A stretch of DNA of 64,000 nucleotides from a virus. Lineage: Duplodnaviria > Heunggongvirae > Uroviricota > Caudoviricetes. The stretch spans positions 59,759 through 123,758 of IMG/VR virus record IMGVR_UViG_3300025310_000004; one strand, written 5' to 3'. The translations under genes and the position numbers were made by a program. Of this stretch, positions 1-64,000 are shown one piece after another (positions within the stretch are counted from its first letter, which is position 1; every line of letters begins with the position of its first letter). Below the pieces are notes generated by a model. That model ran no database searches, was not told where the DNA came from, and saw only the letters and a list, made by a program, of their open reading frames with translations.

Positions 1-163
1 GGCTGCGTGACCTTCTCTACGAGCGTGACGCTGAGATCAGGCGGCTCAAGGAGCAGATCAAGATGGAGCACGCTTGGAAGGCGTCTGAGGTCGAACGCCT
101 CTCTGGGTCGCTCGCTCCATGCGTCTGCCCAACCTGCACGGAGCCGCTGTACGCGGACGTGAC

Positions 164-580
164 ATGAGGTTGCTGGTCTGTGGCTCGCGTGATTGGACCG
201 ACCGTCGCATCTTCGGGATCGTCCTTCGTGGCTTCTTGGATCGCGAGGGCGATGGCTTGGAGATCATCGAGGGCTGTGCTCGTGGCGCTGACGCCATGGC
301 GGAGGAGTTCGCTGAGAGGTTCGGCCTCGTCTGCCACCACTATCCGGCCAAGTGGAACGACTACCCCAAGGCCGAACGCTGGCGCGCTGGGCATGATCGC
401 AACCGTGCGATGCTTGAGCGGGGGAAGCCGGACATGGTGGTTGCCTTCAAGGACACTCTGTCGGACGATCTTCGCCGTGGTGGCACTGAGAACATGGTGC
501 GGATTGCTAAGGAGTCTGGAATCCCCACCATGGTTGTCGGATCAGGACCGTCTCTTGGTCGCCGTCCCAGCAGTCGATGA
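164..580 (+). CDS. DUF2493/SLOG-family (YspA/LOG-like Rossmann) protein
   Basis: ORF 119..580 with internal start MRLLVCGSRDW. The CGSRDW and GCARGAD motifs are typical of the DUF2493 SLOG fold. Confidence 0.5.
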   Translation: MRLLVCGSRDWTDRRIFGIVLRGFLDREGDGLEIIEGCARGADAMAEEFAERFGLVCHHYPAKWNDYPKAERWRAGHDRNRAMLERGKPDMVVAFKDTLSDDLRRGGTENMVRIAKESGIPTMVVGSGPSLGRRPSSR

Positions 581-628
581 CTGACGAACCTGTCCGACAC
601 GGCTAGCGTTAGGGGGTCGGGTTGAGAC

Positions 629-1732
629 GTGAGGATGAAGATGGCCCTGCCCCGCAAGGATGTTCCACCGCGCCAGACCGTGCGACCAGATCGCGCGACT
701 CGTGGTCCGATCCGCAGGACCTCCTCCCCATTCTCATTCGCCACCGACTCGAAGCCTGAGAAGCGCGTGCCGTTCAAGGTCCTAGCCCACGTCCACCTCT
801 ACCCACCGTCCCACAATGCTGGGGCGGAGTGGATGCTTCATGCTCTCCTGAGGTACGGCAAGGAAGTCCGTGGGTGGGACATCCAGGTCATCACCGACCA
901 CCTCCCCGAGCGTTCGGACGAGTGGCAGGGGATCAAGGTTCGCCACGATCGCAACGTTCAGCGCCTCGCGCTCGACTATCGCTTCTGCAACGTCGTCATC
1001 ACCCACCTTGATGCCACCCGCAAGGCGATCGACCTGTCGGCGAGGTCGGGGCGTCCCTTGGTGCACATGATCCATAATGACGCTCAGTTGGCCTATCACC
1101 GAGTCCAGCGACGCAATGCCGCCCTGGTCATCTACAACAGCGAGTGGATCAAGAAGGCTGTGGCCTGGCAGGGTCCTGGTGTCGTCTTGCATCCTCCGAC
1201 TCGGATTGCTGACTACGAAACTGACCCGGTTGGGTCGCACGTTTCGTTGCTCAACCTCTCTGCCGCCAAGGGCGCTTCCACCTTCTACGAAGTGGCGAGG
1301 CGAAATCCAGCGATTGAGTTCTTGGGTGTCCGTGGCTCTTACGGCCACCAAGAGCAACCACCCACCGAACTGCCCAATGTCGAGATCATCGACAACCAGG
1401 CTGATGTGGTTGGCCAGGTCTACAGTCGGACTCGCGTGCTGCTCGTCCCGAGCCACTACGAGTCATGGGGCAGGGTCGCCGTCGAGGCAGCATGTTCTGG
1501 TATCCCATCGATCTGTGCTCCAACCCCTGGGCTGCGTGAGGCTGGCGTCGCTGCCGCCTACGTCGATCCAGATGACACCGCTGAGTGGAACAAGCAACTA
1601 CGCCGACTCATGCGGAGCCAGGGCGCGTGGGAGGAGGCGAGTGGCGTCGCCAAGCAAAGGGCTGTCGAGTTGGACAAGATCGCCGAGGAGCAGTTGGCCG
1701 AAACGGCCGAAGCGATGGAGGCACTCGGATGA
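629..1732 (+). CDS. glycosyltransferase, GT4 family (GT-B fold)
   Basis: 367-aa ORF. The C-terminus VLLVPSHYESWGRVAVEAACSGIPSICAPTPGLRE matches the GT1/GT4 EX7E region. Confidence 0.7.
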   Translation: MRMKMALPRKDVPPRQTVRPDRATRGPIRRTSSPFSFATDSKPEKRVPFKVLAHVHLYPPSHNAGAEWMLHALLRYGKEVRGWDIQVITDHLPERSDEWQGIKVRHDRNVQRLALDYRFCNVVITHLDATRKAIDLSARSGRPLVHMIHNDAQLAYHRVQRRNAALVIYNSEWIKKAVAWQGPGVVLHPPTRIADYETDPVGSHVSLLNLSAAKGASTFYEVARRNPAIEFLGVRGSYGHQEQPPTELPNVEIIDNQADVVGQVYSRTRVLLVPSHYESWGRVAVEAACSGIPSICAPTPGLREAGVAAAYVDPDDTAEWNKQLRRLMRSQGAWEEASGVAKQRAVELDKIAEEQLAETAEAMEALG

Positions 1733-2427
1733 GGAAGGCAGGGCAGTACCTCATCACCGGATGCGGACACCAGGGGACCGGATGGATGGCCCGAGCGATG
1801 AACCTGCTCGGCCACGCCACGGGCCATGAGTGGGTCTACAACTTCCGCGACGAACCTCGTTGGGCGAACCTGCAGGGTGAGAGTTCTTGGCCAGCAGCAG
1901 CCAAGATCACCGAGATGCGCCGACCCATGGCAGTGATGCACCTGACCCGTCACCCCATGGATGTTGTGGCCTCGATCCACAACTCGAACTTCCTGCGATC
2001 GAACTGCACATGCGGGCATGAGCCAGATGCTCACCGAGGTGAGCCGTATGTGCAGTACGTCTTGGCCGAGTTCCCCGACCTGTGGGACATCCAGCCAGAC
2101 GAGGTGCGTGCCACGGCCTGGGTGATCATGTGGAATCGCCTTGTCGAGTCCAACGCCAAGGATCGCTTCTATCGCAAGTTCAAGATCGAGGACGTGTCAT
2201 CGCAGCCATCTGAGTTGGTACGGGCCGCCCTGTTCCTCACTGGCATCGTCCACTCCGAGGAGTTGGCCGTTGAGGTGCAGTCGTTGATCCCGAGCAACTT
2301 CAACACTCACCGACACAACCCCGAACCCATCCTCACGATGGACGATCTTCCGGCTGGGTACTGGCGCGACCAACTCCGACTCCTGATCAACGACTACGGC
2401 TATGGAGACACCGATGGAAGTCAATGA
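1729..2427 (+). CDS. hypothetical protein, weak sulfotransferase-like P-loop (ITGCGHQGTGW)
   Basis: Internal ATG at 1729 forms an ATGA overlap with the upstream stop. Codon usage is coding-like. Similarity is weak. Confidence 0.4.
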   Translation: MRKAGQYLITGCGHQGTGWMARAMNLLGHATGHEWVYNFRDEPRWANLQGESSWPAAAKITEMRRPMAVMHLTRHPMDVVASIHNSNFLRSNCTCGHEPDAHRGEPYVQYVLAEFPDLWDIQPDEVRATAWVIMWNRLVESNAKDRFYRKFKIEDVSSQPSELVRAALFLTGIVHSEELAVEVQSLIPSNFNTHRHNPEPILTMDDLPAGYWRDQLRLLINDYGYGDTDGSQ

Positions 2428-3079
2428 GGTCGCAAGGGCTTGGGAGCAGGCCGCGAAGTCCGACAAGGCGCAGGGCTACATCCACCCTGCAGGCAACCTG
2501 GGCGATGATGCCTACGAGCAGTCGGGGCAGGAGTCTGCCGTCGCTTTGATGTCTGCAGTCTCCCCTTACCTCGGGATGCTCCCAACCGACCCGAAGGTCC
2601 TCGACTTCGGCTGTGGTGACGGCAGGGTGCTCAAGTACGTCGCTCAGGAGTTCACTGACATCTGGGGGGCTGACGCTTCGGCCACCATGCTTGAGCGCCT
2701 TGCCCGTCGCGTGCCAGAGGCCAAGCGCATCCAATCGACGGCAGCAGATGGGGCGATGGATGGCATGGGGTTCAACTTGATCTACTCCTGGGCCGTGTTC
2801 ATCCACCATGACCATTCCGGCGGCCGAGACATGTTGGTGGGGCTCGCCAACGCGGCGGCACCTGGGGCGATCCTGGCCGTCCAGATTCCCTGCTACGAGG
2901 TTGCTCGCGAGCGTGATGGGTGGATCGATGTCACCGTGTGGACCGAGACGCTGATCTACGCAGCGGCCAAGAGGGCTGGGCTGGCGGTTGTCGAGTTGCA
3001 CAAGTGCCCAGGTGAGTTCTCGTATGAGAACGTCGGGGAGAACCACTTCAAGGTTCAGGTGTTTCGCAAGCAGCCTTAG
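2402..3079 (+). CDS. class I SAM-dependent methyltransferase
   Basis: Motif I VLDFGCGDGRVLKYV, followed by an acidic motif II region. Confidence 0.7.
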   Translation: METPMEVNEVARAWEQAAKSDKAQGYIHPAGNLGDDAYEQSGQESAVALMSAVSPYLGMLPTDPKVLDFGCGDGRVLKYVAQEFTDIWGADASATMLERLARRVPEAKRIQSTAADGAMDGMGFNLIYSWAVFIHHDHSGGRDMLVGLANAAAPGAILAVQIPCYEVARERDGWIDVTVWTETLIYAAAKRAGLAVVELHKCPGEFSYENVGENHFKVQVFRKQP

Positions 3080-3332
3080 GGCGTCGATTCCGACGTAGGC
3101 GAGCCTCGCGGCGTCGCTCATCTTGGTCCATGCCGCCCCAGATGCCAAAGCGCTCACCGTTGGACAGCGCTTCGTCCAGGCACTCCATCCGCACCGGGCA
3201 GCGATAGCAGATCGCCTTGGCCTCTCGGGCTAGGGCTAGATTCCGCTCAGGGAAGAAGATGCGTAGTTCTTCCCCTAGGCAAGCAGCCTCATCGCGCCAT
3301 GCGCCCATCGTCTTGGGCCTGCGGGCGGCCAT
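3048..3332 (-). CDS. whiB: WhiB-family (Wbl) transcription factor
   Basis: 94 aa with four Cys (C..x..CYRCPVRMEC) plus GIWGG and a basic C-terminal tail. Confidence 0.8.
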   Translation of the reverse strand: MAARRPKTMGAWRDEAACLGEELRIFFPERNLALAREAKAICYRCPVRMECLDEALSNGERFGIWGGMDQDERRREARLRRNRRPKAACETPEP

Positions 3333-3335
3333 GTC

Positions 3336-3650
3336 TCATTCCTGCGAGCGGCATCGCTTGCACGACCCACTGCACTTCCCGCCCATGGTCTGCACGGGCG
3401 AACGCAAAGCGAGCAACCGATGGAACTGGTTGGTCAACTCGGGCCACACCGCCTCAAGGACTGTCCTGACCACGCAGGTGTCGCACGAACATCCGTAGCC
3501 TTCATAGGCGCTGTCGTACAGCACCATGAGCGCAGCCTTGGCTGCATCTTCGGCGACTGAGAATCGCTGCCAGAAGTCGTCGTCCCACAACTCGTCGCCG
3601 AGCGCCGTGTCGAGTGAAGCGACCTCGCCGTTCTCATCTTGCATGGACAT
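3336..3650 (-). CDS. hypothetical protein (CxC..C cluster)
   Basis: 104-aa ORF with a GAAAGG SD upstream of the ATG. Confidence 0.5.
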   Translation of the reverse strand: MSMQDENGEVASLDTALGDELWDDDFWQRFSVAEDAAKAALMVLYDSAYEGYGCSCDTCVVRTVLEAVWPELTNQFHRLLALRSPVQTMGGKCSGSCKRCRSQE

Positions 3651-3671
3651 GCCTTTCAGCGTACTTGTGGG

Positions 3672-3821
3672 TCAGTCCCACATCGCGGCAGCAGATCGCC
3701 TGTAGCCAGCAGGACAGTCGCAGAGGGCGGAGCCGTTCTTCTCGTCGTACTTCAAGCCCGTCCCGCCACAGTTCTCACACCTGGGTGGCTTGGGCTGGTT
3801 GTCAGCCTTCTTCGTGGCCAT
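3672..3821 (-). CDS. small Zn-ribbon protein (49 aa, MATKKADNQPKPPRCENCGG...CDCPAGY)
   Basis: Hand-translated. GGAGG SD 6 nt upstream. CxxC...CxC pattern. Below the ORF-track size cutoff. Confidence 0.35.
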   Translation of the reverse strand: MATKKADNQPKPPRCENCGGTGLKYDEKNGSALCDCPAGYRRSAAAMWD

Positions 3822-3882
3822 CCTTGCCTCCCGGTGTCGGGCGGCAAGATACTATCGAAACCCTACCAAGGCAAGGAATGTG

Positions 3883-4245
3883 TCAAGAGAGGGCTTCGCT
3901 ATCGTCTGTCCAGCCGGACGCGTCGATTGCGGCCTCGATGATCTCGATGTGCTCGTTGGGTGGAATCGGCACCGCCTCAACGTTGAGCATGAGCCACTTG
4001 AGGGCTTCCCACATGCGGTCTGCTTCGGCGAACAACTCCTGCACATGGTGATGGTCGAGCACCGTCTCCACGACGCGTCGTGCCGCCTCTCCCTCATCCA
4101 TATCGAGGAAGTCGATGCCCGACCCGTCGGGGCGCTCAACGATGATGTCGCCCTCGATGTGGATGGGCGCTTCTCGGCTCTTGGCGAGGTCTTGCAGGGA
4201 AACAGCGATGGCGGCGATGCGGTTGAAGTCGAGCCGCCCCGTCAT
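3883..4245 (-). CDS. hypothetical protein
   Basis: Start MTGRLDFNRI. ATGA overlap with the upstream gene. The longer ORF N-terminus is out-of-frame junk. Confidence 0.5.
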   Translation of the reverse strand: MTGRLDFNRIAAIAVSLQDLAKSREAPIHIEGDIIVERPDGSGIDFLDMDEGEAARRVVETVLDHHHVQELFAEADRMWEALKWLMLNVEAVPIPPNEHIEIIEAAIDASGWTDDSEALS

Positions 4246-4427
4246 GAGCCGCTCCCGACAGGGCGCACCTTGTAGACGGGGGTCTGGGTCACGGTCGTCC
4301 CGTGGACCCTGATCTCCATGCGCTCCTCGATGATCTCGTAGTCGCCATCGGCGAACGAGCCGAGTTGCGCCATGGTGTAGAACCTGTCGAAGTCGATGAT
4401 CTCGATGGGCTTCTTCGTAGTGGCCAT
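4242..4427 (-). CDS. hypothetical small protein (MATTKKPIEIIDFDRFY...)
   Basis: AAGGAG SD before the ATG at 4427. 61 aa. Confidence 0.5.
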   Translation of the reverse strand: MATTKKPIEIIDFDRFYTMAQLGSFADGDYEIIEERMEIRVHGTTVTQTPVYKVRPVGSGS

Positions 4428-4483
4428 GGTGATCTCCTTTCGTTGGCGGAGTTGCCATGATACAACACAGGTGCGACACCGAC

Positions 4484-4505
4484 TGTCGCACCCATCGTGT
4501 AGGGT
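4484..4505 (+). promoter_or_regulatory. conserved phage promoter motif TGTCGCACCC-N6-TAGGGT (copy 1)
   Basis: Motif immediately upstream of the GTG start at 4506/4512. It forms an inverted repeat with GTGCGACA at 4471-4478. Confidence 0.5.
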
Positions 4506-5375
4506 GTGCGCGTGCAAGAAGTCGAGGCAGCAGAGCGGAAGTTGCCCAAGGGCCTGTCCCCCTCCTCGATGGAGATGTACCACCAGTGCCCAAGGCGCTT
4601 CGAGGTCCAGAAGATCGATGGTGGTTACGAGCCATCCGGGTATCCGGCCCTGCTCGGCACCTTCGTGCACCGCATCCTTGAGTTGTTGATGCAGCATCCT
4701 CCCGAGGAGCGCACCATCGAAACGGCCAAGGAGTGCGCCAAGAAGGCATGGCCTGAGACGGATGCCGACCCGGACTTCCAACTCCTGCAGTTGGATGAGG
4801 ATGCCAAGCGCAAGTTCCGTTGGTCAGGCTGGCACTCGGTGGAGAACTACTTCACCATGGAGGACCCGAAGTCAGTCGAGGTCGAAGCAACTGAGCAGTG
4901 GGTGGAGGCTCGGATCAACGGGGTGCTGATGCGCGGCATCATCGACCGTCTCGACCGCAACGACACCGGCCAACTCGTCATCTCTGACTACAAGAACGGC
5001 AAGGTCCCCGGTGAGCGCTATCGAGGCTCCAAGTGGGAGCAGTTGGCCTTCTACGCCGCGGTGGTTCAGGACAACCTCGGGATCACTCCCGTCCAAGGAC
5101 GCCTCATCTTCACCGCCCACGGCGAGGTGCTTGAAACCCCGATCAATGACGCTTCGGTCACCAAGGTCATCACCAAGGTCACCGCCACATGGTCAGACAT
5201 CGAGGCCGACTTCCATGAGCGTGGATTCAGGGCGACGCCCAACAACCTCTGCGGGTGGTGTCCGATCCTTCCGGGGTGCCCCGAAGGGATGGCGCACTGC
5301 TACATGCAGATGAAGAAGGGGCGGCTCAAGCAGACTGCTCCTGGTTACGCCGTCGTTCAGCAGTTGTCACGCTGA
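4506..5375 (+). CDS. Cas4/RecB-family PD-(D/E)xK exonuclease with Fe-S cysteines
   Basis: N-terminal YHQCPRRFE, ISDYKNGK (DxK motif), and C-terminal CGWCPILPGC three-Cys cluster. Confidence 0.75.
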   Translation: MRVQEVEAAERKLPKGLSPSSMEMYHQCPRRFEVQKIDGGYEPSGYPALLGTFVHRILELLMQHPPEERTIETAKECAKKAWPETDADPDFQLLQLDEDAKRKFRWSGWHSVENYFTMEDPKSVEVEATEQWVEARINGVLMRGIIDRLDRNDTGQLVISDYKNGKVPGERYRGSKWEQLAFYAAVVQDNLGITPVQGRLIFTAHGEVLETPINDASVTKVITKVTATWSDIEADFHERGFRATPNNLCGWCPILPGCPEGMAHCYMQMKKGRLKQTAPGYAVVQQLSR

Positions 5376-5476
5376 GCAAACCCATCCCGTCGAGAACGCC
5401 GACGGCGATGTTGGTGACGGCCTCCATCTCGGAGAGGGTCAGCGAGATTGATCCGTTGACCTGAGCCCTCTGTAGA

Positions 5477-6004
5477 TCAGCCCGCATCAGTCCCTTGAAG
5501 GTCATCTCCGTCTCGGTCATGTCGTGCCCCCAACCGTTCGTAGTCGGGGTCACCTGCCCTGATGACCAACCCGATCTCTCGGGCCTTCGCAGGGTGATCC
5601 TCGACCCAGCCATTGCAGAAGTTGCATGCCGGGACCAGATTATCCCTGTTGACCAGGCTGCCGCCGTCTGATCGCTTGCGAAGTTCGTGGATGCCTTCGA
5701 TGCGTCCTCGGCAGTGGCGAGCATCAGCCTCGCCGTAGTGCTCAAGTACCGGACCGATCTCGCAGCCAAACCCAGCCTCGACCAACTGCTTGATGAGGGG
5801 GATGCGGTCGTCCTGCATGACGCGCTGACGCTTCTCTGAGCGCTTCTTCAACTCGGTGCGCTTCAACTCGCCGCCACTCTTGAGGCCAGAACCGGACTGC
5901 AAGCCCTTCTTGGTCTTGAGTGGCGTCTTGCGCTTCGGTGGACCTGACCGCTTCACCAGACAGACTCGCCGTGCGATGCCTTGTGCAGAGCGATGGGCCA
6001 CCAC
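5477..6004 (-). CDS. HNH endonuclease
   Basis: HELRKRSDGGSLVNRDNLVPACNFCNGW HNH motif with a basic N-terminus. The alternative start at 5818 is possible. Confidence 0.65.
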   Translation of the reverse strand: MVAHRSAQGIARRVCLVKRSGPPKRKTPLKTKKGLQSGSGLKSGGELKRTELKKRSEKRQRVMQDDRIPLIKQLVEAGFGCEIGPVLEHYGEADARHCRGRIEGIHELRKRSDGGSLVNRDNLVPACNFCNGWVEDHPAKAREIGLVIRAGDPDYERLGARHDRDGDDLQGTDAG

Positions 6005-6153
6005 CCACGAGGCTTACCCTCGTCGTCGGTTCTCATCTTCCAAGTCTGACCACAGTGCTTGCACCAGCAGCGATCCGACAGGTACTTCATCCCGTAGGCG
6101 TGATCGCAGTCCTTGACTGGCGGCGTAGGCCCATAGGGGCGTCGCCCGCTCAC
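5953..6153 (-). CDS. small Cys/His-rich hypothetical protein
   Basis: 66-aa ORF with CDH..CWCKHC. It overlaps the long HNH start. Confidence 0.3.
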   Translation of the reverse strand: MSGRRPYGPTPPVKDCDHAYGMKYLSDRCWCKHCGQTWKMRTDDEGKPRGWWPIALHKASHGESVW

Positions 6154-6210
6154 GGCCTCAGCACCCTAGGGAACGAGGAAGGGGGTGAGCCGAAGCCCAC
6201 CCCCACTCGA

Positions 6211-6723
6211 TCAGAACGGTTCCTCGTTGGGGTCGTAGTCGGGCTGCGACTGACCACGACGGCTGCCGCCATCGCTGCCACGGCGGCTACCGCCGCCATC
6301 GCCGCCCCGACGACCACCACCACTGCCACGTCGTGACGACTGCTCATGGCCCTCGTCCCTCCGCTCGTTCTTGGTGATGTCGGTGGTTGCCCACCGCAGG
6401 GAGGGGCCGATGTCGTCGGCGACGACATCCACCTTGGAGCGGTTCTCGCCCGTCTCCTTGTCCTCCCAGGTGCGGAACTGCAACCGGCCCTCAACGATGA
6501 CCCGATCGCCCTTCTGGATGGATTCCGCCACGTTCTCCGCGAGGTCACGCCAAGCGGTCACGTCGAAGAAGTGGGCTTCCTCCTGCCACTCGCCATCCTG
6601 CTGCCAGCGCCGGTTGACGGCGAGGCCGAATGAAGCGAGGGCCGCTCCACCGTTGGTGAACCTCAACTCGGGGTCCCGAGTCACGTTCCCAACGAGGACG
6701 ACGCTGTTTCCTGATGCTGCCAT
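6211..6723 (-). CDS. ssb: single-stranded DNA-binding protein
   Basis: OB-fold N-terminus, Gly/Arg-rich linker and acidic tail DYDPNEEPF. Confidence 0.8.
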   Translation of the reverse strand: MAASGNSVVLVGNVTRDPELRFTNGGAALASFGLAVNRRWQQDGEWQEEAHFFDVTAWRDLAENVAESIQKGDRVIVEGRLQFRTWEDKETGENRSKVDVVADDIGPSLRWATTDITKNERRDEGHEQSSRRGSGGGRRGGDGGGSRRGSDGGSRRGQSQPDYDPNEEPF

Positions 6724-6832
6724 GCTTCACACTCCGTGATTGAGTCGCTGTTGCTTAGTCGGTGGCATCACCGTGGCGGCGACGCTAAGCCCGTGGGCAG
6801 AACGTTGTCAAGAGGTGCCACCAACACCTTGG

Positions 6833-7156
6833 TCAGAAGGGGTCGTTGGGGCCAACCTGGGGTGGCTCCACCATGGGTGGCAACGGCCCTTCGTCCAAGA
6901 CCTTCATCTCGACCTCGACATCGCGATCGAATTGCTCGCGTGTCTTGCCGAGGTGGGCGATGGTGTCGTCCACCATCTGCTGCCACCACTCCGACGCTTC
7001 GTTGTAGCCACCCACCAAGGCGGTGTTGATCACCATGATCCCGTAGGGGTGAGCGTTGGCGCGCAGGCAATCGGTGCAGTAGGCGACGCTCATGGGGACG
7101 CCGGGCACAGAAGCGACTCCGACTTCCTCATGTTCGCCGCAGACATCGCATGCCAT
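6833..7156 (-). CDS. Zn-ribbon hypothetical protein (MACDVCGEHEE...CTDC)
   Basis: Internal start at 7156 overlaps the upstream stop (TGATG). Confidence 0.45.
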   Translation of the reverse strand: MACDVCGEHEEVGVASVPGVPMSVAYCTDCLRANAHPYGIMVINTALVGGYNEASEWWQQMVDDTIAHLGKTREQFDRDVEVEMKVLDEGPLPPMVEPPQVGPNDPF

Positions 7157-7560
7157 CAGAAGGGTTCCCCCTGGTTGACCCGATCCAGGGTCAACTGCAC
7201 CCCAGGGTTGTTGGGGTGGTCGGGGTTGATCTGCACCATGGTGATGGATGCCTGCCACTGCTCTCCGCCATCGATCAGGGGGGCAAGACGCTCAGCCACG
7301 GTGCGCGGGACGTGCCCGATCATGCCCTGGTTGCCCAGGGATGGCACATGCACCTCAATGGCGTTGGCGTCGAACTCGTTGTTGGGGTTGCGGATGAGCA
7401 CTGCCGGAAGTGGCTCAGGATCGGTTCCCTGGCCGAACTTCGCTGGCGTCGTCAGGAAGCGCTCAGCCGCGATGTCATTGAGGCGGAAGATGTTACCGGG
7501 GTAGCCCGGCACGAAGGTGACGCCGACCACCTTGGTCTTGAACTGATCGGGCAGAGCCAT
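7156..7560 (-). CDS. HIRAN-domain protein
   Basis: VVGVTFV..., NPNNEFDANAIEV and GHVPRTVAERLAPLIDGG match the HIRAN consensus. Confidence 0.6.
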   Translation of the reverse strand: MALPDQFKTKVVGVTFVPGYPGNIFRLNDIAAERFLTTPAKFGQGTDPEPLPAVLIRNPNNEFDANAIEVHVPSLGNQGMIGHVPRTVAERLAPLIDGGEQWQASITMVQINPDHPNNPGVQLTLDRVNQGEPF

Positions 7561-8291
7561 CAGGACGGCCCCTCGAACCAGGAGTCGATCTCAACGAGGT
7601 CCTCAGGGGTCCACGCGTTGGGGTCGTCGGGGATGTCGTTCGCCCGCAGGAACTTGTCGAGGTCGCGACGATCACGCTCGTTGAGGCCCTCGACCTCCTC
7701 CAACAACTTGTCGAAGTCGATGGGCTTGGTGTCGCCCGACGGCTCGTCCTCCACCACCTCGGCGTCAACGATCGAGTCGTCGCCGGAGTTGATGTCCGTC
7801 TCGTAGCCCCTGGTGTCGGCAGCGGGCTGCACGTCATCGTCGGTGGCATCATGGTCAACGTCGGGACGACCATCGTCGTCGGCGTCACGGCCGCCAGCCT
7901 CGATCTCAAGCGGTGCCGGTCCCGCGGTGAGGGCCTGCCCTGACCCGATGGCCGCCACCTCAGCGTTGCGCTGACGCCACAGCACCAGGGCCTTGAGGTC
8001 CTTGAGGTCGTCGGGGTACCCAGCCTTCTTGAGTGCCCGCCCCAGGGTCTTGGTGCACGCGACGACCCACTCGTCAGGGTCCTTGCGCTTCGGTGCCTCC
8101 TTGTAGGCAACGATCGGCTCCTGACCAGGGATGTGGATGGTGCAGACGCAGAAGTTGCCATCGCCGCCGTACTCGGACGGGATGCCGATGACGGTCCCCT
8201 TCTTCAACTCGAACTCGTGGGTGGCCCGAGGATGGTCCTCAAGCAGCAGCCCCCAACGCAGTCCTGGGCTGGCAAACGTCTCGATGCTCAT
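7560..8291 (-). CDS. hypothetical protein with acidic C-terminal half
   Basis: 243-aa ORF that starts the leftward operon. Confidence 0.55.
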   Translation of the reverse strand: MSIETFASPGLRWGLLLEDHPRATHEFELKKGTVIGIPSEYGGDGNFCVCTIHIPGQEPIVAYKEAPKRKDPDEWVVACTKTLGRALKKAGYPDDLKDLKALVLWRQRNAEVAAIGSGQALTAGPAPLEIEAGGRDADDDGRPDVDHDATDDDVQPAADTRGYETDINSGDDSIVDAEVVEDEPSGDTKPIDFDKLLEEVEGLNERDRRDLDKFLRANDIPDDPNAWTPEDLVEIDSWFEGPS

Positions 8292-8417
8292 AGCGCTCCT
8301 TGTCTGGGCAGGTGAACGGGGTTACTTTAGCAGGGGGGTGTGACACCCCTCCTGAGGCCCCCTGGTCAAGTGGGGCTGGGCTACGCTGTTGTCTGAATCT
8401 GTCGAGAGAGGTGCCGC

Positions 8418-11400
8418 GTGCCACGATCTGGCCCACTGCGTCGAGTCCAACTGATGACCAACCGGCGCTTGGCGGGGTTTGCCATGGCGCGCCCACAGGC
8501 ATCGGCCTACGCCACCACTGCGGCCCTCACCAAGATCGGCGACATCAAGGCCCCCTACGGCACCGTCGAGGCGTGGCAGCGCGACGCTTACGGCTACTAC
8601 GAGGTCATCGGTGAGGTCGGGTACATCATCGGCATGACGGCCAACACGGTGGCCGCGTGCGAGATCAGGCCCATCGAGGTGGACAACGAGGTTGCCCCCG
8701 GTGGATGGCGAGAGACGGGCGATGAGCGCGTCCTGCGGGTGTGGAATGCCCTCGTTGGACCTCGCGGCGGCAAGGCCGAGTTGTATCGCAAGGCGTCCAT
8801 GAACCTGCAGATCGCGGGCGAGTGCTTCTTGCTCGGCTCGCCGATGGAGGACGAGTTCGGTCGTGAGGCTGGCATCTCCTGGGAGTTCATCTCCCCCGAG
8901 GAGTTGAAGGTCGAGAACTACGGCCGCACCATCAAGCGCAACATGGGTGGCTACGGGGGTCAGCAGATCGTTGACCTCGATCCTGACGCCCACTACATCG
9001 CCCGGCTATGGCGTTCTGACCCAAGGTTCTCAGACCGCCCCGACTGTGCACTCAAGCACGTCCTTCCCATCTGCCGTGAGGTCGTTGTTCTCACCCAGGT
9101 GGTCGATGCCATCGCCAAGTCGCGACTGCCTGCCGGAATCCTGTTCGTCCCCGACGAGATGTCGTTCGGCCCCTACGACGAGACTGAGGACGACAGCGAC
9201 AACACCGACGAGATCGATCCGTTCACCCAGGAACTCATCGACCACCTGACCGCTCCCATCGAGGATCGTACCTCGGCTGCGTCGCTGGTCCCGCTGCTCA
9301 TGCGCGGTCCGGCCGAGTTCTTCGACAAGGTGAAGTTGATCGACATTGCCAAGGAACTCGACACGCTCTACATGGAGTTGCGTCAGGAGGCAATTCATCG
9401 TCTCGCTACCGGCCTGGACGTTCCGCCCGAGATCATGGAAGGCAAGGGCGGCCTCAACCACTGGTGCTTCGATGACCAGACCGAGGTGCTCACCACTGAG
9501 GGGTGGAAGTGCCTCGATGAGTTCGAGGTCGGCGACGTGGTGCTGTCGCTCAACCATGAGACTGGCACCACTGAATGGCGTCCGTCTGTGGACATGTACG
9601 TGGCTGACGTGGTGGATGAGCCGATGTTGAGCATCGAGGGTGATCGTCATTCGTCGTTGACCACGATGGATCACCGTTGGCCCACTCTCCACAGGGTGCG
9701 GGAGAATGTGGTTGACCCCGAGACGGGTCGTAAGACCTCTCGCGTTGTCGGCCAAGAGCGCATCTGGACCACCAGCGAGAAGTTGAACTCCAACGACTCA
9801 CTGATTGTTGGTGCCCGTTCATCGGAGCAGCCCGCCGAGCAGAAGTGGTCTGACGAGTTGGTCGAGGTGGCTGCTTGGCTGTGGACCGAGGGCAATATTC
9901 GGTTCCGTCATCAACGCGTGTCTCCGCAAATCGGCATCTGGCAGTCCATCAAGGTGAATCCTGACAACGTGGCCAGGATCAGGGCGGCGTTGACCGGGGT
10001 GTTTGGACCAGCCCTTGAATCTCTTACTGATGGTGAGGTTGGTCGGCCGACCGGCGATCGCCGTGAGGCGGCCTGGGTAGAGCGGATTCAGCCAGGTCGC
10101 CCCGATATGGTTGAGTTCAGGCTCAACGCCTCGGCGGCTGACGCCCTTGTTGGGTTGTTTGACGACCCCGCCCGCAAGGTCCTCAAGTTGGATTTCATCC
10201 GCGATCTCACCGTGGCGCAGTTGGAACTGTTCATCGACACCTCCATTCGAGCGGATGGCACTGTCTTGCCAGCCGGGACCATTCACATCACGCAATCCGA
10301 CCCCGACCGGCTCGCGCCGTTGGAGTTGGCCGCCATCCTTTCGGGCCGTTCCACCCACCTGTATGAAACGAAGCAGAACGGCACCATGCTGTCGATCTCA
10401 CCAAAGACGACTTTCACCCTGAGCCGCAAGCAGTTGCGGGTTGTGGACTACACGGGTCGCATCTGGTGCCCCACGGTTCCACCTTATCACAGTGTTCTGA
10501 TTCGGCGAAATGGAAAGGTTGCATTTACTGGACAAACCGGCTACAACATCGACGCGGACTTCATCTCCAAGCACGTCTCCCCCCTCGGTGACATGCTCTC
10601 GGAGTTCCTCACCTCGGCCTACCTGCGACCCATGCTGGTGGAGTTCGAGGACATGTCCGAAGATGAGGCATCGCAGTATCGCCTCCTGTTCGACCCCAGC
10701 CGCATCACGTCGCGTACCGACACCGGCCCCAATGCTCGTGCCGCCTACGACCGCACCGAGTTGTCTCGCGTCGCCTACCTGCGTGAGTCGGGCTTTGACG
10801 AGGCCGACGCTCCTGACTACGACGAGCGCAAGGAGCGTGACCTTCGCAGCCTGATGGCCGCCGAGCCGATCATCTTCGGCCCGCAGGTGATGGGCATGCT
10901 GTACCCCGAACTTGAGGGTGAACTCACCCTGCCGGAGAGCAGCGGCGGCAACGACGGGGGCGATCCCGGCAACCCGACTGACGTTCCTGAGCGCAAGAAC
11001 GACACGGGGCCATCATCGCGTCCCGTCATCGACAACGAGACGGGTCAGGACGAGCCGATGCCACGGGGTCCATCTGGGCCTCGCATGGAAGAAACCATCA
11101 TCGATCGGCTCGCTACCGGGGCAGACGCGGCCCTTGAGCGTGCCCTTGAGCGCGCTGGCAACAGGGTGCTGTCCAAGATGAATGGTGCCCACGTCTCGAT
11201 GAAGGACCGCTTCAAGTCCACCCCCAAGACCGAGATCATCTCTGGCGTCAGCGATCGCGAGTTGAGTCAACTTGGGTTGACGCTGACCGACCTGTTCGCT
11301 GGTTCGTGGGACAACCTGGCCGTTCGCGGCAAGGGTTGGCTGCGTCAGCACTTCATCGATCAGGGCATCGACAACTTCACCGCCGACGAGAAGGCAGCGA

Positions 11401-11546
11401 TGGTCATGAACTGTCTGCTCGCACTTCTTGAGGTTGAGGCCATGTCTGCGATGCAGCGCCCCCTGAGGGTTGGGCCGAACGGCTTGCGGGTCCCCAACGA
11501 GATGATCGAGCAGGCCCTTGAGCAGCACGAGAGGATTCCGACATGA
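8418..11546 (+). CDS. portal protein interrupted by an intein (Hint + LAGLIDADG-like endonuclease)
   Basis: 1042 aa. Portal-like exteins surround an insert that begins CFDDQTEVLTTEGW and has a WCP motif near its end. Confidence 0.6.
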   Translation: MPRSGPLRRVQLMTNRRLAGFAMARPQASAYATTAALTKIGDIKAPYGTVEAWQRDAYGYYEVIGEVGYIIGMTANTVAACEIRPIEVDNEVAPGGWRETGDERVLRVWNALVGPRGGKAELYRKASMNLQIAGECFLLGSPMEDEFGREAGISWEFISPEELKVENYGRTIKRNMGGYGGQQIVDLDPDAHYIARLWRSDPRFSDRPDCALKHVLPICREVVVLTQVVDAIAKSRLPAGILFVPDEMSFGPYDETEDDSDNTDEIDPFTQELIDHLTAPIEDRTSAASLVPLLMRGPAEFFDKVKLIDIAKELDTLYMELRQEAIHRLATGLDVPPEIMEGKGGLNHWCFDDQTEVLTTEGWKCLDEFEVGDVVLSLNHETGTTEWRPSVDMYVADVVDEPMLSIEGDRHSSLTTMDHRWPTLHRVRENVVDPETGRKTSRVVGQERIWTTSEKLNSNDSLIVGARSSEQPAEQKWSDELVEVAAWLWTEGNIRFRHQRVSPQIGIWQSIKVNPDNVARIRAALTGVFGPALESLTDGEVGRPTGDRREAAWVERIQPGRPDMVEFRLNASAADALVGLFDDPARKVLKLDFIRDLTVAQLELFIDTSIRADGTVLPAGTIHITQSDPDRLAPLELAAILSGRSTHLYETKQNGTMLSISPKTTFTLSRKQLRVVDYTGRIWCPTVPPYHSVLIRRNGKVAFTGQTGYNIDADFISKHVSPLGDMLSEFLTSAYLRPMLVEFEDMSEDEASQYRLLFDPSRITSRTDTGPNARAAYDRTELSRVAYLRESGFDEADAPDYDERKERDLRSLMAAEPIIFGPQVMGMLYPELEGELTLPESSGGNDGGDPGNPTDVPERKNDTGPSSRPVIDNETGQDEPMPRGPSGPRMEETIIDRLATGADAALERALERAGNRVLSKMNGAHVSMKDRFKSTPKTEIISGVSDRELSQLGLTLTDLFAGSWDNLAVRGKGWLRQHFIDQGIDNFTADEKAAMVMNCLLALLEVEAMSAMQRPLRVGPNGLRVPNEMIEQALEQHERIPT

Positions 11547-14500
11547 GCGGCAAGCGTTGGCTGGGGGTTGAGGCTGCTGCTGCTCGGCTCAAGGCTTCCT
11601 ACGCCGCCGATCAGCCCGACCACTCCGCCGGGATCATGGCGTGCGTGCGACCGAACGATCCAGGTCGGTTTGTTGTTGAGGGCGGCACCCCCGAGGAGGA
11701 GGTGCACCTCACCTTGGCCTACTTCGGCAAGGTGACCGACGAGGAGTGGACCGATTCAGCGCGCCAGCAGATCGCCGAGGTCATCTCGGCTGAGATCGCT
11801 GCTGACCGTGAGCCGATCCATGGCGAGATCACAGCCGTCACCACCTTCGAGTTGGCTGGCGAAGATGAACCGCCTCTCGTCTTGTTGGTTGATGCCCCTG
11901 GGCTTGGGGAGATGCGTGCGGCTCTCGTCAAGTCGGTCAACTCGGCCCTGGGTTCCGACCAGGAGATCAAGTCCAATCACGACTTCATGCCCCACATCAC
12001 CTTGTGTTACGGGGCGAATGACAGCGAGGAAGCCTTTGCCGAGGGACTCATCGGCGAGAAGGTGACCTTCGATTCGGTCGAACTTGTGTGGGGTACCGAG
12101 TCCTCCGTATGGCCCTTGGGGTCAAATCGATCCGATGCCATCTCTGACTCTGAGGCCGAGAACGGGCTACGATTTGAGGACACGAATGCCCCGCAGTTCG
12201 CTGAGCCAGGTGCCCAGGAGGGTGAGATGCCTTACGAGATCGTGGAGAAGCACCCTGAGTGCAGCGCGGGCGACCCCTACGCGGTCGTCAAGTCTGACGA
12301 CGGGGAACTGATGGGCTGCCATCCCAGCCGCCAGGATGCGGAGGAGCAGATGGCTGCTCTGTACCAGGCCGAGGAGGGCAAGGAGGAGGACTCCATCGAG
12401 GCTTCGGCCGATCCGCTAGCCATCGTGATCGGCGACGAGCCGACTCGTGATGAGCGCCTAGCGGCGATCGATGAGTTCGTTGCACCGAAGAACGGTGCTG
12501 GTGGCGGGGGCGCGAGCGACGACGAGGACGAGGAGGATGACTCTGAGTCCGAGGATGAGGTGGAGATCGAGGTTGAGGTCAAGGATTCCGAGTCCGACGA
12601 CGAGGAGTCCGACGACGAGGAGGACATGGACGCCGAGGGCTCGGCTGAGTTCCAGGCCGTGGCGATCCACCACACCCCGACTTCCGATGGGCCGTGGGAC
12701 GGTCCGGCCAACGAGGCTCGTGCCAAGTCCGGCGAGAGCGAGGACTACTACCGGAACATCTTCGCGTGGCAGGACCCCGAGGGTGACCCTGAGACGAAGG
12801 CTGCCTGGCGGTTCATCCACCACGAGGTGAGCGAGGACGGCACCCCTGGTGCCGCCAACCTGCGCGCCTGCTCGACCGGCATCGGCGTGCTCAACGGTGG
12901 GCGCGGCGGGACCACGATCCCTGCCGCCGACCGCGAGGGTGTCTATCGCCACCTGGCAGCCCACCTGGCCGATGCCGAGAAGGAGGTCCCCGAGTTGACC
13001 TCCCTAGAGGGTGGCGAGGCCATGGAGGCGGAGAGCACCGCTGAGTTCAAGGCCGTCCCCTCGCACGACACCGCCACCATCGACCCGCCCACCTTCACTG
13101 AGTGGGACGGCGATGAGGCGGCCAAGCGTGCCCGGTCCGGCGAGACGCCTGACTACTACAACAAGATTTACGCGTGGGTTGACTCCAACGGTGACCCCAC
13201 CAACAAGACCTCCTACAAGTTCCCGCACCACGTCGTGTCCGAGTCCGGTGAGCCTGGTGCAGCCGTCGTCTGGGCCGTCCACTCCTCGATCGCCGTGATC
13301 GATGACTCGACCATCCCGACGAGCGACTACCAGGGGGTCTACAACCACCTCGCCAGGCACCTGCGTGATGCTGGTGTCGAGGACATCCCCGAGTTGGGCG
13401 AGGACGTTGCATCCATCGATGAGGTGCGTGCGGCGATCGCCACGATGCGCGCTCGGTTCCACGCCATGGCCGCCAAGGCCGTGCAGGAGGCTTCCGTGTC
13501 CAAGTCCGACATCACCGCATCCGACGACCTAGCCCTAGTGGGCGAGGTGGTTCGTCGTTGGTTCGAGTCCGTCGCCAAGTCCGAGGCCAAGGCCGTCGAG
13601 TCCGACGCAGCCTTCGCTGCCGATGACGAGGCAGCCATCTCCGACTGCCCCTGCCACGATGGCGTCCTAGAGGACGGGGCTACCCACACCGAGGGATGCC
13701 CCTTCGCCAAGTGCGACGACGAGATGGCCGAGGAGGCACCCGAGGGCGAGGAGATGCCCCCGGAGGACGACGAGGTTGTGGTCGGCGACTTCAAGCGCGG
13801 CGACTACGAGTGGGAGGGTGTGCTCATCGTTGAGGGCCTACCCTCCGGCGACGGCCGCATGATCGATGAGGGTGCGCTCACCTGGCGTGAGTTGCCGGTT
13901 CCCCTCATGCTGCAGACCATCAACGCTGGTGGTCACGATGGTGCTGTCATCGCTGGTTCGATCCACGAGATCGAGCGAGTCGGCCACGAGATCGTTGGCC
14001 GCGGCTACTTCGACTCTGGTGAGGCTGGCCAGGAGGCCAAGCGTCTGCTGAGCGAGGGCACCATGCGCGGCGTGAGCGCCGACATCGATTCGGTGGTGGC
14101 CGAACTGCGCGACGAGTCTGGTGCCGACGTTGCCATGGAGGATGTGTTGTTCGGCGATCCCGGCAACGTCATGGAGGTGCTGACCGAGGGTCGCATCATG
14201 GGAGCGACGATGACGCCGTTCCCCGCCTTCCAAGAGGCACACCTCAAGGTCATCGGCAAGGATGATGTCGATGAGGACATGGTGCTGGTGGCTTCCGGCT
14301 CCAAGGCCGACGGTGAGGTCTGGCGCTTCACCAGCCCCTACCCGCTGGTTGGTCGGGGTGGAGAGTCCTACAAGGTCGAGAGCCTCGTGGCATCCGGTGG
14401 CACGGTCACCGAGTTGCCGGTTATCCCGGTCCACCCGCCGCTGGCGTGGTTCGCCGCCGAGGACCCGGAACTCGATCCCAACATGCCCTTCACGGTGTTC

Positions 14501-15232
14501 CCCAACGGACGCATCTACGGCCTCGTTGCTCGGTGGGGCACTTGCCACATCGGCTTCTCGGATCGTTGTGTCCAGGTGCCGCGGCCTCACGACGGCTACG
14601 CCAACTTCCGTTGTGGTCACGTCCTGACCGCAGAGGGCACGTTGGTCAGCACCGGCCCCATCTACGCCGACACCGTGCACCCCAGCCTCAAGATGAGCGC
14701 CAGCGACGCCCAGGCGTTCTACGCTCACACGGGTTGCGCTCTGGGTGATGTCGTGCTCTACGAGGGCGAGTTCGGCATCTTGGCCGCTGGTGCGGTCAAG
14801 TCCGATGCTCCCATCGAGGCAGTCAACCGCCTGCGCGCTGCCGGGGTTTCCCCCGACTGGCGCACCATCGATCGCAACCTTGAGATCGTCGGCCTGCTGT
14901 CGGTCAACGTCTCCGGGTTCCCGGTGTCCACCGCCCTCGTTGCGGCGGCTTCGGAGATCGGTGGCATCGTTCCCACGGTCGGCGGTGAGCCGAAGTGGGA
15001 GGTCGATCGTGGTGAGTTCACGTCGCTGGTGGCCGCTGGCTCGCTGATGCCGTGCACCAACTGCGGATCGCACTCCATCGACAACGGGACGGCTCTGGCC
15101 CTCCTTGAGATGCTGAACGATCACGCCATCAAGATCGCCGAGTTGAGCGAGGTTGTGCGCCCCTACCGCATGGAGCGGCTGGTGTCTCGCTTGACCGAAC
15201 TCGGCATCGGGAGTGATCGCTCCGACAGTTAG
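11543..15232 (+). CDS. polyprotein-like fusion: 2H phosphoesterase domain, 2x ~130-aa repeats, U35 prohead protease, C-terminal domain
   Basis: HLTLAY and HITLCY H-x-T/S-x motifs at the N-terminus. Repeats FQAVAIHHTPTSDGPWDG / FKAVPSHDTATIDPPTFTEWDG. Protease block EGVLIVEGLPSGDGRMID...PLMLQ..H. Confidence 0.6.
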   Translation: MSGKRWLGVEAAAARLKASYAADQPDHSAGIMACVRPNDPGRFVVEGGTPEEEVHLTLAYFGKVTDEEWTDSARQQIAEVISAEIAADREPIHGEITAVTTFELAGEDEPPLVLLVDAPGLGEMRAALVKSVNSALGSDQEIKSNHDFMPHITLCYGANDSEEAFAEGLIGEKVTFDSVELVWGTESSVWPLGSNRSDAISDSEAENGLRFEDTNAPQFAEPGAQEGEMPYEIVEKHPECSAGDPYAVVKSDDGELMGCHPSRQDAEEQMAALYQAEEGKEEDSIEASADPLAIVIGDEPTRDERLAAIDEFVAPKNGAGGGGASDDEDEEDDSESEDEVEIEVEVKDSESDDEESDDEEDMDAEGSAEFQAVAIHHTPTSDGPWDGPANEARAKSGESEDYYRNIFAWQDPEGDPETKAAWRFIHHEVSEDGTPGAANLRACSTGIGVLNGGRGGTTIPAADREGVYRHLAAHLADAEKEVPELTSLEGGEAMEAESTAEFKAVPSHDTATIDPPTFTEWDGDEAAKRARSGETPDYYNKIYAWVDSNGDPTNKTSYKFPHHVVSESGEPGAAVVWAVHSSIAVIDDSTIPTSDYQGVYNHLARHLRDAGVEDIPELGEDVASIDEVRAAIATMRARFHAMAAKAVQEASVSKSDITASDDLALVGEVVRRWFESVAKSEAKAVESDAAFAADDEAAISDCPCHDGVLEDGATHTEGCPFAKCDDEMAEEAPEGEEMPPEDDEVVVGDFKRGDYEWEGVLIVEGLPSGDGRMIDEGALTWRELPVPLMLQTINAGGHDGAVIAGSIHEIERVGHEIVGRGYFDSGEAGQEAKRLLSEGTMRGVSADIDSVVAELRDESGADVAMEDVLFGDPGNVMEVLTEGRIMGATMTPFPAFQEAHLKVIGKDDVDEDMVLVASGSKADGEVWRFTSPYPLVGRGGESYKVESLVASGGTVTELPVIPVHPPLAWFAAEDPELDPNMPFTVFPNGRIYGLVARWGTCHIGFSDRCVQVPRPHDGYANFRCGHVLTAEGTLVSTGPIYADTVHPSLKMSASDAQAFYAHTGCALGDVVLYEGEFGILAAGAVKSDAPIEAVNRLRAAGVSPDWRTIDRNLEIVGLLSVNVSGFPVSTALVAAASEIGGIVPTVGGEPKWEVDRGEFTSLVAAGSLMPCTNCGSHSIDNGTALALLEMLNDHAIKIAELSEVVRPYRMERLVSRLTELGIGSDRSDS

Positions 15233-15291
15233 GCGCTCCATCGTCTAACATGGTCGGCGCGACCATAATGGTCTAACCAGGGGGTTCAGCC

Positions 15292-15624
15292 TTGGGGCTC
15301 GCCGACGAGATCAGTGCATCCCAGGAGAGTCTTTACCGGCGCAGCCGTTCAGCGGTTTGCTCGGTGAAGTTCATCCTCGACTATCTCTCTCCTGAGGACA
15401 GGAAGGCGCTCCAAGCCCTTCTTGACGACAAGCGCGTGTTCGGCACCTCCATTGCCGAGTTGCTCAACGGATGGGCACCCAAGGTGGAGATCGCTGCAGA
15501 AGATGAGAAGGACTCGGCGCGCTCTGCCGAACTCATTCATCTCGCTCAGTTGTGTGGCTCCATCTCCGATGGAACCGTTCAGCGCCATCGGCGCGGAAAG
15601 TGTCTCTGTGCTGAGGACGCCTGA
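15292..15624 (+). CDS. hypothetical protein
   Basis: 110-aa ORF with an AGGGGG SD. Confidence 0.45.
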   Translation: MGLADEISASQESLYRRSRSAVCSVKFILDYLSPEDRKALQALLDDKRVFGTSIAELLNGWAPKVEIAAEDEKDSARSAELIHLAQLCGSISDGTVQRHRRGKCLCAEDA

Positions 15625-16868
15625 TGGCCGACAAGCGTCTGACCGAGGACGTTCCTCAGTTGAGCATCATCAGCGACGCCAACCGGGTCGTCGCTGAGAC
15701 AGAGCGGCGAACCGTCAAGCACCCCAAGGGGTGGGAGCCTGGCGTCGCGTTCGATGGCCAAAGCGGCGTGATCTCGACCGGCCCGCGCACTGCCCCCAGC
15801 GCCCCCAGCGACAACGACTGGCTCGATCTGCTCGCCATCTGGAACCTCGACCCTGAGGTCTACGAGGTTGACCCCGACTACAACCCGGAGTTCCGAGCGT
15901 GGGACGCCAACATCGGTGGTGGAGAGGTTCAGCGGTTCTACTACTACAAGGCTCGTATCCGCCTGCGCCACCAGCGCTATGGCATCGATATGGACGAGGT
16001 GCTCGATGGCATCCGTCGGTGGAAGCGCCTCAGGGCAGTGCCCACCGGACCTCACTCGCTAGTCGTTCCTGTGTCGGACTGGCAGATCGGCAAGGGTGAT
16101 GGCGACGGCGTGCGCGGCACTGTCGATCGGATCATGACCTCCTTCGATCGGCTCGAAGATGTCATCGATGACCTCAAGCGCTCCAAGATCGGCCTTGAGT
16201 GCCTCTACTTGATCGGCATGGGCGACCTGATCGAGCAGTGCACCGGCAACTACCCGGCCCAGGCGTTCACCACCGAGTTGAATCGGCGCGAGCAGTTGCG
16301 ACTCACCTTCCGCTGCATGCGCGATGGAGCAGCACGTCTCTCGCGCAAGATGGATCGCATGGTGGTCGGTGGGGTCGCTGGCAACCACGGCGAGAACCGC
16401 ATCGACGGCAAGTTGTATACGACGCCCGGAGACAACGACGACCTGTTGGTGATCGAGATGGTCGCCAACGCTCTCTTGGAGAACGACGAAGCGTTCGGCC
16501 ACGTTTCGTTCGCCATCCCCGAGGAGAAGTTGTGGCTCGTGCTGGACATCTCCGGCGTTCCCGTCGGCTTCACTCATGGCCACCAAGCAGGACGTGGGGC
16601 TACTCCGCAGCAGAAGCAGAAGGAGTGGCTCAAGGACATGGCCTTCGGTGACCACGACATCGGCCAGGCCCGCATCGTGGTGACGGGCCACTACCACCAC
16701 TTGTCGGTGATCGATCACGGTCCCAAGGTGCACATCCAGTGCCCAGCGATGGATGGTGGGTCGCAGTGGTGGATCAACCGCACCGGATCGGACTCCTCCC
16801 CCGGCACCGCTTGTTTCGTCGTATCATCGGAGTACCGAATGGGGTTCGATCATCTCCGAGTGGTGTGA
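15624..16868 (+). CDS. calcineurin-like metallophosphoesterase (Mre11/SbcD-type motifs) with N-terminal extension
   Basis: GMGDLIE, AGNHGE, GHYHH and GH motifs. Confidence 0.6.
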   Translation: MADKRLTEDVPQLSIISDANRVVAETERRTVKHPKGWEPGVAFDGQSGVISTGPRTAPSAPSDNDWLDLLAIWNLDPEVYEVDPDYNPEFRAWDANIGGGEVQRFYYYKARIRLRHQRYGIDMDEVLDGIRRWKRLRAVPTGPHSLVVPVSDWQIGKGDGDGVRGTVDRIMTSFDRLEDVIDDLKRSKIGLECLYLIGMGDLIEQCTGNYPAQAFTTELNRREQLRLTFRCMRDGAARLSRKMDRMVVGGVAGNHGENRIDGKLYTTPGDNDDLLVIEMVANALLENDEAFGHVSFAIPEEKLWLVLDISGVPVGFTHGHQAGRGATPQQKQKEWLKDMAFGDHDIGQARIVVTGHYHHLSVIDHGPKVHIQCPAMDGGSQWWINRTGSDSSPGTACFVVSSEYRMGFDHLRVV

Positions 16869-17092
16869 TGGCTGGCGCAAACATCTTGGATCGCCTACAA
16901 AGAGACGACCATGACTGGCGAGCGCTAGTCGTCCTAGGGGCGTGCACATGGGAGATCACTGCGATCCTGTCGGGACGCCTGCCAACGATCACCGCAGTGT
17001 GGCATCGCTTTCGGACCCACCGTCTTGGGCGGCTTGGACTCTGGCTCGCTTTGGGGTGGCTGGTGGAGCACCTGTTCGGGGAGAACCGTTGA
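16868..17092 (+). CDS. small membrane protein (2 TM)
   Basis: ATGA overlap with the upstream gene. Hydrophobic segments. Confidence 0.45.
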   Translation: MAGANILDRLQRDDHDWRALVVLGACTWEITAILSGRLPTITAVWHRFRTHRLGRLGLWLALGWLVEHLFGENR

Positions 17093-17218
17093 TGGTGCCT
17101 TGCCTTGTCTGTGGGCAGGAGTATGATCCCATCCGGCATCGCTGGCTGAGCCCGTGTTGCCATGCGAAGGACACATGCTGCGAGGGGGAAGCCTGCCCCC
17201 TCCCCGAAGGGAGCACCT

Positions 17219-17815
17219 ATGCCGGAAGTCTTGATCGGAGTGGCGGGGTACGCGGGAGCAGGCAAGGACACCCTGGCTGACCTGCTGGTCGCTCACTTCG
17301 GGTTCACCAAGATGGCCTTTGCTGACCCGATGCGCGACATGGCGGCTGCCATCGATCCCATCGTGGGCTACCTCGATACCGAGGACCCCAACGAGGACGA
17401 GATCATCCGCTACACCGACGCCATCGAGTGGCATGGCTACACCGACGCCAAGGTGCTCTACCCCGAGATCAGGCGCTTCCTGCAGCGCCTCGGCACCGAG
17501 GCTGGCCGCGAGGGGCCGCTGGGTCAGGACATCTGGGTGAACGTCGGCATGGAGCGTGCCGAGGCTTACGACCGAGTGGTGTTCGCCGACACACGGTTCC
17601 GCAACGAGGCCGAGGCGATCAAGGCTCGCGGTGGGCGCACCATCCGCATCGAGCGCCCCGGCGTGGTCGCCCCCAACGACCACACCTCCGAGCATGACCT
17701 GGCGAAGTGGGACTTCGATCTGCACGTCAACAACAAGGGCACCATCGCCGACATGCTCCCGCGCCTCGAAGGCTTCTTCGCCCGCCACTTCCCCAGGGTC
17801 ATGCGAATCTCCTAG
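17219..17815 (+). CDS. P-loop kinase, dNMP kinase-like
   Basis: Walker A GVAGYAGAGKDT near the N-terminus. Resembles T4 gp1-type deoxynucleoside monophosphate kinases. Confidence 0.6.
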   Translation: MPEVLIGVAGYAGAGKDTLADLLVAHFGFTKMAFADPMRDMAAAIDPIVGYLDTEDPNEDEIIRYTDAIEWHGYTDAKVLYPEIRRFLQRLGTEAGREGPLGQDIWVNVGMERAEAYDRVVFADTRFRNEAEAIKARGGRTIRIERPGVVAPNDHTSEHDLAKWDFDLHVNNKGTIADMLPRLEGFFARHFPRVMRIS

Positions 17816-17819
17816 CCCG

Positions 17820-17841
17820 TGTCGCACCCAGGTGCCAAGGT
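17820..17841 (+). promoter_or_regulatory. conserved promoter motif TGTCGCACCC...CAAGGT (copy 2)
   Basis: Followed 7 nt later by the ATG at 17849 of a 16-codon ORF (MKRYSSSEVYSYSSSS). Confidence 0.4.
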
Positions 17842-17897
17842 GGTCCCCATGAAGCGCTACTCCTCCTCCGAGGTCTATTCCTACTCATCGAGTAGTT

Positions 17898-17925
17898 GAG
17901 CGAGCGCGTTCTCTGGCGCTCGCTC
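17898..17925 (+). terminator. perfect 10-bp hairpin GAGCGAGCGC-gttctctg-GCGCTCGCTC
   Basis: Seen directly. No U-tract follows. Confidence 0.4.
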
Positions 17926-17931
17926 TCACGA

Positions 17932-18017
17932 GAGGGTGCGCCGGAGTTGGAGAGCCGGGTTTGGCTGTAAACCAGATGGCACTGCCTGAGGGGGTTCGAT
18001 TCCCTCCACCCTCACCA
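17932..18017 (+). tRNA. tRNA-Tyr(GTA), class II, CCA encoded
   Basis: Acceptor GAGGGTG/CACCCTC. Anticodon loop CTGTAAA. T-arm GGGGG-TTCGATT-CCCTC. Confidence 0.7.
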
Positions 18018-18077
18018 CTTAGGTCCGTGGCGGAAACACTGCTCCTAGGGCAGAGAAACCGCAGCGGACCTAAGCAT

Positions 18078-18164
18078 GGAAGGTCAACCAGACAGGCGTG
18101 CTGGGACTCCCTGCTAAGGAGTTCGCCCCTTCCGGGGGGTGGGGTTCGAGTCTTCGGCCTTCCG
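18078..18164 (+). tRNA. tRNA-Ser(GCT)
   Basis: Acceptor GGAAGGT/GCCTTCC. Anticodon loop CTGCTAA. Long variable arm. No CCA. Confidence 0.6.
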
Positions 18165-18247
18165 CCGGAACGAACGTACCGATCTAGTTTTCGAGTCAGG
18201 TCAGTGAGCCTGCTCCGTACTGGAATCGGTACGGTCGTGCCGGACAT

Positions 18248-18337
18248 GGAGAGTCAACCGGGCAGGCGTACCGGCGCTCGTTGGAAGCGAGTTGGCACCT
18301 TCACGGGTGTGGGGTTCGAGTCCTCGGCTCTCCGCCA
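18248..18337 (+). tRNA. tRNA-Ser(GGA), CCA encoded
   Basis: Acceptor GGAGAGT/GCTCTCC. Anticodon loop TTGGAAG. Confidence 0.6.
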
Positions 18338-18338
18338 A

Positions 18339-18426
18339 GGAGAGTGAACCGGACAGGCGTGCCGGGACCGTCTCGAAAGCGGATCGCCCCTCCGGGGGTG
18401 GGGTTCAAGTCCTCCGCTCTCCGCCA
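18339..18426 (+). tRNA. tRNA-Ser(CGA), CCA encoded
   Basis: Anticodon loop CTCGAAA. Same acceptor as Ser(GGA). Confidence 0.55.
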
Positions 18427-18427
18427 C

Positions 18428-18515
18428 GGAAGGTCAACCCGACAGGCGTGCGGGCACCGCCTTGAAAGCGGATGGGGGCATCAGCCCTGGGGTTCGAGTC
18501 CTCGGCCTTCCGCCA
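18428..18515 (+). tRNA. tRNA-Ser(TGA), CCA encoded
   Basis: Anticodon loop CTTGAAA. Acceptor GGAAGGT/GCCTTCC. Confidence 0.55.
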
Positions 18516-19008
18516 TCTCTCGCTTGGTGAGCCGAGCGACGTAGGAGTGGTCCATGCTCAACTCCTCAGCGATCGCCCGGTAGGTCCATCCCTGGGAGCG
18601 CAACTCCACCATGCGGCGCAAGTCGTCGGGCGTCGTCCGGCGATACCCGGAGAAGTTGTCTCCCGCCGCCTTGCGGGCTCGGTACTCCCGCATGTAGGTG
18701 GCCTTCGCCGATGTCGATGGCACCCTGGGGTTGGTGGGCCTCGGCTTGCGGGTCGCGACCTTCTTGACGGGAGGGCTTGCGGCCTGCTCTGTCTTGGTGG
18801 CCTTCTTCCTCCTGGCGCACACCGAACAAGCGCAGTCGTTGCGACCTCGACACCGATGATGTGAGCCGGAGAGGCAGTTGGTGCAGGTGATCACGCCGCC
18901 ACCATAGCAATCCACTGAGACATGTCGCACCCATGATGTATGGTGTGGACCCCGACGAAAGGAGGCCCCCATGATCGACCTGCACGCTCTATTCGCACCC
19001 GACGACAT
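18481..19008 (-). CDS. Zn-finger + C-terminal HTH (sigma-70 region-4/LuxR-like) regulator
   Basis: N-terminal Cys clusters, basic linker and WTYRAIAEELSMDHSYVARL. The 3' end overlaps tRNA-Ser on the opposite strand. Confidence 0.55.
   Translation of the reverse strand: MSSGANRACRSIMGASFRRGPHHTSWVRHVSVDCYGGGVITCTNCLSGSHHRCRGRNDCACSVCARRKKATKTEQAASPPVKKVATRKPRPTNPRVPSTSAKATYMREYRARKAAGDNFSGYRRTTPDDLRRMVELRSQGWTYRAIAEELSMDHSYVARLTKREMAEGRGLEPQG
18923..18944 (+). promoter_or_regulatory. conserved promoter motif TGTCGCACCC-N6-TATGGT (copy 3)
   Basis: This copy has a ~20-nt leader with GAAAGGAGG SD before the ATG at 18971. Confidence 0.45.
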
Positions 19009-19849
19009 CCAGGCCGCTCTGGACGCTGGGCACCTGCTCTCGCAGACCCACCCCGAGTTCGACCTGACGATCTACAACTACTCGTCGCTGTGCCAGATCA
19101 GCCGCGCCTGGACCCCGGTCACCTCGTCGTGCCGGGGCATGATCGTCGGTCCCGACGGCAAGGTGCTGGCTCGGCCGTTCCCGAAGCGCTACAATCATCA
19201 GATGGCGCGATTCTCAAGCACCCCCGAAGCCGCAGCGATCGATCACGAGTTCTTTGGGACCGGGAAGCCCGAGGCTGATTGGCTAGCCGGGCTTGTGGCG
19301 GCGGATGGCTGCATCAAGAACGAGAAGTTCTGGACCATCACACAGTCGGGGGATCACGGACTTGAGTTGATTGAAGCGGTCAGGGGCATGATCAACCATG
19401 GCCTGTCTGTTGGTCACTACAAGCCCAAGCGGGGACGAGTGGCTCATTCGATCTACGTTCCGTCGGCCCAGATGGTGGCAGACCTGGCGACCAACTACAG
19501 CATCACGCCCCGTAAGAGCCTCACGTTGACTCCCCCCACATTGGACGAAAGTCGGTTCTCTAACTTCCTGAGGGGCTACATCGACGGAGACGGCACCGTG
19601 GGGAGATACTCGGTGGGGCGCTGTCCGAACTACCTGATCGTATGCTTGGTCGGAACCGAGGACTTCATCGAATCGGTACACCACCTCAACGAGTCCGGGC
19701 GCGTGAGGGAACTCAAGAGGGCCAAGAATACTTGGGAGATCAGGTTCAACGGGAATCACGCCGTTGACTTCTGTCGTCGGACATATGCGGCTGGGAGCGA
19801 CCTTCCTGTCACGACCAAGGCGAAGAAGGCTTTGGGAGCAATCGGATGA
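18971..19849 (+). CDS. LAGLIDADG homing endonuclease fused to a duplicated RNA-ligase N-terminal segment
   Basis: The first ~100 aa parallel the N-terminus of ORF 19846 (HPEFDL.IYNY...CRG.IV). Then LAGLVAADGCI and LRGYIDGDGTV dodecapeptide motifs. Confidence 0.6.
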   Translation: MIDLHALFAPDDIQAALDAGHLLSQTHPEFDLTIYNYSSLCQISRAWTPVTSSCRGMIVGPDGKVLARPFPKRYNHQMARFSSTPEAAAIDHEFFGTGKPEADWLAGLVAADGCIKNEKFWTITQSGDHGLELIEAVRGMINHGLSVGHYKPKRGRVAHSIYVPSAQMVADLATNYSITPRKSLTLTPPTLDESRFSNFLRGYIDGDGTVGRYSVGRCPNYLIVCLVGTEDFIESVHHLNESGRVRELKRAKNTWEIRFNGNHAVDFCRRTYAAGSDLPVTTKAKKALGAIG

Positions 19850-20940
19850 ATCACATTGGCGAGTTCTTGGATTTGGCCTCCCTGGATGCCCACATCGAAG
19901 CGGGCAACATCTCTCGATCCCCACATCACGAATTCGACCTCTACGTCCTGAACTACACGAACCAGGCGCAGTTCTCTCGCTCGTGGGACAACGAGACGCT
20001 TAATTGCCGGGGCCTGATTGTTGACTCGGGCGGTCTGGTCGTTGCTCGAAGTTGGGCCAAGTTCTTCAACCACACCGAGACGGCCGTCCCCAAGTACGCC
20101 CTGACCACGCCGCCCATCGTCACCGAGAAGATGGATGGCTCGCTGGGGATCATCTACCAGCGTCCCGATGGGCGCTTCGCCGTCGCCACGCGTGGCTCGT
20201 TCGCGTCTGACCAGGCCGTCTGGGCAACGCAGTGGCTCACCGTCGAGATGCCGGGGTTCATCCAGCCTGCTGGTGTGACCACCCTGGTGGAGATCATCTA
20301 CCCCGAGAACCGGATCGTTGTGGACTACGGCGACCGTGCGGAGTTGGTGCTGCTGGGTGCCATCAACATCGCCACCGGAGCCGACATCCCCCTGTGGGAG
20401 ATCGACTGGTGGCCTGGTGCTCGCGCCGAGATGCACACCGGCATCGGCCACATGGACGACGTGTACCGCTTCGCGACGGGCAACGAGAAGGAGAACGATG
20501 AGGGCATCGTGGCGGTCTGGTACCGCCCCGGCGAGCCGTCGTTCCGGCTCAAGGTGAAGCACCCCGAGTACGTCCGGCTCCACCGGATCATCACGGGCAT
20601 CAATACCAAGCGCGTCTGGGAGGTGCTGGCTTCTGGCGGCGACTTCTACGACGTACTGGATCGTGTCCCCGACGAGTTCTACGGCTGGGTCAAGGGGGTC
20701 ATCACTGACCTCCGCAACCAGTACCAGGACATCGAGGATGCGGTCTATGAGCAGTTCCAGATCATCTGCCTCAACACCGACGACGGCGACCGCAAGGGCT
20801 TCGCCGCCAAGGCCAAGGCCACGCCGTGGCCGGGGTTGATGTTCGCCCTGCTCGATGGCAAGGACATCGAGCGTGCCATCTGGGACATGATCAAGCCCAA
20901 GGCCGAGAAGCCCTTCGCTGACCAGGGTGAGGACACCTGA
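19846..20940 (+). CDS. RNA ligase (Rnl-type nucleotidyltransferase)
   Basis: KMDGSLG motif I lysine. Sits beside a Pnkp gene. Confidence 0.7.
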   Translation: MNHIGEFLDLASLDAHIEAGNISRSPHHEFDLYVLNYTNQAQFSRSWDNETLNCRGLIVDSGGLVVARSWAKFFNHTETAVPKYALTTPPIVTEKMDGSLGIIYQRPDGRFAVATRGSFASDQAVWATQWLTVEMPGFIQPAGVTTLVEIIYPENRIVVDYGDRAELVLLGAINIATGADIPLWEIDWWPGARAEMHTGIGHMDDVYRFATGNEKENDEGIVAVWYRPGEPSFRLKVKHPEYVRLHRIITGINTKRVWEVLASGGDFYDVLDRVPDEFYGWVKGVITDLRNQYQDIEDAVYEQFQIICLNTDDGDRKGFAAKAKATPWPGLMFALLDGKDIERAIWDMIKPKAEKPFADQGEDT

Positions 20941-21006
20941 TCCTCCCCTGGTCAGTGTCGCAGTGGTGTGCTACTATCACGCCACGCCAAGAGAGAGGAG
21001 ACACCC

Positions 21007-21864
21007 ATGGCACGACTCATCATCACCCGAGGTCTACCGGCATCGGGCAAGTCCACCTGGGCGATCGAGCAGATCGCCAAGAACCCCGGTCGCACCATCC
21101 GTGTCAACCGGGATGACATCCGCGCCTCGATCCATGGCGGCGGCAAGTGGTCCAAGACCAAGGAGAAGGCGACCGTTGCAGTTCGCGACGCCATGATCCG
21201 TGCTGGTCTGGCGCAGGGCCTCACGGTCATCTGCGACGACACGAACCTGCCCCAGAAGGTCGTGGACGACCTGACCTTCCTGGCGCACGAGGCCAAGGCC
21301 GATGTGCTGGTGCAGGACTTCACCCACGTCTCGCCCGAGGAGTGCATCAAGCGTGACCTCGCCCGTGAGCGCACGGTGGGGGCCGAGGTCATCATGCGGT
21401 GGTACAACGACTTTCTCAAGCCGGACATGACCGTCACCGTGGATGAGTCCAAGCCCAAGTGCGTCATCGTGGACGTGGACGGCACCCTCGCCCTCCACGT
21501 CGCTCGCGGCCCCTTCGAGTACGACAAGTGCTCGACGGACGCTCCCAATCCCCGTGTGGTCGAGTTGATCAAGATGCTCCGCTCGACCTACGAGGTGGTG
21601 GTGTGCTCTGGCCGTGAGGGCACCGATCAGTGCCGCGCTGACACCATCGAGTGGCTGCAGCGTCACGGCATCACCTTCTCGGGGTTCTTCATGCGCCCCG
21701 AGGGTGACATGCGGAAGGACGCCATCATCAAGCGCGAGATTCTGGAACGGGACATCCTCCCGCGCTGGAACCCTGTGCTGGTGGTGGACGACCGCGATCA
21801 GGTCGTCCGCATGTGGCGCGATGCCGGGCTGACCTGCTGGCAGGTCGCCGACGGCAACTTCTGA
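21007..21864 (+). CDS. pnkp: polynucleotide kinase-phosphatase (T4 Pnkp-like)
   Basis: N-terminal P-loop GLPASGKST and C-terminal HAD motif VIVDVDGTLA. Confidence 0.8.
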   Translation: MARLIITRGLPASGKSTWAIEQIAKNPGRTIRVNRDDIRASIHGGGKWSKTKEKATVAVRDAMIRAGLAQGLTVICDDTNLPQKVVDDLTFLAHEAKADVLVQDFTHVSPEECIKRDLARERTVGAEVIMRWYNDFLKPDMTVTVDESKPKCVIVDVDGTLALHVARGPFEYDKCSTDAPNPRVVELIKMLRSTYEVVVCSGREGTDQCRADTIEWLQRHGITFSGFFMRPEGDMRKDAIIKREILERDILPRWNPVLVVDDRDQVVRMWRDAGLTCWQVADGNF

Positions 21865-21870
21865 GAGCCG

Positions 21871-21912
21871 CCCCCTGTTGTAGTCCTGTCGATCAGGTGC
21901 TACAACAGGGGG
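21871..21912 (+). promoter_or_regulatory. perfect 13-bp hairpin ending 2 nt before the WhiB-like ATG
   Basis: CCCCCTGTTGTAG-(16 nt)-CTACAACAGGGGG. The 3' arm contains the AGGGGG SD. Confidence 0.4.
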
Positions 21913-21914
21913 CC

Positions 21915-22145
21915 ATGCTCGAACCTCCCGCATGGCACGCCTTCGCCAACTGCCGGGGTTGTGACCCCGACCTGTTCTTCCCCCAACGAGGTGAATCGAC
22001 CAGGGAGGCCAAGGCGGTGTGTGCTGGGTGCGTGGTGCGCGAGGACTGCCTTGCCGACAGCGTTAGTGAGAAGTTCGGCATCTGGGGTGGCCTGAGCGAG
22101 CGTGAGCGACGCCGCATCCGCAGGCGGATCGCCCTCGCTGGATAA
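21915..22145 (+). CDS. WhiB-like (Wbl) protein
   Basis: CRGC, CAGCVVREDC and FGIWGG. Confidence 0.7.
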   Translation: MLEPPAWHAFANCRGCDPDLFFPQRGESTREAKAVCAGCVVREDCLADSVSEKFGIWGGLSERERRRIRRRIALAG

Positions 22146-22157
22146 CCCCTTGCGCTG

Positions 22158-22180
22158 GTGTCGCACCCGTGTGCTAGGGT
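22158..22180 (+). promoter_or_regulatory. conserved promoter motif GTGTCGCACCCGTGTGCTAGGGT (copy 4)
   Basis: TGcTAGGGT extended -10, with the ATG at 22188 seven nt downstream (leaderless 28-codon ORF). Confidence 0.5.
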
Positions 22181-22307
22181 CGTAGACATGTTCAGGTCCA
22201 GCGACTTCCGCGAACGAGATCAGCGCCGCTCCCGGCGTTGGCGTCGCGATGCGCGACCTGAGGAGCGCAACTAACCCGTACCCCTCATATCCGGGTGCGG
22301 GAATCAT

Positions 22308-22378
22308 CCCCCCGGAGACATAGGGTGCGTCACCTGCCTCTCAAGCAGGAGAATCGGGTTCGAGTCCCGGCGGGGGGA
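22308..22378 (+). tRNA. tRNA-Glu(CTC)
   Basis: Acceptor CCCCCCG/CGGGGGG. Anticodon loop CTCTCAA. Confidence 0.6.
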
Positions 22379-22381
22379 CTA

Positions 22382-22464
22382 GGGAGTGTGGTGGTCGCGT
22401 GAGCACCATCCCGAGTCAGGAACAACACCAGTGGATCGGTGCCTGACGAGTTGGAGCACTCCCT
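22382..22464 (+). ncRNA. atypical tRNA-like element (acceptor and D-stem pair, no canonical T-loop or anticodon loop)
   Basis: GGGAGTG...CACTCCC 7-bp acceptor, with internal helices GTCAGG/CCTGAC and CACC/GGTG. Confidence 0.3.
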
Positions 22465-22473
22465 CACAACCTA

Positions 22474-22549
22474 GGTCCGTTGGTGTAGTGGTCTTGCACG
22501 TTGGCTTGTCACGCCAAAGGAATTGGGGGTTCGATTCCCCTACGGACCG
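22474..22549 (+). tRNA. tRNA-Asp(GTC)
   Basis: Acceptor GGTCCGT/ACGGACC. Anticodon loop TTGTCAC. Confidence 0.7.
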
Positions 22550-22599
22550 CGTAACTCCCTGGTGAGCCTCTCACCGAAGCGCCCAGGGAGAGAGAACAA

Positions 22600-22671
22600 G
22601 CCCCAGGAGACGTATGGCGAGTCGCCGGACTTTCAATCCGGTTGTAGCGGGTTCGATTCCCGTCTGGGGTA
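22600..22671 (+). tRNA. tRNA-Glu(TTC)
   Basis: Anticodon stem CCGGA/TCCGG. Anticodon loop CTTTCAA. Confidence 0.6.
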
Positions 22672-22684
22672 CGCAACAACACAT

Positions 22685-22754
22685 AGGCCAGCCACAGGGT
22701 GGACGGGAGTCTCCAAAACTCCTAGGCAGGGTTCGAGTCCCTGTTGGCCTGCCA
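22685..22754 (+). tRNA. tRNA-Trp(CCA) with shortened D-arm, CCA encoded
   Basis: Anticodon stem GGAGT/ACTCC. Anticodon loop CTCCAAA. Only 14 nt between acceptor and anticodon stem. Confidence 0.5.
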
Positions 22755-22755
22755 A

Positions 22756-22832
22756 GCGCCCGTGGTCTAATGGATTAGGACACTTGACTACGAATCAAGA
22801 GGCTGCAGGTTCGAGTCCTGCCGGGCGCGCCA
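22756..22832 (+). tRNA. tRNA-Arg(ACG), CCA encoded
   Basis: Acceptor GCGCCCG/CGGGCGC. Anticodon loop CTACGAA. Confidence 0.75.
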
Positions 22833-22833
22833 A

Positions 22834-22906
22834 CCCGATGTAACTCAGCGGAGAGAGTGCCGTCTTGCGAAGGCGGAAGTCGCAGGTTCGACTCCTGCCA
22901 TCGGGG
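22834..22906 (+). tRNA. tRNA-Arg(GCG)
   Basis: Acceptor CCCGATG/CATCGGG. Anticodon loop TTGCGAA. Confidence 0.6.
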
Positions 22907-22922
22907 CTTGACAACAGAACTT

Positions 22923-22997
22923 CCCCCGTTGGTGAAACGGAGATCACGGCGTCGTCCGAAGGCGCAGTTCCAGGTTCGATTCCTGGGTGGGGGGCCA
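22923..22997 (+). tRNA. tRNA-Arg(CCG), CCA encoded
   Basis: D-stem GTGA/TCAC. Anticodon loop GTCCGAA. Confidence 0.55.
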
Positions 22998-23075
22998 CCG
23001 GGTAGGGGTGACGGCTTGGAAGCACGCCGGTCTGGGGGACCGGAGGACGCGGGTTCAAATCCCGCCTACCCGACC
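22998..23075 (+). tRNA. tRNA-Pro(GGG), CCA encoded
   Basis: Acceptor CGGGTAG/CTACCCG. Anticodon loop CTGGGGG. Confidence 0.6.
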
Positions 23076-23079
23076 AGAA

Positions 23080-23445
23080 CTACTTGCGACGAAGGTACTT
23101 CCAGACTCGTGAGTCCGAATCAAACAGGTGCTTGAGGAACCATGCGAAGAAGGTCACGACTCCACCAGCGATGATCGCCGTCCAGACCGGAGACTCTCCG
23201 GCGACGTACTGGATGTGCTCGGTGAGAGTGTCGCCGCCGCTGTCGTTGATGAGCGCTGGGACCTCGATGGCGAAGAAGCCGACGACGGCGCTCACCAGCC
23301 AGATCACCCAGGCGATCGTCCAGCCCTTGCGAGGCTGATCCCCCTCGGGAGTGGGCGGCTTCTTGGCAAGGAAGGCCATGCGCCCCACGAAGGCCGCTCC
23401 ACCCAGAAGGGCTACCGTGAGCAGGGTGGTGGCGACGACATCCAT
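23080..23445 (-). CDS. small membrane protein (3-4 TM)
   Basis: Hydrophobic ORF. The long N-terminus would overlap tRNA-Arg, so the shorter MDVV start is preferred. Confidence 0.45.
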   Translation of the reverse strand: MDVVATTLLTVALLGGAAFVGRMAFLAKKPPTPEGDQPRKGWTIAWVIWLVSAVVGFFAIEVPALINDSGGDTLTEHIQYVAGESPVWTAIIAGGVVTFFAWFLKHLFDSDSRVWKYLRRK

Positions 23446-23462
23446 AGCGCAAGCGTACTCTC

Positions 23463-23534
23463 GCCCTCGTGGTGGAAGGGATACCACGGCTCTCTCCTAA
23501 AGAGCAGGTCTGGGTTCGAGTCCCAGCGAGGGCG
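23463..23534 (+). tRNA. tRNA-Arg(CCT)
   Basis: Acceptor GCCCTCG/CGAGGGC. Anticodon loop CTCCTAA. Confidence 0.7.
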
Positions 23535-23540
23535 CTACAA

Positions 23541-23612
23541 GCCTCCGTCGTCCAACGGATAGGACACCCGCCCTCTAAGCGGTGGATGCGGGTTCGACTC
23601 CTGCCGGGGGCG
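23541..23612 (+). tRNA. tRNA-Arg(TCT)-like (C33, weak anticodon stem)
   Basis: Anticodon loop CCTCTAA. The alternative register CTCTAAG would give a CTA anticodon. Confidence 0.4.
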
Positions 23613-23614
23613 CT

Positions 23615-23635
23615 GTCGCACTCAAGTAGTACGAT
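23615..23635 (+). promoter_or_regulatory. promoter motif variant TGTCGCACTC...TAGTACGAT (copy 5)
   Basis: GTG start at 23643, seven nt after TACGAT. Confidence 0.4.
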
Positions 23636-23642
23636 CTGTTGC

Positions 23643-24407
23643 GTGATCGGTGAAGTTGAGTTCGAGGTACCAGACCTTGCCGAGCCAATCAGGGCTTGGA
23701 GATGTTGGCTGCTGGATGGCGACTTCGCTACGCCCATCTTGAAGTCGCCTCAGTCTGGTGTCATCTGGCCGCCAGTGAACGGGTGGCCGAGCGCAGTGAT
23801 TCGTGATCCTGAGCGCAACTACATCACCGCGACGTGTCGGAACGTGACGGGACCTTGTGGGTCATCGCCGTCGGCATCGCGAGATGGTCACCGTGGGGTC
23901 GGTTGTGGCATCTACGCCTACAAGACCGTCGAGGACCTGGCGTGGGATTGGCCTCTTGCTGGCTTGAGCCGCTTCTCCCCCATGAACCTGCTTCCCCCAC
24001 CGTGGGCGCAAGTGGTGTGGGGCCGTGTGCTGTTGTGGGGTCGCGTGTTCGAGCACGATCGTGGCTATCGGGCTGAGTTCGCTCGCATCGACTCGTTGGT
24101 GAGCGTGCCAAACCTTGGCTTCCTGTCGGACGACAAGTTGCTTGATGTCGCCAAGTTCTACGGGGTTCCCTACGAGGTGCTCACCACCGTGTCCAAGGCC
24201 GACCTCGAAGCGGCGGCGTTGGCTCGCGAGAACGAGATGGTGGAGCGGATCAATGCCGCCTACACCAGCCTCGGGGTAGCCCTGGACAACTTGGTTGATG
24301 TGATGACGCGTGGCATGACCCAGATGGTCAAGAGCGTGGCGGATGCCATCGAGCGCTTCAATGCCACCTACGGCAAGGGCGACGACAAGGAGGATGACGA
24401 TGGGTGA
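23643..24407 (+). CDS. hypothetical protein
   Basis: The ORF-track N-terminus overlaps tRNAs, so I trimmed it to the leaderless GTG after the promoter motif. Confidence 0.5.
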   Translation: MIGEVEFEVPDLAEPIRAWRCWLLDGDFATPILKSPQSGVIWPPVNGWPSAVIRDPERNYITATCRNVTGPCGSSPSASRDGHRGVGCGIYAYKTVEDLAWDWPLAGLSRFSPMNLLPPPWAQVVWGRVLLWGRVFEHDRGYRAEFARIDSLVSVPNLGFLSDDKLLDVAKFYGVPYEVLTTVSKADLEAAALARENEMVERINAAYTSLGVALDNLVDVMTRGMTQMVKSVADAIERFNATYGKGDDKEDDDG

Positions 24408-24534
24408 GATCGGAGAGCCGGTGCGTGAGGAGCCATGGCAGGTCCCCGCACCGCCAACGCATGAGCCGGTGAAGGAGCCTTCCCCTGAGCCGGTCGAGCA
24501 GCCCGAGCCTGAGCGCCCCCTGATTCCCGCCTGA
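24394..24534 (+). CDS. small Pro/Glu-rich hypothetical protein
   Basis: Internal ATG overlaps the upstream gene end. Confidence 0.3.
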   Translation: MTMGEIGEPVREEPWQVPAPPTHEPVKEPSPEPVEQPEPERPLIPA

Positions 24535-24538
24535 TCGA

Positions 24539-24560
24539 TGTCGCACCCGGCTGCTATGTT
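24539..24560 (+). promoter_or_regulatory. conserved promoter motif TGTCGCACCC-N6-TGcTATGTT (copy 6)
   Basis: ATG at 24567, six nt after the -10. Confidence 0.5.
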
Positions 24561-24566
24561 GCAGCC

Positions 24567-25256
24567 ATGAACGTGATCCTGCAAGGGGTTGTCGGCTCAA
24601 CCGCCTACGGCCTCGCTACCCCAACTTCCGACATCGACCGCCTCGGCGTGTTCCAAGCCCGCACCTCTGAGTTGCTGGGCCTGCATCCGCCCAAGGAGTC
24701 GCGCGTCTCGACCAACCCGGACGTGACCCACCACGAGTTGGGCAAGTTCGTGAAGTTGTGCCTGGCGAACAACCCCACGGTGATGGAGTTGCTCTGGCTT
24801 GACGAGTACGAGGTGATGACCCCCCTGGGTGAGCGCCTCATCGAGCATCGTCAGTCCTTCATGTCGCAGCGCATCCGCAAGACCTACGGTGGCTATGCCC
24901 GCCAGCAGTTCGAGCGGCTGATGCGTCGTGAGGAGGCCGAGCCGGGCGCTGGCTTCGCTGCCGACCTCAAGAAGCGCACCGAGAAGCACGCCCGCCACTG
25001 CTACCGCCTCATCCTGCAGGGCACCCATGCGCTTCGCACGGGTGAGTTGCGGGTGCGGCTGACTTCTGAGGAAGTTCAGATGTGCCGTGAGGCTGGGCTG
25101 ATGGCAGCCAATGACGTGGTGGAGTTCGGCAAGTCCGTCGAGATCGCCATGGCCGAGTTCGATGCCACCCCCACGGACCTCCCTGAGCATCCCGACGATG
25201 CGGACGCGAACTCGATGCTCGTGGTGGCTCGCACGCTCGATCTCACCGCTCCCTGA
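24567..25256 (+). CDS. Pol-beta-superfamily nucleotidyltransferase
   Basis: VVGSTAYGLATPTSDIDRLGVF GS..D.D motif. Confidence 0.65.
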   Translation: MNVILQGVVGSTAYGLATPTSDIDRLGVFQARTSELLGLHPPKESRVSTNPDVTHHELGKFVKLCLANNPTVMELLWLDEYEVMTPLGERLIEHRQSFMSQRIRKTYGGYARQQFERLMRREEAEPGAGFAADLKKRTEKHARHCYRLILQGTHALRTGELRVRLTSEEVQMCREAGLMAANDVVEFGKSVEIAMAEFDATPTDLPEHPDDADANSMLVVARTLDLTAP

Positions 25257-25273
25257 GAAACTCCTTGCGCGGG

Positions 25274-25295
25274 TGTCGCACCCAGGTGCTAAGGT
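25274..25295 (+). promoter_or_regulatory. conserved promoter motif TGTCGCACCC-N6-TGcTAAGGT (copy 7)
   Basis: Upstream of a 27-codon ORF (ATG ~25340, AGGAGG SD) and the tRNA cluster. Confidence 0.45.
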
Positions 25296-25439
25296 GATCG
25301 AAGAACGCATCGAGCGTTGAGCCACAGGAGGTGACCCAAATGCGAGCGTGTACGAGCATCACAACTGAGATGACCGGCGCTGGCATGGGGATTCCCGTAG
25401 GCTCCGGTCGATTTACCGGCTGACGCTGGTAGCCCAGGT

Positions 25440-25515
25440 CGCGGCTGGGTGAAACGGTTTCCACGCCTGGCTCATAACCAGGAGACATCCGGTTCGACTC
25501 CGGTAGCCGCCACCA
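25440..25515 (+). tRNA. tRNA-Met(CAT), initiator-like (C1·C72 mismatch, A73), CCA encoded
   Basis: Acceptor CGCGGCT/AGCCGCC. Anticodon stem CCTGG/CCAGG. Anticodon loop CTCATAA. Confidence 0.55.
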
Positions 25516-25648
25516 ACCTGCCAGACCGATGATGGGACGCCCACCGAATGACCCGGAGGCGAAACCCGGAGGTCTGACTCCCGACGAGATGGTGCAGGCC
25601 ACTTGTCGGACTCGGGTGAGGGGGCTTCGGCCCCCCACCCGACACCAT

Positions 25649-25722
25649 GGGGCAGCATGTACCAAGGCGGGCGACAGTGCTTTGCAAGCACCGTGTGGTG
25701 GGTTCGATTCCCACCTGCTCCA
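25649..25722 (+). tRNA. tRNA-Ala(TGC) with G3·U70
   Basis: Acceptor GGGGCAG/CTGCTCC. Anticodon loop TTTGCAA. T-arm GTGGG-TTCGATT-CCCAC. Confidence 0.6.
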
Positions 25723-25781
25723 CTGCAGCAGGGTCACCTGCGAGCAAGCGATCATTGACAACTGAATAGGTCTACACAGAT

Positions 25782-25849
25782 GGGGCACGCGCAGGGCGCA
25801 CGCGTCGCTGGCAGCGAAGCATCGCGGGGTTCGAGTCCCCGGTGCTCCA
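25782..25849 (+). pseudogene. tRNA-Ala-like pseudo-tRNA lacking an anticodon loop
   Basis: Acceptor GGGGCAC/GTGCTCC with G3·U70 and a canonical T-arm. Only 36 nt separate them: helix TCGCT/AGCGA with a 3-nt loop. Confidence 0.4.
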
Positions 25850-26029
25850 CTGTGGGGAAGGCCGACGGACAAGGCTTAGGCCCGTGAGAGCGTCAGTACG
25901 AACGTGGGAGGACTTCGGTCCGCTTCACCACGCGGAGGCGTTCAAGCCGGGGTGGGTAGCGAGTGGTCGAGTTCTTCCCCCACCAAGGTCGTGGTACGGC
26001 TCCGGGCAACCGGGCCGCCACGGCCTCGT

Positions 26030-26104
26030 GCGGCATAGGTGTTACGGGTTGCATACCTGCCTTCCAAGCAGAGGGACGGGGTTCGAGTCCCCGATGCCGC
26101 TCCA
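26030..26104 (+). tRNA. tRNA-Gly(TCC), CCA encoded
   Basis: Acceptor GCGGCAT/ATGCCGC. Anticodon loop CTTCCAA. Confidence 0.65.
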
Positions 26105-26217
26105 ACCCCATGGATCGGAGTCGCTACCCGCTCCATGCGTCGCCCTACTGCTGACGGGGGCGTGAAGGTGATACCCCACGAGAGTGTGCACGCTCGACCG
26201 GGGCACGTCGGCTCCAA

Positions 26218-26292
26218 GCGTTCAAGGTGTTCCTGGCTGCACGCCACCTTGCCATGGTGGAGGAGGGGGTTCGAGTCCCCCTGGACGCTCCA
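26218..26292 (+). tRNA. tRNA-Gly(GCC), CCA encoded
   Basis: Anticodon stem CCACC/GGTGG. Anticodon loop TTGCCAT. Confidence 0.7.
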
Positions 26293-26293
26293 A

Positions 26294-26369
26294 GGTTCTC
26301 AGGTGTCCGGTTGGATCGGCACGACGGTCTGAAAAGCCGTAGGGCTGGGTTCGAGTCCCAGGGGAACCA
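26294..26369 (+). tRNA. tRNA-Phe(GAA)
   Basis: Anticodon stem ACGGT/GCCGT. Anticodon loop CTGAAAA. Confidence 0.7.
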
Positions 26370-26374
26370 CACAA

Positions 26375-26414
26375 GGTGTTTCCACTGTTTCCTCTGGCGG
26401 AAACAGGAAACACC
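26375..26414 (+). other. long imperfect hairpin in tRNA spacer (GGTGTTTCC..GGAAACACC)
   Basis: About 16 bp of pairing around the loop tctggc. Confidence 0.4.
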
Positions 26415-26421
26415 GAGGACA

Positions 26422-26499
26422 TGCACGGGTAGCGCCAAGCGGCAAAGGCACCTCCTTCACACGGAGGGGATCGTGGGTTCGAGTCCCACCCCGTGTACC
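26422..26499 (+). tRNA. tRNA-Val(CAC), CCA encoded
   Basis: Anticodon stem CCTCC/GGAGG. Anticodon loop TTCACAC. Confidence 0.7.
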
Positions 26500-26500
26500 A

Positions 26501-26577
26501 AGCGCCGGTGCCCGAGCGGCCTAAGGGGGCGGCCTGCAAAGCCGTACTACGGGGGTTCAAATCCCCCCCGGCGCTCC
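26501..26577 (+). tRNA. tRNA-Cys(GCA), CCA encoded
   Basis: Acceptor GCGCCGG/CCGGCGC. Anticodon loop CTGCAAA. Confidence 0.65.
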
Positions 26578-26682
26578 ATCGCAAGAACTCCCACCCGAGC
26601 ACTCGGGGGTGGATCGAGTAACAAGGACCCATCGTCCCCCGCTTCGGCCGGATCGGTGCTAGGAACCCACTGAGTGCGTCAC

Positions 26683-26762
26683 CGGGGCGTATACCCTCCG
26701 TCTGATAAGCGGTAGAAAGGTTAGTTGGTGACACGGAGGTTCAAATCCTCCCGCCCCGACCA
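26683..26762 (+). tRNA. atypical tRNA (possible Ile-GAT loop CTGATAA; D-region too short, long extra region), CCA encoded
   Basis: Acceptor CGGGGCG/CGCCCCG and a canonical T-arm. The internal region does not fold canonically. Confidence 0.3.
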
Positions 26763-26763
26763 T

Positions 26764-26925
26764 GGTGAGAGACAGGAAGGTACGAGGGTTCGATTCCCTC
26801 ACGCTCCACTCGTGGGGCGTCCGGTGGACTCCGGTGAAGTCGGTTCGATTCCGACGCCCCGTAGGGGTGATGGTCACGAATAGGGTCGCTCCCGCCGAGG
26901 TGGTTCGACTCCACCACTCTCACCA
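26764..26925 (+). ncRNA. three tandem tRNA-like T-arm/acceptor minihelices enclosed by an 8-bp terminal helix, ending CCA
   Basis: T-arms at ~26784, 26851 and 26905, spaced 54-67 nt apart. 5' GGTGAGAG pairs with 3' CTCTCACC. Confidence 0.4.
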
Positions 26926-26931
26926 GATCAT

Positions 26932-27008
26932 GCACGGGTGGCCAAGTCTGGTAAGGCCCCTCCATGACACGGAGGAAACCGCGGGTTCAAATCCCGCCTC
27001 GTGCACCA
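26932..27008 (+). tRNA. tRNA-Val(GAC), CCA encoded
   Basis: Anticodon loop ATGACAC. T-arm GCGGG-TTCAAAT-CCCGC. Confidence 0.65.
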
Positions 27009-27009
27009 C

Positions 27010-27083
27010 TGCGCCGAAGTCGATTGGCGAGACAGCGGCCTCATAAGCCGTGGTAGAGGGTTCGATTCCCTCCGGCGCGACCA
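27010..27083 (+). tRNA. tRNA-Met/Ile2(CAT), CCA encoded
   Basis: Anticodon stem GCGGC/GCCGT. Anticodon loop CTCATAA. Confidence 0.6.
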
Positions 27084-27084
27084 C

Positions 27085-27159
27085 GCACCCAAGGTCTAGA
27101 CGGCGAGACGGCGGCATGGTAAGCCGCAGAGCGGGGTTCAAGTCCCCGTGGGTGCTCCA
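27085..27159 (+). tRNA. tRNA-Thr(GGT), CCA encoded
   Basis: Acceptor GCACCCA/TGGGTGC. Anticodon loop ATGGTAA. Confidence 0.7.
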
Positions 27160-27160
27160 C

Positions 27161-27235
27161 GCACTGGAAGCATGAATGGTGATGCGGCTGTCTCGTAAAC
27201 AGCAGAACCGGGTTCGATTCCCGGCCGGTGCTCCA
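27161..27235 (+). tRNA. tRNA-Thr(CGT), CCA encoded
   Basis: D-stem GCAT/ATGC. Anticodon loop CTCGTAA. Confidence 0.75.
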
Positions 27236-27236
27236 T

Positions 27237-27308
27237 GCCGTTGGCCCTGGTGGGCGCGCCGCCGTTGTACCGCGGTTACCTCGGGTTCGATCCCTGGCGA
27301 CGGCTCCA
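27237..27308 (+). tRNA. atypical tRNA: reduced D-arm and apparent 9-nt anticodon loop (CGTTGTACC), CCA encoded
   Basis: Acceptor GCCGTTG/CGACGGC. T-loop TTCGATC. Confidence 0.35.
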
Positions 27309-27360
27309 AGCACTAGACATCGTTAGACCTGTTCAGTTGTCTGCCCTCAAGGAGACAGAT

Positions 27361-27995
27361 CATGCGAGTTGAGATTCGCCCCGGTGAAGGGGGTGAGGAC
27401 GCCCAGCGCTTCGCCAAGGAGTGCCTTTGACGCGTTCTGCAAGGCGGCCCGCCGACGTGGGCTTGAGCCAGCAGTCAGCGAGTCCGCTCGCACCATGATC
27501 TTGGAGATCGCCGACATCTCCTTCCTTGAGCCCTTCGTCGGCACCCACCGCGTGCAGCGCATCCCCAAGGGGGAGCAGCGCCGTCACACCTCGACGGCCA
27601 CGGTTGCGATCGTCGGCCAGGTAGACAATGACGACTTCATCCCCGATGAGGAAATCGAGGAGCGGTTCGATCGCGGTGGCGGCAAGGGTGGCCAGCACCA
27701 GAACACCACCGACTCGGCGGTGACCCTCACCCACACCCCCACCGGGATCACGGTCCACATCGAGGGACGCAAGCAGTGGGGCAACCGCCAGGAAGCACGT
27801 CGGGTGCTATCCGAACGGGTAGCAGCCCATCGCCGAGCAGAGGCGTTGCGGATGTGCAACGACCAGCGGCGCGCCCAGATCAACCCGGAGCGCTCCGCCA
27901 AGTCGTTCACCCACAACACTCAGCGCAACGAGGTGGTGGACCACGACTCGGGTCGGTCGTGGCGGCTCACCGAGTTCCATAAGGGCAAGTTCTGA
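27361..27995 (+). CDS. prfH-like: class-I release-factor homologue lacking domain 1 (RF-H/PrfH-like); full length requires +1 frameshift at CUU UGA C
   Basis: Frame A gives MRVEIRPGEGGEDAQRFAKECL then TGA. The +1 frame continues DAFCKAARRRG...HRVQRIP...GGQHQNTTDSAVTLTHTPTGI. AAGGAG sits 3 nt upstream of CTT. Confidence 0.65.
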
Positions 27996-28017
27996 TGTCA
28001 CAGCCATCCGCTATGGT

Positions 28018-28827
28018 GTGCCGATGGCCAGGATGCTCGTACTCGGTGACACGCACGGCGACGTGAAGTTCTTGGAGCGCGCCTGCCGGATGGCCGTGAA
28101 GTCCGACTGCGACCGCATCGTCCAGGTCGGCGATTGGGGCTTCCTGTGGCCAGGAGCGAAGAACGATCGCCTCAAGGCGATCACCAACGTGTTGGCGCAG
28201 TTCGACCTCCACATGTTCTTCCTCGACGGCAACCATGAGTGGTATGGCCGCTTGGAGGAGATGGGGGCGACCCCCGATGCTCCCCACATGGTTGCGCTGT
28301 CGGATCGGGTCGCCTACTTGCCTCGTGGCTTCACTTGGGCTTGGGGCGGCGTGACCTTCATGTCGCTTGGCGGTGCCTTCTCCATCGACCAGGACCAGCG
28401 GACCAAGTTCATCGACTATTGGCCCCAGGAGACGATCCGTTACGCGGACGCTGACCGTGCCATTGCCGCTGGGCATGTGGACGTGATGTTCACCCACGAC
28501 GTTCCCGAGGGCGTTGTCAAGTTGGAGGCGATGCTGCATCGCGCCAGTGATCACTACCGGAGGTCCTACGGGGCCAAGTGGAACTACAAGTTGGACCCCG
28601 GCAGCCGGGCCAACCGCAAGACGTTGCGCGCCGTCGTTGACGAGGTGCAGCCCTTCTTGCTGATCCACGGCCACTACCACTGGCGCTACGACGACACCTT
28701 GGTGGGCGAGGACTACACCACCGAGGTGCGCGGCCTTGACTGCAACGGCTCGGGCGAGAGGGCCTGGGGAGTCGTGGATACGGCCGATGTCTTGAGATGG
28801 AGACTTGTCGTTGACGACGACGAATGA
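28018..28827 (+). CDS. calcineurin-like metallophosphoesterase
   Basis: GDTHGD, GDWG, DGNHE and GHYH motifs. Confidence 0.75.
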   Translation: MPMARMLVLGDTHGDVKFLERACRMAVKSDCDRIVQVGDWGFLWPGAKNDRLKAITNVLAQFDLHMFFLDGNHEWYGRLEEMGATPDAPHMVALSDRVAYLPRGFTWAWGGVTFMSLGGAFSIDQDQRTKFIDYWPQETIRYADADRAIAAGHVDVMFTHDVPEGVVKLEAMLHRASDHYRRSYGAKWNYKLDPGSRANRKTLRAVVDEVQPFLLIHGHYHWRYDDTLVGEDYTTEVRGLDCNGSGERAWGVVDTADVLRWRLVVDDDE

Positions 28828-28987
28828 GGACATCCAGCAGCACCCGCTCCACCGGGTGGTGGTGGGGGCGTTGAAGGACACCATCAACATGCACGGCCCC
28901 ATCACCCCCGAGTGGATCGGGTCTGCCGCCAAGCGGATCACGGCTGCCGTGGTGGCCGAGCAGAAGAAGTCTGCGGAAACCTCTTGA
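28805..28987 (+). CDS. small hypothetical protein
   Basis: 60-aa ORF with a TTG start overlapping the upstream gene. Confidence 0.3.
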   Translation: MSLTTTNEDIQQHPLHRVVVGALKDTINMHGPITPEWIGSAAKRITAAVVAEQKKSAETS

Positions 28988-28991
28988 TCGA

Positions 28992-29013
28992 GTGTCGCAC
29001 CCGTGTGCTAGGG
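28992..29013 (+). promoter_or_regulatory. conserved promoter motif TGTCGCACCCGTGTGCTAGGGT (copy 8)
   Basis: Identical to copy 4. ATG at 29021 of a 33-codon ORF, then the Leu tRNA cluster. Confidence 0.5.
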
Positions 29014-29158
29014 TCGTAGACATGTACCGATTGCTCCCCCTCCTACGGCCACTCAAGGCCAAGCCTGGGCATCAGCGCCCGCGCCATGCTGCGCGACCGC
29101 TGAATCCCCAGCAACAGGGGTAGAGCACCTTCTCTCCCCCTGTGGCCTGAGAAGGTCT

Positions 29159-29242
29159 TGCGGGGGTGGCGTAACTGGCAGCCGCGCCGGGTTTAGGTCC
29201 CGGTGGCCGAGAGGTCGTGAGGGTTCGAGTCCCTCCTCCCGC
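29159..29242 (+). tRNA. tRNA-Leu(TAG)
   Basis: Anticodon stem CCGGG/CCCGG. Anticodon loop TTTAGGT. 15-nt variable arm. Confidence 0.65.
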
Positions 29243-29246
29243 ACCG

Positions 29247-29333
29247 AGTGCCCGTGGCGGAACTGGTAGACGCGTTGTCCTCAGAAGGCAATGTCCGCAA
29301 GGGCGTGAGGGTTCGACTCCCTCCGGGCACACC
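29247..29333 (+). tRNA. tRNA-Leu(CAG), CCA encoded
   Basis: Acceptor GTGCCCG/CGGGCAC. Anticodon loop CTCAGAA. Confidence 0.7.
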
Positions 29334-29334
29334 A

Positions 29335-29420
29335 AGTCAGCATGGTGGAATGGTAGACACGCCGTCTTGAGGGGGCGGTGGCCGCAAGGTCGTGAGGGTT
29401 CGACTCCCTCTGCTGACACC
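29335..29420 (+). tRNA. tRNA-Leu(GAG), CCA encoded
   Basis: Acceptor GTCAGCA/TGCTGAC. Anticodon loop TTGAGGG. Confidence 0.7.
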
Positions 29421-29445
29421 AAACGCAAGAAACGCAACAAGATCA

Positions 29446-29527
29446 AGCCCGAGTGGCGGAACTGGCAGACGCGCTCGTCTCAAGAACGAGTGACCTAGGT
29501 CGTGTGGGTTCGACTCCCACCTCGGGC
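29446..29527 (+). tRNA. tRNA-Leu(CAA)
   Basis: Anticodon stem CTCGT/ACGAG. Anticodon loop CTCAAGA. Confidence 0.7.
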
Positions 29528-29560
29528 ACGCAAGGCTCTTTGACAACAGAAGATCACCGA

Positions 29561-29585
29561 TACAACGGGACGGGGTGACGGCTTG
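29561..29585 (+). repeat. duplicated 5' fragment of tRNA-Pro(CGG) (CAACGGGACGGGGTGACGGCTTGG)
   Basis: 24/25 identity with 30021-30045 at the start of the intact tRNA-Pro downstream of the HNH gene. Confidence 0.6.
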
Positions 29586-29600
29586 GATTAGACGGCAACG

Positions 29601-29606
29601 CTATAA
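29601..29606 (+). promoter_or_regulatory. perfect TATAAT -10 box 8 nt upstream of HNH ATG
   Basis: Seen directly. The surrounding sequence has lower GC. Confidence 0.4.
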
Positions 29607-29614
29607 TCTAATCC

Positions 29615-30037
29615 ATGACGATCACCCAGAAGTGCAAGCGCTGCGGAAAGCGGCGTGAACACGGACTCCGACGCAATGGCAGTGCTCAGGCGTACTGCCG
29701 TCAGTGTCAGAGGGAATACAGCAAGAGTCACTACGAAACCAACAAGGGTTCGTACAACGGCAGGAGGTTGAAGCACCAACGGCAGCGACGCCAAGACGGA
29801 TACAAGATCACGAACTCGGCCAAGGATCGCCCTTGCGTCGATTGCGGGGTCAAGTACCCGACCTACGTCATGCAGTTCGATCATCGGGACCCGACGACCA
29901 AGAACTTCACGATTGCCACCCATGTTCGCAATGGTGGCTCCTTGAAGGCGCTGATCGCCGAGATCGAGAAGTGTGACGTGGTTTGTGCGAATTGTCATGC
30001 CGAAAGGACGCATCAACAACGCAACGGGACGGGGTGA
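29615..30037 (+). CDS. HNH homing endonuclease
   Basis: MQFDHRDP and CANCHAERTH HNH motif. The gene has lower GC than its flanks. Confidence 0.8.
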   Translation: MTITQKCKRCGKRREHGLRRNGSAQAYCRQCQREYSKSHYETNKGSYNGRRLKHQRQRRQDGYKITNSAKDRPCVDCGVKYPTYVMQFDHRDPTTKNFTIATHVRNGGSLKALIAEIEKCDVVCANCHAERTHQQRNGTG

Positions 30038-30102
30038 CGGTTTGGTTGCACGCCGCGTTCGGGACGCGGAGGTCGCGGGTTCAAATCCCGCCGTCCCGAC
30101 CA
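30025..30102 (+). tRNA. tRNA-Pro(CGG), CCA encoded
   Basis: Acceptor CGGGACG/CGTCCCG. Anticodon loop TTCGGGA. The 5' end overlaps the HNH stop. Confidence 0.65.
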
Positions 30103-30103
30103 T

Positions 30104-30176
30104 CGGAAGGTGGTGACAAGCGCACAGCGGCCGTTGGGGCCGCAGGACCGGGGGTAGCGTCCCGGCTTTCCGACCA
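30104..30176 (+). pseudogene. cloverleaf tRNA-like with non-canonical loops (T-loop GGTAGCGT, anticodon loop CGTTGGG), CCA encoded
   Basis: Acceptor CGGAAGG/CTTTCCG. All four helices are present. Confidence 0.35.
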
Positions 30177-30177
30177 A

Positions 30178-30249
30178 CGGGTAGGTGCCGGATGGCAAGG
30201 CACTCGGTTTGGGGCCGAGACTAAGGAGGTTCGATTCCTCTCTACCCGA
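30178..30249 (+). tRNA. tRNA-Pro(TGG)
   Basis: Anticodon stem CTCGG/CCGAG. Anticodon loop TTTGGGG. Confidence 0.65.
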
Positions 30250-30254
30250 CTTGA

Positions 30255-30323
30255 TCGATGGTGGCCGCAATTGGTAGCGGTAGCCCGACGGGGTTTGTGC
30301 GGGTTCGAGTCCCGTCCATCGAT
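30255..30323 (+). pseudogene. tRNA-like with canonical acceptor/T-arm but collapsed anticodon arm
   Basis: Acceptor TCGATGG/CCATCGA and T-arm GCGGG-TTCGAGT-CCCGT. Internal CCCGACGGG. Confidence 0.3.
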
Positions 30324-30330
30324 CAACCAT

Positions 30331-30406
30331 TCCGGGGAAGGTTGATGGCATCCTGCCCGCACTCTGAATGCGGACCACGTTGGTTCGATTCCAACCCCCG
30401 GAGCCA
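30331..30406 (+). tRNA. tRNA-Gln(CTG), CCA encoded
   Basis: Anticodon stem CCGCA/TGCGG. Anticodon loop CTCTGAA. Confidence 0.7.
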
Positions 30407-30407
30407 T

Positions 30408-30483
30408 GGTGACCGGAGCCGGATGGAGAGGCGCTTGGTTGTGACCCAAGCAGCAGGGGGTTCGATTCCCCTCGGTCACCCCA
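30408..30483 (+). tRNA. tRNA-His(GTG) with encoded G-1 and C73, CCA encoded
   Basis: G-1 + GTGACCG/CGGTCAC. Anticodon loop TTGTGAC. Confidence 0.7.
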
Positions 30484-30487
30484 TCGA

Positions 30488-30562
30488 TCGGGAGTGGTGT
30501 AACGGCAGCACGCGAGGCTTTGAACCTCGTAGGTGAGGGTTCGAGTCCTTCCTCCCGAGCCA
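30488..30562 (+). tRNA. tRNA-Gln(TTG), CCA encoded
   Basis: Acceptor TCGGGAG/CTCCCGA. Anticodon loop CTTTGAA. Confidence 0.7.
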
Positions 30563-30591
30563 ACGTCACAGCGACATGATACTATAGGAGA

Positions 30592-30744
30592 ATGCTAGGT
30601 AACCGAAAGAACCGAGGTCGCCACGGCGATAGGTACTGCCCCTACGGGTGCTGCCGCAGCCTGGTGACCGGCAAGAAGTCCAAGACCCGCCGCATCTTGC
30701 GGACCCGCGACAAGCGGGCCTGGGTCAAGGACCAGCGCAACTGA
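30592..30744 (+). CDS. small basic Cys-containing protein (50 aa)
   Basis: AGGAG SD. MLGNRKNRGRHGDRYCPYGCCRS... Below the ORF-track cutoff. Confidence 0.3.
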   Translation: MLGNRKNRGRHGDRYCPYGCCRSLVTGKKSKTRRILRTRDKRAWVKDQRN

Positions 30745-30748
30745 TCGT

Positions 30749-30824
30749 TCCGGGGTGGCCGATAGGCAAGGCGGCTCCCTGTTAAGGAGTTTCAATGTGG
30801 GTTCGAGTCCCACCCCCGGAGCCA
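30749..30824 (+). tRNA. tRNA-Asn(GTT), CCA encoded
   Basis: Anticodon loop CTGTTAA. T-arm GTGGG-TTCGAGT-CCCAC. Confidence 0.7.
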
Positions 30825-30825
30825 A

Positions 30826-30900
30826 CCCGAGATGGCGTAGCAGGCAACGCGGCTGGCCGTTAACCAGCAGTGGGGGGTTCAAGTCCTTCTCTCGGGGCCA
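30826..30900 (+). tRNA. tRNA with GTT anticodon and C33 (second Asn-like), CCA encoded
   Basis: Anticodon stem GCTGG/CCAGC. Anticodon loop CCGTTAA. Confidence 0.45.
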
Positions 30901-30901
30901 T

Positions 30902-30979
30902 CCAGGTGTAGCAAACGTTGGCATTGCACCCGCCTCTTAAGCGGACTAAACGTGGGTTCGATTCCCGCCGCCTGGACCA
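30902..30979 (+). tRNA. tRNA-Lys(CTT), CCA encoded
   Basis: Anticodon loop CTCTTAA. T-arm GTGGG-TTCGATT-CCCGC. Confidence 0.6.
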
Positions 30980-30980
30980 A

Positions 30981-31055
30981 CCGCCTCAAGCATTGATGGT
31001 GATGCACCCGACTCTTAATCGGGAGAGCAGGTTTCGAGTACCTGGGGGCGGACCA
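30981..31055 (+). tRNA. tRNA-Lys(CTT) second copy, CCA encoded
   Basis: D-stem GCAT/ATGC. Anticodon stem CCCGA/TCGGG. Anticodon loop CTCTTAA. Confidence 0.6.
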
Positions 31056-31086
31056 TGAGAACGAAACCAACGCCAACTCCAATCTC

Positions 31087-31158
31087 GGGGGTATGGCGTA
31101 GCGGTAGCGCACCGGACTTTTAATCCGAGAGGCCAGGGTTCGATCCCCTGTGCCCCCA
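31087..31158 (+). tRNA. tRNA-Lys(TTT)
   Basis: Acceptor GGGGGTA/TGCCCCC. Anticodon loop CTTTTAA. Confidence 0.6.
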
Positions 31159-31179
31159 CTGCACCCAGGAGGTGACCCA

Positions 31180-31323
31180 TGGCGAAGTATCTTCGCAAGG
31201 CGCAGGAGCGCCTGGCCAAGCGCATCAAGGCATACGAGGAGGACACCAAGGGTGCCTCTGGCAAGTCCTCCGGCCGCAAGCGGCCCGGCAGCCTCAAGAC
31301 GCGCCGCTAGATAAGGGTGTCAT
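31180..31323 (+). CDS. small basic protein (47 aa, MAKYLRKAQERLAKRIKAYEED...)
   Basis: AGGAGG SD. Below the ORF-track cutoff. Confidence 0.35.
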
Positions 31324-31339
31324 CAAGACGCGACACCAG

Positions 31340-31361
31340 TGTCGCACCCAGGCGCTAGGAT
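31340..31361 (+). promoter_or_regulatory. conserved promoter motif TGTCGCACCC-N6-TAGGAT (copy 9)
   Basis: ATG at 31369 seven nt downstream. Preceded by a GGTGTC/GACACC hairpin. Confidence 0.5.
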
Positions 31362-31368
31362 CGTCGCC

Positions 31369-31626
31369 ATGTACGGGTTCATGCTGTTCCTGGCCACGGT
31401 CGCCCTCGTAGCCTTCATTGTGGTCGCTTGCCTCGGCATCCGTTCGCAGTGGCGGGCGATGAGGGCATCCAGCGTCACGATCAAGCATGGCGAGGTTGAT
31501 CACAACCATCGAGAGATGGCTCGCCTGCTTGACGCCATGCTGGTCCAAGACGAGATGGTCCCGTACCTCAACGCTCACCACCGTGACCGCGCGAAGCAGT
31601 TGGTGGATGAGTTCCACTCCCCCTGA
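31369..31626 (+). CDS. small membrane protein (1 TM)
   Basis: MYGFMLFLATVALVAFIVVACLGI. Confidence 0.5.
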   Translation: MYGFMLFLATVALVAFIVVACLGIRSQWRAMRASSVTIKHGEVDHNHREMARLLDAMLVQDEMVPYLNAHHRDRAKQLVDEFHSP

Positions 31627-31636
31627 AAGGACCATC

Positions 31637-32542
31637 ATGAAGTACCGCTTGGCTGCGGTGTTCGCAGCACTTGTCGTCGTGCTCGCAGGTTGCACCTACG
31701 ACTCGACACAGAGCGACGAGGTGTCGTGCGCCTACGGTGGCGGCCCCTTCGAGTCGCCGCAGTTGAAGGAGGAACTCGACCCTGGATCGGGCCGCTCCTT
31801 CATCGGGGTGTTCGATGACACCTACCACTACCCGACTTCCCAGCGCACCTACGACATCAGCCCCGTCGAGGGCGAGGGTGACGAGCCGTCTCGCTCCGAC
31901 CTGATCATGGCACCGTCGTCTGACGACATCCGCATGGAGGTCGGCATGATCGTGCGGTTCAAGTTGAACACCAACATCGTGTGCGAGTTCCACGAGCAGG
32001 TCGGCCGCAAGTACGACGCCTGGACCGACGAGGGTTGGCGCAACATGCTGCGCGAGACGTTCCGTCGTCCCCTTGAGCGCTCGATTCAGGAGACGGTGCG
32101 TCGCAACGAGGGCCGCGCTCTCTACTCCAACGCTGATCTTCTGATCGAGGTCGAGCGTCAGGTCGGCACCGGACTCAAGGACAACATCAACCGCACCCTT
32201 GGTGCCGACTACTTCTGTGGCCCCGGCTTCCAGCATGGCGAGGAAGCCTGCCCCGAGTTCGAGGTGACGCTCACCCATCTGCAGCCCTCGGACCCATCGG
32301 CCCTGGTGGCCTTCGAGGCCGTCGAGATCGAGAAGGCCAACACCGCCGCGGCAGAGCAGAAGGTGCTCACCGCCGAGCAGGAGGCCCTCGCGATTCAGGA
32401 GTTGCAGGACGTGATGGCAAACGGCGGCAGCGCTGTGGCCCTGCTCGAAGCCGTGCGGTCCGGCAAGGTCACCTTCTGGGTGATCGATGGTGAGGGCCTG
32501 TCCGTGCAGGCACCTCCTCCCACGACGACCCCTGGTGGCTGA
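31637..32542 (+). CDS. lipoprotein with SPFH/band-7-like C-terminal region
   Basis: Lipobox LAGC after the signal peptide. AEQKVLTAEQEALAIQELQ region. Confidence 0.5.
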   Translation: MKYRLAAVFAALVVVLAGCTYDSTQSDEVSCAYGGGPFESPQLKEELDPGSGRSFIGVFDDTYHYPTSQRTYDISPVEGEGDEPSRSDLIMAPSSDDIRMEVGMIVRFKLNTNIVCEFHEQVGRKYDAWTDEGWRNMLRETFRRPLERSIQETVRRNEGRALYSNADLLIEVERQVGTGLKDNINRTLGADYFCGPGFQHGEEACPEFEVTLTHLQPSDPSALVAFEAVEIEKANTAAAEQKVLTAEQEALAIQELQDVMANGGSAVALLEAVRSGKVTFWVIDGEGLSVQAPPPTTTPGG

Positions 32543-33036
32543 TGAGCGACCTGGCGTCTGAGCGCACCTGCTGGGACTGCTTCTTCATGGAGCAGGTCGA
32601 TCTTGCGGCCAAGCAGTCCACCTGCAGGACGCGCCACGTTGGTGGCGTGCTGGTGCGAGGCAACCGCATCGTTGCTCAGGGCTTCAACGGCAACCTCCCT
32701 GGTCACCCTCACTGTGACCAGGGAGGTTGCGACCGTTGTGCCGACCGAGCGCGAGGCATCGGCGAGTCCGGTGAGGCCCTGGGTGCATGTCTGTGCGTCC
32801 ATGCCGAGCAGAACATCGTCTCCTACTGCGCCCGCAACGGCATCTCGATGGCCGACACCACGATCTACCTGCCGTGCAACCCGTGCTTGGACTGCATGAA
32901 GTTGATCGTCTCGGCCGGGGTGAGCGAGATCGTGTTCCGCGACCGCTACCCATCGACGTTTATCTTGGTGCGTCGCGTCGCCGAGGTGTCCGGGGTGACC
33001 ATGCGGTTCGCCTCGTGCAACTGCACCACCGAGTAG
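32542..33036 (+). CDS. dCMP/cytidine deaminase-family zinc enzyme
   Basis: HAEQN and PCNPCLDC zinc motifs. Confidence 0.8.
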   Translation: MSDLASERTCWDCFFMEQVDLAAKQSTCRTRHVGGVLVRGNRIVAQGFNGNLPGHPHCDQGGCDRCADRARGIGESGEALGACLCVHAEQNIVSYCARNGISMADTTIYLPCNPCLDCMKLIVSAGVSEIVFRDRYPSTFILVRRVAEVSGVTMRFASCNCTTE

Positions 33037-33099
33037 GTCGTTCGGATCATCTTCCGAGAAACCCCTTGCAGGTGTCTCACTCGTTTGCTAGAGTTTGCT

Positions 33100-33790
33100 C
33101 TAGTTCGCAAGACCCCAGACCGCAAGGACGGGGCACTACAACTGAATAGATCGCAGCAGCAGCGTTGCGTAGGAACGGGTTACTTCTCCTGTTAAGAGAG
33201 TGGAGAGGGTTCGACTCCCTCCGGGGCCGCCAACATGGTCCCGTGGTGTAACGGCCAGCACACTAACCGTCACCTGATCCGCCGAGTTCTCGCTGCTGCT
33301 CAATCGCACGACGACGTTGCGAAGCGTTGGGATACTTCCGGTACCACTTTCACCGGGCCTACCTCGTGGTCGAGGACCTGCACTCCGTTGCAGGAAGTGG
33401 GGTTCGATTCCCCGGCTCTCCTCCTGATGCGCCAAGTTCTCGTCGTCGCACCACCTCGGTGGCGATGCGTAGCGTTGGGATACTTCGGTAACACAGGTTC
33501 GACTCCTGTCGGCCAGAGCAATCTGGTTTGGCCCCACTTCGGAGGGGCATCGAGTCCTCGGACTCAACAGCACTCCTGATGCGCCAAGTTCACGCCACCA
33601 AGATGTGGGACGTTGCGAAGGTCCGGGTTACTTCTGGCTTCCAATCAGACCCAACACCTGTACCGACGAGTTCTCGTCCCCTCAACCGCTGGTGGCGGTG
33701 GCGATGCGAAGCCATGGGTTACTTCATCTTGGAACGAACACCTGCGGCGACCAAGTTCACGCCACTGCACCCAGCCCAACCGAAAGGAGC
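33100..33790 (+). ncRNA. tandem array of Y-RNA-like repeats with tRNA-like T-arm modules upstream of Ro60 gene
   Basis: Four to five ~150-bp units share GTTGCG(A/T)AG..GGGTTACTTC and CCTGATGCGCCAAGTTC. T-arms at ~33204, 33397 and 33494. Confidence 0.5.
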
Positions 33791-33796
33791 ACCACC

Positions 33797-35404
33797 ATGG
33801 CCAAGTTCTCGAACACCAAGCCCGCGCCGCGCAAGCGTGCGACGGCCCCGACGAAGGTGACCGGCACCCGCCTCGCTACGCACGAGGGCGGCACCGGCTA
33901 CGCCAAGGACGACAAGACGGCCCTCTACACGCTGGCCGTCACCAACATGGTCGGCGAGCCGACCTTCTACGAGTCCGGCAAGGACCGTGACGACCGCTTC
34001 CGCACCCTGGTGCGGCGCGTGACCACGCAGGACCCCACCTGGGTCGCCGGGTTCATCGGCTTCCTCCGCAACGAGGCCAACATGCGGTCGGCATCGATCG
34101 TCGTGGCTGCCGAGGCGGCCAAGACCCTGCTCGACCTGCGCGCCAAGGGCGTCGAGGTGGACGGCAACGTGCGCTCAATCATCGCTTCGGCGTGCGAACG
34201 TGCCGATGAGCCTGCAGAGATGCTGGGCTACTGGCTCGCCAACTACGGCCGCGCCCTGCCCATGGGCGTCAAGCGCGGCATCGGCGACGCGGCTGTGCGT
34301 CTCTACACCGAGCGCAACGCTCTCAAGTACGACGGCGGAAGCCGTGGCGTGCGGATGGGCGACGTGCTCAACCTGACCCACCCCACCCCTGGTGCGGCCT
34401 GGCAGTCGGACCTGTTCCGCTACCTGCTGGACCGCCGTCACGGGCACGCCGAGGGCGTGGTCCCCGAGACGCTGGCGACCATCCTCGCCGCAACCGACCT
34501 CGACGCGACCCCCGAGGGTCAGCGTCGTGCGCTCCTGCGTGAGCGTGGCCCCGAGGCTCTGGCCGACGCGGGCTACACCTGGGAGCGCCTGAGCGGCTGG
34601 CTGCCCGGCGGCATGGACGCCGAGGCGTGGGAGGCCATCATCCCCTCGATGGGGTATATGGCCCTGCTGCGGAACCTCCGCAACTTCGAGCAGGCCAAGG
34701 TGGAGAAGGCCGTCCTCAAGGGCGTGGCCGACCACCTGGCTGACCCCGAGGCTGTGGCCAAGAGCCGTCAGTTCCCGTACCGCTTCTTCTCGGCGTGGAA
34801 GGCGTCGGGCAGCACCTTCTTCGGTGCTGCGCTTGAAGCGGCGCTGGACGAGTCGGTCAAGAACCTCCCGATCTTCTCGGGGCGCACCCTGGTCGCCATC
34901 GACACCAGCGGCTCGATGCAGTCGCCCGTGTCGGGCCGCAGCCAGGCGCAGTGCTACGAGGTGGGCGCGCTGTTCGGCTCTGCCGTGGCCGCTCGCTCCG
35001 ACTGCGACGTGATCCTCTACGCGGATCGCTGGGACTGGTTCACCCCCGAGGTGTCCGTCCTGCGTTCGGTGGAGAAGGTCCGTCGTCTGATCGGCGAGGT
35101 CGGGTACGGCACCAACACCTGGCCGTCCGTCGCCCAGGCGTTCGCCAACAAGGGCGGCTATGACCGCATCGTGGTCATGACCGACTGCCAGGACCACCCG
35201 GCTCGTGGTGGCCTCTACGGCCACCGCGACACCAGCACGCTGCCGGATGTCCCGATCTACGTCTGGGACCTCCGCGGCTACGAGGCCACCAACATCGACA
35301 ACACGCCGGGGCGCTACCTGTTCGGAGGCTTCTCCGACGCGGCGTTCAAGATGATCGCTCTCATCGAGCGCGGTCAGAACGCCGAGTGGCCCTGGCTCGA
35401 CTGA
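33797..35404 (+). CDS. rsr: Ro60/Rsr orthologue (TROVE domain + vWA domain)
   Basis: N-terminal TROVE-like region and C-terminal vWA MIDAS DTSGSM. GAAAGGAG SD. Confidence 0.75.
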   Translation: MAKFSNTKPAPRKRATAPTKVTGTRLATHEGGTGYAKDDKTALYTLAVTNMVGEPTFYESGKDRDDRFRTLVRRVTTQDPTWVAGFIGFLRNEANMRSASIVVAAEAAKTLLDLRAKGVEVDGNVRSIIASACERADEPAEMLGYWLANYGRALPMGVKRGIGDAAVRLYTERNALKYDGGSRGVRMGDVLNLTHPTPGAAWQSDLFRYLLDRRHGHAEGVVPETLATILAATDLDATPEGQRRALLRERGPEALADAGYTWERLSGWLPGGMDAEAWEAIIPSMGYMALLRNLRNFEQAKVEKAVLKGVADHLADPEAVAKSRQFPYRFFSAWKASGSTFFGAALEAALDESVKNLPIFSGRTLVAIDTSGSMQSPVSGRSQAQCYEVGALFGSAVAARSDCDVILYADRWDWFTPEVSVLRSVEKVRRLIGEVGYGTNTWPSVAQAFANKGGYDRIVVMTDCQDHPARGGLYGHRDTSTLPDVPIYVWDLRGYEATNIDNTPGRYLFGGFSDAAFKMIALIERGQNAEWPWLD

Positions 35405-35476
35405 GCACAACGCTCACCATGAAGTGCATGAAGCCCCTCCCCACCGGGAGGGGCTTCTGCCGTTACAGGAGACAAT

Positions 35477-35677
35477 ATGCAACTCAACGGACACAAGATC
35501 AGGCGGCTACGCGAAGATGCCGGGATGACTGCACGGGACCTTTGCCGAGCCGCCTCGATCTCACCACCCTTCTTGAGCCAGATCGAAGGTGGCACTCGCA
35601 ACTGCTCGCCCCCGGTGGCAGCACGACTCGCAGCAGCACTTGAAGTAGCCATCGTGGACTTGAGGGAGGACGACTGA
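35477..35677 (+). CDS. XRE-family HTH transcriptional regulator
   Basis: LREDAGMTARDLCRAASISPPFLSQIEGG. Confidence 0.7.
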   Translation: MQLNGHKIRRLREDAGMTARDLCRAASISPPFLSQIEGGTRNCSPPVAARLAAALEVAIVDLREDD

Positions 35678-36138
35678 TGAAGCGACCGTGGCGCTTGATC
35701 CTTGAGGTGGGGAACCCTGATAGCCCGAGGGCTATCACTAGCAATCAGCCAGCAGAGGTGATCGAGCCAGCGAAGCCATCTCTCGACGCGGTGTGGCCGA
35801 TGTTGGTCGATGCCCGTCACAAGTTGATCGACGCCATGGCCAACGGTGCCGACTCCAAGGTGGCTGACACCAACTCGTGGATCGGTGGTGCTCTGGCCGC
35901 TGCAGCCGTCCTCACCGGCAACTCGGCAGAGGCACTGAGGGACAGGCTCTTGGCCGAGGTACCTACGCCGTCGTCCACGAACCCCTACGAGCGCCTTGGT
36001 GAGTTCCGCTCCACCGAGCGTCGTCGTCCTTCCCCTCCACCCGGAGCGCCCAAGCCGATTGACCCGGCCACGCTCACCCCTGAGGAGCGGGAAGAACTCG
36101 GGATCGTGATGCCGGAGGACGACGCGGCTGAACCATAG
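35677..36138 (+). CDS. hypothetical protein
   Basis: 153-aa ORF with ATGA overlap. Confidence 0.5.
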   Translation: MKRPWRLILEVGNPDSPRAITSNQPAEVIEPAKPSLDAVWPMLVDARHKLIDAMANGADSKVADTNSWIGGALAAAAVLTGNSAEALRDRLLAEVPTPSSTNPYERLGEFRSTERRRPSPPPGAPKPIDPATLTPEEREELGIVMPEDDAAEP

Positions 36139-36190
36139 ACATTAGCAATGGCACCCGGTATGCTTATTACATCATTTGTGCTAGGAGGTC

Positions 36191-36433
36191 GTGATGCCCA
36201 ACATCATGAGCGACACCAAGGACAACAGCACCGCTGCCATCATCGCTCGCGAGGCCATCGCTCTTGCCGAGGAACTCGATCAGATTCGGTCGATCTACGG
36301 TGACGAGTGCTGGACCACGGTGAAGCGCGCCCTGCACATGGACCCCACGTTGGAGTGGCACGACACCATCGAACGCGCCCTCACGGATTGGGAGTCTGCT
36401 CACCCACGGTTCGACCCCAGCACGATCTTCTGA
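36191..36433 (+). CDS. hypothetical protein
   Basis: 80-aa ORF with an AGGAGG SD. Confidence 0.5.
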   Translation: MMPNIMSDTKDNSTAAIIAREAIALAEELDQIRSIYGDECWTTVKRALHMDPTLEWHDTIERALTDWESAHPRFDPSTIF

Positions 36434-36632
36434 CAGTCGCAGTTGCGGGAACTTCGGATTTCTGCTCACCCATCCACACACCCACTCGGTTGGCTCGCAT
36501 ATATTAGGAACCAATCCGCTCGTGGACTAAGAACCACGGTGGTGGTAGGTCGCAACCTAGTTGCGGCAAGAGGGAACGGCGTAGCCGGGCCTTCGAGCCA
36601 GAAAGCAACCGACGCAAACCGGAGGCAACCAA

Positions 36633-38594
36633 GTGGAGCCGATTCAGATTCCTGAGGACCTCGCGGGTCTATCGGATGAGGAACTGACTTCCCTAGGCGT
36701 TGAGATCAGGGAGCGTGTCGAGGGTCTGGCCGAGGAGGCCCGCACTTCCGACGAGGCTCTGTCTCAGGTCGAGGGACTCATTTCCGACTTCGATCGGATC
36801 AACGAGGAACTCAACAACCGTGAGGAGGCCGCAGCGAACCGCTCGGCTCGCCTCGATGCCGCTCTTGAGCGGTTTGGTCCTGCCGAGGGCGAGGACACCG
36901 ACGAGGCCACCGAGGAGGCCGTCGCCGAGGAGGCCGAGCAGGACTCGGCTGACGAGGAGGCTGCAGCCGAGGAGGACACCGAGGTGAGCGAGGACGCTGA
37001 GGCCGATGCTGATGCTGTCGCCGCTTCCACCGAGGACGAGGCCACCGCCGAGTTCACCGCTGAGGACAGCACCGACACCCCGGATGAGGCACCCGCCGAG
37101 TCCACCACCGAGTTCACCGCCGAGGTGGAGGCCCCTGAGGCCGCTGCTGAGGAGTTCAACGCCGAGGACAACCAGTCCGAGGACTTCACCACCGAGGACG
37201 AGCAGTCCGACGAGTTCACCAACGAGGAGGTCACCGAAGTGGCTGCTTCTGACGACCGGACCCCCAAGGTGTCTCGCCTGCGCGAGCGTCGCCCGGAGGC
37301 TGTCGCCCCCCGCTCCCAGGTGGAGCGGGCCGGTGCCACCCTTGCGGCCCGCTTCGCTGGCGGCAACACCGTCGAGGGTCAGCCCATCGACATCCCCACG
37401 CTGGCCCAGGCCATCGTGGACAAGCGCCTAGCCATGGGCAACGTGCCCAGCGGCATCTTCGACAAGATCACCGTGGCCTCCGCCACGATGGAGTTCGGCG
37501 ATGACGTGGTTGGCGGCGGTGCCCAGGAGAACTTCTCCACCCTGCGCCGGGTCGCCGAGCGCAACACCCAGGTCCGCGAGGAGATCACCGCTCTGGTGGC
37601 CTCCGGCGGCGTCTGCGCCCCGTTGGAGCCGTCCTACGACTTCTTCCGGCTGGCAGAGGCCATGGACCCGGTTGAGCGGTGCCTCGGCACCGTCGGCGCT
37701 CCCCGTGGAGGCATCCGCTACATCCAGCCGCCGGACTGGCGTGACGCCTGCGCTGGCGTCCGGGTCACCACCGAGGCTGAGGACGCCGCTGGCTACGTCA
37801 GCCAGGGTGGCCCCACCCCTGACAAGCCCTGCGTGGCCGTCGAGTGTCCTCCGATCTTGGAGTGCCGCGTCGATGCCGTCTCGCAGTGCGTGACCTTCGG
37901 CAACCTGAACTACCGGGTGTTCCCCGAGCAGGTTGAGGCGTTCCTGGCCGATCTGTCGGTGTGCTTCTCCGAGACGAAGGAGATTTTCTACCTCGACGCG
38001 ATCGACGCCGCCTCGACCCCGGTGACCGCTGGTCCCTCCCCCTACGGCGCTTCCCGCGCTGCGGCCTACGACCTGTCGGTGGCCGCCGCCAACTACCGCC
38101 GTCGTCACCACATGTCGCCGGATGCGACCTTGACGGTGCTCCTGCCCTCCTGGGCGATCGAGTTCCTCAAGATCGACATGCTCAACGACCACTCGTTGGG
38201 CCTGGCGAACTGGTGCCTGTCCGACGCCGACGTTGCTTGCTGGTTCGCCCAGAACAACCTCGACGTGTGCTTCTACTACGACTCGGCCACTGGTGCTGGC
38301 CAGGCGTTCAACGACATCCAGGCTCCTGGTGCCATCAACCAGTGGCCTGACACCATGGTGTCGTACATGTTCGCCCCCGGCACCTTCGTCCGGCTCGACG
38401 CAGGCACGCTCGATGTCGGCCTCATCCGCGACAGCGCCCTCAACGGCACCAACGACCTGCAACTGTTCGCTGAGCAGTGGATTCAGGTCTGCAAGGTCGG
38501 CATCGAGTCGCTCCGCATCGAGCACACCCTGTGCCCGACGGGTGCGGCAACCGAGCCGGTCCCGCCGCTGGTCTGCGCTGCAGGCGTCTCCTGA
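36633..38594 (+). CDS. major capsid protein (HK97-like C-terminal region) with long N-terminal coiled-coil/acidic scaffold-like domain
   Basis: N-terminal ~250 aa are coiled-coil plus Glu/Asp-rich repeats. The C-terminal ~400 aa look capsid-like. Confidence 0.5.
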   Translation: MEPIQIPEDLAGLSDEELTSLGVEIRERVEGLAEEARTSDEALSQVEGLISDFDRINEELNNREEAAANRSARLDAALERFGPAEGEDTDEATEEAVAEEAEQDSADEEAAAEEDTEVSEDAEADADAVAASTEDEATAEFTAEDSTDTPDEAPAESTTEFTAEVEAPEAAAEEFNAEDNQSEDFTTEDEQSDEFTNEEVTEVAASDDRTPKVSRLRERRPEAVAPRSQVERAGATLAARFAGGNTVEGQPIDIPTLAQAIVDKRLAMGNVPSGIFDKITVASATMEFGDDVVGGGAQENFSTLRRVAERNTQVREEITALVASGGVCAPLEPSYDFFRLAEAMDPVERCLGTVGAPRGGIRYIQPPDWRDACAGVRVTTEAEDAAGYVSQGGPTPDKPCVAVECPPILECRVDAVSQCVTFGNLNYRVFPEQVEAFLADLSVCFSETKEIFYLDAIDAASTPVTAGPSPYGASRAAAYDLSVAAANYRRRHHMSPDATLTVLLPSWAIEFLKIDMLNDHSLGLANWCLSDADVACWFAQNNLDVCFYYDSATGAGQAFNDIQAPGAINQWPDTMVSYMFAPGTFVRLDAGTLDVGLIRDSALNGTNDLQLFAEQWIQVCKVGIESLRIEHTLCPTGAATEPVPPLVCAAGVS

Positions 38595-38640
38595 TCGCCT
38601 GGTCGCACTCGATCGTCTAGTACGATCACCTGCATGAGAT

Positions 38641-38668
38641 GGGCCGGGTGGCTTCGGCCACCCGGCCC
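38641..38668 (+). terminator. strong hairpin GGGCCGGGTGG-CTTCGG-CCACCCGGCCC after capsid gene
   Basis: Seen directly. Confidence 0.5.
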
Positions 38669-38709
38669 TCATGCGTTAGGACCGAAGCACTCAACGAGGG
38701 GATAACCGC

Positions 38710-39945
38710 ATGGGTATCGCACCTGAAACTGTCGTGGCCCCTCCGGCTACCACGCCGCCGCTGCACTCGTTGATTGCGTCGGCGGTCGTTGTCGATGAGC
38801 CGGAGGGTTCTCGGTGGGAGGCTGGCTTCTCCTTCCAGCCCGAGAACTGCATTGAGGCTGAGGCATGGAACCCATGTGGTGAGTGCAACCCAGCCATTCT
38901 CTATCTCTACATCTGCGCCGGGTCGGGCACCTTCACCGTCACTTGGTACGGCGAGTCCACCCCCGCGCTGCCCTACAACGTCTCGGCCGAGGACTTCGAG
39001 ACGGCTCTCAACGACCTGATCCTCGTGGCCCTAGGTTCTCCCGAGGTGGTCGTGGAGGTTACGGGCGGCCCTGGTGCACCCAGCGAGCCCGAGCCCTACA
39101 TCATCACCCTGTCTGGCCCCATCCTCGACACCTACTGCGAGACGGGAGTTCCTCCGGCCTTCGAGCCATTCACCACCGACGGCGATCTTGCTGATGGCGA
39201 GTGCAAGAACACCGTCTACGGTGGCACGTTCCAAGAGCCTGGTCCCTACAAGGTCAACAAGAAGTCCTACGACGGCAACCAGGATGAGGTGGACTACGAG
39301 CCCTTCATCATCGAGGTGCCCTACACCTGCTCGACGTTCGGCTTCCAGGCGGCCGACTACGAGAAGCGCGCTCGTCGGCAGTTGATGGCGACGATGCACA
39401 AGGCGTTGGAGAACGAGTTCTGGACGGGCTCGATCAACCCCACCAACCTTTCGCTGGTTGGCTCGACGCCCAACGACGACGCCCACATCCTCAACCCTGG
39501 TGGGGCGGCTGCTCCGGTTGCGGTTAGCCCCGGCGTCGCCCTCATGCTGCTGTCCCAGGCGCTCGCGAACTGCGGCTCCGGTGGACGCGGCATGATCCAT
39601 GCCACTCCGGCCACCGTTGAGCGCTGGATCAACCTCACCAACGTCCGCTGTGACGACAAGTTGATCCAGACCTGCTCGCGTGGCGACATCATCGTCAACG
39701 GATCGGGCTACCCCGGCACCGGCCCCGAGGGCCAGCCAGCGCCCGGCCCCAACGAGGTGTGGGCCTACGCCACCGGCATGGTCAACATCCGACTCGGTGA
39801 TCCTGAGGTGTACCCCAAGGAGTTCGCCGAGGCGATCGACCGCAAGACCAACACCGTGACCTACCGAGGAGAGATCGTCGCATCTGCTGTTCATGATCTG
39901 TGCTGCTCGTTCGCAGTCCTGATCGACCTGTGCGGCACGGTCTGA
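38710..39945 (+). CDS. hypothetical structural protein (Cys-rich)
   Basis: 411-aa ORF in the structural block. Confidence 0.45.
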   Translation: MGIAPETVVAPPATTPPLHSLIASAVVVDEPEGSRWEAGFSFQPENCIEAEAWNPCGECNPAILYLYICAGSGTFTVTWYGESTPALPYNVSAEDFETALNDLILVALGSPEVVVEVTGGPGAPSEPEPYIITLSGPILDTYCETGVPPAFEPFTTDGDLADGECKNTVYGGTFQEPGPYKVNKKSYDGNQDEVDYEPFIIEVPYTCSTFGFQAADYEKRARRQLMATMHKALENEFWTGSINPTNLSLVGSTPNDDAHILNPGGAAAPVAVSPGVALMLLSQALANCGSGGRGMIHATPATVERWINLTNVRCDDKLIQTCSRGDIIVNGSGYPGTGPEGQPAPGPNEVWAYATGMVNIRLGDPEVYPKEFAEAIDRKTNTVTYRGEIVASAVHDLCCSFAVLIDLCGTV

Positions 39946-39955
39946 GGGGGTCCAG

Positions 39956-40498
39956 ATGAGCCTCGGCGCTCCCATCCCAGAGTGCGTCGTCAGCCCCGGC
40001 GACAACTGCCTGCCAGTGCAGGTCATGGTGCTGTGCGATCAGCACCCACCGCCCGACGCTGGTGATGGCGCTCTCGTTCCCTTCATCCGTGAGTTCCAGT
40101 TCAACTGCGACACGGGTGCTCTGATCGGGTTCAACGACTACGACTTCGATGGTGCTCCCTACTCGGTCATCGGCACCGTGCAGGACTGCGCCGCGTCTGC
40201 TGTGGTCGATGCCGACAACCCGGTCAACATTCGACGCGAGAACTTGGTCGGCCCTTCTGCCTGGTCGCCGTCGCCTTGCACCATCGCCGTGACGGTGAAG
40301 GTGCGTGCCGTTGGTGTGGCTGGATCGGTCACCTTCACCGACGAACAGGGAATCGTCTCGGACATGTTCGTTGGTGACGAGGAGTCATGGCGTTCGCCGA
40401 GCGACGTTCCCTTCTACGGCTCCGCTACCGTCACCCTCACCGACCCCGGCGACCTCGTGACCGTCATCTGGTCCGAGGTGCCTGGATGCGCGGGCTGA
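39956..40498 (+). CDS. repeat-motif protein, paralogue of the two downstream fibre-like genes
   Basis: Shares the VLCD...NDYDFDGAPYSVIGTV motif. Confidence 0.45.
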   Translation: MSLGAPIPECVVSPGDNCLPVQVMVLCDQHPPPDAGDGALVPFIREFQFNCDTGALIGFNDYDFDGAPYSVIGTVQDCAASAVVDADNPVNIRRENLVGPSAWSPSPCTIAVTVKVRAVGVAGSVTFTDEQGIVSDMFVGDEESWRSPSDVPFYGSATVTLTDPGDLVTVIWSEVPGCAG

Positions 40499-40516
40499 TG
40501 TGGGAGGATAGGTGAC

Positions 40517-42175
40517 ATGGCAGGTGCCCCCATCCCCAACTCTGAGTGCGCTGATGGCGGCTGCCCCGAGTTGACCACTTCGATCGCCACGACGGGTCTT
40601 TGTCTCGATGACAACACGCCCATCGCGATCGTTGTCACGCGGGACTGCGATGGCGTAGTCACCGAAGATGGCTGGCTTGACCTGACCACCGGCACCTTCA
40701 CCGCTGGTCCTCCGCCGCCCGGAACCTCTGCCTGCACCACCGACAACTACGACTTCGCCCTCTCGGGCTGGCTCTGCGACATCTTGCCTGACGGCTCGGT
40801 GGCTGGCATCGCCCTAGTTCAGATCGAGCGTGACGGCTCGGGTGCTGTCATCGGCATCACCCTGATTGGTGTCGATGGACTGCCGTATGTCCCGGTCGGC
40901 ACGATGACGCGCTGCCCCGAGGATCGGCTTGCTGCTGAGGTGCTTTGCGACGCCGGAGCGGCCAACACGCCCTTCGTGCGCTTCTACACCTACAGCCCCG
41001 TCGGATCGATCCCGGCTCGTGACACCGATCTCGATGGCAACCCCTACGTCGTGGTTGGTCCGGTCGTTCGGTGCCTCACTGAGATCGATGACTCGACCCC
41101 GGTCGATGTCAACGTCACCAACACTCCGCTGCCCATCTCCGATGGTGGTGGATCGATCACTGTCGATGGGACGGTTGACGTTGGGAACTTCCCCGACGAT
41201 GCCGAGTTCTTGATCCTCTGCGACTTCCCGCCGCTGTTCCCGAACGCGACGGTGGTCCCGTTCCTACGTCGGTATGACGTGGACGATGCCGGTGTGGTCA
41301 CCACGACCGATACCGACCTCGATGGAGTGACGCCGTATGTCCCCACCGTTGGCGGGGCCGTCTCGATCTGTGATGTCGCCTACCAGGACTTCGAGCCAGA
41401 GGTGCTCTGCGACTTCGGGAACGCCAACACGCAGTTCCTTCGTCGCTACCGCGATACGGCCCTTGGTGTTCTGACCACCGACACCGACCTCGATGGCACC
41501 ACCCCTTACGTCGTGGTTGGCCCGGTTGGCACCTGCGCCGATGTGACCGGAACGGTTGATGTCGGCAACTGGCGCGATGACGCCGAGTACGCGGTTCTGT
41601 GCGACCTTGGTGCCGCCAACACGCCCTTCGTCCGTCGCTACGACGTGAGCGATACCGGAGTGGTCACCACCACGGACACGGCCCTAGACGGAACGACCCC
41701 CTACGTTGTGGTCGGCCCCGCTGGCATCTGCCCGGTGTCGGGCTCCGTTTCTGTGTCGTCGCTCCCCGAGCCCGTCAGCGTGGATGACAACGGCGGCTCG
41801 CTCACGGTGGACACCGACGGCGGGCCACTCGACGTTGCGATCGACACCGCTGCTGGCGACACGATCCGCATGGGCCGCGTGCGCCTGAACGGTGCTGGCG
41901 CTTCGTGGACCTTCGCCTCTACCGGAGGTGGACGCGTCAAGTCCGTCACCGTGATCTGCCTCGATGATGGAGTCGCTGGCGGTCCCGGCGCTGGCTCTGA
42001 CGTGACCGTGATCGACAGTTTCACCAACTCATTCGACATGAACACCGGACAGACGTTCTCTTGGTCAACCGACGCCATTGACGACGAGTTGACCGACGGA
42101 GCAGCCTTCACGGTGGTGCTCGGTCCAGGTGGGGCGAACGCCTATGTCGATGTTCTCTGGACGGAGGTGCTCTGA
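40517..42175 (+). CDS. tail fibre-like protein with ~6 tandem ~45-aa repeats
   Basis: Repeats of (V/L)LCD.G(A/N)ANT.F(V/L)RRY...TDTDLDG(T)TPYVVVGPV. Confidence 0.5.
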   Translation: MAGAPIPNSECADGGCPELTTSIATTGLCLDDNTPIAIVVTRDCDGVVTEDGWLDLTTGTFTAGPPPPGTSACTTDNYDFALSGWLCDILPDGSVAGIALVQIERDGSGAVIGITLIGVDGLPYVPVGTMTRCPEDRLAAEVLCDAGAANTPFVRFYTYSPVGSIPARDTDLDGNPYVVVGPVVRCLTEIDDSTPVDVNVTNTPLPISDGGGSITVDGTVDVGNFPDDAEFLILCDFPPLFPNATVVPFLRRYDVDDAGVVTTTDTDLDGVTPYVPTVGGAVSICDVAYQDFEPEVLCDFGNANTQFLRRYRDTALGVLTTDTDLDGTTPYVVVGPVGTCADVTGTVDVGNWRDDAEYAVLCDLGAANTPFVRRYDVSDTGVVTTTDTALDGTTPYVVVGPAGICPVSGSVSVSSLPEPVSVDDNGGSLTVDTDGGPLDVAIDTAAGDTIRMGRVRLNGAGASWTFASTGGGRVKSVTVICLDDGVAGGPGAGSDVTVIDSFTNSFDMNTGQTFSWSTDAIDDELTDGAAFTVVLGPGGANAYVDVLWTEVL

Positions 42176-43707
42176 TGCCTACGAGTGGCAGTGCAGGCGT
42201 TCCCGAGCCGCTTTCCGTTGACGTTGACGACTCGACTCCGGTCCAGGTCAGCGTGCAGGAGCCGGTGTCGGTCGATGACAACGGCGGCAGCCTGACCGTC
42301 GATGGTGCGGTCACCGTCTCGGGTGGCCCGGTGTCGGTCACCGACGGCGGTGGTTCGCTCACCGTGGACGGCACTGTGGACGTGGGGAACTTCCCATCCG
42401 ATCGCGAGTTGGAAGTTCTCTGCGACGCTGGCGCTGCCAACACAGTGTTCTTGCGGCGCTACAACGTCACCCCTGCCGGGGTGGTCACTTCCACCGACAC
42501 CCTGCTCGACGGCACGACCGCCTACGTTCCAGTCGGCCCTGTCGTCGTGTGTGCGTCGGGTGGTTCGACTGGTGACGACTTCGAGATCGTGGAGATGTGC
42601 GACTCGATCCCGCAGCAGGAGTTGTGGGCAATCCAGCAGGACGGGGCCAACTACGACCTGATCGAGACGAATCCGCTCGACGGCACTACCACGGTCCTGC
42701 TCAACAACTTCACCACTCAGAACGTCAATGCTCTTGCGTGGGTGCCTGAGCGGCGGCGGCTCTACGGACGCACGCAGTCCGGGGCCGGGGCGAACAACGT
42801 GTGGGAGATCGACCCGTATGCCCCGAGCGCCGCGGTGATCGGAACTGTCACCGGCCTTCCCGCTGGGACATGGATCTTCGGGGCTTACGATCCGCACACG
42901 CAGCGGTGGATCGTCGGCGGCAACAGCCTGCCCCTCTACGGAATCGACCTGAACACCCTCGTTGCTGAGCGAGCATCGACCTTCACCCTCCCGGCGGGCG
43001 GCTCGGGCGACATCGCCTTCGATCAGTGCGGTCGCTGCTACGTCTCGTCCGATGGGGTCATCACCCGCTACAACTCCCTGTTCGATGGTTCGCCGACGAC
43101 GATCGCCACCGTCCCCAACAACGGCTCGGGCTTCGCTGGCGCGGGCTACTGGAAGGACGGCTTCTACGTCGGCACTTTCAGCAACGGGGAAGTGTTCTCG
43201 GTCAACACGTCCACCGGCCAGATCACCACGGGCCTCGGCCCGATCGGTGGTGGCACGCTGATCGACTTCGCTGCCGATCCACGCAGTGTGTTCACCGTCC
43301 CGTTCCATCGGGTCTGGAACCTGACCGACGGCACCTTCACCGACACCGACGCGAACGGCGACCCATACACCATCGAGGGCGAGGTCGCGATCGGTCGCTG
43401 CCCCTGGTGCTGCGACTGCGGAGAGCCTGGCGACCGTCCCTACGGCAACCCGGTCGCGACGCTCGTCACGACCATCACCTCGGGTGGGTCGATCGTTACT
43501 TCCGTATCCGCTCGCCGAGTCTTGGTGTTCTTCGAGGCACAGCCGGGTGCCGGACGCGACACCATCAACGGGTCGATCCTGCCGGACACCACTACCGACA
43601 CGGTGCTGACCTTCGGAAGTCTGGATGCTCCGGGGCACGTTCCGCCGCTGACGATCGCCACTCCCGGTGGGTCCGGCCGTGAGATCATGGTGATTCAGGA
43701 GTTCTGA
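42175..43707 (+). CDS. tail fibre-like protein (N-terminal repeat units as in 40517, distinct C-terminal domain)
   Basis: The same repeat motif, then a Gly-rich beta-rich C-terminus. Confidence 0.5.
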   Translation: MPTSGSAGVPEPLSVDVDDSTPVQVSVQEPVSVDDNGGSLTVDGAVTVSGGPVSVTDGGGSLTVDGTVDVGNFPSDRELEVLCDAGAANTVFLRRYNVTPAGVVTSTDTLLDGTTAYVPVGPVVVCASGGSTGDDFEIVEMCDSIPQQELWAIQQDGANYDLIETNPLDGTTTVLLNNFTTQNVNALAWVPERRRLYGRTQSGAGANNVWEIDPYAPSAAVIGTVTGLPAGTWIFGAYDPHTQRWIVGGNSLPLYGIDLNTLVAERASTFTLPAGGSGDIAFDQCGRCYVSSDGVITRYNSLFDGSPTTIATVPNNGSGFAGAGYWKDGFYVGTFSNGEVFSVNTSTGQITTGLGPIGGGTLIDFAADPRSVFTVPFHRVWNLTDGTFTDTDANGDPYTIEGEVAIGRCPWCCDCGEPGDRPYGNPVATLVTTITSGGSIVTSVSARRVLVFFEAQPGAGRDTINGSILPDTTTDTVLTFGSLDAPGHVPPLTIATPGGSGREIMVIQEF

Positions 43708-44099
43708 TGACGCGCTACTGGAAGATCGGCAACAACACTCTCGGAACGTCGAACGACGACGTTGACTTGGCGGTGCTCGAACCGGCTGCCGAGGAGTTGA
43801 CCTTCGCCGAGTATGAGCAAGCGCAGGCCGACCTCACCGCGCTTCTCGGCAGCGCATCGCCCCCGGTTACGACTTCCCTTGCTGGTAACGGACAGTCGTA
43901 TGCAACCAACCCTTCCGCACGGAAGGTGACCGTTCAGGTCATCGCCCCCACTGGTGGCCCATCTCGGGCGCGCCCTACCGTTGATGGAACCCCGGTTGCT
44001 GGTGGCGCTGGATCGTTCGTCTACGACCAGCCTGGTCATGCGCTCGTCATCAAGACGAACGCCGGGAACAACGACGTGGTGATCGTGGAGGAGTTCTGA
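43707..44099 (+). CDS. hypothetical protein
   Basis: ATGA overlap. 130 aa. Confidence 0.45.
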   Translation: MTRYWKIGNNTLGTSNDDVDLAVLEPAAEELTFAEYEQAQADLTALLGSASPPVTTSLAGNGQSYATNPSARKVTVQVIAPTGGPSRARPTVDGTPVAGGAGSFVYDQPGHALVIKTNAGNNDVVIVEEF

Positions 44100-44566
44100 T
44101 GGCATCCGCAGACGAGATTCTCAGCCTCGACCGCTCCTACTTCCGCGTCATCGCTCGCGCCAACGGGACCCTGCAGGTCACCGCCATCGCAGCCACCATC
44201 GACCATGGTGACGAGTCGGACATCACCGACTTCGTTGAGACGCAGATGAACAACCCCGCCGTCGCCCCGATCTTGCAGGGTGGCGAGATGCGCTGGGAGT
44301 CGAGCGGCATCATCGCCTTGCTACTCACTGACCCGACCGACCAGAAGCAGGTCCTCATGCGGGACTTCCTGTTCATGGCCATGATCTCGGGTCGGTTCCG
44401 CCCCAGCGAGGGGACCCAGAAGTTGATCTGGGCCGACGCTGCTACCGGGGTGCAGCCCACCTATCCGCCCGTTCCTGACGAGTGGTGGGTTGAGTTGGAT
44501 GCGGGGACCGCTCCGCCGATGGATCAGTACGGCGCTTGGTACATGGCCTGGGTCGCTGCTCAGTAG
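44099..44566 (+). CDS. hypothetical protein
   Basis: 155 aa. Confidence 0.45.
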   Translation: MASADEILSLDRSYFRVIARANGTLQVTAIAATIDHGDESDITDFVETQMNNPAVAPILQGGEMRWESSGIIALLLTDPTDQKQVLMRDFLFMAMISGRFRPSEGTQKLIWADAATGVQPTYPPVPDEWWVELDAGTAPPMDQYGAWYMAWVAAQ

Positions 44567-44607
44567 GCCATGGTGCCGATGGCACCCGGAAGTGGGATAC
44601 TTGAGTC

Positions 44608-45567
44608 GTGGCTATCTGCTGTCCGAAGTCGATCAAGGCGTGCGCCATCAGGATCACGCGCCTGAACGCTTCTGACGTTCCCCTAGACCCACTCACCCCC
44701 AACAGCCGCATCCAGACCGCTGGGTTCATGGAGTTGAACCTGTCGCCAGACATCATCGTTGGTGAGGTCACCGACATTGCCACGACGTGCGGAGACATCT
44801 GCATCTCGCACAACGATTGCGATGTGGTCAAGGGCTTCGAGTTGGAACTCAAGTTGTGCGGCGTCCCGTTGCCCGTCCTAGAGATGCTCACCGGGATCAC
44901 GTTGCTTGATGACGGGATGGGCAACTTCGTCGGTGGCGCTCTACGGGAAGGCAAGAGCAACACCTGCAACAACGACCCCAAGATGTTGGAGTTGTGGACG
45001 AAGAACGCCGACAAGGGAACCTGCGACATCGACGGCGTGCCGACCAACCTTTGGGTGCATTGGGTTCTGCCAAGGACCATCAAGTGGGAGATCACCGGGG
45101 GACTGAACTTCACCAGGGGGCCGCTTGAGTTCACCTTGTCGGGCTACGCAGAGAACAACCCCAACTGGTATCCGTCGCTGCCTGGTTCGACCTTCCCGTC
45201 CTATGTGCCAGGAGGTGGCGATCCATCAGGATTCCCAACCGGGCCGCCTTCCCCGGTGTTGCCCGACGGCATCGCCGCCGACCCATGGACGCTCAGTGAC
45301 CAGATGGTCATTCAGCAGGCTGGCCCGTTGGCATGGAAGTGCGTCAACGCTCTCCCGTCGCCGATCAACGATTGCGACTACCTCCCCTACGAGCCACCCG
45401 GCGGCTGCACCCCAGATGCTTTCTCGGAGGACTTCTGTGGCGCTGGGGCGGTTGGCTCACCATGGGCCGATTGGGAGCGCTTCGGCGATCCCCTCGACCC
45501 GACGCTCGGCCCACTTGTTCGTTCCGGCGCTTGCAGCGTCGAGCCTGACGAGGAGGGTTGTTCGTAG
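44608..45567 (+). CDS. Cys-rich structural protein, paralogue A (MAICCPKSIKACA...)
   Basis: About 60% identical over ~260 aa to ORF 48472..49269. Confidence 0.5.
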   Translation: MAICCPKSIKACAIRITRLNASDVPLDPLTPNSRIQTAGFMELNLSPDIIVGEVTDIATTCGDICISHNDCDVVKGFELELKLCGVPLPVLEMLTGITLLDDGMGNFVGGALREGKSNTCNNDPKMLELWTKNADKGTCDIDGVPTNLWVHWVLPRTIKWEITGGLNFTRGPLEFTLSGYAENNPNWYPSLPGSTFPSYVPGGGDPSGFPTGPPSPVLPDGIAADPWTLSDQMVIQQAGPLAWKCVNALPSPINDCDYLPYEPPGGCTPDAFSEDFCGAGAVGSPWADWERFGDPLDPTLGPLVRSGACSVEPDEEGCS

Positions 45568-46778
45568 TCATGACGATCCAACGATCGATGGTCCCCATCC
45601 TCTCGGAGTGCTGTGGAGAGGTCTGTCAAACAGCGCGCCTCGGCGGCATCTGGCGTTGGGAAACCTTCACCAACTTCGAGAGTGCTCGCACACAGCGCCT
45701 CGGAATCATCTTCACCAACGGTGAGTCCTACATCTTCGACTACGAATACTTCATCGAATACATCACGATCGATGGCGGGACCTTCTACAGCGACAGCCTC
45801 GGAGGGGACTTCGAGGGCAATGTTCCGGGTGGTGGCAATTGGGATGTTGGCATCTATCGCTACTCGGGTGACGTTTACTCGCCAGACCCACCTGAGCCAC
45901 CTCTAGAGGGATCGAACTATGAGTTGTCGGTGAGTTGGTGTCCGGCTTGCGAGAACGGCATCACCTGCACCATCGAGTTCGACGGCGTTCCGTATCAGTC
46001 GTTCACGATCGAAGATGCCTGCGAGCCTCGGTACGACTTCGAGTGTGATGTCGAGTTGGCCTGCTCGCCTCAGACCGTCATCGGCAATGACATGAGCACG
46101 ACGACCGACCTGTTCGTCACGGTCACCGATTTCGGTGGCGGCCTCTACCAACTCATCATCGATGACCTCAACGCGAGTGGGCTCTGGACGGACCCGCTTG
46201 CCTACTACAGCCCTACCTATACGACGCCGACTACTCCGATTCCGAACCTCTACAGTGGCGCTGGGTTCATGTGCTACGACTGCACAACCGACCTTGGCTA
46301 CCTGTTCTCGCCATACCGGCTTTGGCACCTTGTTGACCCCAACGATGGTGATGCTCCGTACACGCTGCCCATCGAAGTCTCCGGCGCTGGATTCGGAGCC
46401 ATCTTCGGAATTAGCACGGGAGCGATCGGTCTGCAGGCTCAGATCGACTACGACTTCTCGAACCCAGATGGCGAATGCGACGACCTCAACGTGTTGAAGG
46501 CCCAGGCTCAGGCCCTCCTCGATGCCTGGGTGACGCAGTTTGGTTCCGGCAACGTCGTGCAGGTCAGGAACGCTACGGCAACATCTGTTGATTGCTATGG
46601 ATACCGCGAACAGCAACTTCCTGGCACGATCATGGATGTCGCCAATCTTGGAGTTGCCGTCAACCCGTATTTCTGCGCGGAACCTGTTCCATCGAATGTC
46701 ACCTCATTCGAGGTCGAGTGTGGTGACTTGCCGGTGAGTCCGAACATCGTTGAGTGGGTCTACAATCCACCCACCTAG
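45558..46778 (+). CDS. hypothetical structural protein
   Basis: 406-aa ORF. Confidence 0.5.
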   Translation: MFVVMTIQRSMVPILSECCGEVCQTARLGGIWRWETFTNFESARTQRLGIIFTNGESYIFDYEYFIEYITIDGGTFYSDSLGGDFEGNVPGGGNWDVGIYRYSGDVYSPDPPEPPLEGSNYELSVSWCPACENGITCTIEFDGVPYQSFTIEDACEPRYDFECDVELACSPQTVIGNDMSTTTDLFVTVTDFGGGLYQLIIDDLNASGLWTDPLAYYSPTYTTPTTPIPNLYSGAGFMCYDCTTDLGYLFSPYRLWHLVDPNDGDAPYTLPIEVSGAGFGAIFGISTGAIGLQAQIDYDFSNPDGECDDLNVLKAQAQALLDAWVTQFGSGNVVQVRNATATSVDCYGYREQQLPGTIMDVANLGVAVNPYFCAEPVPSNVTSFEVECGDLPVSPNIVEWVYNPPT

Positions 46779-46781
46779 GAG

Positions 46782-47291
46782 ATGAGCATGGCAGAGCAAG
46801 TTTCGCGACTAGGGGTCCCACCGCCCTGGCTCGATCGCGCCAAGGCTGCGGCTGAGCAGAGGAACGCCAACGCTGATCTGTTCGTTGTTGGCGCACCATC
46901 GAGCGGAACGCGCCTGTTCACCCGCCTCATGGGAGAGTCAGGGTTGACCGTTGTTCACGACCACTCGCATGGTCATGTCGATCGTCCGCTCCTCAAGGTT
47001 GTCTGCATCGAGCGCGACCGCGATGCGGTGGTCGCGTCATGCCTGGCACGAACCGACTCTCCGGTGTTCACCGCCATCACCACCCAGGCCGAAGCCGAAG
47101 CCTTCGTTGACGAGCGCCAAGCCCGAGTCCGCAACAAGTACCCCACTCGGCCCTTCGCCTCGTTCGAGGCCCTTGTTGCTGATCGCGACGCTGAACTCGA
47201 TCGCATCGCTGACGCCCTCGGGATGCCTCACTGGCAGGCGACCGAGGTGGTCACCGACGAGAACGCCAAGCATCTGCTCAAGAGGAAGTGA
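46782..47291 (+). CDS. sulfotransferase-like P-loop protein
   Basis: FVVGAPSSGTRLFTRLM PAPS-binding-like loop. Confidence 0.4.
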   Translation: MSMAEQVSRLGVPPPWLDRAKAAAEQRNANADLFVVGAPSSGTRLFTRLMGESGLTVVHDHSHGHVDRPLLKVVCIERDRDAVVASCLARTDSPVFTAITTQAEAEAFVDERQARVRNKYPTRPFASFEALVADRDAELDRIADALGMPHWQATEVVTDENAKHLLKRK

Positions 47292-47545
47292 TGGCACTTC
47301 TCGAAGCGCACATCGGTGACGATTGGACCATCACCTTGGTCAACCGCACCGGCCACCCCGAGAACTTCTTCGTCTCGGGGGCGTTGAGCGATGTCTACAT
47401 CAACCTGGACGGCAACACGAGGTACTCGACAAACCTTAGGCCGCGTCCAGAATCGACTATTGTGGAAGTGCGCCACGAAGGGCCTGATGGCCGAGTCCTA
47501 GCCCATCGGCGACTAGATCAAGAGGACGATGCAGATGTCTCGTGA
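47288..47545 (+). CDS. hypothetical protein
   Basis: 85 aa, overlapping start. Confidence 0.4.
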   Translation: MMALLEAHIGDDWTITLVNRTGHPENFFVSGALSDVYINLDGNTRYSTNLRPRPESTIVEVRHEGPDGRVLAHRRLDQEDDADVS

Positions 47546-48056
47546 AGCAACCAGGCAGGAAGTCGAGGATTTCCTTGCCACCCCACATGACGAGTTGCAG
47601 ACGGGATGGGCCAACAAGGTCCTAGAAGCCGCTGATGAGGCTCGCTTCTGGGTGACCGAGGATGGCGGCAACATCATCGGCCTTGGCATCCTGGCCAAGT
47701 TCTCCACCGAGCACGCCGATCCGGCTGGCTGGTGGATTCCGCTGGTCTGGACTGACCCCGCCTACCGGCCTGACCACTACGCGTGGGAGATGGCCGACGC
47801 TGGCATCGCGAGCCTCGCCGCCGAAGGCCACACCTTCCGCTGGAAGGACTGCATGGGTCCCGATCTCTGCGGTGGTCGATGCACGCCCTATGTGGCCAGC
47901 ATCGATCGCAGCCCCGACGACGTGCCCTACGGGCCTGGCACCGGGGGCTACCTACCTACTTCTCGTCCGTTCCGTCTCCTCAATCACAACCACACCCAGG
48001 GGTTCATCCTATATGTGGTGACCGACGAGGTTGACACTGATTGGGAGCCAGCCTGA
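47529..48056 (+). CDS. hypothetical protein
   Basis: 175 aa. Confidence 0.45.
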   Translation: MQMSREATRQEVEDFLATPHDELQTGWANKVLEAADEARFWVTEDGGNIIGLGILAKFSTEHADPAGWWIPLVWTDPAYRPDHYAWEMADAGIASLAAEGHTFRWKDCMGPDLCGGRCTPYVASIDRSPDDVPYGPGTGGYLPTSRPFRLLNHNHTQGFILYVVTDEVDTDWEPA

Positions 48057-48406
48057 TGGGTCGATACAGCCGTTACCCCGCCGTCAATCGTGAGGTTCCT
48101 TCGGAGGACCCGGAGGAACTCATCGATAGCGAGGAGGAACCGGAGGAACCGACCTACACCGAGCCGGTCGAGGTCGCTCCCGAGGTTGATGACGTTGTTG
48201 TCTCCGAGCCCGACACCGAGGTGTCGAATGAGGGCGACAACCAGGATGGGGTCGATTGGCCCTCTCCGACCGCCCTGGGTGAGATGTCAACCAGGGAGGT
48301 GCTCAAGTGGGTTGGTGACGACCCTGATCGGGCAGCCTATGCGGCAGGCGTCGAGGAGGCTGGCCGAGAGCGCAAGACGCTCCTCCGCAAGTTGCGTGGA
48401 GCATAG
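48041..48406 (+). CDS. acidic hypothetical protein
   Basis: 121 aa, Glu/Asp-rich. Confidence 0.4.
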   Translation: MGASLMGRYSRYPAVNREVPSEDPEELIDSEEEPEEPTYTEPVEVAPEVDDVVVSEPDTEVSNEGDNQDGVDWPSPTALGEMSTREVLKWVGDDPDRAAYAAGVEEAGRERKTLLRKLRGA

Positions 48407-48471
48407 ACACACCTGCAAGGGACACCAGCCTACAATGGCGGTGATCGGTCAAGCCTAGGAGGCAAAGACAC

Positions 48472-49269
48472 ATGGCAATCTGCTGCCCCAAGTCCATCAA
48501 GGCGTGTGCCATGCGGATCACGCGCCAGGACGAGTGCGACATCGCCCTCGATCCCCTAGTCCCCAACAGCCGCATCCAGACGGCAGGCTTCATGGAGTTG
48601 AACCTGTCGCCGGATGTTGAGTCTGGTGAGGACATCACCACCAAGAACGCCTGCGGCGACATCTGCATCCGTGACAAGGACTGCGACCGCCTCAAGGGCT
48701 TCGAGGTCGAACTCAAGTTGTGCGGCGTCCCCCTACCCGTGATCGAGATGCTCACGGGCGCCACGCTCCTATCTGACGGTGCCGGTGGGTTCAACGGCGC
48801 CGTCATGCGGGAGTCCAAGGACGCCGCGTGCGAGAACTCCAAGGCGTTGGAGTTCTGGTCCAAGAACGCTGACAAGGGCGTGTGCGCCGTGGATGGTTCG
48901 ATCTCGAACCTCTACATCCATTGGGTGCTCCCACGCACGATCAATTGGGAGATCAGTGGTGGCCTGAACTTCACCACCGGCCCCCTTGAGATCACCTTGA
49001 TGGGCTACGCCGAGAACAACCCGCTGTGGTTCCCGTCGTACCCCGGTGTGGACTTCCCGTCCTACGTCCCCGGTGGTGGCGATCCCACCAGCCACCCGGT
49101 CGGCCCGCCCCCGCCCGTCCTGCCTCCGCAGGTCACGGCGGACCCGTGGACCTTGGCCGACCAGGCAGCCATCCAGGCGGGCGGCCCGCTGGCCTGGAAG
49201 TGCGTCCCGGCTCTCCCGACGCCGATCGATGACTGCGGCTACGTCCCGGTCACGGCGGCTTCTTCCTGA
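48472..49269 (+). CDS. Cys-rich structural protein, paralogue B
   Basis: Same N-terminus MAICCPKSIKACA.RITR as ORF 44608. Confidence 0.5.
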   Translation: MAICCPKSIKACAMRITRQDECDIALDPLVPNSRIQTAGFMELNLSPDVESGEDITTKNACGDICIRDKDCDRLKGFEVELKLCGVPLPVIEMLTGATLLSDGAGGFNGAVMRESKDAACENSKALEFWSKNADKGVCAVDGSISNLYIHWVLPRTINWEISGGLNFTTGPLEITLMGYAENNPLWFPSYPGVDFPSYVPGGGDPTSHPVGPPPPVLPPQVTADPWTLADQAAIQAGGPLAWKCVPALPTPIDDCGYVPVTAASS

Positions 49270-49367
49270 GCCAAGCACTCCCAGCGACCGATCCAGCAGC
49301 CCCCCGCTTCGGCGGGGGGCTGTTCGCGTTACCCCGTTCCTTAGCGTCGCAGGCGCGGTATACGATC

Positions 49368-49871
49368 ATGGCTATGTACGAGCGAGTCCTTCTTCTCAAC
49401 GCAACTTACGAGCCGATCTGCGTCGTGTCGCTCAAGCGCGCCGTCGTGCTGGTCCTCGCCGAGAAGGCCGAGGTCGTCTCTGCACGCGACCGCGAGGTGC
49501 GCTCGGCCTCGTTCGTCCTAGATGCACCCTCGGTCATCCGCCTGGTGCGCTACGTCAACGTGCCGCGCTTCCGCAAGGCGTATCTGAGTCGTCGCACCAT
49601 CCTGCAGCGCGACAACCACGAGTGCTGCTACTGCGGCAAGCGCGCTACCACGATGGACCACATCATGCCCCGTAGCCGCGGCGGCCAGCACTCGTGGACC
49701 AACGTGGTTGCCTGCTGCTTCGACTGCAACCAGGCCAAGGACAACAAGACCCCCGAGGAGATGGGCTGGAAGATGCGGTACCAGCCCTTCGAGCCCGAGG
49801 GCAACCGTCGCATCGTGCTGATCGTTGGTCACCTCGACCCCGCGTGGGAGGAGTGGGTCGCGGTAGCCTGA
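49368..49871 (+). CDS. HNH endonuclease
   Basis: CCYCGK...DHIMPRSRGG...CCFDCNQAK. Confidence 0.75.
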   Translation: MAMYERVLLLNATYEPICVVSLKRAVVLVLAEKAEVVSARDREVRSASFVLDAPSVIRLVRYVNVPRFRKAYLSRRTILQRDNHECCYCGKRATTMDHIMPRSRGGQHSWTNVVACCFDCNQAKDNKTPEEMGWKMRYQPFEPEGNRRIVLIVGHLDPAWEEWVAVA

Positions 49872-49979
49872 GTTGGCCTCGTGACACCAGAAGAAGGCGC
49901 TCCATGCCGGGGGCGCCTTCTTCTGGTGTCACACCCTCATGGTGGAATAGGGTTCCCATCCGACAGAAGGGAGCCAACC

Positions 49980-50534
49980 ATGGCACGAGAGAGGGACACT
50001 CAGAGAAGCCGCCTGTACGCATCCGAGAACTTCCTGCAGGCCCGAGGGCCGCGCCACGAGACGGTCGAGGAGATGCAGGCGTATGTGGACCGGCTGCTGC
50101 GAAGCGCCTGGTTCAAGCGCCGCTGGCCCCGCACGGCAAGCGGTGGCATTGGGGTGTGCGATGGCCGAGGCAGGAGCCACGCCTGCGCCACCACCGATTG
50201 GGCGCAGCGCATCATCAAGATGCCCCGGTGGAGCCGCTCGCGGGCTGTGGTGTTGCACGAGATCGCTCACCACTGCACCGACGAGGCCCACGGGGTTCGG
50301 GACGTGGCTGCCCACGGGTGGCAGTTCGCCGCCACCCTGCTCGAACTCGTCACCCACGAGATGGGGGCCGAGGCAGGTCAGGACCTCAAGGCGTCCTACA
50401 AGGCGAAGAAGGTCCGCTACAAGGCACCCCGCCAGCGCAAGCCGCTCACCGAGGAGCAGAAGGCTGTCCTGCGGGAGAGGATGGCCGTCGCTAGAGCGGC
50501 AAAGGCCGCCAAGGTACACTCGGTGGAGGTCTGA
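49980..50534 (+). CDS. HExxH zinc-metallopeptidase-like protein (SprT-like)
   Basis: VVLHEIAHHCTDEAHG. The internal MARERD start is preferred. Confidence 0.5.
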   Translation: MARERDTQRSRLYASENFLQARGPRHETVEEMQAYVDRLLRSAWFKRRWPRTASGGIGVCDGRGRSHACATTDWAQRIIKMPRWSRSRAVVLHEIAHHCTDEAHGVRDVAAHGWQFAATLLELVTHEMGAEAGQDLKASYKAKKVRYKAPRQRKPLTEEQKAVLRERMAVARAAKAAKVHSVEV

Positions 50535-50553
50535 ACAACCACCGAGGTGTCGA

Positions 50554-51027
50554 ATGGCCGCTTCACCAGCCCAAGTCCCATGTGAGCCGTGCGTCCCCAC
50601 CGACCTTGCGCGCCTGTGGGCCAAGATCGAGAAGGCCCCCTCCGGGTGCTGGGAATGGACCGGCGGTCTGAGTGCTGGACGTTATGGGCATCTCAAGTGG
50701 GGAGGGAGGCTTCGGAAGGCCCACGTTGTGATGTACGAGTTGTACGTCGCTCGGGTTCCTGACGGTTTGGAGTTGGATCATCTCTGTGAGAACACAATCT
50801 GCGTGAATCCCAATCATCTTGAGCCGGTCACTCATGCTGAGAACATGAGGCACGCTGCCCCTCGGGTGTCTGCGGCGCTCCGGGCCATCACTGAGTGCCC
50901 TAGCGGCCATCCCTACGACGAGGCCAACACCTACATTCGGCCCAACGACGGGCATCGCCAGTGTCGGGCGTGCCAGCGACTTCGAGATCGTCGTCGTTAC
51001 CACGCCAGGAAGAAGGAGGTCGCCTGA
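50554..51027 (+). CDS. HNH endonuclease (HNH_3 type)
   Basis: GYGHLKW...ELDHLCENTICVNPNHLEPVTHAEN. Its N-terminus resembles that of the downstream gene. Confidence 0.7.
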   Translation: MAASPAQVPCEPCVPTDLARLWAKIEKAPSGCWEWTGGLSAGRYGHLKWGGRLRKAHVVMYELYVARVPDGLELDHLCENTICVNPNHLEPVTHAENMRHAAPRVSAALRAITECPSGHPYDEANTYIRPNDGHRQCRACQRLRDRRRYHARKKEVA

Positions 51028-51857
51028 TGGCCGCTCCACCCGAGCAGGTGCCGTGTAGTCCATGGACCACCCCTGAGGAGGTCCGTGAGTGCTGTGGCGG
51101 GCTAGACCCGGCCTTCGACCTGACCGACGCTATCACGTTCGCCTCGGCGATCCTGTTCCGCCTATCGGGACGGCAGTTCCCTGGCGAGTGTGAGCGCACG
51201 GTCTGGCCGTGCTCGGGGGATAATTGCGGCTGTGGCTGTGCTCAGGGTGGGGCGGTGTCCTACCTGGGCAACGACTGGTGGTGGACCTGGCACTCCTATC
51301 CGGCATGGCCCGTTCCCAACGGCTCTGGTGATGGCTTCGTCAACTGCGGTCGATGCTGCGGGGAGTGCTGCATCCCCAAGTTGGCGCTTCCCTCGACGGT
51401 CAACGAGATCGTGGAGGTGGTCATCGACGGCGTGGTGCTCGACCCGAGCGCGTACGCGATCGAGGCGTACCGCTGGTTGGTTCGTGTTGATGGCGAGGGA
51501 TGGCCCTGCACCAACGACTTGACCGGCGATGTTGGCGACCCTGGCACCTGGACGGTCACCTACCGCTACGGCAAGCCCGTGCCCGCTGACGGCCGTATCG
51601 CTGCAGCCATCTTCGCCTGCCAGATCGCTCTCAACCGTTGCGGTGGCGACTCCTGCCTCCCCCAGCGCCTCAAGGAGATCACCCGCCAGGGTGTCGATAT
51701 GGCCTTTGCCGACCCCCTAGAGTTCTTGGACAAGGGTCAGACCGGCATCTACGAGGTGGACCTCTGGCTGCAGTCGGTCAACCCCTCCAAGTTGAAGCGG
51801 CGCTCGCGCTTGCACCGCCCCGACAAGCCCAAGAACATCACGACCTACACTGGCTGA
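51027..51857 (+). CDS. Cys-rich hypothetical structural protein
   Basis: TGATGG overlap. Start MAAPPEQVPCSPW. Confidence 0.5.
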   Translation: MAAPPEQVPCSPWTTPEEVRECCGGLDPAFDLTDAITFASAILFRLSGRQFPGECERTVWPCSGDNCGCGCAQGGAVSYLGNDWWWTWHSYPAWPVPNGSGDGFVNCGRCCGECCIPKLALPSTVNEIVEVVIDGVVLDPSAYAIEAYRWLVRVDGEGWPCTNDLTGDVGDPGTWTVTYRYGKPVPADGRIAAAIFACQIALNRCGGDSCLPQRLKEITRQGVDMAFADPLEFLDKGQTGIYEVDLWLQSVNPSKLKRRSRLHRPDKPKNITTYTG

Positions 51858-52426
51858 TGGCACTCCTCAACCCCACCCACATCAACGACATGATGCAGGC
51901 CATGCTCGACGTGGCTTGCAACTGCCTTGAGAACACGCCTCTCGGCGCGCCCGCCGACTGCTACATCAGCCACAACCAACCGCCGGATGACTGCTGTGAC
52001 TTCCTGGCGATCTGGTTGGAGCGCATCCGCCCTCGCGTCGGCTTCGAGAACGCTCAATACATCACGGGCGAGAAGGTCTGGGCCAAGTGCGGTGACATCG
52101 GCGGCGTGGCCGACATTGCTCTGCGCCTCATGCGTCCGTGCTTCCCAACGCTCAAGGACAACGCCACCAATCCCTTCCCGTCGGCCACCGAGATGCAGGC
52201 GGCCACGGAGAACCTGCTGATCGATGTCCAGGTGCTCCGGTGCTGCATCTCGGCGTCGTACTGTGCCGGGCTGCTGTTCCCTGACACCCCCGACGCTGAC
52301 TGCCTCGAACTTGCCATTGGCGACATCGTTCCTGCTGGCCCTCGTGGTGGGTGCGCTGGCTGGACTCTCTACTTCGCGATCGAACTCGACTCGTGCTGGT
52401 ACGGGGACCTGCCTACATCATCTTGA
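51857..52426 (+). CDS. hypothetical protein
   Basis: TGATGG overlap. 189 aa. Confidence 0.5.
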   Translation: MALLNPTHINDMMQAMLDVACNCLENTPLGAPADCYISHNQPPDDCCDFLAIWLERIRPRVGFENAQYITGEKVWAKCGDIGGVADIALRLMRPCFPTLKDNATNPFPSATEMQAATENLLIDVQVLRCCISASYCAGLLFPDTPDADCLELAIGDIVPAGPRGGCAGWTLYFAIELDSCWYGDLPTSS

Positions 52427-52437
52427 GGGGGTAGGCG

Positions 52438-52863
52438 ATGGCAGCCAACATCAGCGTCCGCCTCGACATCGATCTCAAGATTGATCAGGCGGCCCTGAAC
52501 TTGATGCTCCAAAGCCCGCGCGGATTGGTGGGCGAATACATCTACCGCATGGGCCTACTCGCTACGGCCGAGGCGCGTCAACGCGCCCCGGTCAAGACGG
52601 GGGCGCTTAAGTCCAGCATCGGGATGATTCGTGGGGTGGGTGGCGTCCCTGCCGCCGTCGAGATCACGGCCAACATCTCCTACGCCCTGGCCGTACATAA
52701 TGGGGTCGGGGCCAGGACGATCAATGCCAAGCCAGGGGGCCTGCTCAGGTTCCCCAACAAGGCCGGGATCATCGTCTACGCTCCTCAGGTCCACCAAGGG
52801 CCTCGGGCCGCCAATCCCTTCCTCTGGGATGCCCTCGTGGATGCTGTGGCGGCCATGGCTTGA
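52438..52863 (+). CDS. HK97 gp10-family head-tail/tail-completion protein
   Basis: APVKTGALKSSI motif. Confidence 0.55.
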   Translation: MAANISVRLDIDLKIDQAALNLMLQSPRGLVGEYIYRMGLLATAEARQRAPVKTGALKSSIGMIRGVGGVPAAVEITANISYALAVHNGVGARTINAKPGGLLRFPNKAGIIVYAPQVHQGPRAANPFLWDALVDAVAAMA

Positions 52864-53336
52864 TGTCTGATAGGGTTGACATCAACAGTCCACCGAAAGG
52901 AACCAACATGAGCGACGTGCAGACCTCGGGCACCGAGGGTACCCCCGTGGATACCTCCGATTCGGCTTCCGCCGAGGTGACCGCGCAGCCCATCAAGGGC
53001 GGCGAGTTGAACCCTGAGGGCTACGAAGCCATGAAGGCCGAGGCCAAGGAGGACGACGGTACCACCGAGGTCGAGATTCGTGACCAGACCTTCAAGGTCG
53101 TCGCCAACCTCCCCGGAATCGTGCTGCTCGACCTCGGCGTTGCGTCTGACCCCTCGGCAACCCAGGGTGAGCAGTTGCGTGCCCTGCGCGAGTTCCTCAA
53201 GTCGGCTATCGCCCCCGAGGACCTCGGTCGCTTCGAGCACTTCCTCCGCACGGCTCAGCCCACTATCTACATCGATGAACTGAACAAGATCGTGGAGAAG
53301 TTGCTGGCGGTGATCGGCGGACGCCCTACCGAGTAG
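52860..53336 (+). CDS. tail assembly chaperone-like acidic protein
   Basis: Position immediately upstream of the tape measure gene. Confidence 0.45.
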   Translation: MMSDRVDINSPPKGTNMSDVQTSGTEGTPVDTSDSASAEVTAQPIKGGELNPEGYEAMKAEAKEDDGTTEVEIRDQTFKVVANLPGIVLLDLGVASDPSATQGEQLRALREFLKSAIAPEDLGRFEHFLRTAQPTIYIDELNKIVEKLLAVIGGRPTE

Positions 53337-53356
53337 TCAACTCCCTTTCGGTCTGG

Positions 53357-53644
53357 GTGTTGGCTAACATCTACGAGGTCGATGGACGCCTCGTTGAGAC
53401 GGGCCGGAGGCTGGTCGATCTATCGGCGTTGGAACTGCTCAACTTCGCCTACTCGATCTTGATGAAGGACGCTACGCAGGAGGGTCGGCAACGCATCAAT
53501 GCCGTTCTTGAGGGTCGTGTCGGGCCTAATGGGGGTATCCTGGTGGATGACGACACGCTGCCTGAGGCCCTGCAGGGGATGGAAGCGCCGTCCTGGTGGT
53601 CAGATGATCACGACCCATTCGCTGAGCAGCATAGAATCGGGTAG
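53357..53644 (+). CDS. possible second tail assembly chaperone ORF (T-like)
   Basis: Short ORF between the chaperone and the tape measure gene. Confidence 0.35.
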   Translation: MLANIYEVDGRLVETGRRLVDLSALELLNFAYSILMKDATQEGRQRINAVLEGRVGPNGGILVDDDTLPEALQGMEAPSWWSDDHDPFAEQHRIG

Positions 53645-53666
53645 TACCCTGCTCCCGAGGTAGGCC

Positions 53667-56600
53667 ATGGCGAACGTCGTCGGCTCAGCCACAATCCGCA
53701 TCATCCCTGACACTTCGGGATTCAGCGCGGCTCTGCGCGGCCAACTCAACACCCTGACGAGCCAGGTCGGCGCCATGGGTGGCCGGAACATCACCGGCAA
53801 CCTATCAACCCAACTCAACACGCTGGGCACGAGCCTAGACCGGACTGGCACCAGGGCAGCCCTCGTCGGACAGGCGTTCACCTACGGCCTGACTCGGCCA
53901 CTCATCCGTGCTGGCGAGGCCATCATCGGAGTGGCTGCCGACTTCGATGAAGCGGCCCGGACCGTGGCCGCCGTCACCATCCCCGACCCCATCGAGGGTG
54001 TCTTTGAGTCGATGGACATGTTCGAGGGACGCGTCCAGCAATACAAGGACTCGGCTCGCGAGATGGCGCGCGAAACGGTGTTCTCCTCGACCGAGGTCGA
54101 GAAGGCATACGTTGACTTGGCTCGTGCCGGTCTGACGAGCGCCGATCAACTCGAATCAGTCATCGGGACCGTCGCCAACGTGGCTCTGGTCGAGGGTGGC
54201 TCGATGGCCGATTTCAGCGACAAACTCGTCCAAATCTTCACCGGCTTCGGCGGCAACTTCGAGGAGGTCGGCGAGCAGTACGAAACCATCTTCGGTGATG
54301 TCCGAGCCACCACGGCCGATCTGACTGCTGAGTTCGAGCACATGGGCGACATCCTGGCCCTGACCTCGCAGCGCACCGTCACCGACATCACCGACCTGGC
54401 CGTGGCCTTCCGTTACGCCGGTCCCACCGCCAAGGCCGCTGGCTTGTCCTTCGAGGAGACGGCCGCCGGTCTTGGCCTGCTTGCTCAGGCGGGTTTCAGC
54501 GCCAGCATGGGCGGCACGGCCCTTCGTGGCATCATCACCCGTCTAGCCATCCCAACGAAGTTGAGTGAGGAAATCTTCGAGAAGTTCGGGATGACCATGG
54601 AGCAGGCGTTCCAACCTGAGAACGCAGCCAGGTTGCAGGACACCCTGCACTCCATGGGCGTGGCGCAAGAGGAAATCGATGAGATCATGGCTGGTGGCGC
54701 CCAGGGCTTCAGGGAGGCCCAGGACGCGATCGCCGAATATGGATTCGAGGTGTTCGACGCCGCTGGCAACATGAGGCCACTCGTTGACATCGTTGAGGAG
54801 TTCGTTGACAAGGGCGCCCGCGTTGGTGACATCAGCAAGGTGTTCGGTCAACGCGCTGGTCCCGCCTTCCAGGGCCTCATGGACAACTTGCCAGCCCTGC
54901 AGCGCTTGACCGTCGAACTCGACGGCGCCGAGGGCGCTCTCGACCGTATGGCCGAGCGGATGAAAACGTCTGCGTCGGTTCAGTTCAAGTTGCTCAAGAA
55001 CTCCTTGATCGAGTTGGCCATCGCCTTCGGTGAGTCTGGCGTGCTCAAGTTCTTCTCCGACTTGGCAGCCGATCTTCGCGACTTCGCTCTGGGGCTGGCT
55101 GACACCAATCCCCAGATTCTCAAGATCGTTGGGGCTGTGGCTGCCCTTGTCGCGGCCATCGGACCTGTCGGCCTCGTCTTTGGGCTGTGGACTCAGGGCC
55201 TTGGCAAGTTCATCCAGTTTCTTGGCTTCGTCGTGAGTGGGCCAATCGGGGCCTTCGTGGCGGCCATGACCGTCATTGGGGCCACCATCGGGTTCCTGAT
55301 CTCAAGGTCGGAGGCCCTCGGGACAGCCTTCGGCGCTCTTTTCGACTCCATTATGACGGTGGTCGGACCTATCGCCGAACAATTCGGTCGCTTCATCGCA
55401 GGGGTCGTTGGGGGTATTGGCAAACTTGCCGAGATGCTTGGCAACTACCTAGCACCAGCAGTTGCGGATACAGCGGACAAGATCAACGATTGGGTGGAGG
55501 GCGGCGGCCTATTCAAGTTCCTATCCGACTCGATCAATTGGGTGGGCGACCTAGCGAACAAGGTGTTTGACCTTTGGCAGCAGTTCAAGTTGGCTGGCGG
55601 TCTTGAGACAGTTGAGAACGGTCTCAGCGCGGTCAGGGAGGCCGCTGATCGCCTTGTCGCTATTTTCATTGATCTCTGGGATGCGTCACAACCCATCTTC
55701 ACCAATCTTCTCCCCGCTCTCAGAGATGTAGGGAGTGCCCTAGCGACTACTGTCGGCGCCGCCTTTGTTGTTGCCTGGAATGCGGCTTCTGGATTTCTCA
55801 GCGCCATTGAACTGCTTGTTGACGTGCTCAAGCCCGTGCTGGGATTCTTGGGCGACAACCTGACCAACGTCCTTCAAATCTTGGTCATGTGGTTCCTACG
55901 GACACGTTCAAGCATCGACCAAGCGGTCATTGGGTTTGGACGCCTAGGGCAAGCGGCTGATAGGTCCCTAGGCATGTTCGGGAACTTCTTTGGGGGGGCC
56001 GCTCAACGAGTCGATGGGTTCACCCTGAGGGTTTCGGACGCAGTAGCGCGTGTGTCTGTAGCCCTGACGACGATGAGCGCGAGCGCCTCGGTGGCCGCCG
56101 GTAGGTTTAGTGCGGCCATTTTCAGGATGGGGGATCGCGCCGGGTCCATCCTTAGAGGGTTGTCGAGAGGGTTCCAGACCTTCGCCAATGTGACCAAGAA
56201 TGTGATGGCAAACTCCTCAGCCATTCTTTCTGGGTTCTTCGCTGGCCAGATGGCAGCACAGGCAACCACCTTCAAGGATAAGATCGTCTCGCTGGGAACA
56301 GTATTCGTTTCGATGGCTACATCTATCGCCATGCTTCCCGGCCCCGCCGGATTGGCGTTGGCCGTCCTCACAGGCATCGCTGCCATCATGGGGAACCTGC
56401 TGGGAAAGGCCGAGGAATGGGACGCCCTCACCTTCGACATGGGCGGGAGCATCCGAACCCTTTCCGCTGAGTTCGAGAAGATGGGCACTACGGACATGCC
56501 CATTGGCCAGACTCTCGATGCCTTCAATGACCAACTTGAAGGCATGGACCCGCGCAATGTTGCCATCATGAAGAACAACATCGAGGAGTTGGGGTTCTCG

Positions 56601-59600
56601 ATGACGGACCTCGGTGAAGCCTTCATGGGCGGCGAAGAAGAAGTCGCCAAGTTCGTTGACACGTTGGGCCAGACCTTCGCTGATCAGGTCATGGCCGGGA
56701 CCATTGAGTCGGAGAGGTTTGGAATCACCGTTCGACGTTCATTCGGGATGGGCGACAGGGGGCCAGAAGAATACGCCACGGCCTGGGGGGACATTGCCAC
56801 GGAGATTGGCAAGGCCGGTGACGAACTGTTCTACGTCACCGTTAACGGCGAGAAGGTGGGGGAAGGGTTCACTGACGCGGCCGGTGCCGCTACGCGACTC
56901 AAGGAAATCTTCGACAAGGACTTCTTGGGTCAAGCCGTCAGAGACTTCGGGACCGCTATCGACGCCGCTCGTGACAAGTTCGATGCCACTCGGACCATCC
57001 AGCGATTGGTGATGGCCGAACAGACCGACCTCAACGAACGGGCCAAGGGGTGGAGCACCCGCATTGAGGAAGCCAATTCTGGCCTAGACCGAGCACGCAG
57101 CAAGATCGCCAATCTGTTCAAGGGTCCAGACGATCCGGCTGAGGCCACGGCGAGACTTTTCGAGTCAATCGATCAGAGCATCGCAAGCCTCATGATCGAC
57201 GGCAACCTCATGCTCACGCCCCCGGACCCCACGTCCCCTCAGGCCGGGGCTTGGTACGACTCCATGGAGCAAATCACGGGTAATGCCCAGCAAGTCCTTG
57301 CGGGCATTGCACTTGAAATCCCCCCCGTTGCCCCACCCGAGATCAAGCGTGCCGAGTTCGAGCGGCGCTTCGGCGAGATGCGGGCCATCTACATGAGCGC
57401 TCTGCAGCGGCCCGTTGCCGAGGGCGGTCGAGGCATGACTCAGACTCAGGCCAACGAGTTCCTCAACACGATCATGCCGATGCCGTCCGAGGAGCAGATC
57501 ACCGCGTGGCTGGGCGATCAGGACATCGTGGCTGCACAAATCCCAGATTTGGCTCGCATTTTCAACCTTCCAGCCAGCGGGGAACGCATCGATGCGTTCG
57601 TCAACATCCAGAGCATGATTACCGGGCCTCTTGACCCCAACGCCCAGGGCGACCTGGCGTCGGTGTTGCGTACCGGCAACATCGACGTACTCGCTCGCAT
57701 CAACTTGGCCTTGGAGGAGGGCGTAGGACTCCCAGCGGGGATGACCTCTGCCACCCTTGCCAACCTGTTGGCCACCGGTCAGTTGGGTATCAGCCAGTAC
57801 GATGCCTTTATCAATGTTTGGCCAAGTGTGAATGGCCTTGAATCGCTCTCCGAGCAGCAGCGATCCATCATCACGGCTGCCTTTGCTCGTGGAAATGTCA
57901 CGGACACGCAGCAGATCAATTCCTATTTGAGCGTGTTCCAGAACCCACTTCCACCAGGGTTGACCTACGACATGCTCACAGCGCTCCTTGGGTTTGATGT
58001 GATTGAACCCAAGCAGTTGACTGCCTATGTCAACCTCCTTGGTGGCGCTCTCCCCACGGGATGGAATGCAGAGAAAATCAACCAACTGCTCACCACCGGC
58101 AACATGAGCCTTGGCCAAGTTGAAGTCTTTCTGAGAGTGATCCCAGAAATCCCGGTAATCGCAGGACTTGACCCAGCCCAGGTGCAGGACTTGGTGCAGA
58201 AGATGGCAGGTAGCGGGGCTACTCAGCAGCAGATCAACGCGACCCTGAACATCATCTCAGGCGACCCGGCCAAGTTCGCTGAAATCCAGTCGATCTTGAA
58301 CGCCGGGCTTAACCCCGTAAAGATTCCGGTCTACTTCGATGTGCAGAATGCCAACCCGAACATGACTCCCCAGCAGATCGTCGAGTTGATCAACTTTGCC
58401 GCTGGGTTCAACTTCGCTGAGGGCGGCATCGTCACTTCGGAAACCTTCGCTCGCATCGGCGAGGATGGCCCCGAGGTGGTCATCCCGCTGACGAAGCCCG
58501 ATCGTGCTGCCTCACTCATGGCCGACTCTGGCCTGTATCAGTTCGCGTTCAAGACGGCCATGGCTGGTGGGGTTCCACCCGGCATCATCAACATCGCCAA
58601 TGCAACCCCCTACTCGGGGTTCGTGATCGACCCCAACGCCCTCCCGGCCCCTGCTGCCGTTGGCGGCGGTGGCCCCGTCAGCATGACGCTGCCCGGAGCC
58701 ACCGTCAGCGGAGCAGTGCCCCCCGTGACGGACGTGTTGGTGAACGTCGTCTTGGTGCTGGTTGGGGCGGAATTGGTACTGGCAACCTTCTCGGCGATCG
58801 TCAACTCTGCTCTGGCTATGGCCGGGACGATTGGGTCGGCCTTCGCCATCATGAACATCCAGACGATCGAATCGCTGCAGGGCGTCATGGGAACCCTGTT
58901 GCAGATCATCTCCATCACCCCCGCCCTCTTGGAAATGGTTGCCACCATCGGGGCGGGCTTCACTTCTATGGCATTTGTAGTGGTGACTGCGATTACGGCC
59001 ATCGTCCAGGCTTTGTCCCTCATCCCTATTGTCATGGCATCGGTTGGAGAGTCCATCGCCCGTGGCTTCTCTCGCCCCTTCAATCTCATCGCTTCGTCGG
59101 TGTGGAACCCCTTCGCCTCCTTCATCAACTCCGCAGCCACGGCTCTCGGCCTTGGTCCACTTCTCCCCACGGGTCTTTCCATCCCCGTGTTCCACAAGGG
59201 TGGCATCGTTGGCGACGCCACCGGGGATTCCTACGACGGATCGCGCAGCACCACCCAGGACGAGGTGTTCGCCCTTCTGCAGAAGGGCGAGGGCGTCATG
59301 TCCAAGCAGATGATGGCGAACATGACGGCTGCACAGATCAGCGCCTTCAAGAAGGGCGAGAAGCGTTGGTGGGCAGTTGGCGGTCCCTACGAGTCCGGCA
59401 AGGGCCAGGCCGGGACGCGGATCGATTCTGGGTACGCCTACAACTCGCCGGACATCCCGAACTTCGAGCAGACCAAGGCGTTCTACGAGGGCACCATCAA
59501 GCCGCTCATCGGATCGGTGACGACCGCCTACCCAGGCAACCTGGCCGCCAACATTGGCGGGACCTCGATGAGCCGTCTGGGCGACGCTGCCGTGGAATAC

Positions 59601-60377
59601 ACCCGCGGTTACACCGATCGGATGACCGAGGAGCAGCAGAAGTACCTCGTGCAGATCGGGCTTCCGCCGGACTTCGACATCGACGGCGCCCTCCCGGCTG
59701 GATTCGACCTTGCTGAGTGGCGCTCGTTCCTGGGGGCCAACAAGAAGCCTGGGAGTTGGCCGTTCATCGCCGCCTACCTGAATGCTGCCGGGATTCCCTT
59801 CCTGACCAACTCGACGCTACGTCCCGGTGATGTCGGCTCTTACCACGCCTCGGGTCGCGCCATCGACCTCGGTGCCCCTGGTGACGCCAACTACGACTCG
59901 CCCGGACTTCTTCGCATCAACCATGCCCTGGCCCCCCTGCTGGGCGTGCTGGCCGAGTTGATCTACTCCGGCCCCGGCGGCATCAGTGACAAGGCATACG
60001 ACGCCGGGACGATGGCGCAACACCACAACCACGTCCACGCCGCCCTGCGCGATGGCGGGATCGTTCAGGACCTCGTGTACGCCATGCTTGGCGAGGACGG
60101 CCCCGAGGTGGTCATCCCGCTGAACGACCCCAACCGCGCTCTGAGCCTGGCTCGTCGCTCGGGACTGCTGCGCACGCTGCAGGGCGCCCAGAACCGTTCC
60201 ACCTCCTACTCGCCCCCCTCGGCCGTATCGGACGCCCGGAGTGCCACCACAGGTGGCGACGACGACGGAATCCTGGGCGGCGCCGGCAACACCTACCACA
60301 TCCACGGCATCTCCTGGGACCAGGCCCGCAAGAAGATCGAGAACAGGGATCGGGCGGCCCTTCGCCGCCGCCGCTAG
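53667..60377 (+). CDS. tape measure protein
   Basis: 2236 aa with helical/Ala-rich repeats and TM segments. Duplicated motif GGIV..FARIGEDGPEVVIPL. C-terminal zinc-peptidase-like H..D...HNHVH. Confidence 0.9.
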   Translation: MANVVGSATIRIIPDTSGFSAALRGQLNTLTSQVGAMGGRNITGNLSTQLNTLGTSLDRTGTRAALVGQAFTYGLTRPLIRAGEAIIGVAADFDEAARTVAAVTIPDPIEGVFESMDMFEGRVQQYKDSAREMARETVFSSTEVEKAYVDLARAGLTSADQLESVIGTVANVALVEGGSMADFSDKLVQIFTGFGGNFEEVGEQYETIFGDVRATTADLTAEFEHMGDILALTSQRTVTDITDLAVAFRYAGPTAKAAGLSFEETAAGLGLLAQAGFSASMGGTALRGIITRLAIPTKLSEEIFEKFGMTMEQAFQPENAARLQDTLHSMGVAQEEIDEIMAGGAQGFREAQDAIAEYGFEVFDAAGNMRPLVDIVEEFVDKGARVGDISKVFGQRAGPAFQGLMDNLPALQRLTVELDGAEGALDRMAERMKTSASVQFKLLKNSLIELAIAFGESGVLKFFSDLAADLRDFALGLADTNPQILKIVGAVAALVAAIGPVGLVFGLWTQGLGKFIQFLGFVVSGPIGAFVAAMTVIGATIGFLISRSEALGTAFGALFDSIMTVVGPIAEQFGRFIAGVVGGIGKLAEMLGNYLAPAVADTADKINDWVEGGGLFKFLSDSINWVGDLANKVFDLWQQFKLAGGLETVENGLSAVREAADRLVAIFIDLWDASQPIFTNLLPALRDVGSALATTVGAAFVVAWNAASGFLSAIELLVDVLKPVLGFLGDNLTNVLQILVMWFLRTRSSIDQAVIGFGRLGQAADRSLGMFGNFFGGAAQRVDGFTLRVSDAVARVSVALTTMSASASVAAGRFSAAIFRMGDRAGSILRGLSRGFQTFANVTKNVMANSSAILSGFFAGQMAAQATTFKDKIVSLGTVFVSMATSIAMLPGPAGLALAVLTGIAAIMGNLLGKAEEWDALTFDMGGSIRTLSAEFEKMGTTDMPIGQTLDAFNDQLEGMDPRNVAIMKNNIEELGFSMTDLGEAFMGGEEEVAKFVDTLGQTFADQVMAGTIESERFGITVRRSFGMGDRGPEEYATAWGDIATEIGKAGDELFYVTVNGEKVGEGFTDAAGAATRLKEIFDKDFLGQAVRDFGTAIDAARDKFDATRTIQRLVMAEQTDLNERAKGWSTRIEEANSGLDRARSKIANLFKGPDDPAEATARLFESIDQSIASLMIDGNLMLTPPDPTSPQAGAWYDSMEQITGNAQQVLAGIALEIPPVAPPEIKRAEFERRFGEMRAIYMSALQRPVAEGGRGMTQTQANEFLNTIMPMPSEEQITAWLGDQDIVAAQIPDLARIFNLPASGERIDAFVNIQSMITGPLDPNAQGDLASVLRTGNIDVLARINLALEEGVGLPAGMTSATLANLLATGQLGISQYDAFINVWPSVNGLESLSEQQRSIITAAFARGNVTDTQQINSYLSVFQNPLPPGLTYDMLTALLGFDVIEPKQLTAYVNLLGGALPTGWNAEKINQLLTTGNMSLGQVEVFLRVIPEIPVIAGLDPAQVQDLVQKMAGSGATQQQINATLNIISGDPAKFAEIQSILNAGLNPVKIPVYFDVQNANPNMTPQQIVELINFAAGFNFAEGGIVTSETFARIGEDGPEVVIPLTKPDRAASLMADSGLYQFAFKTAMAGGVPPGIINIANATPYSGFVIDPNALPAPAAVGGGGPVSMTLPGATVSGAVPPVTDVLVNVVLVLVGAELVLATFSAIVNSALAMAGTIGSAFAIMNIQTIESLQGVMGTLLQIISITPALLEMVATIGAGFTSMAFVVVTAITAIVQALSLIPIVMASVGESIARGFSRPFNLIASSVWNPFASFINSAATALGLGPLLPTGLSIPVFHKGGIVGDATGDSYDGSRSTTQDEVFALLQKGEGVMSKQMMANMTAAQISAFKKGEKRWWAVGGPYESGKGQAGTRIDSGYAYNSPDIPNFEQTKAFYEGTIKPLIGSVTTAYPGNLAANIGGTSMSRLGDAAVEYTRGYTDRMTEEQQKYLVQIGLPPDFDIDGALPAGFDLAEWRSFLGANKKPGSWPFIAAYLNAAGIPFLTNSTLRPGDVGSYHASGRAIDLGAPGDANYDSPGLLRINHALAPLLGVLAELIYSGPGGISDKAYDAGTMAQHHNHVHAALRDGGIVQDLVYAMLGEDGPEVVIPLNDPNRALSLARRSGLLRTLQGAQNRSTSYSPPSAVSDARSATTGGDDDGILGGAGNTYHIHGISWDQARKKIENRDRAALRRRR

Positions 60378-60458
60378 GGAGAACGCCCCTGATGGCGATT
60401 TGCGCGATCATGTAGGGGATAGCGTCTCAGTTGGATCGACGCATCGAAGGCGACCACC

Positions 60459-63400
60459 GTGTATTCAGGGTACCTCTACTTCAACTCCACCGAGATCGCC
60501 AACAACCAACGCGTCGTCGCGTACCTGAACGGCAACCCGTCCCTGGGAATCCCTGGCCTCAAGAGCCCGAACCTCTCGGTGTCTCCGTCCTGTGGGTGTG
60601 ACGCACTGTGCCTCTATTGTGACCAGGGCTCCGGGGAGGGCGGTGCCTTCGTTTCTCCGAAGTTGGATGACGCCCCCTGGTACGACCCAGACGTGCCAGA
60701 TTCGGAGTCCTTCGCTGGATTCTTCATCGAGGACATCACCGGGTTCGACTCGGTAGTGAGGCGCGATTTCTCTGATGGGGCGATCTCGGGCGGATCGCTT
60801 GGGCCACTTCGCCTGTCGGGTCGCTGCATGACCGTCACCGGATGGCTGATGGCCTCCACTTGCTGTGGCGCTGAGTACGGGTTGCGCTGGCTGCAGGAAG
60901 CGCTCATGGGCAACGTGTGCGATGAGTGCGCCTACGGCGATCTCTACATGATCAAGTGCTGCCCCCCCGAGGGGGACACCTGCCACACGGTAGAAGTCGG
61001 CGCGACGGACACGGTGCCAGACACCACCGTCCCCTTCTCGGTCACCAACAACGCCGACGGCACCTACACCTTCTTCATCGATGATGCCCTGCAGGCAAAC
61101 CTGATCTCCGATCCAGACGGGCTCATCAACAACACCGATGGACCGATCCCCGCCTGCTATGGGGCCGGGAACACCTTCCGCTTCGTCCTGGCGGATGACC
61201 TGGGGGCCATCTTCACCTTCCTCATCCCGTTCGAGGCCATCACGTCTGCCGTCACTTCACCGTCGGGTAACGGGGCCGACATGACCTTCGTTGTTGACAC
61301 CAACGTCGTGGGTTCTTGTGATGACGTGGTTCGCAGCATCGAGAAGTTCACCACCCAGGTGACCGAGTACCTCTCCACCTACTCCTCAGCCGAGTTGGTC
61401 GATCTCACGTCGCCGACGCAGGTGCGGTGCTTCGAGACGCGTGAGGGCTACAACCCAGACGACTACGTTCGTCTCCTCCATCGCGTTGGCCTCACCGAAG
61501 GTCCGACGGTCTTGGAGCGCCTCGGCACTTGCTGTGAGTCCAACTGCGGATGCGTCTACCTCAAGGTGGAGTTCACGCTGTGCTCGGAGTCTCCCTACAT
61601 CTTCTCCGACATCGATTGGTGCATCGAGGGCGAAACCTTCGACTTCGATGAGTGCTACTGCCTCGACACCCGCAGGCTGTGCAACATCTGCTCCACTCAG
61701 GACGCGACCAAGTTCGTTGAGCGTGAGACGCGGCGTCCCAACTGCCCGATCACGTTGAGGTACGACCAGACGTGGTGTCCTGAGCAGTGGCCGGATGGGG
61801 TTGAGGACTGCCCTCCGGTTGACTGCCTTCTGACCATCGGAAGCCTTGAGGAGTTCGAGCCGGAGGACAACTCCGAGACGACCACTGGAACGGCAACGGG
61901 TGAGAACACCCTGTTGGTCAACCTCAATGCCGACTTCACTTGGTCGCCTATTGGCTTCAACCCCGAGGATGGGTTCCCGCCCGACTTTGCCGATCTCTAC
62001 CTGTTCAACGGCGGCAACTGCTGGCAGCCCTTCGAGAATCCCTACAGCGTCGATGGCGGCACTAGCGATTGCGACTACTTCGTAACGCTTGGGCCTCCTG
62101 GCTCCTACACATGGTCGCCGTTCTTGTGGAACCCGGTTGCCACCGGATTCCCACCCGAGCCATGCGCCATCTCGATCGTGCCAAGCCTGTGCGAGTGCCC
62201 CACCACTTCGCCTCGCCCCGAGCCGCCCGACACTGATCCCCCAACGCCTGACCCGGTGATCGATTGCGGTGGGGGCATCTGGTACAACCCCGAGGACTGC
62301 ACGCGTGGGTGCGACCCGTGCGGAGCCTGCAACACCTGCAAGCCAGACTGTGGCACCGATGGTGAGCCCATCAGGGCTCCGATCAGGTTGATCTGGAACA
62401 AGGCCAACAACACCTATCGGTTCGAGATTCTCACCTTCGTCACTGGTGCTGGCGGTGTCACCGGCTACGGCAACATCGACTGCTTCGAGATCACCGAGTA
62501 CGTCGTTGAGGGAGTGAAGCCCTGTTTGGTTCGCCTGATCTACGACGAGGGAACCAAGTCTCAAACGTGGGAACCCATTCGTTGGTCTGGATCGCTGCCA
62601 GCCCCATCGGACTGCGATTGCATCCAGATCGCTGAGATCGTTGTCAACAAGACGGAAACGCTTGATTGCGTTGATGCCACGGACTGCCCGATCAACGTGC
62701 AGTGCGATGTCGAGTGGCGTCCCGAGGACTGCACCACCCGTCAGGCCATGTGCGCGTTCTTCTACCGCCTCAACGGATCACCACCGTTCGTCCCTCCGAC
62801 TACTCCGACCTTCTCCGACGTTCCCACCAGCAACGCCTTCTACACCGAGATCGAGTGGGCCTATGCCCAGGGGCTCACTGATGGCTTCGGGGATGGAACG
62901 TTCCGTCCCGAGAACTCGGTGTCTCGTCAGGCGGCGGCTGCCTTCTTCTATCGCGACGCTGGTGAACCGGCCTTCACCCTCCCCTACAACCAGACCTTCT
63001 CCGACGTTGACCCGACCCACCCCTTCTACACCGAGATCGAGTGGGTGGCGGATCAGTGCATCTTCTTCGGGTATGGCGACGGGACCTACCGCCCTGAGGA
63101 CTGCCTGACGCGTCGCTCGGCCGCCATCACCATCTACCGATACGGTGGCGGAAAGCCTTCGTACTCTGACGTTGACCAGACCCACCCGTTCTTCAATGAG
63201 ATCGAGTGGGCTCGCGACCAGCGCATCTTCTGTGGGTACGGGGATGGCACTTTCCAGCCTGGGAACGATCTGTCGCGCCGGATCGCTGCGGTCAACTTCT
63301 ACCGCGATGCAGGGGAGCCTGCGTTCGTTCCTCCTGGCGTCCCGACCTTCTTGGATGTCCCCACCACCGATCCTCAGTACCTTGAGATCGAGTGGGCCTA

Positions 63401-64000
63401 TGCCCAGAACATCTTCGATGGTTTCCCTGGTCCGAACTTCCAGCCTGACGCCGACCTGTCGCGCCAGGCCGCAGCCGCAGCGTTCTATCGCTACAACGGG
63501 TCACCAGCCTTCGTTCCCCCTGGCGTTCCCACCTACACGGATGTCCCCCTGATCCACCCCTTCTATCTTGAGATCGAGTGGTGCACCTTCGCATCCATCA
63601 TGTTCGGCTTCGGCGATGGCACGTTCCGACCCACCGATCCGACCACGCGTCAGTCGATGGCTACCTTCTTCTACCGCAATGCTGGCAGCCCTCCCTACGC
63701 TCCTGTTGTCTACACCCCGACGCTGCCTCCCCACTTCTTCGATGTGCCTGAAACCGATCCTCAGTTCCAGCAGATCGAGTGGATGTACGACCAGGGGATC
63801 GGGTTCGGCTTCGTGGCATCGAAGTCCTGGCAGCCCATTGGTTGGGCTCTCGATCCCGATGCGGCCTTCCCTCCCGAGAACTGCAACCTCTACATCGCCA
63901 CGATCAACGGCGAGGAACCGGACACCAGCCCTATCAAGGAGTTGGTGGAGGTTCCATGGGATGAGTTCGTTCCCGACTGTGGGCCGTTCCCATCCGCCCC
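60459..64000 (+). CDS. minor tail protein with six C-terminal SLH-like repeats (3' partial)
   Basis: No stop from the GTG at 60459 to the window end. Repeats F.DV....PFY.EIEW...Q.I..GYGDGTFRP....SR..AA..FYR begin at ~62790. Confidence 0.6.
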   Translation, partial: MYSGYLYFNSTEIANNQRVVAYLNGNPSLGIPGLKSPNLSVSPSCGCDALCLYCDQGSGEGGAFVSPKLDDAPWYDPDVPDSESFAGFFIEDITGFDSVVRRDFSDGAISGGSLGPLRLSGRCMTVTGWLMASTCCGAEYGLRWLQEALMGNVCDECAYGDLYMIKCCPPEGDTCHTVEVGATDTVPDTTVPFSVTNNADGTYTFFIDDALQANLISDPDGLINNTDGPIPACYGAGNTFRFVLADDLGAIFTFLIPFEAITSAVTSPSGNGADMTFVVDTNVVGSCDDVVRSIEKFTTQVTEYLSTYSSAELVDLTSPTQVRCFETREGYNPDDYVRLLHRVGLTEGPTVLERLGTCCESNCGCVYLKVEFTLCSESPYIFSDIDWCIEGETFDFDECYCLDTRRLCNICSTQDATKFVERETRRPNCPITLRYDQTWCPEQWPDGVEDCPPVDCLLTIGSLEEFEPEDNSETTTGTATGENTLLVNLNADFTWSPIGFNPEDGFPPDFADLYLFNGGNCWQPFENPYSVDGGTSDCDYFVTLGPPGSYTWSPFLWNPVATGFPPEPCAISIVPSLCECPTTSPRPEPPDTDPPTPDPVIDCGGGIWYNPEDCTRGCDPCGACNTCKPDCGTDGEPIRAPIRLIWNKANNTYRFEILTFVTGAGGVTGYGNIDCFEITEYVVEGVKPCLVRLIYDEGTKSQTWEPIRWSGSLPAPSDCDCIQIAEIVVNKTETLDCVDATDCPINVQCDVEWRPEDCTTRQAMCAFFYRLNGSPPFVPPTTPTFSDVPTSNAFYTEIEWAYAQGLTDGFGDGTFRPENSVSRQAAAAFFYRDAGEPAFTLPYNQTFSDVDPTHPFYTEIEWVADQCIFFGYGDGTYRPEDCLTRRSAAITIYRYGGGKPSYSDVDQTHPFFNEIEWARDQRIFCGYGDGTFQPGNDLSRRIAAVNFYRDAGEPAFVPPGVPTFLDVPTTDPQYLEIEWAYAQNIFDGFPGPNFQPDADLSRQAAAAAFYRYNGSPAFVPPGVPTYTDVPLIHPFYLEIEWCTFASIMFGFGDGTFRPTDPTTRQSMATFFYRNAGSPPYAPVVYTPTLPPHFFDVPETDPQFQQIEWMYDQGIGFGFVASKSWQPIGWALDPDAAFPPENCNLYIATINGEEPDTSPIKELVEVPWDEFVPDCGPFPSA

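Follow-up and report, generated by a model that had tools for sequence, protein, structure and literature searches.

A phage RF1-like release factor gene with a conserved prfB-type +1 frameshift cassette and a dispensable phosphoesterase neighbour

The 64,000-nt stretch of phage DNA analysed here (the window) contains, on the + strand at 27362-27995, a gene for a class-I release factor (RF) homologue (Pfam RF-1, E=1.4e-19) that is divided between two reading frames at a sequence with the architecture of the prfB (RF2) frameshift site. Our preferred reading, which we hold with moderate confidence, is that this gene specifies a frameshift-gated, termination-sensing and probably self-regulating release or rescue factor of the phage, and that the metallophosphoesterase encoded immediately downstream is separate from it. 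Such a protein would be a new kind of phage translation factor, and it would suggest that tRNA-rich phages also supply and regulate termination or rescue. Frameshifting at a Shine-Dalgarno (SD) element followed by CUU-UGA-C is a textbook example of translational autoregulation. In published reviews, the device is described for prfB only, and no RF1 counterpart is known; likewise, a phage RF with a prfB-like frameshift was not found in the literature, coverage of which was incomplete.

As shown in Table 1, a 22-codon frame-0 ORF that includes the GxGGxE/D helix-tip motif of RF domain 2 ends at an in-frame TGA, and the remainder of the protein lies in the +1 frame. A +1 shift at 27425-27431 is needed to make the RF product, and the full coding sequence is join(27362..27427, 27429..27995), encoding 210 aa. 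The pattern AGGAGNNNCTTTGAC occurred once in the 64-kb window, and none of 100 shuffles reached one match. When the fused 210-aa product was aligned with RF1 by HMMER, the alignment spanned domains 2-4 with no gap at the junction; residue 3 fell in the first strand of domain 2, at residue 90 of T. maritima RF1 and residue 109 of T. thermophilus RF1. Moreover, the length of the product across the junction equals that of the single-ORF, ~225-aa actinobacterial relatives. Two other gene models were rejected, namely a mechanical single ORF starting at TTG 27369, which has its N-terminus in the wrong frame (the real start being ATG 27362), and a 166-aa product from an internal ATG found in some databases, which would lose the conserved frame-0 RPGEGG segment. 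Transcriptional slippage at the frame break was also rejected, because the run of T is only three bases long. The cassette is the most informative feature of this locus, and it had been missed by the earlier note on this DNA; in public protein collections, the RF family is present only as fragments with mis-called N-termini.

Table 1. Positions of the features in and around the RF and phosphoesterase genes of the window.
Feature	Position	Strand	Description
2H phosphoesterase domain protein	11543-15232		2H domain at N-terminus
Rnl1-type ligase	19846-20940		
Pnkp	20968-21864		
RlaP-family nucleotidyltransferase	24567..25256	+	PF10127, E=1.1e-23; head of the tRNA array 5' of RF
tRNA-Thr(CGT)	27161..27235	+	last gene of the upstream tRNA array
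Shine-Dalgarno AAGGAG	27349..27354	+	initiation, 7 nt 5' of ATG; read from sequence
Frame-0 ORF	27362..27430	+	22 codons (MRVEIRPGEGGEDAQRFAKECL) + TGA; start of RF domain 2
+1 frameshift cassette AAGGAG-TGC-CTT-TGA-C	27416..27431	+	prfB-type architecture: SD-like AAGGAG 27416-27421, 3-nt spacer TGC, shift codon CTT 27425-27427, in-frame stop TGA 27428-27430, C 27431
+1-frame part of RF gene	27429..27995	+	188 codons + TGA; rest of domain 2, GGQ domain 3, domain 4
Codon-recognition loop PKGEQRRHTS	27564..27593	+	HMMER alignment to RF1
GGQ catalytic motif	27687..27695	+	fused-product residues 109-111; sequence and homologues
Metallophosphoesterase	28018..28827	+	intact, 269 aa; Metallophos E=5.8e-7
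Small ORF	28805..28987	+	60 aa; overlaps 3' end of phosphoesterase gene; GC3 = 0.89
tRNA-Leu array (TAG, CAG, GAG, CAA)	29160..29529	+	downstream of the RF/phosphoesterase block

All ten related metagenomic lineages (52-89% amino-acid identity), drawn from independent JGI, ENA and Logan samples, required a +1 shift at the codon where the window requires it. Eight of the ten carried (A/C)AGGA(G/C)-N3-CTT-TGA-C, and one carried GGGGG-CTC-CTT-TAA-C; the cassette of the last (L096) read AAGGAG-TTG-AGG-TGA-C, in which CUU is replaced by AGG, a codon that is not among the known slippery codons of the prfB type. Over the 11 lineages including the window, the cassette stop was UGA in 10, UAA in 1 and UAG in 0, and the frame-0 peptide was kept in every one. 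A GGAG or GAGG element, equivalent to the SD of the window, was also found ahead of the ATG in most relatives. Codon periodicity was found to shift by +1 at the site: upstream of it, third-codon positions varied in 21 of 22 codons, compared with 11/22 and 10/22 for positions 1 and 2, and downstream of it variability tracked the +1 frame (9/10 third positions versus 6/11 and 6/11). Public gene calls cover only the +1-frame part, with false starts that vary from call to call, as might be expected if the frame break had come from faulty sequencing or assembly, or from an inactivating mutation, in what is a plain ORF or a pseudogene. However, given that the identical break recurs at the same codon in 11 lineages from independent assemblies, that coding periodicity is intact on either side of it, and that it falls within a 15-nt motif having the prfB-cassette architecture, we regard such an error or mutation as highly improbable.

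The phage cassette shares the layout of that of E. coli prfB (AGGGGG-TAT-CTT-TGA-C). In both, an SD-like hexamer precedes CUU by a 3-nt spacer, and CUU is followed by an in-frame UGA (replaced by UAA in one phage relative) and then by C; both cassettes terminate a short frame-0 ORF, of 22 codons in the phage and 25 in E. coli; and in both the functional body of a class-I RF is encoded in the +1 frame. The published prfB consensus is likewise CTT_TGA_C with an upstream SD, including the C after the stop. In contrast to prfB, the gene is phage-borne and its product is RF1-like rather than RF2, and the cassette is placed within the first helix of domain 2 and not, as in prfB, in domain 1. Given this difference in position, the phage cassette arose independently, and we infer homology of mechanism from the sequence architecture only. 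That the device originated separately in a phage RF1-like gene bears on the question of why the cassette is so invariant. A single T inserted into CTT-GAC, following a Lys-Glu pair encoded by AAG-GAG, would create such a cassette.

If the device operates as it does in prfB, translation would begin at ATG 27362, and after 22 codons the ribosome would have CUU in the P site and UGA-C in the A site. The internal AAGGAG, located three nt upstream of CUU, would then drive a +1 slip of peptidyl-tRNA-Leu from CUU to UUU. Only the shifted ribosomes would make the 210-aa factor, while termination at UGA would yield a 22-residue peptide, so that slow UGA termination would raise the output of the factor and fast UGA termination would lower it. 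The cassette would in this way be a compact natural sensor of termination capacity, and the loop would be truly autoregulatory if the factor acts at UGA/UAA. The factor is expected to hydrolyse peptidyl-tRNA on the ribosome via its GGQ motif, and in infected cells it may add to, or take the place of, the termination or rescue activity of the host.

Both its sequence and its predicted fold mark the phage factor as an RF1 derivative and not PrfH. When the fused product was scored against NCBIfam models, RF1 (127 bits) ranked above RF2 (87.5 bits) and PrfH (55 bits). The RF1 models (TIGR00019 / NF001859) gave 120-127 bits, which is below their equivalog cut-offs of 400-423, and the product departs from the four-domain architecture of RF1 in that domain 1 is absent. 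The RF2 model TIGR00020 gave 87.5 bits against a cut-off of 370, and the SPF tripeptide is lacking. For the PrfH model TIGR03072, the score was 55.2 bits against a cut-off of 166.65, with the GGQ domain alone (residues 85-178) being aligned, and the ArfB / ICT1 score was 30 bits against a cut-off of 100 for a protein in which domains 2 and 4 are present. Fold comparison agreed with this order. The AlphaFold model of the RF carried a wrong-frame N-terminus of 30 residues (pLDDT below 50 for residues 1-14), and only model residues from about 31 on were used; in this comparison, ribosome-bound RF1 was the best match (TMq 0.81), and PrfH ranked 48th (TMq 0.64, 19% identity). With RF1 the factor shares GGQ, GxGGxE/D, the Gln of HRVQ, and HTS. 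It differs from RF1, apart from the missing domain 1, in its PKG loop, which is two residues shorter, and in the deletion of about 10 residues from domain 2.

The designation "PrfH-like" in the earlier note therefore held for architecture, namely the absence of domain 1 with GGQ retained, but not for family membership, since the PrfH cut-off was not reached and RF1 outscored PrfH. Like PrfH (RF-H), for which the absence of domain 1 is a described feature, the phage protein belongs to the class-I RF paralogues, has about 200 aa and is encoded among RNA-repair genes. The recognition domain of PrfH is reported to be highly divergent and to make no mRNA contact, and PrfH releases peptides only if the decoding centre of the ribosome has been cleaved, independently of the mRNA in the A site. 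In contrast, domain 2 of the phage factor aligns to RF1 over its whole length; moreover, no frameshift requirement has been reported for PrfH.

The codon-recognition loop corresponds to P-x-T-E-x-Q-G-R-I-H-T-S of RF1; in the phage factor Gly stands where RF1 has Thr (PKG for PxT) and two residues are deleted, and the altered PKG loop is kept across the phage clade. The RF1-type decoding elements are retained, and in the GGQ region of 80 homologues G105, G107 and G108 were invariant and Q109 nearly so. One specific possibility, to which we give tentative credence at best, is that this RF1-derived viral factor has been re-specified to UGA (and UAA), or to all three stops, that it gained the cassette independently for this reason, and that it serves as a self-regulating substitute for host RF2. 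If that were true, the phage, with about 37 tRNAs plus a terminator, would be nearly autonomous in decoding and would be unaffected if host RF2 were lost or inhibited; the gene would also hold the first CUU-UGA-C device outside prfB, and would represent a natural re-engineering of stop specificity through the tripeptide loop. On the other hand, given that Gly has taken the position of Thr in PxT and that the loop is shorter, stop-codon reading may have been lost and not re-specified, in which case the cassette would sense host RF2 without autoregulation.

Loss of the PxT Thr and shortening of the loop would also suit a codon-independent, ArfB-like rescue factor that acts on any stalled ribosome, with an unrelated phosphoesterase and with a cassette that, rather than being autoregulatory, turns the factor on when host RF2 activity collapses, for example after host shut-off or a defence response. 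Consistent with this, the gene lies within a tRNA island, a tmRNA is located 1.7 kb upstream of RF in one relative, Cluster C mycobacteriophages have a GGQ-only RF-1 domain protein beside RecA, and a published study reports RF-1, Pth and tmRNA genes in tRNA arrays. However, domains 2 and 4, which a codon-independent factor would not need, are kept and conserved, and the phage factor is without the basic C-terminal tail by which ArfB, otherwise a GGQ domain alone, probes the empty mRNA channel. The distribution of cassette stops described above is, moreover, what would be expected if the factor reads RF2-type codons, although sensing of host RF2 would produce it as well. We consider an ArfB-like factor quite unlikely, and retain the reading of a termination-sensing RF1 derivative.

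The nearest cellular relatives (38-47% identity) are single-ORF, ~225-aa proteins of Actinomycetota annotated as "peptide chain release factor-like protein", with examples in Actinomadura, Spirillospora and Acidimicrobiaceae MAGs. They resemble the phage factor in having no domain 1, in starting with EIRPGEGGDDA and in their non-PxT loop, such as PKND or PRND. Unlike it, they are encoded in a single frame without a cassette, and their loop is mostly full-length; at the loci examined, each was a chromosomal gene on its own, and neither tRNA nor repair genes were found around it. Across 185,579 reference-genome species, the phage-clade RF was absent and only such single-ORF relatives at <=47% identity were recovered, so that no prophage or host link was found. 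When the RF was searched against phages by tblastn, the only matches were to canonical RF1/RF2-like sequences, many of them in low-quality records, and to huge phages, with 0 matches in actinophages. The cluster C1 phage Bxz1 offers a parallel in gp200, "RF-1 domain peptide chain release factor", which is also a GGQ protein of a tRNA-rich actinophage and lies immediately upstream of RecA, as does RF in the closest relatives of the window. Unlike the phage factor, gp200 has 113 aa and consists of the GGQ domain alone, without domains 2 or 4 and without a cassette; the two are 40% identical over 55 residues.

The gene downstream of RF is matched by PHROG 1649 "metallo-phosphoesterase" (E=1e-42). 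The Pfam and PHROG matches thus bore out the RF homologue and the metallophosphoesterase that the earlier note had placed side by side on the + strand, and the 22-nt gap given between them was exact (27996-28017). The motifs GDTHGD, GDWG, GNHE, H160 and GHYH provide the metal-binding residues of PF00149, and the metal ligands were invariant or nearly so in 77 homologues. Of the three motifs named before, GDxHG (as GDTHGD) and GNHE were recovered, but there is no GDxxD, the actual second motif being GDWGF. Searching PDB sequences with the phosphoesterase gave only spurious matches, to bL27m and sulfite reductase, and a fold comparison was therefore needed. Its closest fold was that of Dbr1; overall, it is Dbr1/Mre11-like, and the fold is not of the PPP/lambda-phosphatase type. 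Dbr1 is characterized by a Cys in motif I, a lariat-recognition loop and a C-terminal domain. In the phage enzyme, motif I (GDTHGD) has Asp in place of the Dbr1 Cys, and the protein has 269 aa compared with about 350 aa for Dbr1 and is without the C-terminal domain. It is probably a nucleic-acid phosphodiesterase, with RNA as its putative substrate. The known RNA end healer in bacterial Pnkp of the Pnkp/Hen1 system is of the lambda-phosphatase type, to which the phage enzyme does not belong. Bxz1 gp204, an "exonuclease", was rejected as a homologue, being PD-(D/E)XK-like. The 60-aa ORF that overlaps the phosphoesterase gene has a counterpart, 83% identical, after the phosphoesterase in L002; no family match was obtained for it in Pfam/PHROG-type profile searches.

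The phage is large and its hosts are putatively high-GC and of actinobacterial type. Its genome is without a close cultured relative, the capsid sharing about 36% identity with its counterparts in Arthrobacter and Gordonia phages, and a megablast search of 27000-29200 against 50,697 phage records gave no match. The translation island holds 37 tRNAs, and the RF gene begins 126 nt past tRNA-Thr(CGT); as in the window, tRNA-Thr lies directly 5' of RF in nine of the ten related lineages, and RlaP is found upstream of RF in six (L001, L002, L004, L005, L012/L016 and L096). An Rfam scan of the whole window returned tRNAs only, with tmRNA and other RNA families absent, and a promoter/terminator scan of 24.4-31.4 kb gave nothing above shuffle expectation.

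The phosphoesterase was found 0.6-4.6 kb downstream of RF, on the same strand, in seven of nine assessable related lineages, which supports the earlier note to this extent. Direct adjacency of the two genes, however, was found in the window genome only: the closest relatives have between them either RecA or a ~200-aa ORF, the latter sometimes accompanied by ClpP and a methyltransferase. Moreover, each gene also occurs alone, with RF but no phosphoesterase in L006 and L014/L018, and phosphoesterase but no RF in L182, which has the same island layout, and in about 300 cultured actinophages. The phosphoesterase is therefore a frequent but dispensable neighbour of RF, and not a demonstrated partner. 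In the reading we favour, it would be a separate resident of the tRNA/RNA-repair island, and the adjacency seen here would have come about when the RecA gene, which stands between the two in the closest relatives, was lost. A single adjacency carries limited weight, in that the phosphoesterase belongs to the RNA/tRNA island and is not tied to RF.

RtcB directly follows the phosphoesterase in three relatives (L004, L096/L019 and L023) and lies two to five genes downstream of RF in some relatives, with 2-4 genes between RF and RtcB in three of them; a homologue was absent from the 64-kb window, and so was the two-gene operon that PrfH forms with RtcB2. The phosphoesterase adjoins RtcB or tRNA nucleotidyltransferases also in phages without RF. 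The persistence of a downstream phosphoesterase, together with nearby RlaP and RtcB, leaves room for a link to repair. Such a link is central to a different explanation, in which the factor is a functional analogue of PrfH that frees peptides on ribosomes damaged or stalled by host ribotoxins or anticodon nucleases, the phosphoesterase heals the ends (2',3'-cyclic or 3'-phosphate), and Rnl/Pnkp, or RtcB in relatives, seals them, all together forming a rescue-and-repair module. The phage region is indeed rich in RNA repair functions: the ligase and Pnkp claimed by the earlier note were confirmed, the former as an Rnl1-type enzyme, as was the 2H domain, and RlaP can be added. A further "phosphoesterase" at 15.6 kb exists as a gene, but was identified as PHROG-284 "exonuclease" with a sub-threshold Metallophos_2 match. 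The absence of domain 1 and the degenerate PxT loop, both as in PrfH, the recurrent downstream phosphoesterase and its RtcB neighbours, and published comparative genomics tying RF paralogues to RNA repair are all in keeping with a PrfH analogue. They are countered by the score for the PrfH family, far below its cut-off, by the much closer similarity to RF1 in both sequence and fold, and by the RF1-type decoding elements that are kept. The isolated adjacency and the occurrence of each gene alone also argue against a module, as does a phosphoesterase that is not of the lambda-phosphatase type. RtcB chemistry, for its part, does not require removal of a 3'-phosphate. Finally, a stop-codon-dependent cassette would point to a role in termination at stop codons and not to the sensing of damage by nucleases. 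We therefore regard a PrfH-analogue module as unlikely, and the proposal of the earlier note as supported only in part.

Stop codon usage and tRNA content of the window were also inspected. Among 55 window ORFs, TGA was used by 37, TAG by 17 and TAA by 1, so that about two thirds end in UGA. The tRNA-Leu array found downstream of the RF/phosphoesterase block occupies the same place in relatives, and its tRNA-Leu(GAG) would read the CUU shift codon.

The earlier note described a release-factor-like gene and a phosphoesterase gene lying side by side, and genes with an RF-1 and a Metallophos domain were found there with a spacing of 22 nt. For the release-factor (RF) gene, mechanical calling placed the start of the ORF at a TTG (27369), which gives ~30 N-terminal residues that match nothing. 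A strong Shine-Dalgarno (SD) sequence, AAGGAG, lies 7 nt 5' of the ATG from which we read the gene. From this ATG, a frame-0 ORF of 22 codons encodes MRVEIRPGEGGEDAQRFAKECL and terminates inside the cassette AAGGAG-TGC-CTT-TGA-C; its peptide contains RPGEGG(D/E)DA..F, the opening of domain 2 in RF1 and in single-ORF relatives. The +1 frame (DAFCKAARRRG...) is then open to the end of the gene. From its residue 3 on, the fused product of 210 aa aligned with RF1 of T. maritima and T. thermophilus, the junction was ungapped (FAKECL/DAFCKAARRRG vs FARDLFRMYTRYAERKG), and the RF1 model score rose from 111 bits unfused to 127 bits fused. The frameshift site of E. coli prfB, which encodes RF2, reads AGGGGG-TAT-CTT-TGA-C, and the published prfB consensus has the same architecture (CTT_TGA_C, with the 3' end of the SD 6 nt before UGA and a C after the stop). 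Within the window, the 15-nt cassette pattern had a single match, and none of 100 shuffles contained it.

Coordinates of the features discussed (in the window unless a metagenomic phage contig, L, is named)
Feature	Positions	Strand	Remarks
Portal	8418-11546		
Head protein with 2H domain	11543-15232	+	1229 aa; domain at residues 49-183
Rnl-like fragment/LAGLIDADG ORF	18971-19849	+	292 aa
Rnl1-type ligase	19846-20940		
Pnkp	20968-21864		
ORF just 5' of RlaP	~23614-24407	+	
RlaP nucleotidyltransferase	24567-25256		
Stretches within tRNA array	25724-26029, 26579-26931		300-350 nt each
RF gene	27362-27995	+	start ATG 27362; stop 27993-27995
Frameshift cassette	27416-27431	+	CTT 27425-27427; TGA 27428-27430
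Phosphoesterase	28018-28827	+	
ORF overlapping phosphoesterase 3' end	28805-28987	+	60 aa; 23-nt overlap
Ro60-like locus	33037-35404		570-nt gap, then gene
Ro60-like RNA-binding protein	33605-35404		PHROG 850
Major capsid	36633-38594		
Major-tail paralogues			two; structural genes
Tape measure			2236 aa; structural gene
L095 shift site	655-664		
L095 RecA	1278-1940		
L096 shift site	about 4113-4185		
L014 tmRNA gene	4624-5006		
L001 intein-interrupted RecA	8648-10498		
L182 island	2574-7988		158-kb contig

RF homologues at 52-89% identity were found in metagenomic contigs only. All ten related lineages examined showed the same frame-0 peptide followed by the same +1 break, and eight of them carried (A/C)AGGA(G/C)-N3-CTT-TGA-C. 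The two others were L095, the closest relative, with GGGGG-CTC-CTT-TAA-C (TAA replacing TGA), and L096, with AAGGAG-TTG-AGG-TGA-C (AGG replacing CTT). With the window included, 10 lineages had UGA as the cassette stop and 1 had UAA; UAG did not occur. The possibility that the frame break was a sequencing error or marked a pseudogene was ruled out by this common break and by codon-position variability: variable columns favored frame-0 third positions upstream of the shift site (21/22 vs 11/22 and 10/22) and +1-frame third positions downstream of it (9/10 vs 6/11 and 6/11). In the ~225-aa relatives from cellular genomes, most of them Actinomycetota, a single reading frame encodes the protein, which makes the cassette a derived trait of the phage clade; insertion of one T into ...AAG-GAG-NNN-CTT-GAC... 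would suffice to create it. As gene-calling programs have no model of the frameshift, all entries of this clade in the public protein collection (P0002-P0026) are N-terminally mis-called fragments of 165-229 aa whose false starts lie at an internal Met or within the +1 frame.

The factor had been called PrfH-like, and as a statement of family membership this did not hold. Against NCBIfam, the product scored 127 bits with RF1, 87.5 with RF2, and 55 with PrfH (cut-off 166.65); its profile against PDB sequences gave 133 bits for RF1, 82 for RF2, 70 for C12orf65, 60/54 for PrfH, and 22 for ArfB. The AlphaFold model (pLDDT 85; its N-terminal 30 residues are wrong-frame) superposed best on domains 2-4 of ribosome-bound RF1 (TMq 0.81), and PrfH on the damaged ribosome ranked 48 (TMq 0.64, 19% identity). 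Like PrfH, the product lacks domain 1. However, the PrfH recognition domain has been described as strongly divergent and making no mRNA contact, whereas the window factor keeps the GxGGxE/D helix tip, the Gln of HRVQ, and HTS, along with the catalytic GGQ; its recognition loop is two residues shorter, with PKG replacing PxT. The factor is an RF1 derivative with a PrfH-like truncation.

In prfB, when CUU occupies the P site and the weak stop UGA-C the A site, the ribosome either terminates or slips +1, assisted by the SD-like element. By analogy, ribosomes pausing at CUU/UGA-C in the RF gene would make the same choice, such that the amount of full-length factor would vary inversely with UGA-termination capacity. 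This would constitute autoregulation if the factor acts at UGA/UAA; otherwise, the cassette would report host RF2 activity. UGA is the stop of 37 of 55 window ORFs, and the phage encodes tRNA-Leu(GAG), the species reading CUU. Our main result is a conserved RF1-like factor with predicted frameshift gating. A 2016 review listed the RF1 counterpart of the prfB frameshift as unknown, and our literature search turned up no prfB-type frameshift outside prfB among release-factor genes. A study of mycobacterial tRNA arrays recorded RF-1, Pth, and tmRNA genes among their contents; the RF-1 domain protein of Bxz1 is a GGQ-only protein of 113 aa, whereas the window factor contains domains 2-4. Earlier authors proposed, for PrfH and C12orf65, that RF paralogues are coupled to RNA repair.

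The RF gene lies directly 3' of tRNA-Thr in the window and in 9/10 related lineages, and in most lineages it is followed by a short gene block and then the same Leu-Pro-Gln-His-Asn-Lys array. In L014, a tmRNA gene lies 1.7 kb 5' of the frameshifted RF gene in the same tRNA island. The phosphoesterase lay 0.6-4.6 kb downstream of RF in 7 of 9 assessable related lineages: RecA intervened in L002, L012, and L016 (1.1-1.4 kb; plus a small ferredoxin-like ORF in L016), an intein-bearing RecA and extra ORFs in L001 (3.7 kb), a ~200-aa ORF in L096/L019 and L023 (0.6-0.8 kb), a ~200-aa ORF, ClpP, and a methyltransferase in L004 (2.0 kb), and several ORFs, some reversed, in L005 (4.6 kb). RtcB followed the phosphoesterase in L004, L096/L019, and L023. 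In L095 (84-89% identical), RecA, probably also intein-interrupted, lies directly 3' of RF before the short contig ends, and the phosphoesterase region is not covered. Since RecA separates the genes in the closest relatives and no RecA homologue was found in the 64-kb window, the 22-nt adjacency is secondary. No phosphoesterase was found within 7-10 kb of RF in L006 and L014/L018, and L014 also lacks RlaP near RF. Conversely, the L182 island holds RlaP, tRNAs (the array ending in three tRNA-Thr), ClpP, a methyltransferase, the phosphoesterase, and RtcB, laid out as in RF-bearing relatives, but no RF gene. The phosphoesterase family has 299 cultured-phage records, all without this RF; in Rhodococcus phage Trina it lies in a tRNA island two genes from a nucleotidyltransferase, and in L183 near a CCA-adding-type enzyme. 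The two genes have been gained and lost independently of each other, and RF is linked more tightly to tRNAs than to the phosphoesterase. Taken together, these data confirm both genes of the proposed ribosome/RNA damage-rescue module, with corrections, but neither PrfH identity nor a conserved adjacency, and support the rescue interpretation only in part. We consider it reasonably likely that the factor supplements termination or rescue as a member of the tRNA island.

Of the motifs reported for the phosphoesterase, GDxHG (as GDTHGD) and GNHE were present, but GDWGF stands at the middle position in place of GDxxD; no part of the active site is missing. In Foldseek, its model (pLDDT 96) matched Dbr1 or lariat-spliceosome entries at all top 10 ranks (E about 1e-11 to 1e-12); LpxH and Mre11 came next (E about 1e-6). 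The enzyme belongs to the phosphodiesterase/nuclease branch and not to the lambda-phosphatase branch, the type that serves RNA end healing in bacterial Pnkp. Given its recurring neighbors (RtcB, RlaP or CCA-type enzymes, and tRNAs), our best guess is a nucleic-acid substrate, probably RNA. The small ORF overlapping its 3' end has an 83% identical counterpart at the same place in L002.

The window (G+C 62-64%, genes almost all on the + strand) is from a large tailed phage with no close cultured relative. Its capsid shares ~36% identity with the capsids of Arthrobacter, Gordonia, and Microbacterium phages, and its RlaP and phosphoesterase match Streptomyces, Rhodococcus, and Mycobacterium phages; these relatives point to an actinobacterium as the most likely host. 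Between portal and capsid lies an accessory region of RNA-metabolism genes (Rnl1-type ligase, Pnkp, RlaP, the 2H domain, and the Ro60-like protein) and 37 tRNA genes in five arrays (30 recovered by Rfam). Two stretches within the tRNA array contained no tRNA by ARAGORN or Rfam and no convincing ORF; these may represent degenerate tRNAs or small RNAs of another kind. At the Ro60-like locus, no Y-RNA-like family reached Rfam gathering thresholds. The ORF just 5' of RlaP had no match in family searches and is kept there in six related lineages and L182 (28-75% identity); the start called mechanically runs into two tRNA-Arg genes, and the true start is therefore later. Immediately upstream of the ligase gene, an ORF joining a short Rnl-like N-terminal fragment (42% identity with the intact ligase across 64 aa) to a LAGLIDADG-type endonuclease looks like a homing-endonuclease footprint. 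Finally, the head protein fuses an N-terminal 2H/2'-5' RNA-ligase-like phosphoesterase domain to a MuF-like minor head/portal-associated region (PHROGs 859 and 21470), which suggests a virion-carried, possibly ejected 2H phosphoesterase.

Follow-up and report, generated by a model that had tools for sequence, protein, structure and literature searches.

A putative HNH homing endonuclease gene at the 5′ end of a phage tRNA-Pro(CGG) gene, preceded by a duplicated tRNA fragment

Why should a nuclease gene in a phage tRNA array be preceded by a 5′ piece of the very tRNA gene that follows it intact? Phage tRNA arrays are now viewed as counter-defence cargo against tRNA-cleaving bacterial immunity. 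The array considered here lies in a stretch of 64,000 nucleotides of phage DNA (the window), where 37 tRNA genes, all on one strand, occupy ∼17.9–31.2 kb. An HNH endonuclease gene of 140 codons (29615–30037, plus strand, like every feature located below) sits between tRNA-Leu(CAA) (29447–29529; ARAGORN, with an Rfam tRNA match of 54 bits) and tRNA-Pro(CGG) (30025–30102; ARAGORN), which is intact and has its CCA encoded. Over tRNA-Pro(CGG), the Rfam scan kept only a sub-threshold match of the tmRNA clan (30036–30102, 32.9 bits), with no separate RF00005 row. The HNH ORF overlaps this tRNA by 13 nt: its TGA stop falls within the tRNA, 10–12 nt in, and its final five codons and the stop are built from tRNA leader and tRNA sequence. 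No other forward-strand ORF of at least 50 aa is found in the ∼0.46 kb of inserted DNA. An earlier, sequence-only reading of this locus had noticed a lower GC, and the drop is real though modest: the ORF has a GC content of 0.567 where the window averages 0.627, which puts it in the 2.6th percentile of windows of its size, and a GC3 of 0.73, compared with 0.75–0.88 in eight other genes.

The gene is flanked by a direct repeat. Its core of 24 nt with one mismatch, CAACGGGACGGGGTGACGG(C/T)TTGG, occurs at 29563–29586 and 30022–30045; the sequence-only reading had recognised the pair, but gave it 25 nt and placed the first copy two bases too far to the left. Ungapped extension lengthens the repeat to 34 nt at 85% identity (29553–29586 and 30012–30045), with a spacing of 459 nt. 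Copy A (29553–29586) consists of the resident leader (−13 to −1) and nt 1–21 of tRNA-Pro(CGG) (29566–29586), and ends right after the D-loop GG as an orphan 5′ tRNA stub. Copy B (30012–30045) consists of the leader ATCAACAACGCAA, which codes for H-Q-Q-R-N of the HNH protein, and nt 1–21 of the functional tRNA-Pro(CGG), with a T in the D-loop. The 24-nt core of copy B spans tRNA positions −3 to +21 and so includes the D arm to the D-loop GG as well as the 5′ strand of the acceptor stem; the earlier assignment of this copy to the 5′ acceptor and D arm of an intact tRNA agrees with the ARAGORN gene call. The conserved C-terminus of the family, ERTHxRR, resembles the leader, so the position of the right-hand junction is blurred.

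The repeat that flanks the HNH gene is not a chance match. Its local alignment score is 43, compared with 13.9 ± 2.1 (maximum 23) in 200 shuffles, and the 21-mer occurs three times in the window at up to three mismatches and not once in 100 shuffles. In the whole 64 kb, just seven repeat diagonals within 1 kb reach 24 nt or more with no more than one mismatch; four of these connect tRNA paralogs, and another two belong to coding repeats around 62.8 kb. A shorter match of 10 nt, which the spacer shares with the start of the ORF (GAAGATCACC / GACGATCACC), was dropped, being at chance level for a region of 800 nt. A group I intron or split tRNA was also rejected: the downstream tRNA is complete, and an Rfam scan of 29100–31250 at E ≤ 1 returned no intron family. 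Since the downstream tRNA is complete by itself, the stub is redundant.

The HNH protein is matched by PHROG profiles 2255 and 3106 (‘HNH endonuclease’) with E = 1e-29 and 1e-24. It gave nothing in Pfam or NCBIfam at E ≤ 1 and no match in a PDB sequence search, and none of its 120 closest homologs carries a precomputed Pfam domain. By tblastn, 425 phage records were matched, many of them annotated as HNH endonuclease, and a 50-sequence alignment has the invariant pattern PCxDCG...FDH...K...E..KC..VCANCH..R. The features of the HNH superfamily are present, namely two CxxC zinc pairs, the catalytic His (D89-H90), the Asn and the metal-binding His (N126, H128), and the beta-beta-alpha-metal core. 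An AlphaFold model with a pLDDT of 97 has a zinc ribbon at the N-terminus, followed by a helix of 42 residues and, at the C-terminus, a beta-beta-alpha unit, the HNH domain. We take the ORF to be an intact HNH nuclease, as profile, motifs and predicted fold agree on the identity first assigned to it, and take its clade to be one that current Pfam models miss.

Does the locus exist without the gene? Comparison with relatives that lack it, as the sequence-only reading had proposed, was possible with three contigs. L049 and L050 came from a JGI metagenome scan with the neighbouring metallophosphoesterase as query (61% identity), and L053 from an IMG/VR pattern scan with a generic tRNA-Pro T-arm pattern, which also returned more than 100 unrelated contigs; neither the tRNA 21-mer nor the phosphoesterase found a match when scanned against IMG/VR. 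All three contigs have the tRNA order of the window, Leu(CAG)-Leu(GAG)-Leu(CAA)-Pro(CGG)-Pro(TGG)-Gln(CTG), with a single tRNA-Pro(CGG) located 25–30 nt past tRNA-Leu(CAA). At this Leu(CAA)-Pro(CGG) site the HNH gene and the repeat are both absent in all three. A repeat pair without an HNH gene, named beforehand as the observation that would reduce the pair to a tRNA-derived spacer repeat, was looked for in the related contigs and not seen.

The empty sites can be aligned with the window. The Leu-Pro spacer and tRNA-Pro leader at 29530–29565 align with the 25–30-nt spacers of L050 and L053, with ‘ttgacaac’ and ‘agatca’ in common, plus ‘caa’ right ahead of the tRNA start; the upstream copy in the window occupies the ancestral position. 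Since the relatives have neither HNH gene nor repeat, the gene and the duplication came together, as one 459-nt period. The comparison thus shows a gain, relative to related phages, of ∼459 nt between tRNA-Leu(CAA) and tRNA-Pro(CGG), with the upstream copy as a dead stub and the downstream copy as part of the working tRNA. Besides the HNH gene and the 28 nt ahead of it, the added DNA contains the leader and tRNA nt 1–21 a second time. The insertion at a tRNA 5′ end that had been suspected from the window is borne out by the empty sites, but the word ‘recent’ is not, given copies that differ at 5/34 positions and nearest empty-site relatives that, at 61% identity in the adjoining phosphoesterase, are too distant to date or order the events.

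Closer comparisons were sought in several collections. The JGI metagenome contig Ga0073934_10000284 (3300006865; 150.6 kb) is identical to the window over the stretches compared. It and ENA contig ERZ27247351, which carry the same HNH protein, are both identical to the window and so supply no extra variant. Logan contigs (SRR5581334) break at 29021 and 30074, and none spans the HNH site. Among cultured phages, megablast with the locus as query matched none of 50,697 phage records, and tblastn with a 552-aa structural protein gave just distant matches in Streptomyces and Saccharomonospora phages; from these outcomes, the window has no close cultured relative. No donor allele carrying the HNH gene was found, the nearest homolog (L172) being 53% identical.

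The two repeat copies carry a further record of the event. Four of their five mismatches fall within six leader positions (CCGATA versus ACAACG), and the downstream leader ATCAACAACGCAA matches the non-coding leader of the HNH-less L053, ATCAACAACACAA, at 12 of 13 positions. In the D-loop, the stub shares a C with the three HNH-less relatives and with tRNA-Pro(GGG) of the window; the working tRNA-Pro(CGG) has a T. The clustering of the mismatches and the L053-like leader of copy B suggest two alleles rather than drift, and copies A and B do look like two alleles. The acceptor strand CGGGACG, by contrast with CGGGTAG and compensatory 3′ changes in the relatives, is lineage-specific and common to both copies, which points to a fairly close relative as the donor. 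Compensatory changes are seen in both the acceptor and the anticodon stems of tRNA-Pro(CGG) across the window, L050 and L053. Unusual divergence of this tRNA, which would have hinted at import, was looked for and not seen: it is the best-conserved tRNA of the block, with ∼90% identity to its orthologs.

Taken together, the gene is probably a free-standing HNH homing endonuclease gene (HEG) of a tRNA-array lineage, inserted at the 5′ end of tRNA-Pro(CGG), with the stub as a scar of break repair. The sequence of steps that we favour begins with a co-infecting phage that carries the HNH gene, whose endonuclease would cut an HNH-less tRNA-Pro(CGG) in or near the D-loop, at ∼+21, a target and cut position derived solely from the end of the stub. 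The right-hand end would then invade the donor's homologous tRNA-Pro and copy leftwards through the 5′ part of the tRNA, the leader and the HNH gene. The left-hand end, carrying the leader and nt 1–21, would lack homology and be joined illegitimately, leaving the stub. Such one-sided repair would account for both the stub and the two-allele look, the stub having the resident leader and the ancestral C, and the working copy the L053-like leader and the T. Any basis for self-immunity in the window would be the single C/T difference in the D-loop, plus the different leader allele beside the HNH gene. In the window's tRNA-Pro(GGG) the 21-mer has the C, the presumed ‘sensitive’ form, and differs at two other positions.

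Homologs of the HNH protein recur in a similar setting. Among 41 homolog-bearing loci of IMG/VR, 22 contain tRNA genes in their 3-kb flanks. At no fewer than 11 independent loci, Myxococcus phage Mx1 and a Bxz1-type locus included, the homolog abuts a tRNA 5′ end and has its stop codon within the tRNA. The distance from the last CxxCH codon to the tRNA start is 19–35 nt in the window and in L001 (Mx1), L003, L016, L018, L020, L021, L022 and L040, and the same-strand tRNAs at these nine junctions are of Pro, Lys, Arg, Trp and Leu isotypes. In L172, the closest homolog (53% identity), tRNA-Cys lies ∼29 nt past the CxxCH and the ORF enters it by 21 nt. Mx1, the best match among cultured phages, has an unannotated ORF that runs into tRNA-Lys. 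In mycobacteriophage ET08 the homolog is likewise unannotated, a tRNA lies at 44 nt and the ORF reads through the entire tRNA-Trp.

Upstream 5′ tRNA stubs accompany two homologs beyond the window, or three if L003 is counted. The stub of L022 matches tRNA-Lys(UUU) at 33/40 nt, reaching through its anticodon loop, and is recognised as a 3′-truncated Rfam tRNA match (E = 0.045). That of L040 matches 18/21 nt of tRNA-Lys(CUU), positions 2–22, and ends at the start codon. In L003, a 5′ half of Arg(ACG) was seen by eye, without statistical support; the Rfam scan did not recognise it, and this stub was downgraded for that reason. A stub is absent at most tRNA-abutting homologs, for example in Mx1 and L172, and this stubless majority of loci may have been repaired with homology on both sides. 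In the literature, the tRNA-abutting architecture and the stubs of PHROG 2255/3106 genes were not found pointed out.

Evidence of mobility comes from the family as well. Sporadic presence at a syntenic locus, as looked for in a HEG, is found both here, where the site is empty in L049, L050 and L053, and in Bxz1-type mycobacteriophages, where a homolog lies between tRNA-Pro(TGG) and tRNA-Trp in just 8 of 203 records. A homolog of 36% identity is also present in L050, elsewhere in the same tRNA array. Among the Bxz1-type phages, ET08 and Specks, which carry the homolog, and Spud and Ghost, which lack it, have strongly different alleles of tRNA-Pro (from ∼nt 12), tRNA-Trp and tRNA-Tyr; their outer flanks are 96–99% identical. 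This allele block is a signature of co-conversion, with the HEG moving together with flanking markers, in the case of the homolog and not of the window gene itself.

How is such a gene expressed in the midst of a tRNA array? RNA folding predicts a hairpin at 29573–29628 that encloses a −10 box and sequesters the AUG. Its energy of −24.4 kcal/mol (z = −3.7) was equalled by none of 200 shuffles. The inner stem is a perfect 8 bp (29585–29592 with 29607–29614) ending at the AUG, and the outer stem (6+2 bp) pairs stub nucleotides with codons 2–5. The loop holds TATAAT (29602–29607), which ends 7 nt ahead of the ATG and could serve as the −10 box of a leaderless HNH mRNA. The perfect box reported from the first look at the locus is indeed there, and it is the only one in the 64-kb window on both strands. 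TAnnnT-N6-ATG is also found ahead of the array genes at 24567, 28024 and 30592. No Shine-Dalgarno sequence precedes the HNH ORF, and a sigma-70 promoter scan gave no −35/−10 pair and no terminator.

The hairpin over the start codon, with TATAAT in its loop, suggests expression control of the kind known from HEGs. Read-through transcripts of the tRNA array would fold the HNH start codon into the hairpin, by analogy with T4 HEGs, and transcription from the −10 box in the loop would yield a leaderless, translatable mRNA that starts ∼7 nt past the box and is free of the hairpin. In addition, RNase P, by cutting at 30024/30025 to form the tRNA 5′ end, would strip the stop codon and thereby limit HNH expression.

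One alternative, which is compatible with a scar origin, is that the stub has been kept for a function: as one arm of a regulatory hairpin, or as a decoy for processing enzymes, it would silence HNH translation from read-through transcripts of the tRNA array. Stub nt 29573–29586 do form the 5′ arm of the AUG-enclosing hairpin, and a parallel logic exists in T4, where hairpin-based silencing of read-through transcripts has been described for I-TevI-III and proposed for SegB (PMC2330249). However, the inner 8-bp stem takes only two stub nucleotides and the outer one is possibly due to chance. Comparable start-region hairpins are not significant in L022, L040, L172 or Mx1, and marginal in L003. 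A retained function for the stub is therefore a tentative proposal and on balance a doubtful one.

A different history would start from a tandem duplication of tRNA-Pro(CGG), or from an array of [HNH + tRNA] units that collapsed, as in T6 SegB; the HNH gene or a deletion would then have removed the last 57 nt of the first copy, and the stub would be a decayed paralog. Precedents can be named for this history. [quoted passage not shown] Nonetheless, all three related contigs have only one tRNA-Pro(CGG), and prior duplication requires two events where repair requires one. The stub end is moreover nearly the same in the independent L040 (+21 in one and +22 in the other), and such matching ends are more readily explained by a break at a set position than by random deletion. 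Prior duplication is unlikely on these grounds.

Less probable still is a transposon-like target-site duplication, in which a staggered cut of 24–34 nt was filled in and the copies, at first identical, diverged afterwards. The direct repeats do bracket the inserted DNA exactly, as such an event would require. Their mismatches, however, are uneven (four of the five in 6 nt), with the leader of copy B agreeing at 12 of its 13 positions with that of a relative, and a stagger of 24–34 nt is, to our knowledge, far beyond what HNH enzymes or transposases yield. A transposon or IS element was rejected separately, there being no transposase in the insert and no inverted repeat that pairs its ends. Duplication of an integrase attachment site was likewise rejected, since no integrase lies in or beside the insert and the duplicated piece is the 5′ part of the tRNA. 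Finally, the repeat might be a chance match or an ordinary tRNA-derived spacer repeat with no tie to the HNH gene. This reading can draw on the abundance of short similar segments in tRNA arrays but is of negligible probability, with a score far beyond shuffles, no 21-mer expected and the empty sites, which lack repeat and HNH gene alike, effectively refuting it.

The closest functional parallel is T4 SegB, which is encoded in a tRNA cluster, cleaves tRNA genes and has a hairpin over its start, and whose stop codon is separated from its last codon by maturation of tRNA-Arg (PMC2330249). SegB drives the inheritance of the tRNA region and promotes duplications of tRNA and HEG (PMC2330249; PMC13096335). 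The window HNH gene resembles segB as a free-standing nuclease gene on the same strand of a phage tRNA array, missing from related phages, with a hairpin over its start and an ORF end that abuts the next tRNA, so that 5′ maturation would split off the stop. Its targets are presumed to be tRNA genes too, and the likeness extends to rearrangements at tRNA 5′ ends and, in the case of the Bxz1-type homolog, to the co-inheritance of flanking tRNA alleles. The differences are equally plain. SegB is a GIY-YIG enzyme and the window protein an HNH/His-Me finger protein with two CxxC pairs; SegB recognises the T-psi-C motif at tRNA 3′ ends, whereas the stub ends here point to the D-loop (+21); and the window hairpin holds a −10 box, whereas no promoter maps near segB. 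The window HNH gene is SegB-like in its presumed function and not a member of the SegB family.

Other systems are similar in part. Site-specific endonuclease ORFs in a phage tRNA cluster were the subject of 2004 work, in which, as cited elsewhere, reduced expression through processing of the primary transcript was proposed (PMC2330249). The likeness of those ORFs to the window HNH gene lies in their tRNA-cluster location and is one of description only. We know of no tRNA stub reported beside them. The genes annotated as HNH endonuclease by SEA-PHAGES (PHROG 2255/3106), in Streptomyces Karimacvirus and relatives and in Bxz1-type Mycobacterium phages, belong to the same family, with 32–46% identity and a CxxC...DH...CANCH core. 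Many are located within tRNA arrays, and they are annotated merely as HNH endonuclease or, in ET08 and Mx1, not at all. Insertions made by integrases, such as prophages and islands, also duplicate a short piece of a tRNA and retain an intact tRNA; they differ in that the 3′ end is duplicated, an integrase is present and kilobases are gained, whereas here it is the 5′ end, ∼0.46 kb and the HNH gene as the sole gene.

A broader and more speculative reading, which we hold to be possible rather than likely, treats the stubs as cleavage footprints of a Pfam-invisible clade of tRNA-array HNH endonucleases. Such enzymes would cut in the D-loop (+21/+22, window and L040) or past the anticodon arm (∼+41, L022), land precisely at tRNA 5′ ends and exchange tRNA alleles block-wise. 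The stop within the tRNA would be a selected device that ties HEG dosage to RNase P via non-stop mRNA, convergent with the GIY-YIG enzyme SegB. If this were true, such HEGs would be a main driver of the shuffling and duplication of phage tRNA repertoires.

The concept of homing is unchanged and merely extended by this locus, since the kind of mobile gene is already known. SegB has been shown to remodel the tRNA arrays of T-even phages, and here an unrelated nuclease fold appears in the same presumed role in high-GC (probably actinobacterial) phages. What is added is the comparison of empty and filled sites, a stub that is probably the footprint of cleavage and, across an HNH clade that Pfam does not see, the recurrence of a stop inside a tRNA. 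An empty site, a filled one and a stub at the probable position of the break together make up an unusually readable footprint. For a site-specific nuclease clade that is otherwise uncharacterised, ORFs that end within tRNAs, together with occasional stubs, may offer a cheap means of target prediction. The same comparison also flags unannotated HNH genes in two well-known phages, Mx1 and ET08.

Homologs of the HNH protein lie at more than one place in related tRNA arrays. The contig L050, from a related phage, has no HNH gene at the tRNA-Pro(CGG) site although it carries a homolog elsewhere in the same array: a 113-aa protein (L050 7180–7521; 36% identity) that lacks the N-terminal zinc ribbon and is encoded directly after the last tRNA-Lys. 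Different lineages thus have different sites of one array occupied.

Cultured phages carry homologs as well. The top match among them (40% identity over the full length) is an unannotated ORF of Myxococcus phage Mx1 (OR576727.2, about 48219–48626; positions 3022–3429 of our locus L001), which lies between tRNA-Gln and tRNA-Lys and whose stop codon falls within tRNA-Lys. A second unannotated homolog, in Mycobacterium phage ET08 (locus L174, NC_013650.1, 90542–91051, considered together with loci L175–L177), is flanked by tRNA-Pro(TGG) and tRNA-Trp, and its reading frame spans the entire tRNA-Trp. This homolog occurs in only 8 of 203 Bxz1-type records, and the tRNA-Pro, Trp and Tyr alleles of these eight differ from those of the records without it. 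These phages offer a culturable system, already at hand, for homing tests. In several database homologs (P0026, P0039 and P0058) the protein is extended at the N- or C-terminus by residues that clearly come from translation of a tRNA gene, such as GVAQLVER...GSSPV, indicating that gene callers routinely extend such ORFs into adjacent tRNAs.

An independent assembly is interrupted around the HNH site. Two Logan contigs from SRR5581334 (L046 and L047), which appear to derive from the same phage as the window, end at window positions 29021 and 30074, on either side of the Leu-HNH-Pro stretch. These breaks could stem from repeats among the tRNAs or from population variation at the HNH site.

Downstream in the array, positions 30254–30323 fold into a tRNA-like cloverleaf (−35.7 kcal/mol, z = −3.4). 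Its acceptor stem has 7 bp and both D and T arms are present, but its ‘anticodon arm’ is a 5-bp stem with a loop of just 4 nt. ARAGORN makes no call here and the only Rfam match, to tRNA-Sec, is weak (21.8 bits, E = 0.3). L050 and L053, another contig from a related phage, lack the element, and their Pro(TGG)-Gln(CTG) gap measures 27–29 nt. The cloverleaf may have arisen by decay of a tRNA, or it may mimic one.

Interspersed in the array is a set of RNA repair and quality-control genes (18971–21864, 24567–25256, 27495–28827 and 33797–35404) encoding an endonuclease/RNA-ligase-like protein, RNA ligase, polynucleotide kinase, nucleotidyltransferase (RlaP), RF-1-domain protein and metallophosphoesterase, with a TROVE (Ro-like) protein farther along. 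The motif TAnnnT stands exactly 6 nt upstream of the ATG in three protein genes within the array, those for the nucleotidyltransferase, the metallophosphoesterase and a 50-aa ORF (motif plus ATG at 24555–24569, 28012–28026 and 30580–30594). Its total count is not above that in shuffled sequences; its spacing suggests that these transcripts are leaderless and that the host is of an actinobacterial type.

Near the window's end, a coding region (62805–63676) contains four diverged direct repeats of about 84–141 nt each (61–73% identity), which encode a recurring FSDV...FYTEIEWA motif resembling S-layer-homology (SLH) repeats.

Follow-up and report, generated by a model that had tools for sequence, protein, structure and literature searches.

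What do the tandem repeats in front of the Ro60 gene of this phage encode? The stretch of DNA analyzed here (the window, 64,000 nucleotides) carries five tandem units at positions 33155–33775 of the + strand, directly 5' of the Ro60 gene. We read them as five tandem Y RNA genes, the predicted noncoding partners of the downstream Ro60, with a probability of about 85%. As judged from the sequence, the units are best read as Y RNAs of the YrlA and YrlB types. This reading draws on sequence motifs, structure supported by covariation, linkage to Ro60, and homology to YrlA-type units. Megablast of the locus and 24 kb of the window against the INPHARED phages gave no match, and the high-GC phage is undescribed.

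The gene at 33797–35404 (+ strand) encodes a Ro60/Rsr orthologue of 535 residues with a TROVE domain (a HEAT-repeat ring) and then a vWA domain, an identity proposed in an earlier note on this DNA and upheld by Pfam and Protein Data Bank matches. The TROVE domain is significant in Pfam (7.5e-15), and the vWA_Ro60 match (4.2e-5, 24 bits) lies slightly under the cut-off of 27.7. The vWA domain has the MIDAS motif DxSxS as AIDTSGS, with the pattern DTSGS...T...D present. Comparison with the TROVE proteins 9l5y/9kop in the Protein Data Bank gives 1.5e-29, and the protein is 36–45% identical to actinophage proteins annotated as 'Ro-like RNA binding protein'. The start at MAKF is kept in relatives. 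A ribosome-binding site, GAAAGGAG (33782–33789, + strand), can be read from the sequence 7 nt 5' of the ATG, and comparable purine-rich sites precede the Ro60 starts of relatives.

The units lie 22–642 nt upstream of Ro60 on the + strand. The earlier note had counted four to five units of about 150 bp; there are five, and their lengths are uneven, three measuring 138–146 nt with T-arms and two 74–88 nt without. All follow one plan, in which a closing stem leads into a 5' block (UGCGWAG-N4-GGGWUACUUC), a variable module, and a 3' block (CCUG...RAGUUCWCG). The 5' block, block A (TGCGWAGNNNNGGGWTACTTC), has five matches in the 64-kb window, where chance would give 0.01, all of them on the + strand and within 33166–33725. 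The 3' block, block B (CCTGNNNCGNCRAGTTCWCG), matches four times against 0.34 expected in the same window, and a fifth copy, 1 nt longer, is found at about 33741–33761. T-arms of the form GGTTCGAnTCC occur at 33207–33219, 33400–33412, and 33495–33507. The tandem Y-RNA-like repeats, shared blocks, and T-arms described earlier are all present, positions included. Units 2, 4, and 5 have UGCGAAG as their 5' motif, whereas units 1 and 3 have UGCGUAG; the YUAY position reads UUAC in units 1, 4, and 5 and AUAC in units 2 and 3. A block-A-like match at 23085 was discarded; it has the wrong spacing, lacks the 3' block and the closing stem, and is seemingly coding on the minus strand.

Tandem Repeats Finder reported nothing on the array because only the two blocks, not whole units, are conserved. 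Rfam at its gathering score reported tRNAs alone, and neither ARAGORN nor the Rfam tRNA model called a canonical tRNA, with its 7-bp acceptor stem and 7-nt anticodon loop, in 33037–33796. The claim that the 690 bp upstream of Ro60 contain no ORF is not strictly true, as mechanical ORFs of 110–145 residues overlap the array on both strands; these have no family matches.

Unit 1 (33155–33300, + strand) is the putative YrlA-type Y RNA of the array and folds at -63.5 kcal/mol (z -3.15). Its ends form a closing stem of 10 bp (AGCAGCAGCG/CGCUGCUGCU), inside which lie block A (33166–33186) and block B (33273–33292). Between the blocks, a T-arm (33205–33221), an acceptor-like stem-loop (33222–33243), and a D-arm (33246–33261) follow one another, an order found in unit 1 only among the five. 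The acceptor-like stem has 7 bp, and its loop contains G-CCA at 33229–33232. The tRNA-like 3' end with CCA noted previously is confirmed, the T-arm being followed by CGGGGCC-G-CCA at 33222–33232. The T-arm is identical to that of the phage tRNA-Leu(cag) at 21/21 positions, and the D-arm matches the phage tRNA-Gln. The Rfam YrlA model aligns the T, acceptor-stem, and D elements of this unit, yet the score is 15.6 bits.

Unit 2 (33309–33448, + strand; fold z -2.25) combines the Y scaffold with a hairpin and a mini-cloverleaf. The closing stem has 8 bp (CGACGACG/CGUCGUCG), block A spans 33318–33338, and block B spans 33423–33442. The mini-cloverleaf is in canonical order, with a 5-bp acceptor, a D arm, a 6-bp arm with a 6-nt loop, and a T-arm (33399–33413), and the module also forms a cloverleaf when folded alone. 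It scores 26.3 bits (E 0.009) against Rfam tRNA-Sec, under the gathering score, and ARAGORN made no tRNA call on the unit. Its T-arm is identical to that of the phage tRNA-Ser(gga) at 23/25 positions, and the acceptor strand also matches the phage tRNA-Ser. Unit 3 (33458–33599, + strand; -60.5 kcal/mol, z -2.97) repeats the Y scaffold, with block A at 33466–33486 and block B at 33575–33594. This scaffold is nearly identical to that of unit 2, but the closing stem and the module differ, the latter consisting of a T-arm (33493–33509) and then three hairpins, with the D-arm absent.

The last two units are short, YrlB-like, and devoid of a tRNA-like module. Unit 4 (33607–33680, + strand) has block A at 33614–33634, block B at 33657–33676, and a closing stem of 6 bp. 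Alone it folds no better than shuffled sequence (z -0.99); its support comes from its place, in register, in the covarying alignment. Unit 5 (33688–33775, + strand; fold z -2.45) has block A at 33705–33725 and a core stem in which 33696–33703 pairs with 33760–33767, extending outward to 33688/33775.

All five units have closing stems of 6–10 bp, and covariation supports them. In a core alignment of 26 units the closing stem is 89% paired, a percentage inflated by the choice of each 3' partner partly through its inner 6-bp complementarity; nevertheless, the chosen position falls in every case on the 3' block, which is conserved independently. Both partners change in seven of the eight pairs. 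The covariation score of 0.538 compares with 0.181 for shuffled data, 0/500 of which reach 0.538, and it falls to 0.14–0.22 when the partner strand is slid. For the middle helix, which was aligned without adjustment of the register, 67% of positions are paired and 7/9 pairs change on both sides. UGCG and UACUUC are invariant across the 26 units. A full-length alignment of units with the T-arm, acceptor-stem, D-arm order (14 sequences, namely unit 1 and 13 others, that of mycobacteriophage Bxz1 included) shows compensatory changes in 21/24 predicted pairs.

The same architecture recurs at other Ro60 loci. Block A is present on the Ro60 strand in 11/11 related phage loci examined, in 2–6 copies per locus, with one copy detected in Atuin, and the architecture is found at about 40 of 59 Acidimicrobiia Ro60 loci. 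It is nearly always upstream of Ro60 and always on the same strand. The closest relative, L004, has a Ro60 that is 81% identical with the same MAKFSNTK start; it contains no counterpart of unit 2, and the encoded CCA in the acceptor-like loop is absent there. The proposal of Y-RNA-like genes partnered with Ro60 is supported by architecture conserved at Ro60 loci, by covarying stems, and by the alignment of unit 1 with YrlA-type units.

Several tRNA calls in the relatives were considered and set aside. In L016, an apparent full tRNA nested in a Y scaffold, a possible parallel to unit 2, is a separate gene after the unit. Weak tRNA-model matches starting on block A in L052 and L018, and an ARAGORN tRNA call in L004, were read as the tRNA-resembling 5' half of a Y unit.

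How closely do these units resemble the Y RNAs already described? YrlA is known from Salmonella Typhimurium, Mycobacterium smegmatis, and mycobacteriophages such as ET08 (PMC4201824; Rfam RF02553), and Chen et al. (2014, PMC4201824) found it in 254 bacteria and 22 phages, on the Ro60 strand and no more than 4 kb from the gene. Like YrlA, the array adjoins Ro60 on the same strand, and the ends of each RNA would pair into a long stem. YrlA has two landmarks, a GNCGAAN0-1G motif near the 5' end and then YUAY, with which the variable loop begins (PMC4201824). Block A has the YUAY element and, ahead of it in the right place, a motif that is similar to GNCGAAN0-1G in part. Unit 1 further shares the permuted tRNA mimic, in which a T-arm precedes an acceptor-like stem-loop and a D-arm, and its 7-bp acceptor-like stem is of the same length as that in M. 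smegmatis YrlA, which is cleaved by RNase P. There are also differences. The array motif is UGCG(A/U)AG rather than GNCGAAN0-1G, with U instead of the initial G and, in two units, U instead of the first A. The 3' block RAGUUCWCG is conserved here, whereas only a 5' strand can be recognized in the RNAs of Salmonella and M. smegmatis (PMC4201824). Unit 1 has a genome-encoded CCA in its acceptor-like loop, and there are five units instead of one YrlA plus one YrlB.

The earlier note had proposed a search with Y RNA covariance models, with the absence of matches counting against the idea. Unit 1 reaches 15.6 bits against RF02553, far under the gathering score of 69, and the other units give no match. 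Taken to the letter, this outcome would count against the idea, but the test is too strict, because Bxz1 too reaches just 32.5 bits (E 1.6e-4). Bxz1 is a cluster-C relative of ET08, from the cluster that was the source of the first published phage YrlA. Its units carry the 5' motif GCCGAAG or GCCGAGA, and unit 1 can be aligned with a Bxz1 unit end to end. In homologous units of the relatives, YrlA is the best non-tRNA Rfam match (28–33 bits, E about 1e-3 to 3e-2), and in 20 Acidimicrobiia loci no YrlA match passes the gathering score. The Rfam YrlA model under-covers the clade of actinophages and Acidimicrobiia.

YrlB of S. Typhimurium and M. smegmatis is a second, shorter RNA bound by Ro60 and encoded next to YrlA; in M. 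smegmatis it is located between YrlA and rsr and derived from the same precursor (PMC4201824). Units 4 and 5 resemble it in being short, nearest to Ro60, and built on the same putative Ro-binding scaffold. M. smegmatis YrlB, as described, includes a possible T-arm, which is missing from units 4 and 5. With Deinococcus radiodurans Yrn1 and the metazoan Y RNAs the array shares a predicted helix for Ro60 binding, in which the two ends of the RNA pair and sequence is conserved on both strands. The module of unit 2 is also similar to Yrn1 as verbally described, where D- and T-like elements follow the order of a tRNA and the loop of an anticodon-like arm has 6 nt; metazoan Y RNAs, in contrast, are without tRNA-like modules.

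The array comes after the 37-tRNA array of the phage. On the same strand are genes for an Rnl1-type RNA ligase (19846–20940), PNKP, RlaP, a 2H phosphoesterase, an RF-1-domain protein, and a Band-7 protein, along with the 37 tRNAs; the SPFH gene (31487–32542) is two genes upstream of Ro60, and an HTH gene (35477–35677) is downstream. A tRNA-like RNA, a Band-7/SPFH protein, and an RNA ligase also occur together in the b7a-tRNA system, a likeness of gene neighborhood only, and the ligase there is RtcB rather than of the Rnl1 type.

Between the stop codon of the dCMP deaminase gene and unit 1 is a conserved leader (33037–33154, + strand), 83% identical to L004 329–471, which on its own shows no significant fold (z -0.36). 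It contains a putative promoter-like element (33066–33094, + strand), with TTGCAG (33066–33071) and TAGAGT (33089–33094) separated by a 17-nt spacer. This is a weak consensus match, and a strict sigma-70 scan of the locus did not find a promoter. GTTTGCTAGAGT and the leader that follows it are kept in L004 despite a different upstream gene, and in L005 TTGACA and TACAGT, 17 nt apart, stand immediately before the first unit. Downstream of the Ro60 stop codon, a GC-rich hairpin of 12 bp (35430–35457, + strand; fold z -5.20) is likely the terminator. A terminator consensus scan did not list it because it is without a U-tract, and the sole match in that scan was an irrelevant minus-strand hairpin inside the gene.

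Three other explanations of the repeats were weighed against the Y RNA reading. The earlier note had pointed out that several repeat copies echo the first codons of Ro60, suggesting pairing or an attenuator-like link. The repeats would then be a cis-regulatory leader of the Ro60 mRNA, with the 3' block recurring at the start codon and pairing, competing, or binding Ro60, leading to attenuation or autoregulation. The echo itself is real, as unit 2 shares the 12-nt GCCAAGTTCTCG with Ro60 codons 2–5 and the other units share 8–9 nt. Moreover, the array is in the probable 5' UTR, and the extended stem of unit 5 ends 21 nt before the ATG. The regulatory link finds no support in relatives, since the echo is restricted to the window: in L004, where the 3' blocks read CTTGATCTCG or CTTGAACACG, the shared string is 5–6 nt, and in L005, L008, pSt2308, and BRock it is just 4–6 nt. 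Relatives keep the N terminus M-[A/S]-K-F of Ro60 regardless of the form of their 3' block, and GCC-AAG-TTC follows from the conserved M-A-K-F peptide and GC-rich codon choice. Nor is there a sixth scaffold, as the 5' block is absent between unit 5 and the ATG. We consider such a leader very improbable.

That the units are decaying tRNA genes or debris of the tRNA array, with no Ro60-related function, would agree with their position after the 37 tRNAs, with T-arms near those of the phage's own tRNAs (21/21 in unit 1 and 23/25 in unit 2), and with the ARAGORN miscall on the 5' half of the L004 unit. However, the sequence of blocks A and B is not that of a tRNA and is conserved across phages with Ro60 proteins just 36–50% identical, the closing stems covary, and units 4 and 5 are wholly without a tRNA-like part. 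The units also track Ro60 rather than tRNA arrays, for L053 and L005 have arrays without any called tRNA in the examined locus. An origin as debris thus appears very improbable. Five spaced copies of a motif of about 20 bp could also resemble an operator or iteron array acting as DNA, for example as regulator sites for the HTH protein encoded downstream. Yet what has been conserved is the ability of distant segments to pair, through compensatory changes, which is a hallmark of RNA. The array also always runs in the same direction as Ro60, and the motif is linked to Ro60 amid entirely different neighboring genes; a role as DNA sites is hardly credible.

Under the Y RNA reading, the transcription, processing, Ro60 binding, and biological role of the array RNAs are what we infer. 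The Ro60-binding module would consist of the paired RNA ends, an asymmetric internal loop whose 5' strand carries UGCG(A/U)AG and whose 3' strand carries RAGUUCWCG, and a helix of 9 bp ending in (U/A)UACUUC. To this each RNA would add a variable effector module, which is a permuted tRNA mimic in unit 1 and another T-arm module in units 2 and 3; units 4 and 5 are the short, YrlB-like RNAs. The array and Ro60 most likely form one transcript, from the promoter at about 33066–33094 to the hairpin at 35430–35457. The RNAs would then probably be cut from a common precursor, as happens in M. smegmatis, where YrlA and YrlB lie upstream of rsr and come from a single precursor (PMC4201824). They would attach to the Ro60 ring on its outer face, where they may gate Ro60 or tether it to partner enzymes that deal with damaged or misfolded RNA during infection. 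Such a role fits the RNA-repair and translation island of the phage.

A more speculative idea, which we regard as rather unlikely, is that the RNAs are interchangeable Ro60 adaptors. One Ro-binding scaffold would carry differing effector modules put together from parts of tRNAs that the phage itself encodes. Each module would bring Ro60 to its own partner or substrate, or would act as a decoy for host defense nucleases that cleave tRNA. If this were true, the Ro60/Y ribonucleoprotein would be part of the tRNA-repair counter-defense of the phage. Points noted beside this idea are the near identity of the unit 2 and 3 scaffolds and the matches of unit 1 parts to tRNA-Leu and tRNA-Gln and of unit 2 to tRNA-Ser. 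The module of unit 2, as a non-permuted mini-tRNA, is also outside the YrlA definition.

Y RNAs adjacent to Ro60 are already established in bacteria and (mycobacterio)phages, and this locus is a well-supported, fairly ordinary new example; with Y RNAs known in 22 phages since 2014, it opens no new category. Arrays of 2–6 Y RNA genes appear to be common in the genomes of actinophages and Acidimicrobiia. A covariance model specific to this clade, which the current Rfam YrlA model misses, would recover many such RNAs. The locus is also a compact natural experiment, with one scaffold and five modules beside an RNA ligase, PNKP, RlaP, and tRNA genes. It lends itself to studying the function of Y RNA effector modules during infection. 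The GenBank phage records inspected leave the Y RNA arrays unannotated, and tRNA calls or spurious small ORFs have sometimes been placed over them.

A gap of 760 nt separates the stop codon of a dCMP deaminase gene from the ATG of the Ro60 gene, and five direct-repeat units on the + strand lie within it (33155-33300, 33309-33448, 33458-33599, 33607-33680 and 33688-33775), so the repeats reported in the earlier note are real. They had been counted as four to five units of ~150 bp; there are five, but their sizes are uneven, 138-146 nt in three and 74-88 nt in two. The region had also been described as free of ORFs, and although mechanical ORFs overlap the array, none has a family match. The conserved 5' motif of each unit, block A (TGCGWAG-N4-GGGWTACTTC), occurs five times in the whole window, always inside the gap, against an expectation of 0.01. 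The conserved 3' block, block B, gives four matches (0.34 expected), and its fifth copy is 1 nt longer. The three T-arms and the CCA end were found as noted, the latter as CGGGGCC-G-CCA following the first T-arm. The downstream gene (33797-35404, + strand) encodes a 535-aa Ro60 orthologue with a TROVE match (7.5e-15), a weak vWA_Ro60 match and a MIDAS DTSGS motif; its match to TROVE proteins in the PDB is at 1.5e-29.

When each unit is folded alone, all five share a scaffold. The two ends of the unit form a closing stem of 6-10 bp, followed by an asymmetric internal loop, whose 5' strand reads N-UGCG(A/U)A and whose 3' strand has about ten bases with GUUC(U/A) at their end, then a 9-bp helix, a conserved UACUUC and a variable module. 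The unit 1 module comprises a T-arm (33205-33221), a 7-bp stem-loop (33222-33243) with the loop G-CCA-ACAU, and a D-arm (33246-33261), all on the + strand. Unit 2 is predicted to carry a hairpin and then a small cloverleaf whose arms follow the usual tRNA order, its acceptor being 5 bp and its "anticodon" loop 6 nt long; unit 3 a T-arm and three hairpins; and units 4 and 5 a short loop or hairpin only. The conserved blocks of unit 2 (33318-33338 with 33423-33442) and unit 3 (33466-33486 with 33575-33594) are nearly identical (20/21 and 21/22 nt), and their closing stems and effector modules are unrelated. Since the related IMG/VR locus L004 has a single unit with this type of scaffold, the arrangement points to a recent duplication after which modules were replaced.

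The fold is supported by covariation. In a scaffold alignment of 26 units, in which a linker stands in for each variable module, 89% of the closing stem is paired and seven of its eight pairs change on both sides. A caveat is that complementarity over the inner 6 bp helped to place the 3' partner, although in every case this partner adjoins the 3' block, whose conservation is independent. The overall covariation score is 0.538, compared with 0.181 ± 0.020 in shuffles (none of 500 reaches 0.538) and with 0.14-0.22 after sliding the partner strand by 1-3 columns. A second, full-length alignment contained 14 units with the order T-arm, acceptor-like stem, D-arm, taken from unit 1, L004, L005 (also from IMG/VR), pSt2308, BRock, three Acidimicrobiia loci, L053 and Bxz1. 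Its consensus fold consists of the closing stem, T-arm, 8-bp acceptor-like stem and D-arm, with compensatory changes in 21 of the 24 predicted pairs.

YrlA RNAs, reported in 254 bacteria and 22 phages, are encoded on the Ro60 strand no more than 4 kb from the gene; near the 5' end they have a GNCGAAN0-1G motif, and they also share a conserved YUAY and a tRNA-like domain in the order T, acceptor-like stem, D (Chen et al. 2014, PMC4201824). The window units agree with this description in location, stem and YUAY, and unit 1 also in domain order; their 5' motif is the close variant UGCG(A/U)AG. On unit 1 the Rfam YrlA model scores only 15.6 bits. It gives 28-33 bits on homologous units of relatives, exceeds its gathering score in none of 20 Acidimicrobiia loci, and gives 32.5 bits on Bxz1, which belongs to the mycobacteriophage cluster that yielded the first description of phage YrlA. 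In Bxz1 the Ro gene is preceded by three tandem units of this design. Because these relatives also score low, the Rfam result reflects limited model coverage and is no evidence against membership among Y RNAs. The Ro60 linkage, covarying stems and YrlA-type features together support the earlier reading of the repeats as Y RNAs, and on sequence grounds the array is a well-formed further example of the known Y RNA/Ro60 arrangement. Its variant features are the five units, the heterogeneous modules, the canonical-order mini-tRNA in unit 2 and the conserved 3' block. The array is useful mainly for annotation and as an experimental system.

Relatives of the Ro60 gene were collected from deposited phages (Streptomyces pSt2308, BRock and Quantum; Arthrobacter Atuin; Gordonia Rabbitrun and VanLee), IMG/VR (L004, 81% identity; L005-L009, 41-52%) and GTDB genomes (59 loci, nearly all from Acidimicrobiia MAGs, 37-56%). 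Block A lies on the Ro60 strand, and with few exceptions upstream of the gene, in about 40 of the 59 bacterial loci and in all 11 phage loci with enumerated units, the latter having 2-6 copies each (one detected in Atuin); for VanLee the pattern used gave no match. The deposited records inspected carry no annotation for these RNAs. Three to five unannotated Y-like units precede Ro-like genes in the deposited actinophages Rabbitrun (1421-2001), Bxz1 (39762-40244), BRock, L001 and L012. The Rabbitrun units are overlapped by hypothetical CDS gp93 and gp94 and by the annotated Ro start (1953), which are thus probably mis-annotations. In Acidimicrobiia, 10-17 densely arrayed tRNA genes with interspersed Y units precede Ro60 (for example L017 1-2400, L018 89-2158 and L052 232-2165), and since some lie on Mb-size contigs these loci may be chromosomal islands or prophages. 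That the closest cellular relatives of the phage Ro60 are all Acidimicrobiia hints at a host in this class.

A promoter-like element, TTGCAG-17-TAGAGT (33066-33094, + strand), precedes the array, and this element and the leader are 83% conserved with L004 despite different upstream genes. L005 has a near-consensus TTGACA-17-TACAGT directly before its first unit. No terminator-like element was found between unit 5 and the Ro60 ribosome-binding site, and a 12-bp GC hairpin follows the gene, so that a single precursor is expected. It would carry all five Y RNAs and the Ro60 mRNA and be processed as in M. smegmatis, where YrlA and a shorter YrlB upstream of rsr derive from one precursor and YrlA, with a 7-bp acceptor stem, is cleaved by RNase P and gains CCA (PMC4201824). 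Because Y units lie between true tRNAs in the Acidimicrobiia arrays, tRNA-processing enzymes probably contribute to their release.

Several repeats had been thought to echo the first Ro60 codons and to pair with or attenuate them. The identity exists, as GCCAAGTTCTCG (12 nt) is common to unit 2 and codons 2-5, but the proposed pairing or attenuator role is unsupported, since the N-terminal M-[A/S]-K-F is kept in relatives whose 3' blocks differ. L004 starts with MAKFSNTK and has the 3' blocks CTTGATCTCG and CTTGAACACG, and pSt2308 and BRock start with MAKFN and have TTTTCTAG; the longest string shared by 3' block and Ro60 start is down to 4-6 nt in such relatives. The resemblance is best explained as a conserved peptide in GC-rich codons that overlaps by chance with a conserved RNA motif.

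The modules resemble the phage's own tRNAs: the unit 1 T-arm and flank match tRNA-Leu(cag) at 21/21 positions, its D-arm matches tRNA-Gln(ttg) at 13/13, and for tRNA-Ser(gga) 23/25 positions agree with the T-arm and acceptor strand of unit 2. Such resemblance is in line with a published proposal that derives YrlA from dimeric tRNA transcripts, but T-arms are alike among tRNAs generally, which makes it suggestive only. ARAGORN calls a tRNA-Glu(ttc) at L004 459-530, which we reject as a true tRNA, as the sequence spans the closing-stem strand, block A, V hairpin and T-arm that make up the 5' half of Y unit 1. Weak Rfam tRNA matches also start on block A at L052 2213-2276 and L018 1542-1610. Such calls fit an origin of the scaffold from tRNA, and make the 5' halves of Y units a source of false tRNA annotations.

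In D. radiodurans and S. Typhimurium a Y RNA tethers Ro60 to PNPase, and a role of Ro60/Y RNA alongside RNA ligases has been proposed. By analogy, the window Y RNAs would probably gate or tether the phage Ro60, with damaged or misfolded RNAs as substrates during infection. A role in RNA repair or counter-defence is suggested by the neighbouring genes for the ligase, PNKP, RlaP, tRNAs and Band-7. They belong to an RNA-repair and translation island (11543-32542) with 37 interleaved tRNA genes (17.9 to 31.2 kb), which encodes a 1229-aa protein with a 2H/2'-5' RNA ligase-like (2H-phosphoesterase) domain (11543-15232), a LAGLIDADG-like ORF (18971-19849), an Rnl1-type RNA ligase (19846-20940), PNKP (20968-21864), RlaP (24567-25256), an RF-1-domain protein (27369-27995), a metallophosphoesterase (28018-28827) and an SPFH/Band-7 protein (31487-32542). 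HNH endonuclease and tape-measure genes lie further downstream, and all genes listed are on the + strand. The segment has a GC content of ~62-65%. Megablast found no near relative among 50,697 deposited phages, and the identical sequence is known solely as an assembled contig from run SRR5581334.

Outside all ARAGORN and Rfam tRNA calls, the + strand of the window also has nine T-arm-like hairpins with a 5-bp stem and a TTCRANN loop, at 22727, 25825, 26345, 26735, 26784, 26839, 26899, 27281 and 30299; four are packed into 26735-26915, too tightly for full tRNAs. A small tRNA/tmRNA-like element at 26684-26811 (GGGGCG...GGAGGTTCAAATCCTCCCGCCCCGACCA), much shorter than a normal tmRNA, reaches 25.3 bits with the Rfam tmRNA model (E 3e-8; gathering score 47), in an alignment that deletes most of the model. 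Downstream of the Ro gene in BRock, two tRNA-Lys genes flank a near-threshold Rfam manA RNA match (4579-4742; 49.7 bits against a gathering score of 55.2, E 4.9e-10), which overlaps a CDS annotated as 'collagen triple helix repeat'. The largest array among the loci examined belongs to L053, a Thermotogae-binned contig of 76 kb: six tandem units upstream of Ro60 (1712-2480), in a fetched locus where no tRNA was called. Among its 3' blocks are CUUGAUCUCG and CUUGACCUCG, similar to the metazoan CUUGACUAG.
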